A stretch of 63,150 nt of DNA, the filler included, from Sphaeroforma arctica JP610 (lineage: Eukaryota): NCBI RefSeq assembly GCF_001186125.1. It is 6 parts of one record of this genome, joined end to end, with 100 filler letters (N's around TTAATTAATTAA, not from the genome) between each part and the next. Parts side by side here need not be neighbours in the genome. Positions count along the whole stretch, not along the records: positions 53,830 to 63,150 come from NW_014040544.1; 5 more parts are not named here. One strand, given 5' to 3'. The position numbers and the translations under genes are program-made. The notes beneath the pieces were generated by a model. It was given only the letters and a program-made list of their open reading frames with translations. It was not told the DNA's origin and ran no database searches. Positions 1 through 63,150 of this stretch are shown piece by piece. The first letter of the stretch is position 1. The number at the start of each line of letters is the position of its first letter.

Positions 1-25759: not shown

Positions 25760-28567
25760 ATGGAGGGTCTTGCGCTGATTTATGAAACCCGCATCGGCCG
25801 ATTCAACAATATACGGATTCGCGGCAGGTGGGTTGTTTTGCCATTTGCTCATACAATTCAATCGTATTCCATGTAACCACGTTTATACGAGTGCTTATCT
25901 AGATTTGGCTTCTTGTCGCTGGATTTAAAACAAACAAGGGCGTACTTCACCTTTTATCAATGGTGCGTGTGATATGTCTTACCTTTTTTTTAGTGATGAC
26001 CGATTTGTCTGCCATTCCTTGCCACACTCGCAGACATGTTCAGTTGTGGTTGGTAGATGCCTATCATCTGTATGAGCTTGACAGGCTGCTGCAGGAGGAT
26101 GAAGCACAATACCAGTTTGCCTTTAAGTTTGTCCGCGCTTTCCCACAGGTATCTTTGCACTTGTTCACCGATTCGCTATACTATATTTCAAGGTTAGAGC
26201 ATTCCAACACGTATAGAGCAACTCTGACTTGACGGGGGAAAGGGATTTTGATGCCGGTTCCCATGGTTACGAATGTATTAGAAACTATGCGCAGATCACA
26301 TATGTGTTGGTTTTGGGTATGAGAGTCTCTACCAATCTGACACCAGAATTTGTGCCAATCTACGTATGAAATAGCTTTGCGCTTGACCTTGATAGCCCTT
26401 CATATGTACTGCAACATTAAGGGCGATATAGTACTGTAAAGCGAATTCCCTCTTCCACTAATTATATTATACCAATTACTCGCTCGAGACCAGTTGCGAT
26501 TATTTGCACTGAGCCACAGAACAACGAAAGGCTCGTTCGACGACTATATATTAATAACGAAACACCCTCCTGTATCTGTATCTGTATTTCTTTGTAGATA
26601 CAGAAATGGTCCCAATTGATCATACTCATCAGAGCGCTGCCGTATCGTACATGGGAGCTACAGGCCGCCAAAAAGTGGTAAGGATATAAAACACTTGGTC
26701 TCATTACATTCCCAAAGGTTTACTCCTGGATATTTCAGCTGTGCAGCTGTTCCTCGACTGCATAGGCACTAGATATGAAATCGAGTTTTTGAGGCACAGT
26801 CTTCGCTCTCGTTTCTCCTGTCAGAACCAATTTGCGTCGTAGATAGACAATTTTTTTACCTCGTTGTCTATTAACCCTGGTTAGCCTGATATTGCGTCTT
26901 AACTCTGAGCTTGATCGTCCCGTTCTGGACTTCTAGGTACGGCAAGCTCCATGTACTTCTACGCCTGAATACCCAGTTCCACTTTTTCGGATTGTGGCTC
27001 TCGACATTGGGCGGTGCCCATTCCGCACTAGGTGATACAGATCGCAGTCACGTAAGTCATTACTGTGACATATTGCTTCGTTTAAAACAGGATCCATTCT
27101 CGTCAAAACCTTTATTTGTTCCCGCCAATACTACTCTTCGATATCTTCGCGGCGCGCATTCACTAGATGAATAGTTTGATTACATTTCTTCGATTGGCAT
27201 TCAAATATACTTCGACCTTGTCCAGATCTTCGCGGATATTTGATGATTTGCAGTCTTTTTAAACCTTATTGACAGAATGATATGATGCTTTTCTTTTTAT
27301 ATTGGTCTCCGCAGGCCATCAGGGCGTTCCATCTCGGAGTGCAACAGATGCGAGTTGCGCAACGAATGGGAAACACCTATCTTGGTTCGTGGAAGTTTGT
27401 ATTGCTGGTTTCCCTAATTCGAGTACAAACGTATCGTGGTTGTGAATAGTATCCCGGGCTCTGCAACTATTTGTCACGGGCAAACGCACGAAATGCATTA
27501 TTCCCATCTGTCTATGAAAGCATGTACAGGTACCGCTAGACTGTCAGAGTCGACCATCGCATGCGTGTGAACACTGCGGTGAATACGCTTTGTTTCATTT
27601 CTGCTGCTTCATCGCTTATTGCACTATCTCTTGGTTCATGCCGCATGTTTCTTGTTAGTACACACGTTTGCTCTGGTGTTAAGTAATCACATTCAGGCCA
27701 TCTGATTAGCTGCTGACTCGTTCACCTACTTTTTTCATTGGTGTGCAGAGTACATGTGTTTACTCCACTTGTCGCACGGGATGATCCAATTGGAGCAGTA
27801 CACCGCCGCCAGACACGCCATTGAACGGTGCTGGAAGGTGCGACAGGCCTCGTTCAAGTACGACGACAAGGTGTGTTACCGAGCTCATCCCACTATACAA
27901 TTTATGTCTCAGCCCACAAATGCGATCACGTATGGTCTCCGTAATTTGTTATACCTCGCCATTGCTTTGCGCTGTGTGCTGTGGTGCAATCCGTGAACTC
28001 TCCGATGAGCTTGTATTGCCTATCGGTATCTCGTTGTATGTACGGCGATCTGGTTTTCATTGGAGTGTGGAGGTGTTCGCTGAGTCGTATCTCGGTCAGA
28101 TGGTCTTACGCAACATTGTCCTTCGACTACCACAGCATTGAGTGGTTGGTAGAATTATGTCGTACCACTTGAACCTTCAAATTTCGTTTATGCTCTCGTG
28201 GTCTGTCTTTGTTCTGGAAGAGCGTGTCAAGGGATGACAACGTGTCCATGCTACTAACATGCATGGCCCGCTAAGAATAGTCGCTGGATGGAGAATTAAA
28301 TCATGTTATGAGAGAAAACTATTGCTGGAGAGACAATGCCAGAGGGCCCTGTAACACCCATAGAGGTCGATCGCCTTCCAGGTTGGTGTAGCTACCGCGA
28401 ATGCAGCATTTTCACACGTGGAAATCTAATCCCAACATGCCAATTTTTTGTTCTTCCCATTATTCTGTATTGCGTAGTTCACTCAAAGTTGCCAAGCGGC
28501 CTGGCGCCGACTGAATATTGCGCTGCGCAAACGGAGACTAAAGAGACTGGAGATGGCAAGTGGCTGA
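25760..28567 (+). CDS. DUF4807-like (STLGG motif), TPR-like helical protein; start uncertain
   Basis: Exons at ~25760-25827, ~26034-26148, ~26937-27050 (WLSTLGGAHSALG), 27315-27384 (QQMRVAQRMGNTYL), 27749-27870 (CLLHLSHGMIQ) and 28478-28567 (CQAAWRRL...*). Confidence 0.72.
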
Positions 28568-29203
28568 CGTTACAGCACCGCCGTATATACTAGTGCACTC
28601 TGGTAGAAACCAGGAGAATGCATGCATGACTAACAGGGGTTGGCAGTTGGCGCATGAGGGTGAAAGGGTGAATAAATCTACCCACGCAGCGTATGCCGTA
28701 TCTTCACAGAATCCTTCGTAAACACACATAAATGCCTGTACGCCCGGAATTGAAACCGCAATTTCCGAAAAGCGGCATGCCTCACTCTGTAAAAGAGATG
28801 GCTGGTGCGATCATCCAAGTGATTCGTACTATTGAAAATGCATATAACATGACAAGTCTGCATCGTCAATAACCCAAGTGATTACTCTTATTGATACATG
28901 ACCACCTACGTTGTCGCTTCCATATTTGAATTAACTGTAAGCCCCAGCAGGCACACAGACTTGTCATAGGCAGTCCCGAAGCAAATCAATCTAACGTTTT
29001 CAATTTTCCAAACACGAATGGATACTTGCTTGTATGCGCGTCCTTCATAACCGCATCAGAAAGAGCTGCGCGCCTTTACAAGGGCACCAATGCAGGCGGT
29101 TAGTACCATCCGGCATTTGAAAATTTTGCAGAAATATATAACATCAACGGAGGCACATCACACAAACGCAGAGATCCCAATATGGAACCACAAACGGTTT
29201 GTT

Positions 29204-29670
29204 TTATTCTTGCTTTGTTTTGCCGACTACAGTCGTCTCCTGCTCGTCTCCTAATAAGCCTATCAGCCCCGCCAGTACTAGCAAGATATCGAGAGGCACT
29301 TGTGAAGGCAGATGCACTCCTGCCACAGTTATAGCCTTCATCCGCTCGTTGAGAAACAATACATCATTGGGCCAAGGTGTGTGGAAGTGCGTGTATATAT
29401 TGATACCCCAAAACACGGATATGAACAACAGAGCGCGAGGCTGGCTGTAGTAGAACACACTGATAGCGATGCTTAGAGCTATGAGGATCATCGCCTGGGC
29501 TTGAACCTACGATGTGATAGGGTGTGTGGGACTTGACCTTTAGCGCGATAGTGTACGTCTAGATAAATACAGTCCACAGATATAGCCACCGAAATACTAG
29601 GCTTAATCATATGTTGTGAGAGGGGTGTATGGATGGCGTGCTGCATGTCTATATTCATAGATCCTATATG

Positions 29671-29765
<95 letters not shown>

Positions 29766-30248
29766 ATATATATATATATATATGTTCGCGTGTCTGTGTC
29801 TGCGTCTGTGTCTGTGTCTGTGTGTTTGAGTGTATGTGTGTGTGTGTGTTTGAGTGTATGTGTGTGTGTGTGTATATATTCACGTAGACATGCGTGTGTG
29901 TATACGTGTATGTGTGTGCGTGTCTCTATGATGTATAGCAAAATTTGTAGCGGATTGGATTTACGATCAATACATTCAACATTGAGTGGTTCATAGTGTT
30001 GATGTGAAACAATGACTAATTTGAAGAACGTGTTGTACTCTCCTGCTGGAATATTGGAAACAAAATCATACCTTAGTGAGATGTAGTATAGCCTGCTTCG
30101 TTATATCAGGTGTTTCGGACCAAGACGGTCCAGTGGCTTGTACCCATAGAGGCTCCTGGTTTATCAGTATTGGCAGGTAAATCCCACAAGCAAACGACAG
30201 ATAGAATATTGCTGCACCTTGAGTGAGGATTTTCGTTATTGATGACAT
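29204..30248 (-). CDS. Small multi-pass membrane protein (~155 aa) with a C-terminal KxKxx ER-retrieval-like motif
   Basis: Exon 30248-30072 (donor AAG|gtatga) and exon 29494-29204 (acceptor cccag|GCG) are in phase 0. There are 3-4 hydrophobic segments and the protein ends in KTKQE*. Confidence 0.65.
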
Positions 30249-31262
30249 CCTATTTGATTTAGCTAGTTTATTAATATGGTCGACAAGTATATTCGTTTTA
30301 AGTATCATAGACCAACAGTCCAACACTGAGAACAAATCAGGATAAGGGAATGGTTTTGGATGTACTGTTTATTTTAGAAGCCTATGACTGGGGGGGTATT
30401 TATTTATTTTATTTTATTTTCTAGTCCTCTTTTATACGTTGTCCCGATTCACTATTGATAAATACGGAATGAGTACAAACCCCCAATACTATTTTCCCCA
30501 ATTTTTTATTACGCTCAGAGACTACGTGATCTCCTTATCATTTTAGTTATCTCTATACTCTCGAGTGAGAGAGAGAGAGAGACAACACCCTTTCACACCG
30601 TTATAAATAGACGGTCACAATGTTGAGAACCATTAAAACCCGATATCTCAAGGCCAGTAAAGGTGGGATGACGCCGATTTTTTACGTATTCGTCTATACA
30701 ACACTCTTATATCATCATACGGAGCCATACACAATATATAGTGGCTTTATTAGCATACACAAGTAACAAGAGGTGTTCACGGGTCGTCACCACTACACAT
30801 CGATTGAATCAATCGGTTACACGTGCATGCATATGTATTGTAAGGTATATACAGTTAATAGCACTGTACTAACGCCGTACCGTCAAAGAGGGTAAATTAG
30901 TAGAGCATATTATATGATATTTAAGAGATCCATAACCATCAGGTGTGCACAAGAAATTGGTTAGGTCGATATCATTATATAGCATTGTGTTTGAAATTTG
31001 GTCGGCCATTGAGTATAGTCTTAACGTACATGAGTACGATACAAGTTTATTAACATTGGGTGCAGGTTTTCTTGTTCTAGTAGTCTATGTTAGTGCCTAG
31101 TTTCTATTATGTTTTGTAGGAATATTCTCGACCCGCGAAAGATGGTGTGCGACATAAATTTGTAGTAGGAATGCAGGATACAAAATAATGCAGGGTAGGA
31201 ACGCTTGAAATTTTTGCAAACACGATATAGGGACCATCAAGTCTCATAGTGTATCGTTGGAA

Positions 31263-34200
31263 CTATGAACTCTTTGTATCGGCATCACACTCGGAGTACT
31301 GACTAGCTTCGTACGCATCACCAAGATCACACCCTTCGTATTCGAACTTGGCAACGAGCTTCACGCCGTAAGAGCCTGATATCTCGTTTATCTGGTTGCC
31401 GCCACCGGTCACCGTACCGATTGCATCGCCATCCACAGTGAATCGCAGTCGTTCGTCACTCTCACTGTTGGTTGTGATCTGGTTTAGCCCTTGCGTGACA
31501 CTGGAGGTGTGTGTCTGCGTTGGGTAGTCAAAGATGAAGTTCTTGGTTGCGCCGGCCTGAATCACAGAGTATTCCGACTGGTCACCGTATTTCGATGCCA
31601 CCAACTGCGCTCCGCCCGACTTCACCGCGACTGTGATTTCCGGGTCACGGAATGTTGCTGTGTATCTGACACCACTAACCTCCTCATTCACAACCCTGAT
31701 TCGGCCCTCAAGGTCGAACTTGGCGGTTGTCTCGATGGCTTTGAGATTGTATTGCAGAGAGCTTTGGTCAACGGGGAACCCGTCTTCGAAAGTATTTTGA
31801 TTAGGTGGGCGATAGAATTTGGCGATATCCAAATCCACAAATGGCAGTCCCAGGGCTGTAGGGAAGTCTACCTCGTAGGTGCACTCACGCACGAATCGGG
31901 CCTTCTGCTCATTACCTGTTTCGTTGTTGAGTACAATGTGATAGTCGCTTGAACATACGGCATAGAGCCACTAGCTTTTTATGTGGCTATGGTGGAAACT
32001 GAATTTATCAATCGGCAAGGTTGTCTCTCTTCTTGCAAGAAGACCGTTCTCTACCTGATTGAATGTACTTAAATGTCAACTCATCTCCTACGAAATCGCC
32101 CAAACACAACACAAAACCACCGCACGCGACTATCTCACACGCTAACTAGCCCTGCTATCGACTCACTTAGCAATGAAGTGAGTAGCATACACACACCTTC
32201 GCACGTGCAGGGGTTGTTGCTGTTGGAGCCGTCGACTCCGCACTCGCTGTCGGGCAGTTCTACCCACGTGTCGCTCGTGCATGCGTCACCTTCTTCTCTG
32301 CACTCGCACTGAAGTTCGGAACCCTGTCTGCCAGCAGTGGAGGCGTATCCGGGTTGGGTGGTGATGGTATAGAAGCCGACCTCAGAACCGGTGCCACAAA
32401 GTACGTTACACTGCTTCTTCTTGTAATTCTCTTCGCAAGCAACTGTGAATGATAGAGATGAGCATGTGTCATTAGTACGATTGTATCTGTGTGTGAGCTA
32501 TGGATTGAAATAAAGCTCCAAATTGGCAAGGTTTTGAATTGATATGAACATGCCAATCGTTACAGAACTCGAAAGCGAAGCTCAAGCAAAGTGTCAATAA
32601 ACGGATATGTCGTATTGTAGCCAAGTAGACACTTTATGACGTCCCTGTATATAATCAACGATACAACAGCCGTCACGGAAGTGAAACCCTTATACATTAT
32701 ATAATAAGCACGCATACCACATGCGCCGTTAGCCGTGCAGCCATTGGGGCCTGCGATGTCTCTGTGTGAATTGATTCTGAAGAACTCTCCCGAGGTGTCC
32801 TGATTCTCGCAGATACTGTAGTAGGGTTGTCAGAACATTGTCATCACCTCTTCGATGCCACAGGCGCAGGCATATACATGTCTTGTGAGAAATAACCCTA
32901 CACTAAACTCTAAACCTTAATAGGCGCAGGTATATACATGTCTTGCGAGAAAGAAACCTACACCTTCACGCCGTGATGATATCGCACAACCGCTGCGATC
33001 CCAGGTTTGTATTACAAGTCTCAAGGGGGCAGGGGCATGGTATATATCTAGACAAAAAATATTTATGTTTTAGTCGGAATCTGAATAAAAACCAATAAAA
33101 CTGCAGTCATATACACACCTGCCGTCTCCGCTAACTCTGACGAAGCGTTCCTTCTGCAAGCAGTCTGTGCCGTCGAACTGACACCGGGGACGGCCATCAG
33201 CAAAGTTATAGTCCTGCCATTGACCCACACACGACTCACACTCACAGTCCTCCGTCACGGTTTCCTCCTCCGGACACCCTCCCATGTAACCCTGCGGCTC
33301 TTCCTGCTGATCGATGACAGTGCGCACCTGTCTGGTGCCTTGGATGGGACTGTCTATAGTGCATTGGCATTTGCCCTGGGCGATGGTGAACTCGCACTCA
33401 CCTGCTGCGGCGGTTCTGTGGTGTAGGGTTTTGGGTTCGGGGTTTAGGGTTGAGTATGCTTGAAGCAGGAATATCAGCTCATATTTTTAACTGGACTCGA
33501 GCGGATCTCAGAGAGTTAAATATCGATTGTACGCTGCCTTAGCAAGTTTTAACGCTCTGTAAACCGTCACAATACACTGCTCGACATCATATCAGGTTAC
33601 CTGATCATAGATGCACGATACTACCTTGGATTGACACGGGAGGAGTGTAGTGTTCAATCGGCCGCAAATAACTAAGGCGTATACTTCAGCTAAGGACTAC
33701 TACAAAGCTATTCAAACTAAAACATATACTTAACCAATGACCACTCCGGAGCCATCCACCCTAAGGCCGTCCTAACACACCTGCAGTTGTCACGGCAGTA
33801 CTGGACATTGCCGTTGACTGAGCTGATCTGGCCTCCCTCGCTGAATGGCGGGTCGCATTGTTCGTTGCGGATGGTGTCTACAGTACCATCGCCACACTCT
33901 TGTTCGACGATCTCACAGTGTCGGCACACTTCGGTTGAGCTGAGTACCTGTTATTGCGCCGTAGCATGTGTGAAGAGTAGTACATGAGCCTCTAAATAAG
34001 CGATAGTATGTGTGAAGAGTAGTACATGAGCCTATTAATAAGCGATAGTATGTGTGAGTAGTGGTACGTGATCCTGATACTAAGTGATAGCATGTGCGAA
34101 GGGTAGTGCTTAGTATATAAACTGTCTGATATGGTCTACCTAGGGGATGGCATGAGATGATCTCTGATGTGAATGGCTACGTACTCCTGTGTGCAAGTGG

Positions 34201-37200
34201 GTGACACCGATAGCACAAACACAAACACTATGCACAGATGATGCTGGTGAGCGTATTTAAGCAGTCGGATCAGAGTGCAAGGATGAACTTAGAGGTTACC
34301 ACGCATAGGGAAGCACACTGTACTCTTGGGGCGTCTACAAATGTGCACCAGTTGCATGGAAGACCGCATTGTACTGTGCCGACTCGTACCGTGATCTTCA
34401 TCAGGCAAGCAAGGCATGTATGCATACTCGCATAACATTCAAGAGTTCCTCACAGTAATACTTACCGCGTCTTGACCCTCGTCACACTCTTCACCGTTGC
34501 CAGTATCCACAACGCCGTTGCCGCATTCGCATACGCAGATACCATCATCTGTGATCGTGGCCATGTCATCGGAGCTGCAAACGCACAAAACAAACAGTAG
34601 CGCCAGGTGAGCGAGCGAACTATAAACTCTGACTGAAAACAAGACCATGCGCCGTAAGTGGTTATTAATGCCAATACGTCATAGTAGTACATAAGATGTG
34701 TACGTGTGTGATGTACACCATGTAGTCACTGGTACGCACATCCAGAACATACTCAAAGGTGATGGCATTTCCATTGCTGTCGTCGCAGTCGGCTCCTCGG
34801 GGTGTCTTCTCGCGCGTGCGTGTGTATGTGCGCGTGAACGTTCCGCTGCTGCACACACAACGCGACGTCGAGATGGCCTGTGTGATATGAGAAGGACGAT
34901 GGATTAGACAATCTATCTTAGGAGTATAAGAAAAGAAGATCTGGTCTTTACGCTTCACGAGTATAGTTAAAAAGGCATGTCCTTTACACTCGTGTGGTAG
35001 GCTCGTGCGCTGAATGGCAGTGTTTCTTAGATCACACAGATGCCTAGTTGAGTATGAAACTCCGGGTCAGTGTTGTGCTGTCAATGTGTACATGTGTCAT
35101 TGAAAATAAGTAAGTGAATGAAGATGTGGTTGTAGCTGTAGTTGTTTGTCTTCAATACTGCTAGGGATTGCTGTTGGGTAATATCTCATGCATGTGATCC
35201 TTCGCCATACACACGCTACTGTAATGATACCAGATATCTTCACCAAAGATACAGCACGCACGACGGATCTTTACAGGTATCGAGTCAACAGTATTGGTCA
35301 CCCTATGGATATTCCAAGTATGGCACATGAACGTATCAAATCTCATACATAGTCTACCCTAAGACCTATCCTTTCAATTGCAGTATTCCAAACAAGTGCT
35401 CTATTCCTTCTGATGGCTATGGTAGTAATGACACAACCATATAAAGCAAGCCTCAAAGCTGGTCACATACTCTGCAGTTTCGGATGGGCTGCAATTCACA
35501 GTTGGCGTCACAGTAGTTGTCGTCGTCGCTGTCATTGGGTCCAATGCTATAGTCATCATCGTTTCTGGTTCTGATATCGCCTGATCCGTCGGGGTTGGTT
35601 TCACACTCTTCGTTGTCGGTCTTGACACCGTCTCCACATACGGTGGCCTGTACTGTGCATGCTTCACCGTCGTCTCCGGGCTTGCGGCATCGGTTGTTTG
35701 AGGGGTCTACGGAATCGTCTGTCATATGCGAGGGATAATAATGGTAGAGAGACACAAGAGTGGGCCATGTTAGCGTCAGTATATACAAAAAAGAANNNNN
35801 NNNNNNNNNNNNNNNNNNNNNNNNNNNNNNNNNNNNNNNTTAATTAATTAANNNNNNNNNNNNNNNNNNNNNNNNNNNNNNNNNNNNNNNNNNNNGTGTG
35901 TGTGTGTGTGTGTACAATACATCTGCGATCAAAATAATTGTTGTCATTTGAACGATTTTCTAATATCACTATATATATGTGTGTGTGTGCGTGTGTGTGT
36001 TTGTGTGTTTGCACGTGTGTGTATTTATGTATATACATATATACCTGCCTAAAATGGTTTGTGGATGTACTTCCTGGATGTGCTTACCTCGAATGGCGAA
36101 CTGCTCAGAAATGTGTCCGTCACGAAGTACACGTCCGTGATATTCTGCATTGTTTTGGAGAGAAATATTAATTTAGTTGGTAAGTATCGAAAAGTGAACT
36201 CCTATTGAAGCTCTGTTCTGCGAGTAATCGCAACAGGAAGGGAGCTACCGATTTTCCCTAAACCCTATACAAAAGAAAAAGCATCTTATGTTCTTCCTAA
36301 ACCACAAGACTACATATACAGACATACTTCTCCTGGCGCTAGAGGAACGTCGCTGTCCACTTGTCTGGGAATTACTACTATCTCGACCTCGGTGTTGGGC
36401 ACTGTAATGGTTGTTCTGGCCTGGTATATGGCCGTGTACGAGTTTTGGTTGTCCTCCTGAGTATTCTGGATCATCAATGACCCACTGATCTGCCCGGTGG
36501 TGGCCAAGTCGATGGCTACGGTTGTAAAAGGAATGGTTCGCAAAATTAGTCCTAGTTTTCTGTGGTAGGGTAATACAAGAGATATGTGTATCACGATATA
36601 TACTTAGATGTTTCTGCATTAAATCCGGATGAGACGTTTATCCCGTATGCGTTAAACGCATCTGGCTTTCAGCTTCACTGTCTCCATGCAGATCGTGCGA
36701 CACAACACCAAACCGCACTATCAACCAGGACATAGGTATGACCAAGAAGCACACCCCAGCCCATACACACCAACCCACACACACATACCCCGACATCCAC
36801 ACAACACTCCCATTAACATATCACATGTACGCGGAGACACTCTCTTACCGATCAAATCGGCATTGGTAATGGCCCTATTGAACAGCGGAACAACCAGTTC
36901 CATGTCTTCAAAGTCCGTCTTTACTTCGCCAGTGGTTGCGGCGCACACGCGCTGATACTCCTTCAACTCTCGGCACACAATGACCTGACAGGTACCGGAG
37001 TCGCACTGTCGGTTGGACTGCAGGCAGGATAGGCCGGTGTACTGTGGTTCGTTGGGGAGTTCACAGTCTACGCTGAACTCGGACGCCTCGGGAACTAGCC
37101 ACTTGTCAATGGCGGAGAAGTACTCGCACTGTTCTGTGCCGGAGATCACATCGTCGCCGCAAGTCACGCAGCTGTGTTGAGAGATCATGTGAAGACGTGA

Positions 37201-40200
37201 AGTAGTTAAGCATAAGGTCTGTCTGGGCAGTCTTAACCATAACCCGATCAACGGCAACCCCTTAGTCGCAGATAGTAAGTCTCTGGTCTGGCAATACCCC
37301 ACCCACACACCACACACCCAACATATACACTTCCCCAGCAACTCACCAGTTTTCACAGTCCGCATCAGTACACGTGGCGTCGCCAGAGGGCAGCTGATCT
37401 CCAGTGCAGTCGTCGGGATCACACAGACGGTCTTCACAGCAGTTAGAGCAGCTGGCATCCTCACAGTCATCGTCTGCAAAGAAACGCTGACCTGGTGTGC
37501 ACGTGTTACCGTCGTCCGCACAAGTCTTTTGTCTGCGGAGTGTGTGGGAGAAGGGTGTGTGGGGTCAGCAGAGGTCGCCAGGGCCAGGCTTTTTGACGGG
37601 GCTGTTTATAGTTGTTGATATCATTATATATATATATATATATACATACATACATATACATATACATATACATATATATATATGTGTGTGTGTGTGTGTG
37701 TATGTATGTATATATATATATATATGATATATGCAACAGAAAGATCTTACCTGCAGCACTTGGCACAGTTGTCTCTGTCGCATGGTGTACCGCCGGGAAA
37801 GGCTTCCACTTCACCATTGTCGGTGTCGCAGTCATCCGAATCTGTGCCGCAAACCAGCTGTTTGCAACTGCGGTAGTGCGAGGTGTGCTGTGTATGTGAG
37901 TGTTGAGATATAATACTGGGAAATGCGAGGTTTGTAGTCGTGTGAGGTGCACCTGCTGTAGCTGTGGGGCGGACATGTCTGCTTGAGATACGCATACAGA
38001 ATATAACAAGACTTAAATTCACAGTACAAACGACTTGCGCAGCATGTGCAGCAACAATAGCATGACACACTTCCGTGGCCAATATACATAAACACTGTCA
38101 ACATAAATAGATGCAAATCATGCTAGCACCAACCCATCTCTCGCTCTACTTATCACACATACCAATTCGTGCACAGATCTGGTGCCGCCTCTGAGCACAA
38201 CCTGTCGCCCGAGGGACCCAACCCAGCCCCACAATCGCCTCCAAGCGTATTCGCCAGATCAGAAGTACAAGCCACCGCCACACAGCAGTCGCTGCAGTCG
38301 TCTGTCTGGCAGTTGTCCTCACCGCTAGACCGGGTGCCGTCCGGACAAGTGGGGAACGCTACAGCGCATGTTTGCTGCGTGCAGCAGTTGTCGCAACTCT
38401 GTACGTCACAGTCTGTGTCTCCGCTCTCGATGCTGCCGTCATCGCAGTCAACGTTGCTGCATAGCTGGTCAACGCAACTGTGACAGGACAGGCATTGGTG
38501 GAGGTGTTGGTATAGTGTAAGTGGAGGTATAAGTACGCATGCTTCCCGCAAGTTGAATACAGTTTCCAATAAGGGCTCCGTACTGCATAATGCATATTAA
38601 TATCTCCGACTACACACACATGCCGGAACAAACAGATTAAAACTTAGAGATACTATATTCTCAGTAAGACTTACTACACCCTCACCCAATGTTAATATGT
38701 GTCACGTAGAACATCGATATAATCGTAACAATCCTTCCTTTCTTATCAAACATCCACTATAGTAAGATTTGATAGACCGATTGCACAATCTCAGCAACAT
38801 GTCTGTTACTCCCCAACAGCTGCAAATGCAAATAAGCACACGCACGTATCATTGCACTTGCACTTCTCAGCAGCTCAACTGTAACCCTCCAACAGTCCCA
38901 TATGCAAATAAGCGCACACACGTATTACTGCCCTGTACATACCAATTGGTGCATCCGTCGTTTCTGCAGTTTTGGTTTCCGCTCTTGACCTGCACACCAA
39001 GGCATGTCACATCGTCGCAAACCAATTGCGTGCAGCTGGGCGTTTGGAGAAGAGGACAAACCAAAACAAAAATGAATGCTCAGGTGTGACTATGGTTTTA
39101 AAGATTGCAGAATGCAGCGAGTTGTGAAGGAATTGGGAAGGTCGTCTGTTGTTGGCACTACACATAGCCGGTAGTTGGGCCTATTGCGCCGACAACACCT
39201 CCACAAGGACACACTCGTATCATCTGTACTTCGTCTTCTTCTTTAGCGCTATGGCTCCTACACTCTCCCTACACACTCACACGCAGCAATAACACTGACC
39301 TACGTATTCTCCACGACTCCCATCGACTCACCAATTGCCGCAGTTACGGTCCGTACAGAAGGTCTGTGTGTTGTCAAACACCAGCCCGGGATCGCAGCTG
39401 TCCGCATCGCAGGTGCGCACTTCACAGCAGTTGTCACAGTTCGCATCTGTGCACGTAGAGACGCCGGGCACAGCATACTCGCCCTGGTCAGAGTCACACA
39501 CGCGGTCGGCCGAGCATGTCTTGGCTGTGCAGCAGTTGGCGCATCCCTGTAGTGGTGGGATAGGTAGACAGACGTAAGACAGTGGATTTGCAATTGGGGT
39601 CATTATCAGGGTTAAAGACAGTCTTTGGTTTGGTTGTTCTGTTGGGTTCTAATCTTGGGTTGACATGGCGTGCACTACGGATAGGCGGCACCTCGTCTCA
39701 TATCACAGTAGCAATTAACTCAGTGTCAGTGGCACTTTAAATCACAAACATAGTACCTTGTTAGTAGCACTCTAATTCACAGCAGCAATAGCACTTCAAA
39801 CATGCTGTCCAGATATTCAATACCAAACCACAATTTACACAACACATACAGATACTCCATATTGTCATACAGACCAGATGGCTTGCCTGAGTGTCGCAGT
39901 TGGTGGCGGCTGTCCGCTTCTCCGTCGGCGCACATGTGTTGTCGTCGTCACAGGTTTTGAATTGGCAACAGTTTGTGCATTGCAGGTTAGCGCAATCTGA
40001 GTTACTGTTGCTGTCGTCGGCCTCAATACCGGCGCCGCGCTCGGCGCAATTGACATCGGCACACACCAATTGTTCGCAGCTGGGTATGTAAGTGGGATAT
40101 AAAAATAGAACCCTACATGTGAGTGCTCAACGATAAAGTGCTGGGCCCATACAGAGACCTAAACCTTAAACCCTAGTCGTATGTATACCCACACACCCAC

Positions 40201-41449
40201 TGGTTCACAGCCCCAGACACTCACACCTATCTGCACCTACCAATTGCTACACGCATCGTCGTCGCAGTTGTTCTGGTTAACCCGCTCCTCCTGTCCAGGG
40301 CCACAGACGTTATCTGTCGCACATGTCAGCTGCCGGCAGCAGTTACTGCAGTCACTATCCTCACAATCCGTGTCTGTCGTGCGTTCCTTTCCAGCATCAC
40401 AGACTGGATCACAGGTTAGCTGTGTGCAACAATTAGCACAGGTGCTGTCGTCGCACAGAGTGTCGTCGTGTCCGTTCTTCTCCTCGCCGGATACGCAGGG
40501 ACGCTCCACAGAGCACACCAGATCGTCGCAACAGTTGGAGCAGCGGTTGTCTGTACGAAAACATTTGAATATATATGAAAGGGAAGGTAAAGTGTTACTT
40601 TGTGCAGTGATTAGATCCTGATATAACAGTACATATAAAAAGGGAAAGTAGAGTTGTGTGTGTGTGTGTTGGTGTATGTATTTGTATATATGTATGTCAC
40701 TTTTTTTAGTGTTTAGATAACGGTGTGTGTGCGCCTGATACAACAGTACATATAGAAATGGAAAGTAAAGTTGTGTGGGTGTGTGGGTGTGTGGGTGTGT
40801 GGGTGTGTGTGTGTATATGTATATATGTGTACAGTGTTCAGATATTGGTGTGTGTGCGCCTGATATAACAGTACATATAAAAATGGAAAGTAAAGTTGTG
40901 TGTGTGTGTGTGCGTGTGTGTGTATGTAAGTATATATGTATGTCACTTTGTGCAGTGTTTAAATAATAGTGTCTATGCGCCTGATACATTAGTACACTCA
41001 GCACTATGCCACTTACTACCTTTAAAACTACAATGCATCGACAAAGCACCACGCCAACACTGTACACGCACACCTAAACCCACTAACCATCGCAATCAGT
41101 GTCCCCAGACTCTCTCTGGCTGTCGGTGCAGGTGACATCGGCGTCACACTCCAACTGTTCGCAGCAGCCCGAACAGTCGCCGTTGATGCAGAATCTCTGG
41201 TCCGTGTCGCGCTGGCCAGATGGACAGCGGAACTCAGAACAGCGATCAGGTACGCAGCTATAGGTATGATTAATTATATATTGATATATAATTAACTATA
41301 TACTATGTGAGAAAGATATGGGATGGGAAGGTGCAGTAATTGAAATTCGAGAAGAGTGAGTCCAGGTGTTTGGTTCTGAATCGATACGCACACAGGCAGT
41401 TCAGGCTGAAAGTGCGTCGCCACACACATNNNNNNNNNNNNNNNNNNNN

Positions 41450-41535
<86 letters not shown>

Positions 41536-44500
41536 AATTGCTACAGGAATCCACGGTGCACAGCTCATCCACCGATTCGACCTCTGTGGCATCGCACTCG
41601 ACATCAGCACACACTCGCTGTACGCAGCAGTTGGCACAGGAGTCCGTTGTGCACTCGGTATCATCCTTACGAATGATACCGGCTCCACACGTGGTGTCGG
41701 CACAAAGCTGTGAACGAATATGAAACGAGTTTGAGTGAGAGATCTGTATGCGAGGCGTATCTCTGAGCACAAGCACCGTGGTCAGCCTAATGCGCAGGCC
41801 CATCGCACCAGCAACATGCTAAGTCGTACCAGCTATTGCACTACAACCGAATACAACTGGATGCAGTTTACACCCTGACATTCGCGGATGAATTGTTATC
41901 GAACCGCTGTACCCAACGAACTTCCCGCCCTGACTTCAACAAACAACTACGCACAAAGCTCCATCAACACGTGTTCCAGTACACACTCACCAGTTGCTCG
42001 CAGCAGTTGGTTCCTTGGGAATCCGAGAAGGTCTCGTCGCCGCTTCGCACCAGCCCAGGGCCACACGTGCGACTGCTACAGTCCTCTAGTTCACAGCAAT
42101 TCGAACAGTTATCCGATGAACAGTTTTCATCTCCGGTCTCGTACTCGTCTGTACGGCACGCGTCATCTGCATTGCATGTCAACTGCCTACAGCAGCCATT
42201 GCAGTCGTCGTCTGCGCATTGTTCCTGGTCGGTGCGCTCCTCTCCCGCCTCACACTCAAACTCTGAGCACAGCAGAGGCTTGCAGCAATTCGCGCAGGAG
42301 TCCGTGTTACAGTCCTCTCGCGGGGTCTGCTCAAAGCCGTCCCGGCACGGACGTACCTCGGTACAGGAGCGTTGCCTGCAGCAGTTGGTGCATTCGTCAT
42401 CGTCACACACAGTGGCGGAGGTTACCATCTCCCCAGGCACACACTCGTGGCTGCCACACACCAGTTGTCGGCAGCAGTTAGAGCAGGCGTTGTTGGTGCA
42501 ATCCGTTGCTCCGGTGCTCACAAAGCCTGGCGCACACTCCGAGATCTGAACCGCACACGTTCTACGCACACAGCAGTTGGAACAGTCGTCGTCCACACAG
42601 TCCTCGTCCGAGGTTTGCTCGAAGCCTGGATTGCAGCTTTCATCGGCACACTTGCGTTGCACACAGCAGTTGTCACAGCCATCCTCCTCACAGCGCTCAT
42701 CCCCACTGGGTCCCTCTCCAGGCACGTTGCAGGGGTTGTTAGAGCACAGCTTGGGCCGACAGCAGTTGTCGCAGTTGTCTGTGGTGCAGTCGCCCTGGCC
42801 GGGAATAGGCACAAAGTTGGGTGGGCACTCATACGCATCGCACGTCAGTTGGGTGCAGCAATTCACGCAGCTCAGCGTAGAGCAGTCCTCTACCTCCGAG
42901 TTGCGCACCTTACCTTCGCCACAGAAGCCGTCTGTGGCACAGGTCAGCTGCTCGCAGCAGTTGGTGCAGTCATCGTCTGTACAGTTCAGGTCGCCTGTGG
43001 CCGCCTCACCGCCTGAGCATGTGGAGGGGTCACAGACAAGCTGTGTGCAACACTCTGTGCACTCGTCTGTGTCACATGTGGTGATGTCGGCGTTCTTCTC
43101 TTGGCCAGCGGGACACTCGTGGCCGGAGCACAACAGGGCCCGACAACCTGTGGGAGTGCAATGTATGTGGGAGTTTGTGAAAGTCTTCTGGATGGCAACT
43201 GACACATTCACATATCATGTGGGTTTCAACAAGTTCGTTCATGGCTGTGAAGGGGATAATATAATAAACAAATATACGCCTTTGCTTACTCAAAGCAATC
43301 GTTATATGGATATATACACTATATTAGATAGACACTGAGGAGGTACCATAAAAGATGTTGGCAAGCACCACTTACCAATGCACATGGCGTGGTAGTTGTG
43401 CTTTACGATGGTCCCACAATGCCGATAGGCAATAAACTATCCATCCCCAGCACATGCACTTGCACGAGTACAACCAACAGACTGAACTCATTATTAGTTC
43501 AGCTATTCAGTAACTTACAATTGGTACATTCGTCATTGGTACAATTAACCGCAGCGGTCTTCTCAAACCCGTCATCACATGTGATTGGGGCGCAGGTCAG
43601 CTGTTCACAGCAACCGTCGCAACTCACATCAAGACATTCCACAAGTGCAGTTTCAGTGAAACCAGCAGCGCAGTCCTAAAAGGAAAAGGAGTGCCGTGCG
43701 AAACGCGATGTGGATAATAAATATGGGCGTAGAGTTTTTGCGATCACTTGATTGCATTTGATGTAAATAAAACAGTTGCTTGACAGAACATGGATGATGA
43801 ACATACAATAAAAGACACGTTTCAAAAAGCAACGGACATACGTGCAGACCAGGATATGTTGTGACATTTGAGAAACTAATGCAATGAAGTGATATAAACC
43901 TGTCAATGAATTTGATTTCATGCTGGGCAAACATGAGTTTCCTATTCCTATCAACATAGCACCAGTTGTACATCGGGGGTGACTTACCGCGTCTTCGACA
44001 CAGGTCTTGGCGAGCACACAGCAGTTAGTGCAGTCGTCGACAGAATCACAGGTATCCTCTCCGGTACGGTCAAAGCCTGGTGGGCACGTATTTGCGCTGC
44101 AGGAGATATCCTTGCAACAGTTGGCGCACGAATCAGAGGTACACTCGGTTTCGCCAGTCTGGACGCTATCAGGGTCGTCACAGTCAACATCTGCGCACAG
44201 CAGTTGGTCGCAGCACTGTGTGCAGTCTTCGTCCTGGCAGCTCTCGTCAATCTGCTCAGCGATTCGCACCGATCCAGGGCCACAGTTGGCATCTTCTCGG
44301 CAGGTGATCTTACGGAAGCATCTGTCGCAGTTCCCGGGCGATATATTCCCGAGATCGTCACGGCAGAACACCAGCTCAGTGCGTGTCAAAAACGGATCGG
44401 GTATAGGGTTGCCCCGACATAGGTTCTCAGAGGGTGTGCCTATGCAACACTCTTCACAACTCTCTGAGGTGCACTCCAATACGCCGGTACGAGCAGATCC

Positions 44501-46429
44501 AGTGGGACATGTCACGTCGTCGTCGCAGAGTATCTTACGACAACAGTTTGCGCAGATGGCATCATCGCATTGTTCGTCGCCTGAAATGGTTAGACCCACC
44601 CCGCACACAACGTTCTCACAGCTGTCTTGTTCATCACTACCGTTATCACATGGCGGACAGGGAAGCAGTCCGTTCCAGTTGTTACCTGTGGTGTAATATA
44701 AACGTCAGATCGAGCGGAACCAACGAAGGCTGTTTAAACGGCTTCTAGTGCGAATCATAGAATGCAACTTGCCATGACTAACTGAGCGCCAATGGGTAAA
44801 GACAGCACACATCTAAAACTGAACTGAACCTCATGTATGCAATACAGTACGCTTTATATGAGAAGCACAGCCGTACGCAATCGATAGCAATCAGCAACCG
44901 AAACATGATAAATGCCGCCGTTCTCACATACGAAAACTACGCCACCCATATATGCGAATTCAGAACAATGTAGCATCTTAGTTCGAATGTCGCTTTTCTT
45001 TGGAGTCGCCTATATTTTCTTTACTTACCGAACAATGGAGACTGTGGGCATGGGCAGAGCGTTGGTAAGCAAACGGTGATGACAGGTCCGGTGAAGGTAT
45101 TCTCGCAAAATAAATTCTCGTACGCACAGAAGCTCGCAGAAGCACAGTCGGACGTAACATTCACCGTGTCACAGGCGAATGGCGTGCACATGAGCCCTTC
45201 TGAGATGAAGTTAGGACTGCACACGGCACAAACCCACTCGAAAGCACCGGATGTGGGATTGTACCAGGTGCTCAGCGCCATACAGTCACTGGGGAGGGCT
45301 ATAGAGGTAGGGAGGTTCCAATGGTGAGTGGTTAGACTATGGCATCAGCACTATCAGCACTACGCCCGCGAGATATCAAGAATACCGATGTTCATCCCAA
45401 AGAGAAGCACAAAGTGTGTGTTAGTGGGTTGTCAATTGCGTTGAGCAATTCTGTGTTAGGTTTTAGGTTGTAGTTCTATTTTTGAGTTGCGCTACGTATG
45501 CTTCGGATGATTTGAACGAAATCTTCTTACAGTGGGTCCGAGTACTAAACAGATCAAGTAAATAATGGAGACCTGAACATGCCTTCAGAACTCCCATTTG
45601 CATTTCATACCATTTTCAAAGGATATTGGCAACTTACAAACTACACGATCAAACCAGTGGAGGTGAATATTCAGCCGACATCACGTGCACATTACAATTG
45701 CATACACAATAATCCCGATGACTTGTGAAGATGGCATACTTAAACCTGTACAAATATATTCAACCACACATTGATACACTTACCTGGTTCGGGTCCGGGG
45801 CCCAGGGGTGTGAGTGATCCACTTGGGTCGGGCAAGGTAATGCCACAGTACTCGAAACCTGCCACGGAAGTACTGTTTAGCGCACACTGTGCGATTCCAG
45901 AGTACGTGAGATTCAGGACTGCTTGCTGGCAAGCATCTTCACAGACTGTTCCTACGATGGTCGACATAGACTTGTTGGCAGTTCCCGTTGTGTAATAATC
46001 CAAAAAGTGCATTGGATGCTCTGCAGTGCACCCAGGTGACTCACATATCAAATCATTCAGTTCGGTCTTAATTGCTTGAAAGTCTGCAAATGTGAGGCTG
46101 CCCCTTACACAGAGCTCTACTACTGAGCAATTAGGCGCATTTAACAGACCACATTCGTTAGCTTCAACTAAACGCGTCACCACGACGGTCTCTGTCTCGA
46201 TGTCGGTTTCGTATTCAGTGATGCCACTCTGAAAGGCATCGCCCATGTCACTCGTTTCTGCAGTCATAGCTGTGCTGGATATTATACCATTTCCTGTGCC
46301 TGATCCCTTATTTCCGATGATCGGTCCAGCACCACCCACCTTCACCAAGTCTGCCTTGACAAATGTATTTAAAGACGCGATCGCGGCCAAATATCCGATG
46401 CCCAGAGGCAGCGTACAAAGGTGCATCAT
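31263..46429 (-). CDS. Giant secreted cysteine-rich protein (~25 exons, roughly 2000-2500 aa): signal peptide, ~38-40 six-Cys repeats, myxococcal-type CG(D/N)G...E(E/Q)C(D/E) repeats, TSP1-like bits and a C-terminal beta-rich domain
   Basis: ATG at 46429 (MMHLCTLPLGIGYLAAIASLNTFVKA). Repeat exons lie between ~44686 and ~37387. CGDDVISGTEQCE, CGDGVKTDNEECE, CGNGVVDTGNGEECDEG and CGDGTVDTIRNEQCDPP lie at 37170-33780. The last exon ends at the stop at 31263 with no TM. Continuity across the gap at 35796-35895 is assumed from shared motifs. Confidence 0.8.
33960..34112. repeat. Intronic tandem repeat, ~43 bp x 3-4
   Basis: tag(c/t)atgtgtga.gagtagtacatgagcct..aataagcga is repeated. Confidence 0.8.
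40617..40995. repeat. Intronic tandem repeat, ~120 bp x 3, with (GT)n cores
   Basis: cctgata(t/c)aacagtacatata.aaa.ggaaagta.agttgtgtg occurs at ~40617, 40734 and 40859. Confidence 0.8.
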
Positions 46430-48429
46430 TGTGATGTACAATAAATTCACCACACGAACAGGCGTTCAATAGTTGTACCTGAATATTTTGTGGCAGTATT
46501 CGGGTATACTGTATGGGAATGGAGGACCGAAGTTATAGTCAATACTATTACTATGCGGCGGATAAGTATGCAAGAGCATATGATGAATCAGAGTATTTTT
46601 TTCAACACAATGAAGATAGAAAACCTCATTTTTTTTAAACCGAGTATAATCCACCTGATCAGATCCGATTTGCTGAAACATTTTTATACGGCAGTCCGGC
46701 GACTGGGGTGTCTGGCCGTCCGCTGGTCACAGTGATCACTGATCATTGATCTCTGGCACTGATCTCTGGCATGATAAGCCAGTAAATAGGTGCACCATAG
46801 TCCTCTCCTTCCTTTCCTCATTCCTGTACCCGCCCAACAGTTTTCTGTACATTTATAAATATATATAAATGTCTTTTGTCTTGCTGTTTTTAGTTTTTTG
46901 AGTGTTTTCCATCCTCAGAGTCTTTTAAAATTGTACTTTGCACTAGAGGTTAAATAAGCACCAATAATACTAAGATGTTTTGCGGTGAGTAGGCTGGTAA
47001 CTATGGACTATTTAGATTTTAGAGTATGAATAATGAAACACAAAGTTTAAGAATTTCATAGCATCCTGCGTCGACCTGCGAGGCTGCGACCTGCGGAGTC
47101 CTGATTCCTGAAGTCCTGACTGACCTGACAAAAAGACAACTTGACTCCTGCTTTTTTATAAAAATATACATATATATTTATTTATTTGTGTGTGAGTGTG
47201 CAGGTGCAGTCGTGCACGCTGCACTGAGCAGTGGGCCTGTGTGCATAAATGTCTAATTTAGAAGGCTATGAATAGACAAATAGACCCCCTAAATACAGTG
47301 ATACAGATTATCTCGTTAAAAATCAAAACCAAGATTCTTTTTTAGACAAAAACAAAAAAACCCAAAAAAACAATAAAAATAAAGAATCTGTATTCGACCT
47401 ATTATACTCTCGCGCTGACGGCCTGACGCTCTCAGTCTCGACTCTCGAGACTCGCCGTCTCGCGCGAGTTGCGTGGCTGGTCTCTCCTCTCGGACGTGGA
47501 GTCGTGGACTCGCGGGTGCTGCCACCACGCCGCCGTGACCTTCAACTGTTTTTCAAGTTTTTACACACATACCCAACAGTAAACTTTTTTTTTAGTTTTT
47601 TTTTAAACAAAATACATATTTTCATTTTTGCAAACATAAAATAGCCCACTCGAACTTAGAAGTGAACAGCCATATTTCGGGTCAGACAACACAAAAAAAT
47701 TGGGACGGAAGAGAGCGGCATCTAAATTTAGAGAAACATCCCACTGACACATGTCATAGTTTAAATATTTGTACTGAAAAGTACCTAAAATCATAAATAA
47801 AGTGGTTGAACGATGTGTGTTGTGCTTACAATCGGAATGTACATTATGTTGGACATAACAAATCAGTCAGTGACAATCTCAAGTGAATTGAAAGGTGTCA
47901 TGTCACAAGCAATATGACATCGTGTCAAGAACAGAGCAGGTTGCCGCCCTAAGCAATAAATCTCTATATGACCCCAGTAGGGGAATCAAATAAACTTACT
48001 TCTTATCTGTTTACATCCGTCTAACAGATTATGGGCCTCGAATTTCACCCGATAGTAAGTCAAATATACAATTAATACCCATCTAAACATCAACTAAACT
48101 AAACACTATATAGACATCAAGTCAAACATAGCAGAAAGTTCCTAGAACAAATTTGGAAAATATCACAAATTTTCATATTTATGTCTGATGCAACGGCACC
48201 TCGACTGGCGGTGGGGTGGAGACTGACGGTGACGTATAAGTTTGCTTATGACGACACCACCTATGCGTAGGCTGATTTCAGTTATCACACTTTGAAATGA
48301 TGTCCGACAGTTACATGCCTTCTAATCATTCGACAGAGGCTTAAGGATGCTCTCAGTATTGCTTACACAATGTGCTGGCACACGTGACGTACGATCATCT
48401 GAGTGACGGTGATTAATTATGCTGCCGGC

Positions 48430-49540
48430 GGCCCGATACATGAAAACCCCCTCAAAACAACACTGGCTAGCTGCACAACGTATTTTCCGTTATCTGAAAG
48501 GTGTGGTCAAAACCAAGTATCACTTAGTGACGAGTGTTAAGTCTGAAATAAGTGAGCTCAGTCAGTAAATCACGATCCTATGGGAAATGAGACTTTCTCT
48601 AGCATTGGGTTCTGTGAAAATATTCGCCTCCATGGTTTTAGATCAGTCATCACTTCTATCTTATTAAATTCTCAATTCCACTAATTGGTCCGGTCCTTTG
48701 GTCCGGTCTGCTCAAATATTCCTCTGGTCCAGGTCCGGTCCTCAGAGCCGGTCCTAAATATCTACCTAGGGTACTTTGTCGACAAAGGTACATCACATCT
48801 CGGACTCACCTATAAATACCAACAGGGATCTCCTATTGCTGACGCTATTTCTGACGCCGACTATGCCGCCTGCCCTGATACTCGTCATTTCACTACAGGC
48901 TGGTCGCTTATGGCATGCATACACTCATCAAATCCATCCTACTCGGAATGGAGTTCCGTCAAGCTGCTTGCGATCCTTACCTATTCATCGCCCATAGTGA
49001 TAACCTAAAGTGCTTTGTACTTCTCTATGATGATGATATCCTTTTTTGTGGCCATCGACCAACCGATGTCGATGACTTTAAATCACTTCTCCAAGCCGAG
49101 TTCAATTGTAAGAACTTAGGCAAACCCAGTTGGATATTGGGTGTACGTGTGCTCACCACGTCGGACTTCATCAGCTTAGTGCAAGACATCTACATCCGCG
49201 ACGCCTTATATACCTTCAAATTAGCTGAGAGTCATCTGTACACCCTGCACCGACCCCGTCAACATAAGATATAGTATCTAAAATATACCGGTCCTTGCCA
49301 CAAGTGTGCATACCCTAAATTTATCGGCACGCCACAGTATCTATCTGTACTCACACGTATTGATATGAGCTACGTCCTCAATACATTAGATCGATACATG
49401 GAGAACCCCTCCCAACAACACTGGCTAGCTGCACAACGTATTCTCCGTTATCTGAAAGGTAAATCACATCTCGGACTCGTCTATAACTACCAACAGAGAT
49501 CTCCTATCGCTGACACTATTTCTGACGCAAACTATGCCTG
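48430..49540 (+). mobile_element. Fragmented Ty1/copia pol (RT/RNase H) relics
   Basis: DPYLF, LLYDDDILF (degenerate YVDD), LGKPSWILGV, ENPSQQHWLAAQRILRYLKG (also at ~48440-48503) and SDADYAACPDTRHFTTGW, rearranged and interrupted. Confidence 0.88.
48510..48760. repeat. Dispersed repeat with an inverted counterpart at ~59695-60085
   Basis: gagtgttaagtctgaaataagtga.ctcagtcag and ggtccggtcct..ggtccggtc are reverse complements of ctgactgagttcacttatttcagacttaacactc (~60040-60073) and ggaccggaccagaggaccggacc (~59737-59759). Confidence 0.75.
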
Positions 49541-49603
49541 TAGGGATAATATTATTTATTTCAAAGGAGTTAAGTTACAATGTTTGTACATATGGTATGG
49601 CTC

Positions 49604-50290
49604 TCATAGCCGTTGTAGTGGTTCTGGGAAGATCGATGGGAAGAAGTGGTCATTAAATTCCCTGTTGAAGCTTGGACCAAGTGAGTCGACAATGGAGGAT
49701 ATGCGCTGGGTCAATTCAGGCCGGTGCTGACAAAACACTGACACCATCGAGTGTGCCACGTATTCGCTTTCTGGTCTACTAAATAGCGTACCCACCTCTG
49801 TGGTTCGGATCGGGTATTTGTCGTGTAGTGCTGTGGAATGGGCTAGTGCAGAGTACGAAATGCCAAGTAGGACCAGGTTATCTGTCATATTTCGGTTAAG
49901 GAGCGAGGTTGGAGTTAAACCGATGCCGCACCAGACCACGGATGCACTCGGTATGTGCTGATTTGCCTGTATTAGAAGTATCATAGGCGGAACCAACAGG
50001 CACGATGAATTGGTTTGGACCGAAATTTGGAAGTAATACTTCAACCGCGTGATTAGTCGGGGTATAGGAAACATCTGTTGATATGTCAGAGACGGGTGTG
50101 GGTACAGGGGTTGTTCTACATGCTAGAGAAAATATCCAAGGTGTTCGTGGAGGGTCCAGATACCATGGAAGTCGTGGCGCTCCTGTAGTTGCTGGAGAAG
50201 ATCAGGGCCGATGAGAGGCAGTTTTGGGCTTACTAGGATGCATTGGATCAGTTGCTGGATGCAGGCAAAGTGGCTGGTGGTGAATTTTTG
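49604..50290 (-). pseudogene. Decayed ORF of an unidentified repeat family (copy 1)
   Basis: HFACI...IGPDLLQQLQERHDFHGIWTLHEHL...KYYFQISVQT...LLVPPMIL...SVVWCGI is matched by the copy at 60094-60555, and its C-terminal part by ~59490-59690. Confidence 0.7.
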
Positions 50291-51549
50291 GCCACCGGTG
50301 TAGCATCTAAGGACCAGATTATCAAAACAAACAAACAAAAGCCAATCCAAATCACAAAACCCCGAATAATTAAATACTGAGTTTTGGAATCAGGATTGGA
50401 ATATTTCTGATATTAGAGTCACCAGAAATAGTAGCGTTAGAACCGGTAAGCTATACCGGAATTCCGCATGTGAGAGAAACACTCAAGTAATTCTGAGTCT
50501 AGTGAAAACACAAATAAAGACTCAGTTCGGTTCTCTCAGACTAAGGACTTTCCCTAGCTGAGATAACCGTACTTGAGAAGAGATCTATTGTATCCTATTG
50601 TCTTGTACCTTTCAGCTACTCTCCATACTCTACATTTTTCACAATCTTAGATAAGTCAACAAGTAACCTAGCACACTAAAGAAGTAAAACCAGAGGTGTG
50701 AAAGATAAAACCTTTATTACTGTATTCTGCATATTTAAGCAACCTACGATGAAGTAGTGGGGACCCAGTCAAGAGGAGCAACCTGAGATGTTGAGCCGAC
50801 GACAGAGACGACAGAAGGGCTTTCAAGATAGAAGACAGAAGAAGGAAGAGAAGAAAGAGAAAGCAACTCCTCAGGTAGCAACAGGACTTCAGAACAACAA
50901 CTGAGGTAAAGCATAACGTGTCCAGAAGTAAGCTGGTCACGTTATAGAGTGTTACAACAGTCTGGATGAGTGAACAGTATTGTTACCTAGAAAAAAATTA
51001 TTAGGTGTCAAGGTGATTAATTAATCAATGTTGGGGATTTTCGAATAAAAAAATCCACTGACGTCAGGACCCCTCAGAACCAACACGAGACAATACCCAC
51101 ACAGAATCCACACAACTTAGGCTGGAGCTAGTGTACAATTATAAGAACATTTCAAGTGAGAGGCTTGCTAATTGACCCCCTCAAAGAGCATTAACTAGCA
51201 AGTAAAGGGGTAGCTTGATGATCAATGTATGCATCACAAATCTCTCAAAGACAAGCTAAGCATCACAAGTCAGATACCAAAATAGAACTGACAAAGGTAA
51301 TAATAGACAAGCTACAAGGGTATTAAAAGGGGCTGGATAATTCACTCACAGGAAGTACTATCTAGTGATTTTATAATTAACTTTATAATTATTACACGGG
51401 AATTAGAGATCACATATTAAGATCAATATAAATCCACACACCCTAAGACAGCAAATACGCATACCAGTTAAATCTTCAGAGGAGATCACATATATGGTGA
51501 TGCAAAAGCAGAAAACTATATACTTTTCGGCACAAGAAAAGCCTAGCAA

Positions 51550-53545
51550 ATAGTCTTTGCATCAAACGTGCTAAGATCACACATCACGCACCGTCTGCCT
51601 TCCACGCGAGATCATTTATGGTGAATTGAAATCAGCAAACAACACACATACATAAGGGGCCTTGATACTTACCCTCAGTTATATACTGATGGTGTTTTTA
51701 CTAGTGTTCACCCACTTGGGTTGGCCAGGGTAAAACCTCATATGATCAGTATGAGAAACCTTATGCAGAACACTTTAGCACACAGATATATTTTCTAAAA
51801 ATAAATATATCATATTCTCTGTGTACTACACTCAGTCTCGGACCTCGGCTCTCGGCTAGCCGGTGGCCCGTATCCTATAAATAGAATAACCTGAGAAGAA
51901 GTCTCAAATTACTATTACGTTCTCTCGGGCTGACCCACCTATACTTATATTAATTGAGAACAAGTCCCAGATTACTCTCGGGCTGACGACGTAAAACGTT
52001 ATTAACGTATACAGAAATACGTCTACTACTGTAGTCTCTCAGGCTGACAGACTCAATGTATTTACAGAGGAAGAAACGTTGTTAATAAATGCAAATGATA
52101 TAAATTATCAACCTTTATCTATCTTTAATTCCCGCACCACGAGACCAACGTTTACACATGGACATACAAATCAATAGCAATTCATACAATGCACTAGTAG
52201 ACTCGGGTGCACAACGCTCATGCACGGACAAAAGTGTAGTATCATAACTATATCTTTCAGTTAGAGCGCAACCGGGTTATATACAACTAGCACAAACAAA
52301 TGCAAGAATACAACGCACTGGTTCAACAGAAGTTTGTGACATTAACTATGGAGGTAGAAAGACCTCTCGGTGTTTTTAAAGTATTGGACTTACCTGACAA
52401 AAAGACACCAATACTTCTAGGTAGGGACATTCTACCATACATAGGTATATACATAGCAGGGGTAATCAATCCACTTATACCCACAGATGCAAGATGGGAA
52501 TTACTCCTCACACCACATGAAGAGGACCCAGAGCATGAACAAGAAGGTCTCAGAGAGTCACTTACAGACCTTCTAGATACCAATGCAAATATACCTTCTG
52601 ATGTACATTGCAACCTACCAGGCTTCACAGTCACAGTACTCGCAAATGAAATCAACGTCAGACAAATGAGGCACGCTAACGGCAATTTTGTACATCACAA
52701 ATATATTCCACAAACGGATGAGAATTCGCAAAGGTGGCTTAAGGATGGTTATATATACAAACGTGACACACCCACAACGGTGAACCTACCGTTGTTATCA
52801 ACAGGTAAACATGACCAAACAGGTCTCTTCAAGAAAGTAAGGACATGTCTAGACTTACGTGAGATCAAATATCAATATAAACAAGATAATTTTGTGTTAC
52901 CGAAAATAAAGGAAGTATTACACGACCTCCAAGGAGCACAATTATTTTCGAAGCTAGATCTTACAGGAGGATTTCACCATTTCCTGGTAGACGAAGCAAG
53001 CCAACACTTCTTCACATTCTCGTGGAGAGGAGCGCAATACTCATTCAAGTCTGCGCCGTTTGGACTACACTCACTCACAGCACAATTCCAATGAGTCATG
53101 GCAAATCTGCTCATAGACATCAAAGGAGTGCAAGTGTATGTAGATGACATAGTCATTGCAAGTCTTACGGAGGAAGAACACCGCAAACCAGTTCGTGAAG
53201 TAATCAAGCGACTGAATGGTGCAAACTTCCGACTCAATCACAACAAGTGTGCCTTCGCGGTCAAAGTGGTCAACATACTCGGTGTGAAAGTCACCACACA
53301 GGGACTCAAAGCAGACCCTGAGAAACAGAAAATAATGATGGACTGGCCACTACCCAGAAGAAAAAGAGATCTGCACAAAGCAGTGGGACTAGCAAATTAC
53401 ATGCGAGACCGTGTCCCTAACTTTGCCCACACAACGAAACACTTTCGGAACCTAAAATGAACCAGAACATATCCATGTTATGGACTCCGGAACTCAAACA
53501 GAAGTGGGAAGAACTCAAAGAAGCCATTGTAATAGCCGGGCCTCC
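51550..53545 (+). mobile_element. Decayed Ty3/gypsy gag-pol: degenerate CCHC knuckle, aspartic protease, reverse transcriptase and connection region
   Basis: LCIKRAKITHH..C at ~51556, ALVDSGA at ~52191-52211, PILLGRDIL, RTCLDLR, FSKLDLTGGFHH, APFGL, VYVDDIV and WPLP. There is a frameshift after the protease active site and an in-frame TGA at 53092. Confidence 0.92.
51671..52043 (+). mobile_element. ~370-bp dispersed non-coding element (copy 1), inserted between gag and protease
   Basis: Closely similar to 59129-59490 from accctcagttatatactgatgg to tgtagtctctcagg. An inverted 3' fragment lies at ~58965-59043. Confidence 0.85.
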
Positions 53546-53829
53546 ACATTAGACTCTATGTTATAAACGTACTCTTAATAGTACGAGGAACTTAAGTTTC
53601 CTAAATGGTTTTTAATGGTTTTGTTAATTAATACCTTTTCCATTTTACATATCAGATATTTGGACGAGACCATTAAAAGGTCCCAGTAAAATACCAAACA
53701 TAAGATTTGGTCTAGTTCTATTAATAGAGNNNNNNNNNNNNNNNNNNNNNNNNNNNNNNNNNNNNNNNNNNNNTTAATTAATTAANNNNNNNNNNNNNNN
53801 NNNNNNNNNNNNNNNNNNNNNNNNNNNNN

Positions 53830-54945
53830 TTTAATAAATCCGTACGTGAGTTACTAGCCACTGACTGGAAATGTAATCCCAGGTGGTTTGAAATGGCTCA
53901 AAAGATATTTGGGCCACATAATATAGATATGTTTGCTGCACATCATAATGCACAACTATCGAATTACAGGACTTTAAATCATCCTTTGGGAGACGCCTTT
54001 CAAATAGACCTCTCCAAACTTAATGCGTGGGCTAATCCACCATGGCAGTTAATTGCCCAGCTATTAAATTATGTTAATATACATAAAGCTACCATCACGG
54101 TGTGTTGCCCATTACGGAGTAAAGATCCATGGCTCAATAAATTAATAAGCATGATACAATGCGAGCCAATATATTTAGATAGGGAAGTAGATACTTTCCT
54201 ATATCAGGGTACCCGCCTGAGCCGTCCAGAAGACGGCCTGGTGACACACTATAATATGTCGTATAGGTCCCATTGGAACAACCAAATGGACCCCTTCTGA
54301 GACCTTCCTTAAAAAGGTCAAAGAATTGGAGATTCCCCTCTCCACTAGAATGAACGTAAAACAGTTCAAAGACAACACAGCATTTGAAGTCTGTGCACAA
54401 GAGATACAATCTACTACTGACACTACAGGTAAGAAGCGTCAATCTCTAGCTCGTACTTTCTTTAATAATATAAAGTCCAAGCCCGAAGTCTTTCAGACAC
54501 TCTTTCTAAAGGGATTAATGAAAGATATTCCCGAATTATATACACATATAATGCAACTATTGAGCAAGTCAGGTGTATCAAACGCACAAGAGCGCACTAG
54601 TGACACTCACGCAAAAGAAGGACAGGAGTCTGGAAACACTACAGATTTAGAGAACACGCAAGTGGATTCTCAACGCCCTTCCTTTATTCTGGAAGAGCAG
54701 AATGATGATAACATTCTCGCTTGGCTGACGTAAAACCATAAACTCAAGCACCAGAATATAGTAGACGCACTTAAAGATGCTAAGCGAAATGGGATCGCGC
54801 ACCCTAAGTTGGCAACTTAAGTTGACAGAGTAAATCAGTCATGTACAGACCGTGAACTCAACCAGATTGAGCGCTATGGGTTCGCACCGCTTAAGAGTGT
54901 GACAGAAGATGTTCCATGGCGCAGGGTCATCAACAAATAATTGAA
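53830..54945 (+). mobile_element. Retroelement pol fragment: N6-adenine DNA methyltransferase-like (DIRS MT/Dam-like) domain, linker, then gypsy-type integrase HHCC zinc finger
   Basis: Open from the gap: DWKCNPRWF...FGPHNIDMFAAHHNAQL...DAF...WANPPWQLI (NPPW at 54034). After one frameshift and stops: NHKLKH-x30-SCTD(R)ELNQIERYGFAPLKSVTEDVPWRRV (54734-54930). Confidence 0.8.
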
Positions 54946-54959
54946 TATTGAGCAGGCCA

Positions 54960-55200
54960 CACGACACCCTGTACCATCATACGCAGTCAAAATGGCAAAA
55001 CCCAGACATAATGTCACGACTAAAAACTTTACTAAGAGTACATGTGATGCAAATGGTAAAGCATAATTCGAAAGGATATACTGTAAGACTATGTTTAAGT
55101 GGTCTAAAGCTAAGTGATCAGTAAGAAGTGTAAAACTTTGCCGGAAGTGAGAGTGTTTCATCTGGTGAAACACCAAGATGTACGCCACGGGCGCTGGTAG
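54960..55200 (-). mobile_element. Inverted gypsy-type RNase H fragment
   Basis: FRQSFTLLTDHLAL matches the gypsy RH F.L.TDH.AL motif; the surroundings are degenerate. Confidence 0.55.
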
Positions 55201-55482
55201 TGACTACTCCGGATGGCTGTCTGGTAAAGGCACAATTCGGAACTTGCAAAATCGTGCCACTAGCTCTGCGATTGCAAATGTCTTACAGCTCTAGACATCA
55301 ATACGCCTGTCCCTCTGGACACCAGTACGTGTGTCCCTATGGATACCAATACGTTTGTCCCCATCTGTTATAATGAACTTTCAGGTAGACATTCAATCGA
55401 AACAGTCAAGGATACACGGACCAAGTAGTATGTGGCCCTGGCGAACAAATTGGAAGTACGGGCAGAATTTCTGGCTTTTGAT

Positions 55483-56005
55483 TGAGCAACAGTGTACAAA
55501 GAACCTGGGCGCAGCGGTGATATGTCGTGGCCCGGAGACAAAACAGAAATGATTCTCTATAGGCTCTCTAGGCATACAAAATGTGAGCAGCATCAAAGCT
55601 AGCGAGCGATCAAAGGAAACGTACGAGCAAGTCGGTTTAATATGTATGATATTAGGAGAACTACCGAGGAATGGAGTCGATGTAGTACTAAACTATTTCA
55701 ATCATTGTCCAGATCTGGCACGTGTAGCGAGTTATTTATTAAGAATGCGTGTGAAACAGGGTTTTAGGGTTTAGTTTAGGGTTTGGGGTTTAGGGGTTAA
55801 AATGGTTAATGATGGAGCAACAGTATACAAGGAACCAGTTCAGTCGCAGTGGTGATATGCCGTGGCCTAGAGACAAAACAGAAAATATTCTCTTTAGACT
55901 CTAGGCATACACAATATGAGCAGCACCAAAGCCAATGAGCTATCAAAGAAATCGCGCCAGCAAGCGGGTTTAACATGTGTGATCTTGGATGAAGTACCAA
56001 GGAAT
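55483..56005. repeat. Imperfect direct duplication (~190 bp) separated by a telomere-like tract
   Basis: gagcaacagt.tacaa...gtgatatg.cgtggcc..gagacaaaacagaaa...tctaggcataca.aat.tgagcagca.caaagc occurs at 55483 and 55815. The tract agggttttagggtttagtttagggtttggggtttagggg is at 55758-55796. Confidence 0.8.
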
Positions 56006-56199
56006 GAGGAAAATGAAGTAATACAAGCCGTGAAGTCGTGAAGTCGTGAAGGTGAAAAAGGTAAATTAAATACTCTTGATGATCCCTGTTGTTGTCAAAA
56101 CCAATAACTAGCCCCTTATCAAGAATTACAGATTTGCCATCATCAGGCTGTCGATCTGGTTGACTGAACGGAGGATAAACTAGCTAAAGGTAATAGTCT

Positions 56200-57800
56200 C
56201 TATAAATCTAATTTCGGTTGAGCCATCTCGCTACCAAAGTGTTCAAATATATATCTTCCGGAGGGGTTTAATAGGTCCTTTTTAATAGGCCTACTAGGGC
56301 TGACTAGGACGCGTGCCCGCCCTCCTGACTTGGCGAGAATAAATTGTCGTGGACGCAGAAGGCGTGATTTTTGTTGATATGGCGAATATAACCCGCTGCT
56401 TCTTGCTTGTTGTATCCACCCATGGCGACCTTTTCGTCTACTTAGTGTACGCCGATGAGATGTCCCAGCTTGCTCGGTTAGGCTCACCTGGGCCCCGCAG
56501 GACGAGAATCCTACAGCGGATTCACTGAATCACCTGCCGTGAAGCGCCGGCTTCACGACAAGCCGCGATTTTTGTTATAGCGTCTTCAAATAGGGGTGGG
56601 AGTAATGTCTGTGGATCAACTGGTACTAGAGGAATTGCAGTCGGTTATGAGGATTGAGATTTCGACACATAGAGATTCGATACGTGTTTAATGCGCTACC
56701 TTCTCGAAAGGATTCGTGTTTCCTTTGGAAGGATTAGTATTCTCCTGATATTGATTACCACGTGGATTGTGTCCGCAATGGGTATATTCCCTTGTTGGCG
56801 ATTTGTATGATTGTATCGGATACCCCTTTGATGAGGACTAATTCATATTTCTTTTGTATGACAGCCCTGAATGTTTCAAAGTCTCGGCGTATGTCACGCA
56901 TAAATGGTAATTGTAAAAACTGCGACATTTATGTCTATAATTATTGTATATAACTTAATTCTGGAGCCTGCTATGATATTATCGCCCTAGATACCATCAT
57001 GATGAAAGGGTGAGAAAGGATGCAGTTTGCGGTTTCGAGATTAAAGTATTAAGATATGTAAATACTTGTATATTTTTTCTTAAAGGATATGAATATGTAT
57101 ATACTTTTCTTTTTTATGCTTCTACCTTTGTTTGCTTGGCGTTTTCGGTTCCATTTATTTATTTATTTACACACTTACGCGTCATAGAATTTACAGGGTT
57201 CTCTCTGTAAAGAGAATACCAGGACTCAAGTCCTAGTTAAGACGCTTTGCAATCTCATCAGCTTGGGGAAAAAGTCTATCTTTATCTTCCTGGTTCTTAT
57301 ATAGGCGTTGACGCTGTTTATTTTTGATATCTTTTTGTTTGGTAATCTGTATTTCCAAAATTCGATGGTGTGATGTTTTTCACCTCGTTGTCATGAAACT
57401 GTTTCTTGTAGTATGCAATTCTATTAGCGGCTTACATCTATATTTAAGAATATCTTGAACTCATGTTGTTCAAGGGGTGTAGTATCGTCATATGGGGCCT
57501 GGAGGACAATATTGCAATAGACATCGACGATTGTACGGATAGAAAAATTGAATCGCCCACTTGTGTAAACAATGGTCTGTATTCAGCTTCATTCGGTTAA
57601 TACAAGAACTGCACGACCATTACGCATATTGTTCGACTCTTCGTGTGTAAAGTTGGCTTTGAAATATCCAGCCTTCACGCTACCTAAATATTGTGATTAG
57701 CCAGGACTACCTCGGATAACAAAATCACCCGTCCGTGTGGTGAGTTGATTATTGAATAACAAGAAATCACCTTCATGTTTTATTCGATATTGTTAATACG
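56200..57800 (-). mobile_element. Very degenerate non-LTR (LINE-like) endonuclease/RT relic
   Basis: Weak motif remnants on the minus strand (VRDIRRDFE resembling LDIxKAFD, RQQGNIPI resembling RQGxP), with many stops. Confidence 0.3.
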
Positions 57801-58222
57801 ATCTCGAGCTATATATCTGTCGTCTATTGCCCGTTGTTATGAAAATGAATATCAAATGCCGCTCGAACTCATATCTATCAGTGATCCCTATCATATAGAC
57901 AGCATGTAAATATTGTCTTGAGAACCACATCGGAAAGGCTGCTTACAAACCTCATTTTACTTCCGGATATCTTGTTTTAGGTTTCGTCTACATAATATTG
58001 CGCTATATCCGAGTTGAGTATTACATAGACTTTTAAGCTTCGATCTTTGTTCTTGTTTATTTCTAACTTAGCAGTGCGTTATTCTAAGTACAGTGTTCCA
58101 CTTTTTAATGGATGTTCTCTTGGAAGTATTTCTATGCTTGTGACGGTAGAGCATTAAATTGATCTCACACATATCAAGCACACAATATATTCCTTCTCAT
58201 CTCAACATACCCCACAATCAAA

Positions 58223-58490
58223 TTAATGTGTACTCAATGAGCAGTTGGTTCGCATTAACTTCGTTAGATCATTTTTATCTAAATGTTCACACCATCAATT
58301 AGTTCTGCTGAACCTATACATTTCTATCATCCGTTCCAATACTGCCCTCACATGCATTAATGTGTACTCAATGAGCAGCTGGTTAGCATTAACTCCGTTA
58401 GATCATTTTCTTCAAATGTAACACCATCTATTGGTTTATACATTTCTATCATCCATTGGTTTATACATTTCTATCATCCGTTTCTATACT
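58223..58490. repeat. Tandem duplication, 2 x ~133 bp
   Basis: attaatgtgtactcaatgagcag.tggtt.gcattaact.cgttagatcatttt occurs at ~58223 and ~58356. Confidence 0.85.
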
Positions 58491-59128
58491 TGATTATGGC
58501 ATGTACATGATTATGGCAGGGACTGAGATCTTTTACTTTGTTTTATGATAACTCAACTGGATACGTATAAACAATCACTGACAGCCGGCACTATTTTATC
58601 ACATGTGCGATCTTTCACTACAAGAATCACACATATTAAGCCAGTGTCTGTTTAGACTGATCGCAAAATCTCATTCTTAACACTCATGAGCTGCCTTCTT
58701 CTCCTTATTCAAATACTATTCAAATGCATACGGCAATCCTACAGGTATATGAGCATGTTGTACACTTGATCTCTATGTCATTGTGAGATTATCAGCGTTA
58801 TCGACAAGATTAATATTCACACGATGCTTTTGAAAATTATTATTCAGAAGTAAACATGGATAGAGATAATATTATTTATTTTGATTTGTCAACATTTTTT
58901 GTATGTCTACACACGTATCAGGCTTCATATTCGTTCGAGAAGTTCGGGGGAAATTGAAGGGAAGTGAGAGACTACAGAAGTAGATGTATTTCTATATACG
59001 TAAACAACGTTTTACGACGTCAGCCCGAGAGTAATTTGGGACTCGGACCTGATAAGTTGTTAGCGTGCGATGTGGATTGCTATAATTGAAGTGCAAACGT
59101 ATATATAGAATGGTTTATTTATGATCTC

Positions 59129-59490
59129 ACCCTCAGTTATATACTGATGGTGTCTGTACTAGTGTTCAACCACTTGGGTTGGCCAGGGTAAAAACTCATA
59201 TGATCACATCAGAACACTTTATCACTCGAATATATATTATAGAAAAATAAATGTATCATATTCTCTGTTTCGTACACTCAATCTCGGACCTCGGCTCGCG
59301 GCTAGCCGGTGGTCCGTGTCCTATAAATAGAATATTCTGAGAAGAAGTCTCAAATTACTCTTACGTTCTCTCGGGATGATCCACCTATACATATAGTAAC
59401 TTGAGAACAAGTCCTATATTACTCTCGGGCTCACGACGTAAACCGTTATTAACGTATATAAAAATACGTCTACCTCTGTAGTCTCTCAGG
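59129..59490 (+). mobile_element. ~370-bp dispersed non-coding element (copy 2)
   Basis: Direct repeat of 51671-52043. It abuts and truncates the unknown-ORF fragment at ~59490. Confidence 0.85.
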
Positions 59491-60093
59491 AAGTCAAGAT
59501 TGTCGAACTGCCGTGAGAAGCTCGGGGCGGGTGATGTAACGATGGAAGACATACGGTGCATTAGTTCACGTCGATGGATACAGAATACCTCTACCATTGG
59601 GTTAGAATTAAAATCTGTGTGCCATTGCGTAGAATAAAGCTGACCCACACTCATAGTAGGTAACCTGTGTGGACAAAGTACCCTGGACGGAGGTTTAGGA
59701 CCGGACCAGAGGACCAGACCTAATGGAATTGTTTCAGGACCGGACCAGAGGACCGGACCATATAGGGATAATATTATTTATTTCAAAAATGGCAAGTATG
59801 TATGATACAATGTAGTGTGGTGTAGGATATGGTAGTGTGTGTTCGAGCGTATATGATTAAGATGAGATAATCTGGTTGGTGTTAAGGATGACTCCTCGGA
59901 CGTTATCATAATTTAGTAACTAAGTAACCAAAACCATAGATTTGGGTATTTTCACAATTACCCGTTGCTAGAGAAAATCTCGTCCTATAGAGGAACGTGA
60001 TTAATAAATACAGCAGACTCGCCGTTTAAAACGGCACTTCTGACTGAGTTCACTTATTTCAGACTTAACACTCTTTACTAAGCGTTTTAGGGT

Positions 60094-60555
60094 TTAGGGA
60101 AATATTTTGAACGTGATATCAAGTAGGATGAGGTTGTCGTCTGCAATTCTGTTTCGGAGCGGAGTTGGAGGCAGCTCGATACCACACCACACAACTGATG
60201 TATTTGATATGTCCTGGCTAGCCTTAGCGGGAAGTATCATAGGTGGTACCAGAAGTCTCGAAGATTTGGTCTGTACCGAAATTTGAAAATAATACTTGAG
60301 TAGAATGATGAATCTGGGTATATGGAACATCAATTTATCGACCAGTACTGGATGGGGATATATTGGTGCTCGCTGTTCATGAAGAATGAAGCTCTCGAGA
60401 TGTTCGTGGAGAGTCCATATGCCGTGGTAGTCATGCCGATTCTGTAGTTGTTGTAGTATATCCGGTCCAATTGGAGATGGATTAGGACCCACCAGAATAC
60501 GCCTTCTTAAGAAACTGATACAAGCAAAGTGGCTAGGCACACAGGATAGAGGCAT
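60094..60555 (-). pseudogene. Decayed ORF of the same unidentified repeat family (copy 2), truncated at a telomere-like tract
   Basis: Clear protein similarity to 49604-50290. Homology stops just before ttttagggtttaggg (60085-60099). Confidence 0.7.
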
Positions 60556-61679
60556 CCACCAGTGGGTTAGTCAAGCAACTCGAACAGAAACGTGTTGGTT
60601 GCTATTATACACGAAGGCGGATTGGGGTGTGTTCGCGGCAATGGGTAAAGCTATCATAAGAGAGCTTGACCCAGTCCGTGATGAGAAGTTCTCCTCTTTA
60701 TAAGTCGATAGAAGTATTGGCGGCGAGCCTTGCCTGTTTTCTCCCTAGTTGTGAACGTTAAGTCGTATTATGTCAGATTTGCTCGTGGAGCTTACGGTGT
60801 TCTTTGTGCTAAGGTGCGCACCCGCCTTTTGACTCCAGATAAGCTTAAATACTGAACGAGAATTTGTCCGGAGGTCATGGATAGAACAAAAAAAGAAGAT
60901 TTACTGAACTAATCAATCTAGTACGTGCTAGGTTGGCTCATTCATTCATTCACCTTACTTGCTACAGAACCGGCGAGGTCGCAAAGTCGAACCTTGTCTT
61001 AGATAGATTTTGTGATGGGATACACCGATCAACTTGGAGTAGGCCAGCATTATTGTCCAGCGCGGAAGATCCAATAAAATCCGCCCATGAGTGAATCGTG
61101 CGGACTGAAATCAAAGTACTCGCGACACATATTTTCAGTTTTGTTGTCAATAAGGGGAATACTACTGAACCAATAGATTGAGTACCGGTACGTGTAAATA
61201 CAATTCACATTGTTGTATTCACAGCGTGATAAGCGTGGCTGTAGCATACATGTGACGGAACGCAAGGTAGGCTCTACATGGCTGGATAAGTAGTTGTCTA
61301 GTTGTTATATAGCATTGTCTAGTTGTTATACAGCATACGTTGGTAAACTTGATAGTAAACTAGAATATGTTGTGCAGTACTGTAATTTGTCAGCGCGTGT
61401 AGAAGGTTGTACCGTTGATGGATTGTGTACAATTTCACAAACGCCAGCAACCCCTTGTTGCGTTCTCACGTACGACAACACTAATTGCCACGATTTTTCC
61501 ACTTTTCAGGTCAATCCGGACAAGGAGAAAATCTGATGGGGTACACATTTAACATAGAGGTCGACCATTTATCTGCACCGTAGAACAATATTGACTCAAT
61601 AGAGTTTTCACATAGTATATCGCTTTGATCCTTTAATAATAAATTGACGCGGCGATATTATGGAGGCTATACTACGCTA

Positions 61680-62300
61680 TCTCAATAAGAGGCCTGGCCC
61701 TGACGGGATCCACATCCTTCTCCTGAAGACCGCAGTGGAGCGCTCCACAGAACACTAAAAGCCCTGACGCCAATTGCCCACTAATTAAACTTCTTGCCGA
61801 AGCATTTACTGAGCTACTGAAGGCGGGTAACTTTCCTGCAGCCCTGAAATGCACTCTCCTAACAGCGTACCCTAAAAAGCCGATGTAAATATCACTCCCC
61901 CGCCCACTTGCAAGTAGTCAGATGCATCGTTGTTGCGAAGTGCTTCCTCAAGCTGACTACGAGCCACCCTGGCTCTGCTACCCATGCCACCCAAGCTGGC
62001 TTTAAATCACGATACTCCTGCCATACCCAAGCACTCGCCGCCATGGAACCTGAGACACAACCGGAAGAGGAGTGGAAGGACGTCTGTCTGGACATTACTA
62101 AGGCATACGACAAGGCTGTTCCCCCGACCTGTGGGTACTCTATCGCCACGCTGGAATACCTGAAAGCTGGATCAACTGCCTCCGCGCGCTATTTGAGAGG
62201 GTCCTGAATATGGCACCCACATATGCCAAGCCTAAAGTCTCCAAATACCTGGGGTTCTCACTCTCCCACGGAATCGAGAGATCAACTTCGCCAGACATAT
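61680..62300 (+). mobile_element. Decayed non-LTR retrotransposon reverse transcriptase fragment
   Basis: NKRPGPDGIHILLLK (resembling KAPGPDGI), PKK, QAGF, CLDITKAYD and KYLGF, interrupted by frameshifts. Confidence 0.8.
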
Positions 62301-62996
62301 GGAATCCCTGGTTGCGGCATTGTAGAAATACGGCCTCCGGTCAGTCTAAAATATCAAGATCAATTGAGATAATACATTGGTTTTTATTTGTATTTTAAAT
62401 AATTTAATACAAGCTCCTTTTCCAATATTTCCAAAGTGTTCTAAATTCATTTTGATGGCTCCAATAGCCTGAGTATTTGGTATGACTCATCTACTTGGAC
62501 CTATTTGAGACATTAGTAGATGTAGGATATTATAGACTAAATTTTATAATCTCCGAACTACTACTTATAGATTTTGGTCCTCCCGCCAATCTCCAAAATC
62601 CAATAAGTCTTTTTCTTTTTTTATAACTTTTCTTCAGATGGAACTTTATTTATATCAGCTAATGTATTAACGTGACTTACGTTATTATGTCTATCTACAA
62701 ATTAGGCATGTGGTCATGAACACATAGTACTTCTAGTGAAAATTATTCAATAAAGAACAGCTAGAGGTAGGCCCTGTGTGATCGAGGATATTTAGGCTCT
62801 TAACAAGAGGCAGTCCCGATCATTCTTACACAAGCTACCACTGCTAAATCCTAACTGACTAAATTGTATTTTAGTTTAATATAGCTTGAAACCTAGTAAT
62901 TTCCATCGGAGTTTACATATTTTTCAGTTATTTAGTAGTTACAGTAGTGTACTGCTTCTAGACTGTCTAACATCGATTTACTATCCAGCAAATACT

Positions 62997-63150
62997 ATGG
63001 CTAAGGGTACTTCTAAAGGCAAGGGAGCCGCTAGCTCTAAGCCTGCTAAGCCTGCCGAGGTTCCTGAGGTCCCTGTGGAAACACCTAGCCTGTCTGGAGT
63101 TGAGCATGCCGAGGAAACTGTTGGGGAAGCCAATTCTGAGCTTGGTACAG
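62997..63150 (+). CDS. 3'-truncated ORF (MAKGTSKGKGAASSKPAKPAEVPEV...), possibly a retroelement gag or a host gene start
   Basis: ATG at 62997, frame open to the window end, GC-richer than the flank. No diagnostic motif. Confidence 0.4.
   Translation, partial: MAKGTSKGKGAASSKPAKPAEVPEVPVETPSLSGVEHAEETVGEANSELGT

What the first reader, a model, noticed from the sequence alone, without database searches (positions are those of the whole stretch)
37387..44686. Array of ~38-40 six-cysteine repeats in a giant secreted protein
Seen: an acidic ~31-33 aa unit, consensus LxC-x4-6-C-xxG-x8-9-C-x4-C-xN-CC, repeated about 38-40 times by hand count, 12 of them in the single exon ~43147-41991. I do not recognise it as EGF, TIL, LDLa, vWC or furin-like. 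Inference: a rod-like, disulfide-rich, possibly Ca2+-binding cell-wall or extracellular-matrix protein built from a poorly described module.
Basis: partly seen in the sequence, partly recalled or inferred. Interest (0 to 1): 0.7.

Follow-up and report, generated by a model that had tools for sequence, protein, structure and literature searches.

The report
Disulfide-stapled stalk in ichthyosporean secreted protein
This gene of a walled single-celled relative of animals is spliced into one message for a 2,544-residue protein with 38 copies of a six-cysteine module that no Pfam or NCBIfam family matches; the module likely arose from the bacterial-type Myxococcus cysteine-rich repeat and likely forms a long disulfide-stapled stalk in the cell wall or outer matrix.

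Summary
Confirmed. The minus-strand gene 46429-31263 is spliced as one message: single contigs of 7,964 and 7,958 nt in two studies span it. It encodes 2,544 aa, of which 424 nt fall in an assembly gap. Residues 324-1568 hold 38 units, x4-C-x4-6-C-x11-12-C-x4-C-x2-CC, 12 of them in exon 43147-41991. No Pfam or NCBIfam family matches the units. Named relatives are ichthyosporean: Creolimax (34 units), Abeoforma (5 units, different head) and Sphaeroforma; two further hits are unnamed metagenome proteins. The other 10 of 15 profile hits are Myxococcus cysteine-rich (TIGR02232) arrays. The unit keeps their C-x11-C and C-x-N-x-C frame, shortens the acidic 10-residue loop to 4 and adds two cysteines. 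Two degenerate units lose C3+C4 and C2+C6 as pairs, the pairing solved for that motif in PAPP-A; C1-C5 follows by elimination. Six of 12 introns in the array sit at one site, which points to growth by exon duplication. Downstream lie TIGR02232-like motifs and a bacterial-type choice-of-anchor E domain; no membrane anchor was found. Best reading: a disulfide-stapled stalk between a swappable head and a conserved base in a wall or matrix protein. Site-specific Ca2+ binding is doubtful. Function is untested.

The parts
31263..46429 (-). Whole coding gene: 25 exons in the window plus 424 nt of exon missing from the assembly; 2,544 aa
   Evidence: record arithmetic 5268+424+1943=7635 nt
46352..46429 (-). 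Likely signal peptide, aa 1-26 (cleavage after VKA, judged by eye; no predictor run)
   Evidence: highest hydropathy window of the protein; the Creolimax ortholog aligns across the site
44633..46351 (-). N-terminal head, aa 27-323, 22 Cys; no family; replaced by an NHL-type propeller-like region in Abeoforma
   Evidence: (36% over 176 aa to Creolimax)
37168..44632 (-). Array of 38 six-cysteine units, aa 324-1568, over exons 3-15
44540..44632 (-). Unit 1, the most Myxococcus-like unit of the array (10.8 bits against a profile of bacterial units)
44315..44443 (-). Unit 3: C2 and C6 lost together (as I align it; an alternative register is possible)
41991..43147 (-). Exon 5 with 12 units
42000..42092 (-). 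Unit 20: C3 and C4 lost together
38943..39035 (-). 93-nt symmetric phase 2-2 exon equal to one unit, cut inside the C5 codon at both ends
37120..37161 (-). First TIGR02232-like motif, two residues after the last CC
   Evidence: (11.5 bits, below cutoff 20.8)
36088..36963 (-). Choice-of-anchor E-like domain 1; runs on into the gap
   Evidence: NF033208: 17.2 bits on one 62-aa exon; 48.2 bits against cutoff 23.8 in the Creolimax ortholog
35796..35895 (.). Assembly gap (N); the 424 nt of exon missing from the window most likely lie here
33781..35718 (-). Three further TIGR02232-like (CG[DN]G...E.C) motifs
   Evidence: 9.6, 15.1, 10.5 bits; weak DUF4215 hit
32197..33415 (-). Cys-rich segments that resemble thrombospondin type 1 repeats by eye only
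   Evidence: sequence; no Pfam or PDB hit
31326..31895 (-). C-terminal domain, likely a second choice-of-anchor E-like copy; followed by a short acidic tail with no anchor
   Evidence: hhalign to domain 1: 136 columns, P=0.0056, probability 6.5%; no family hit

Best explanation
The 38 six-cysteine units likely form a long, semi-rigid, disulfide-stapled stalk in a protein that is likely secreted and likely held in the cell wall or outer matrix without a membrane anchor. Shown: the gene is spliced as one message; the order is head, array, conserved base; unit number and head differ between species while the base is shared. Inferred: each 31-33 aa unit folds alone with three disulfides (C2-C6, C3-C4, C1-C5). 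The near-invariant 4-residue linker fixes the step between units, so the array would space the head some 50-100 nm from the base (rough estimate from module size, not measured). Inferred origin: a Myxococcus-type four-Cys repeat of the base lost its acidic Ca2+ loop, gained a third Cys pair and was multiplied by duplication of a one-unit phase 2-2 exon. Inferred anchoring: the choice-of-anchor E-like base binds wall polymer or other copies of the protein.
For: Architecture: Creolimax CFRG2606T1 aligns at 38.5% over 1,458 columns and 38.6% over 651 columns and has 34 units; Abeoforma has 5 units, a propeller-like head and the same base at 32%. Linker of 4 residues in 35 of 37 window units and 32 of 33 Creolimax units. 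Two-unit model with a 25-row alignment: pLDDT 87, pTM 0.58; short strands at C2+4..6 and at C6..+2. Ancestry: 10 of 15 hits among 1.84 billion proteins are TIGR02232 arrays. Spacing is (4,11,10,3) in 99 of 132 bacterial units. The 13 matched non-Cys columns score above permuted columns, p=6e-5, loop alone p=0.001. PAPP-A pairs C867-C895 and C880-C891 (PMC9780223 Table 1), C867 being the Cys of its CGDG; mapped onto the unit this gives C2-C6 and C3-C4, the two pairs lost together in units 3 and 20. Introns: 6 of 12 at one site, about 1e-7 by chance. Constraint: in a relative, 15 of 30 listed changes in the array are silent against 28% expected, and 0 of 15 amino-acid changes hit Cys; only 40 of 82 differences were shown. 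No transmembrane or GPI-like tail.
Against: No localisation or functional data exist for any member. hhalign probability to the bacterial repeat is only 67.5% over 17 columns (4.7% global), and the match rests largely on two Gly and one Asn; several matched columns score negative. C-x-x-G is common in Cys-rich repeats (own knowledge), so convergence is possible. The model has a bridge between the residue before C1 and the residue before C3, which does not by itself favour C1-C5. pTM 0.58 leaves the angle between units uncertain. 141 residues in the gap were not seen. With no anchor, retention at the surface is unexplained.
Confidence: 0.55

Rival explanations
1. The array is itself the wall material: after secretion the units swap intrachain for interchain disulfides and cross-link into a mesh, as minicollagen/NOWA cysteine-rich domains do in cnidarian capsules (recalled).
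For: 18% Cys, six Cys ending in CC, and many copies. Ichthyosporeans have thick walls (PMC11286789 passages). The last Creolimax unit has a seventh Cys.
Against: The window's array has an even Cys count, and Cys are lost in pairs, as expected for fixed intrachain bonds. Abeoforma has only 5 units. The spacing differs from the minicollagen pattern (recalled).
Confidence: 0.2
2. The array is a polyanionic cation sponge (Ca2+ or Mg2+) that gels or stiffens the outer matrix, and length is secondary.
For: 260 Asp+Glu against 72 Lys+Arg. D/E/N make up 46-65% at C3+2 to C3+4. The related PAPP-A M3 domain binds two Ca2+ (PMC9579167).
Against: No invariant acidic position in 78 units, whereas the bacterial repeat has D or E at 92-100% in five columns. 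The loop that carries three of these columns is deleted.
Confidence: 0.12
3. The module is unrelated to the Myxococcus repeat and is an ichthyosporean (or wider protist) invention with convergent spacing; it may be the same as the undescribed six-Cys repeat of diatom CaTrailin3.
For: The units fail the TIGR02232 and DUF4215 cutoffs. Two unnamed metagenome proteins carry the same unit in other architectures, one with a likely membrane segment (P0009, P0013). The CaTrailin3 repeats have six Cys and match no known domain (10.1101/2023.03.06.531300 passages).
Against: No named diatom or fungal protein was among the 15 hits (names were looked up for 10 of 15). The spacing, Gly/Asn positions, paired losses, a transitional unit 1 and adjacent TIGR02232-like motifs all agree.
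Confidence: 0.25

Closest known systems
Myxococcus cysteine-rich repeat (TIGR02232, Pfam PF13948 DUF4215; IPR011936 per the diatom preprint); motif at the start of PAPP-A M3; also annotated in COLQ
   Same: Period 31-32 aa, acidic, C-x11-C with Gly at +3 and +8, C-x-N-x-C end, tandem arrays in long proteins; inferred nested disulfides
   Different: Six Cys instead of four; 10-residue DDGN..D loop cut to 4 residues; 5-residue insertion with a new Cys; invariant acidic residues lost; below family cutoffs
Creolimax CFRG2606T1, Abeoforma Awhi_evm1s6439/8647/13232, Sphaeroforma SARC_12525
   Same: Same unit; same base in the Creolimax and the two longer Abeoforma proteins; CFRG2606T1 is a full-length ortholog
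   Different: 34, 5 and about 5 units (fragment); the Abeoforma head is propeller-like; none has a functional name in the sources
Bacterial choice-of-anchor E domain proteins (NF033208)
   Same: Domain above cutoff in the Creolimax ortholog
   Different: No PEP-CTERM, LPXTG or type IX sorting tail; eukaryotic intron-rich gene
Diatom adhesive trail proteins (Trailins, Ca5255)
   Same: Secreted eukaryotic proteins with bacterial-type choice-of-anchor domains or Myxococcus repeats, no membrane anchor; one has 11 unclassified six-Cys repeats
   Different: Choice-of-anchor A rather than E; PTS-rich; identity of the repeat could not be checked
Minicollagen/NOWA cysteine-rich domain (recalled)
   Same: Six Cys ending in CC in a wall-forming secreted protein
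   Different: Spacing 3-3-3-3 and about 18 aa, against 4-11-4-2 and 31 aa

Membership tests
Myxococcus cysteine-rich repeat (TIGR02232/DUF4215) | Score above the curated cutoff | tested here: not met
   0 hits at E<=1 for exons 3 and 5 and for whole P0004, P0005, P0019, P0006
Myxococcus cysteine-rich repeat (TIGR02232/DUF4215) | Ca-x11-Cb and Cc-x3-Cd spacing with Gly at +3 and +8 | tested here: met
   (G 71% and 49%; C4-x-N-C5-C6)
Myxococcus cysteine-rich repeat (TIGR02232/DUF4215) | 10-residue acidic loop Cb-DDGN-x4-D-x-Cc and invariant CGDG and E | tested here: not met
   loop is 4 residues in most units; no invariant D or E
Myxococcus cysteine-rich repeat (TIGR02232/DUF4215) | Nested disulfides Ca-Cd and Cb-Cc as in PAPP-A | tested here: inconclusive
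   paired losses in 2 of 38 units agree; no model coordinates seen
Myxococcus cysteine-rich repeat (TIGR02232/DUF4215) | Ca2+ binding (two ions in PAPP-A M3) | not testable with these tools
   for PAPP-A only
Myxococcus cysteine-rich repeat (TIGR02232/DUF4215) | Same fold as PAPP-A M3 | tested here: inconclusive
   fold searches listed no PAPP-A chain
EGF, TIL, LDLa, vWC, furin-like and other Pfam Cys-rich domains | Pfam profile match | tested here: not met
   0 families at E<=1 for the 6 repeat-bearing exons scanned and for P0004
Choice-of-anchor E domain (NF033208) | Score above cutoff 23.8 | tested here: inconclusive
   met in the ortholog (48.2); the window's domain is split over exons and a gap, 17.2 on one exon
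Choice-of-anchor E domain (NF033208) | C-terminal sorting or membrane anchor | tested here: not met
   hydrophilic C-termini in the window, Creolimax and Abeoforma proteins
Fibrillar adhesin (head, repeat stalk, anchor; definition recalled) | Adhesive head domain | tested here: inconclusive
   no family for the head; propeller-like in Abeoforma
CaTrailin3 six-Cys repeat | Cys spacing (Table S6 of the preprint) | not testable with these tools
   bioRxiv supplements closed; main-text passages give no consensus
Minicollagen/NOWA cysteine-rich domain | C-x3-C-x3-C-x3-C-x3-CC (recalled) | tested here: not met
   spacing 4-11-4-2

The most novel reading that the evidence does not exclude
Ichthyosporeans build their wall or matrix from their own family of giant fibrillar proteins, assembled from bacterial surface-protein parts (choice-of-anchor E domains and Myxococcus repeats, possibly acquired laterally). 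In them a new module arose by trading a Ca2+ clamp for a third disulfide; it was then amplified by exon duplication into a species-specific ruler of 5 to 38 units that carries interchangeable heads. This would be the structural matrix protein that Pfam-based searches of the Creolimax secretome missed.
Probability: 0.2. Interest if true: 0.72.

Novelty: new variant of a known kind. Interest (0 to 1): 0.47.

Why it matters
A Pfam-based search of the Creolimax secretome found no candidate matrix proteins (PMC4739763, passage), and a thick wall was cited where transfection of two ichthyosporean species failed (PMC11286789, passage). This gene gives a concrete, conserved and expressed candidate, with an ortholog in a species that can be transfected. 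It also offers a traceable case of one disulfide module turning into another, with the parent motif, a transitional unit, paired Cys losses and the duplicated exon all in one gene. The unit merits its own family model.

Tried and rejected
No whole genome is held for the window, so paralogs could not be counted; the six frames of the window hold no copy outside the array. Word-indexed protein searches gave little: exon 5 against proteins of 675-2,000 aa found 0 of 768 candidates; the Creolimax base found only itself among 7,984; the two-unit profile found only P0006 among 5,219. The single-sequence fold failed (pLDDT 47). Fold searches with the good model: Foldseek PDB 0 matches; VIA wide 1 of 48,161 at Z 2.0, rmsd 3.0, 44 aligned (CRTAC1); viral 0 at E<=0.001; pdb_via had nothing to compare. 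These do not show that the fold is new. PDB sequence searches gave only RING-finger chance hits or nothing. ESM Atlas: best score 0.89 to an unnamed eukaryote cluster, a weak lead; nothing for the C-terminal domain. Contig scans: 0 of 63, 0 of 32 and 0 of 53 pattern matches confirmed; they find close relatives only. No run is on record as RNA. Creolimax secretome table: no Cfra_2606 and no 2389-aa entry; the mapping of ids is assumed, and an absence there shows nothing about location. Eight paper searches listed no description of this protein or unit; most subscription journals are not held. Earlier findings: none. Lateral transfer of the choice-of-anchor E domain was not tested by a tree. No complex prediction was run. 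Artefact (chance, microsatellite, pseudogene) was rejected. A metal-thiolate role was considered and set aside, because the protein is likely secreted and loses Cys in pairs.
Full report
OBSERVATION. The region is a eukaryotic, intron-rich gene on the minus strand. Joining exons at canonical sites (one GC-AG intron at 39886) gives an open frame of 1,756 aa from ATG 46429 to 36088 and a second part of 647 aa ending at stop 31263. Between them lies an N gap (35796-35895) with a phase mismatch. Residues 324-1568 hold 38 units of 30-43 aa, mostly 31-33, at genomic 44632-37168; 12 lie in exon 43147-41991. The pattern is x4-C1-x4-6-C2-x11-12-C3-x4-C4-x2-C5C6. It matches 36 times, against a mean of 0.10 and a maximum of 2 in 2,000 shuffles. 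The array is 18% Cys, with 260 D+E against 72 K+R and no Trp.

ONE MESSAGE. Runs holding 0.47 of the words were laid on the locus. In three studies the contigs skip the predicted introns: 15 of 16 joints are listed in the 5' part (the last follows from record positions) and 7 of 7 in the 3' part. The DNA run laid on the 3' part shows none. Two contigs (7,964 and 7,958 nt) span the whole coding region. Record positions show 424 nt between 36088 and 35718 that are not in the window, which restores the phase; the protein is 2,544 aa. The runs are labelled RNA only by guess. In a relative's run, 40 of 82 differences were listed; of the 30 in the array 15 are silent (28% expected) and none changes a Cys.

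RELATIVES. A two-unit profile against 1.84 billion representatives gave 15 hits at E<=0.001. Five carry the same unit: Creolimax CFRG2606T1 (2,389 aa, 34 units, a full-length ortholog), Abeoforma Awhi_evm1s8647 and its cluster (5 units), Sphaeroforma SARC_12525 (fragment), and two unnamed metagenome proteins, one with 7 units and a likely membrane segment. The window is therefore most likely an ichthyosporean; window unit 37 is nearest to a SARC_12525 unit. The other 10 hits all pass TIGR02232. Units are diverged: 28 of 36 window units have their best match in the window rather than in Creolimax, but one diagonal of the two arrays scores highest (13.8 against a mean of 7.4), so part of the array probably predates their split.

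ARCHITECTURE. A likely signal peptide (aa 1-26, by eye and hydropathy) is followed by a 297-aa head without a family, the array, and a base of about 1,000 aa that the three species share (32-43%). The Abeoforma head differs and matches NHL-type propellers (best E 1.4e-6). The base opens with a TIGR02232-like motif two residues after the last CC. A choice-of-anchor E domain follows (48.2 bits against cutoff 23.8 in Creolimax; 17.2 bits on one window exon), then further CG[DN]G motifs, segments that resemble thrombospondin repeats by eye only, and a last domain weakly like the first choice-of-anchor domain (136 columns, P=0.0056, probability 6.5%). No membrane segment or GPI-like tail is seen; 141 residues were not visible.

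WHAT THE UNIT IS. The repeat exons match no Pfam or NCBIfam family. Bacterial units read x4-Ca-x11-Cb-x10-Cc-x3-Cd in 99 of 132 cases. Setting C2=Ca, C3=Cb, C4=Cc and C6=Cd keeps the 11 and 3 spacings, Gly at +3 and +8, and the Asn after Cc. The 13 matched non-Cys columns beat permuted columns (p=6e-5). hhalign gives only 67.5% over 17 columns, and several columns score negative. The differences are a loop cut from 10 to 4 residues, loss of all invariant acidic residues, a new Cys in place of the residue before Cd, and a 5-residue insertion with another Cys. PAPP-A has a CGDG motif at C867 (PMC9579167 supplement rows), pairs C867-C895 and C880-C891 (PMC9780223 Table 1), and binds two Ca2+ in that domain (PMC9579167 passages). 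The mapping predicts C2-C6 and C3-C4. Independently, unit 20 has lost C3 and C4, and unit 3, as I align it, C2 and C6. C1-C5 is by elimination. Unit 1 is the most bacterial-like unit of the array. I put common ancestry at about 0.7.

HOW IT GREW. Six of the 12 introns in the array fall at phase 2 inside the C5 codon, and a seventh one base away; chance is about 1e-7 for the six. Exon 39035-38943 is exactly one unit. This points to tandem duplication of a symmetric one-unit exon with later intron loss and gain (inferred).

MECHANISM. A variable head, an array of 5, 34 or 38 units with a near-fixed 4-residue linker, and a conserved base is the layout of a stalk. I infer a secreted, semi-rigid, disulfide-stapled spacer of roughly 50-100 nm (estimate), held in the wall or matrix by its base and presenting the head (0.55). 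Rivals are cross-linking by disulfide exchange (0.2) and a cation-binding gel (0.12); on origin, a convergent module (0.25). A precedent for secreted protist proteins with choice-of-anchor domains or Myxococcus repeats and no anchor is the diatom adhesive trail (10.1101/2023.03.06.531300, passages only). Its CaTrailin3 has 11 unclassified six-Cys repeats whose consensus is in a supplement that I could not see and that may bear on novelty.

PAPERS SEEN. PMC4739763: passages, one part of supplement 3 and searches in its supplements. PMC9579167: passages, supplement rows and review-file passages. PMC9780223, PMC11925022, PMC8667818, PMC8963540, PMC6855841 and PMC11286789: passages. Minicollagen/NOWA, the thrombospondin likeness and the fibrillar-adhesin definition are recalled.

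VERDICT. Real and expressed. An uncatalogued six-cysteine module, not a member of TIGR02232 but likely derived from it, in an uncharacterised ichthyosporean protein family. New variant of a known kind; interest 0.47.

Noticed in passing
window 801-5710 (+): Likely a surface protein with SdrD_B / carboxypeptidase-regulatory-like domains (E about 1e-22), a hydrophobic segment and an Arg run near its end: a second bacterial-adhesin-like gene in the window. Exons not joined.
   Followed up: partly
window 21907-24294 (-): RNase H1 gene pieces (Cauli_VI and RNase_H domains).
   Followed up: partly
window 48685-49730 (+) and 52291-54300 (+): Broken retroelement pieces: RVT_2 (copia-like), then RVT_1 followed by a Dam methyltransferase-like frame, the latter suggestive of a DIRS-type element (recalled).
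   Followed up: partly
window 35840-35850: An 11-base TAATTAATTAA island between two N runs, probably a scaffolding filler.
   Followed up: no
window 39547-39886: GC-AG intron inside the array, consistent with the spliced contigs.
   Followed up: yes
window 43148-43518: Intron one base away from the shared intron site (phase 1 instead of 2 in the C5 codon), a possible case of intron sliding.
   Followed up: partly
P0009 (unnamed metagenome protein): Seven units with C1-x2-C2 in several, then a likely membrane segment and tail: the module also occurs in another architecture and perhaps another lineage.
   Followed up: partly
window 31059-32224: Run X16 has extra contigs across the last intron and a separate one at 30579-30891: possible intron retention or another transcript.
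   Followed up: no

What the first reader, a model, noticed from the sequence alone, without database searches (positions are those of the whole stretch)
53830..54945. Ty3/gypsy-type retrotransposon carrying an N6-adenine DNA methyltransferase domain in front of its integrase
Seen: a frame open from the gap encodes DW...GPHNIDMFA...NAQL...DAF...WANPPW, with the catalytic NPPW intact. After one frameshift near 54230 the frame continues (PIGTTKW...ELEIPLSTR...) through a ~170-aa linker. Reading through stops, it reaches H-x3-H-x30-C-x2-(R, CGT one change from TGT) followed by RYGFAPLKSV....PW. Established: this MT signature is the Dam-like domain of DIRS (tyrosine-recombinase) retrotransposons, whereas an HHCC finger plus PL....PW opens a DDE integrase of LTR elements. 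DIRS elements lack both DDE integrase and protease. Inference: a gypsy lineage with the order PR-RT-(RH)-MT-INT captured an adenine methyltransferase, possibly to mark or protect its cDNA or mimic host 6mA. MT and INT lie on one contig. The link to the upstream PR-RT crosses a gap, although the orientation and order fit.
Basis: partly seen in the sequence, partly recalled or inferred. Interest (0 to 1): 0.88.

Follow-up and report, generated by a model that had tools for sequence, protein, structure and literature searches.

The report
Broken gypsy retrotransposon with adenine methylase
This is a broken piece of a gypsy-type jumping gene that carries an adenine-methyltransferase-like domain just ahead of its integrase, a real design already described in a 2026 preprint; in intact relatives the domain likely marks the element's new DNA copies (untested), and the reverse transcriptase across the assembly gap most likely belongs to a second, related element.

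Summary
Real but already described. 53830-54932 encodes a Dam-like N6-adenine methyltransferase domain (Pfam Dam E 4.5e-6; DMFA and NPPW intact), a linker and an HHCC finger, cut off at the start of the integrase core. Eight relatives are single ORFs with RT-RH-Dam-HHCC-DDE integrase, so the architecture is no chance juxtaposition. These are the DAM-LTR retrotransposons of bioRxiv 10.64898/2026.05.21.726589. The nearest named relatives come from Sphaeroforma arctica and Abeoforma whisleri, hosts of its ichthyosporean lineage. This scan has met the design on other DNA (23 notes).

One correction: the PR-RT left of the gap groups with family A (86% in RT), the MT with family B. AU tests reject pairing them (p 1e-5 and 0.001). 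A high-copy repeat starting TG cuts the RT at 53528. So two elements lie here, not one.

This copy is dead: a frameshift, three stops, Arg for one zinc cysteine, truncation. The intact domain's best structural match is the RNA cap methyltransferase PCIF1 (Z 10.1), ahead of T4 Dam (7.8), so a DNA substrate is not settled. Side find: two Ty1/copia polyproteins carry the same domain; the preprint's text never mentions copia.

The parts
53830..54270 (+). Dam-like / PCIF1-like N6-adenine methyltransferase domain of a DAM-LTR family B element. DMFA motif 53926-53937, NPPW 54034-54045. Frameshift near 54215-54220 and a stop at 54242 remove the last strand.
   Evidence: Pfam Dam E 4.5e-6; 71% and 67% identical to P0004 and P0005; tree 100/99 with them; indel at 54215 in about half of the laid contig depth; stop
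54271..54706 (+). Poorly conserved linker between MT and integrase, open in frame
   Evidence: The stretch from MT end to finger aligns at 31-35% to P0004/P0005. Linker identity among intact relatives is 11-49%; spacer 51-206 aa in the 6 relatives measured.
54707..54932 (+). HHCC zinc finger and first residues of a DDE integrase; stops at 54731 and 54818, Arg at the second Cys (54851); truncated at 54932
   Evidence: Own profile iE 1.1e-16; 52% to P0005; codons. Other copies read Cys at 54851 in 98-100% of laid depth in 4 of 4 runs and continue past 54932 into the integrase core motif (loose ends listed for 3 of 4 runs); contigs of 3 of 4 runs bridge the truncation point.
53730..53829 (.). Assembly gap: N44-TTAATTAATTAA-N44, a placeholder that occurs 5 times in the window, so its true size is unknown
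53528..53729 (+). Left end of a high-copy repeat starting TGTAAT, likely an LTR, inserted into the family A RT; possibly the 5' LTR of the family B element (inferred, not shown)
   Evidence: Loose ends before 53528 with unlike flanks: 52, 40 and 7 contigs, agreement 0.40, 0.36, 0.43, in 3 of 4 runs listed; summed depth jumps 40-fold or more. Protein homology to family A stops here.
52042..53527 (+). PR-RT fragment of a different DAM-LTR family (A); frameshifts near 52.1k, 52.35k and 53.45k, stop at 53092; cut before RNase H
   Evidence: 74-75% to P0006/P0007; RT tree 100/99 with family A; AU p 1.2e-5 against grouping with family B
51663..52041 (+). Separate ~380-nt multicopy repeat ending in CA (solo-LTR-like) that abuts the family A fragment; second copy at 59122-59490
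   Evidence: 86% self-match; 21 contigs leave at 52041 with unlike flanks, agreement 0.38
57110..57510 (-). Degraded, inverted piece matching the C-terminal tail of a family B Pol; likely a separate older relic
   Evidence: tblastn to P0004 residues 1249-1358, E 4e-11; own profile iE 4e-4; near single-copy depth at 85% likeness

Best explanation
This is a dead fragment of a Ty3/gypsy DAM-LTR retrotransposon whose intact relatives encode RT-RNase H-adenine methyltransferase-integrase in one Pol reading frame, and the PR-RT left of the gap most likely comes from a second, sister family. Shown: the domain order in relatives, the intact DxFA and NPPW motifs, the lesions in this copy, and the split ancestry of the two halves. 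Inferred: a TG-starting LTR element, perhaps family B itself, inserted into a family A copy at 53528, and the gap hides the unassembled middle. Inferred mechanism in live copies (about 45% on its own): Pol is packaged and cleaved; the MT stays close to RT-RH (about 15 aa behind RH in family B, against a 155-206 aa loose linker to the integrase) and methylates adenine N6 on the cDNA or RNA:DNA hybrid during reverse transcription; after integration the host AMT1 system would maintain the 6mA and keep the new copy transcribable. This last model is the preprint's, not mine, and is untested. The host is probably an ichthyosporean close to Sphaeroforma.
For: 8 of 41 proteins found with the DAM profile are 995-1651 aa ORFs with RT-RH-Dam followed by HHCC and D-D(35)-E; 5 of the 8 have a Pfam rve hit. 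RT and DAM trees of these 8 give the same three families: one capture, then vertical descent. In the 3 between-family pairs DAM keeps 46% identity, as RT does (43-46%), while the linker falls to 11-14%. NPP[WFY] stands in 142 of 182 aligned homologues. The model of the intact P0004 domain (pLDDT 93) matches N6-adenine methyltransferases. The window DAM lies in a 22-row group (94/95) with S. arctica P0008 and A. whisleri P0059 and P0061. Two elements: window RT 86% to P0006 over 233 columns; window DAM 71% to P0004 but 36-41% to P0006/P0007; AU p 1.2e-5 and 0.0012; repeat edge at 53528. The preprint (whole text read) reports more 6mA and higher expression on DAM-LTRs than on other LTRs in S. 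arctica and A. whisleri.
Against: No activity has been shown: the preprint's DAMs did not raise 6mA in dam-deficient E. coli, and its 6mA enrichment is a correlation. Iyer et al. 2016 (PMC4738411, passages) place the DIRS MTase with the RNA enzyme PCIF1 and call it likely inactive. My fold searches rank PCIF1 first (Z 10.1, rmsd 3.7, 142 aligned) over T4 Dam (7.8) and E. coli Dam (7.6). P0005, the nearest tree neighbour, has CPPW for NPPW. No LTR pair, gag or full element could be seen: no genome is held and 4 contig scans found nothing. The finger misses Pfam Integrase_H2C2. The 22-row group is just under the star threshold and that bootstrap had not settled. The host is inferred, not shown.
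Confidence: 0.75

Rival explanations
1. Same element class, but the domain methylates RNA, like PCIF1: the cap-adjacent or an internal adenosine of the element's own transcript, or the RNA strand of the hybrid, which would protect or sort the genomic RNA.
For: PCIF1/CAPAM is the top match in both structure searches: Foldseek E 7.4e-5, all 3 matches under 0.001; VIA-align Z 10.1, next row 8.7; rRNA methylases KsgA, Erm and DIMT1 at 7.6-8.5 rank with or above the Dams. Iyer et al. put the DIRS domain in the PCIF1 clade. The domain is only about 135 aa; the preprint says it lacks part of the Dam target-recognition region and did not methylate E. coli DNA.
Against: By sequence the domain matches phage DNA methyltransferases (Pfam Dam; PHROG 111 in 4 of 5 members, best E 6.8e-17). 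Identity to PCIF1 is 12-16%. A shared fold shows no function. The preprint links DAM-LTRs to hosts with AMT1 and to 6mA on DNA.
Confidence: 0.22
2. The domain is kept as a non-catalytic nucleic-acid or SAM-binding module, inherited with RH from a DIRS donor, and methylates nothing.
For: Iyer et al. call the DIRS copies likely inactive. No activity in E. coli. 40 of 182 homologues depart from NPP[WFY], and P0005 has CPPW.
Against: NPPW is kept in 8 of the 9 nearest LTR-type relatives shown (P0004-P0012) and in the window; D and F of the first motif are invariant in 41 of 41 rows.
Confidence: 0.2
3. The window shows one element, a natural recombinant of family A PR-RT and family B MT-INT, with RNase H hidden in the gap.
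For: Same strand and expected order; the missing part is RNase H; the gap size is unknown.
Against: Family A homology ends at 53527 on the same contig, 200 nt before the gap, where a separate high-copy repeat begins. Among the 8 intact relatives none mixes RT and DAM of different families.
Confidence: 0.07
4. Chance juxtaposition of a DIRS MT relic and an unrelated integrase relic.
For: The finger peptide hits no Pfam integrase profile.
Against: MT, linker and finger align colinearly to single ORFs P0004 and P0005, and the whole stretch 53830-54932 is multicopy as one block in 4 of 4 runs.
Confidence: 0.01

Closest known systems
DAM-LTR retrotransposons, 'Ichthyosporean DAM-LTR lineage' (Fernandez-Moreno et al., bioRxiv 10.64898/2026.05.21.726589; whole text read, figures not held, supplements closed)
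   Same: Ty3/gypsy Pol with a Dam (PF05869) domain and NPP motif; DAM groups with S. arctica and A. whisleri proteins; DIRS-type RT-RH-MT ORFs are the outside relatives.
   Different: This copy is a dead fragment. The text does not give the DAM position for the ichthyosporean lineage (it may be in Fig. 2B, which I could not see). It says the lineage lacks chromodomains, whereas C-terminal pieces of P0006 and P0010 give weak Chromo hits (E 1.1e-4 and 1.7e-4, under the cut-off) and the P0004 piece none.
MT domain of DIRS1-like tyrosine-recombinase retrotransposons (Piednoel et al. 2011, PMC3266345, passages; Iyer et al. 2016, PMC4738411, passages)
   Same: Same domain directly behind RT-RH; 29-37% identity to the window MT in the nearer such ORFs.
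   Different: In DIRS the pol region is RT-RH-MT and the recombinase is a separate ORF. Here the ORF goes on into HHCC-DDE integrase, carries a protease, and the RT groups apart from those ORFs (100/99).
PCIF1/CAPAM cap-specific adenosine N6-methyltransferase (PDB 6irw, 6irx)
   Same: Best structural match to the intact domain.
   Different: 12-16% identity; the element's domain is about 135 aa against 470-490 residues in the PCIF1 chains; substrate unknown.
Phage and bacterial Dam-type DNA adenine methyltransferases (Pfam PF05869, PHROG 111; T4 Dam 1q0s, E. coli Dam 2ore)
   Same: Profile matches; fold match Z 7.6-7.8.
   Different: Much shorter; embedded in a polyprotein; no DNA methylation shown.

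Membership tests
Ty3/gypsy LTR retrotransposon | Pol order PR-RT-RH-INT in one ORF | tested here: met
   Met in the relatives P0005, P0006, P0007 (all four domains by Pfam). The window holds only pieces, from two families.
Ty3/gypsy LTR retrotransposon | HHCC finger and D-D(35)-E integrase | tested here: met
   Three acidic residues align in 8 of 8 intact relatives, 35 residues between the second D and E in P0004. In the window the finger is present but the core is cut off at 54932.
Ty3/gypsy LTR retrotransposon | Paired LTRs (TG...CA), target-site duplication, primer-binding site, gag | tested here: inconclusive
   One TG-starting repeat edge at 53528; no pair in 44000-63150; no genome or loci to test on.
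Ty3/gypsy LTR retrotransposon | RT groups with reference Ty3/gypsy RTs | tested here: inconclusive
   The RTs group with other integrase-bearing RVT_1 ORFs and apart from the RT-RH-MT ORFs (100/99), but no named reference elements were in the tree.
DAM-LTR (preprint 2026) | Dam PF05869 domain inside an LTR-type Pol | tested here: met
   Window E 4.5e-6; relatives E 4e-15 to 8e-5.
DAM-LTR (preprint 2026) | Asn-Pro-Pro catalytic triplet | tested here: met
   NPPW at 54034-54045.
Ichthyosporean DAM-LTR lineage | DAM in one clade with Pirum, Abeoforma and Sphaeroforma sequences | tested here: met
   Group of 22 rows, support 94/95 (rough), holds S. arctica P0008 and A. whisleri P0059 and P0061. 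S. arctica P0036 is 71% identical over 155 aa to family B P0005.
Ichthyosporean DAM-LTR lineage | No chromodomain | tested here: inconclusive
   None in family B; weak hits under the cut-off in P0006, P0010 and P0012.
Ichthyosporean DAM-LTR lineage | Host with AMT1 and 6mA; 6mA enriched on the element | not testable with these tools
   No genome and no modification data held.
DIRS1-like retrotransposon | Tyrosine recombinase, no DDE integrase or protease | tested here: not met
   The nearest relatives carry rve and, where the ORF reaches it, an aspartyl protease; the MT ORF runs on into an HHCC finger in the window.
Active N6-adenine methyltransferase | Methyl transfer to DNA or RNA adenine | not testable with these tools
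   Motifs and fold fit; the only published test was negative. This copy is broken.

The most novel reading that the evidence does not exclude
The 'Dam' domain of these retrotransposons is not a DNA methylase but a miniature PCIF1-like enzyme that N6-methylates the element's own RNA (cap-adjacent or in the RNA:DNA hybrid). It is useful enough to have been captured by Ty3/gypsy several times and also by Ty1/copia, at two different positions (P0160, P0166).
Probability: 0.2. Interest if true: 0.7.

Novelty: already known. Interest (0 to 1): 0.2.

Why it matters
A transposon that writes the host's 'active chromatin' mark on its own new copies would turn epigenetic defence on its head, and what the DIRS/DAM domain methylates has been open since DIRS elements were described. 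This locus does not move that question: it is a broken copy of a described kind. What it adds is small: exact domain order and natural intact ORFs for three families (P0004-P0012) that keep NPPW and could be assayed, a structural pointer to PCIF1 that argues for testing RNA as well as DNA, and a lead that copia elements captured the domain too.

Tried and rejected
No genome is held for the window, so copies could not be searched directly. Scans of viral contigs (P0004; DAM alignment) and metagenome contigs (DAM alignment; P0011) gave 0 loci in 4 of 4 scans, so LTR pairs, gag and the tyrosine recombinase next to the DIRS-type ORFs were not seen. No RNA holder was listed among the sequencing runs; this says nothing about expression. 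A fold from a 5-sequence alignment was poor (pLDDT 52) and was not used. The DAM profile found no solved structure by sequence (1 hit, E 0.27, unrelated). The Atlas did not hold the window peptide; homologue P0008 gave RT- and Dam-bearing eukaryotic clusters and one named 'PCIF1 WW domain-containing'. ApT and GATC counts in the two fragments were unremarkable (o/e 0.94 and 1.03 against 1.06). The repeat pair 51663-52041 / 59122-59490, 7.4 kb apart, looked like the element's LTRs; rejected because no gag lies between it and the protease, and other family A copies run on upstream of 52042 with different sequence (2 contigs in one run). A possible gag zinc knuckle near 51560 hit no Pfam family. 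Summed contig depth is not a copy number and is used only to mark repeat edges. One script stopped early, so spacer lengths were measured in 6 of 8 relatives. PMC12695648 (passages) gave nothing on Sphaeroforma. A search for 'LTR retrotransposon', 'Dam-like' and 'Ty3' up to 2025 found 0 papers.

Full report
1. Observation. The frame shifts near 54215-54220. The next frame has stops at 54242, 54731 and 54818 and carries H-x3-H-x30-C-x2-R at 54737, 54749, 54842 and 54851. It does hit a profile built from 8 relatives without the window, at iE 1.1e-16, with nothing else in the window under 0.09, and is 52% identical to the finger of P0005. The window has no RNase H and no integrase core.

2. The architecture is real. 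The MT peptide found two long proteins among 155 candidates, P0004 and P0005. Both are single ORFs with RT-RH-Dam-rve, P0005 also with a protease. MT, linker and finger of the window align to them in order. A DAM profile found 41 proteins: 8 are RT-RH-Dam-INT ORFs of 995-1651 aa; 2 are partial S. arctica proteins; 2 carry Dam behind the integrase; 29 are mostly 470-820 aa, with RT and a Dam near the end, the DIRS layout (9 of the 29 were scanned by me; their recombinase could not be checked). All 8 keep the three acidic integrase residues. In the organism's own sequencing runs 53830-54932 is covered by many different contigs in 4 of 4 runs. Other copies read cysteine at 54851 and run on past 54932 into the integrase core motif, while contigs of 3 runs bridge the truncation, so the break is in the DNA and not an assembly error.

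3. The two sides of the gap are two elements. The RT's closest relatives are P0006 and P0007 (77% and 76%; 2 hits among 820 candidates). They also carry RH-Dam-INT, but their DAM is only 36-41% identical to the window's, while P0004 and P0005, whose DAM is 67-71% identical, match the window's PR-RT at 34-36%. In trees the window RT falls in family A (100/99; 35 rows) and the window DAM in family B (100/99; 41 rows). AU tests on reduced sets of 11 and 12 rows reject RT with B (p 1.2e-5) and DAM with A (p 0.0012); the groups were named after the larger trees had been seen. Family A homology ends at 53527. At 53528 a repeat begins with TGTAAT, summed depth rises 40-fold or more, and 52, 40 and 7 contigs enter with unlike flanks. 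That is the left edge of an inserted element, likely an LTR. It may be the 5' LTR of the family B element, whose middle would then lie in the gap; this is inferred. The gap is a placeholder of unknown size. The family A piece is also cut on its left, at 52042, by another repeat.

4. The domain. Between families DAM is as conserved as RT (46% against 43-46%), the linker is not (11-14%). NPP[WFY] stands in 142 of 182 aligned homologues; P0005 has CPPW. The library search found 6580 proteins at E up to 0.001, of which 150 were listed. A model of the intact P0004 domain from 66 sequences is confident (pLDDT 93). Its best matches are PCIF1/CAPAM (Foldseek E 7.4e-5; VIA-align Z 10.1, rmsd 3.7, 142 aligned), then rRNA N6-adenine methylases (7.6-8.5), T4 Dam (7.8) and E. 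coli Dam (7.6). By sequence the domain leans to phage DNA methyltransferases.

5. How it most likely works. This copy does nothing: the MT lacks its last strand in frame and the integrase is cut. In live copies I put about 45% on the preprint's model: the MT travels with RT-RH in the particle, marks the cDNA or hybrid with 6mA, and host AMT1 keeps the mark after integration. The spacing fits (MT begins about 15 aa after RH in family B, 155-206 aa before the finger), as does the preprint's 6mA enrichment. Against it stand the negative E. coli assay, Iyer et al.'s view that the DIRS domain derives from PCIF1 and is inactive, and my fold ranking. An RNA substrate gets about 22%, a non-catalytic role about 20%. 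The confidence of 0.75 on the best explanation is for class and two-element reading; the mechanism alone is lower. Pol processing and packaging of Ty3/gypsy elements are recalled textbook knowledge, not from a call.

6. What is known. Fernandez-Moreno et al. (bioRxiv 10.64898/2026.05.21.726589, 22 May 2026; whole text read; figures not held; supplements closed and they may hold this very family) report Dam domains in Ty3/gypsy elements in five lineages, one in Pirum, Abeoforma and Sphaeroforma. The window's DAM sits in a 22-row group (94/95, rough) with proteins named from S. arctica and A. whisleri, and S. arctica SARC_08637 is 71% identical to family B P0005 over 155 aa. Another 20-aa stretch of that protein matches the window at 62706-62765 (85%). 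The host is therefore probably an ichthyosporean; this is not shown. Piednoel et al. 2011 (passages) define the DIRS pol as RT-RH-MT with MT of unknown function. I ran 7 answered paper searches; none listed an earlier report of Dam in LTR elements, but most subscription journals are not in the library. This scan has 23 earlier notes that hold the same words, in at least 3 genomes, none on this sequence; they are unchecked AI notes and were seen after my own tests of class and prior art.

7. Verdict. Observation confirmed, interpretation partly supported, kind already known. Interest 0.2. The most useful leftovers are the PCIF1 pointer and the copia polyproteins P0160 and P0166; the preprint's main text has 0 occurrences of 'copia' or 'Ty1', and one paper search (listing only) showed no title on it.

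Noticed in passing
P0160 (1838 aa) and P0166 (2098 aa), found: Ty1/copia polyproteins (RVT_2, Pol_BBD, SH3_retrovirus) with a Dam domain (E 7e-11, 1e-8; DVFA and NPPW intact): after the protease in P0160, between the gag zinc knuckle and the protease in P0166. Their DAMs are sisters (100/99). P0160 has a full-length twin from a second source. Not mentioned in the preprint's main text.
   Followed up: partly
P0069 (2144 aa), P0084 (2382 aa): ORFs with endonuclease/exonuclease/phosphatase - Dam - RT - RH - integrase zinc finger: an unusual layout, perhaps akin to the mixed Euglena elements of the preprint.
   Followed up: no
P0041, P0043, P0075, P0079, P0151: Further integrase-bearing elements whose DAMs fall among DIRS-type ORFs, apart from the window's group: at least three more captures, one with Dam behind the integrase.
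   Followed up: partly
C-termini of P0006, P0010, P0012: Weak chromodomain hits under the Pfam cut-off, although the preprint says the ichthyosporean lineage lacks chromodomains.
   Followed up: partly
P0037 (1465 aa); P0020 (776 aa, Olpidium bornovanus): P0037 joins a C5-cytosine methylase, RT and Dam in one ORF; P0020 joins dUTPase and Dam.
   Followed up: no
window 48879-49538 +: Degraded Ty1/copia RT (RVT_2 E 3.9e-12) with short internal duplications.
   Followed up: no
window 2-2659 +: ORFs with repeated transthyretin-like / SdrD B / carboxypeptidase-regulatory domains, of bacterial adhesin type, in a eukaryotic genome.
   Followed up: no
window 36700-46500 -: Long multi-exon gene for a cysteine-rich repeat protein (C-x-x-C-C units), probably extracellular; no Pfam family.
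   Followed up: no
window 21907-24294 -: RNase H1-like gene: N-terminal hybrid-binding domain and RNase H domain separated by a ~400-aa low-complexity stretch.
   Followed up: no
window 55765-55795 and 60086-60099: Short runs of TTTAGGG/TTAGGG-like repeats inside the repeat-rich region; variable in other contigs at 55769-55774.
   Followed up: no
window 55479-55673 and 55810-56006: Local 195-nt duplication, 79% alike, in the unique DNA right of the truncated integrase.
   Followed up: no
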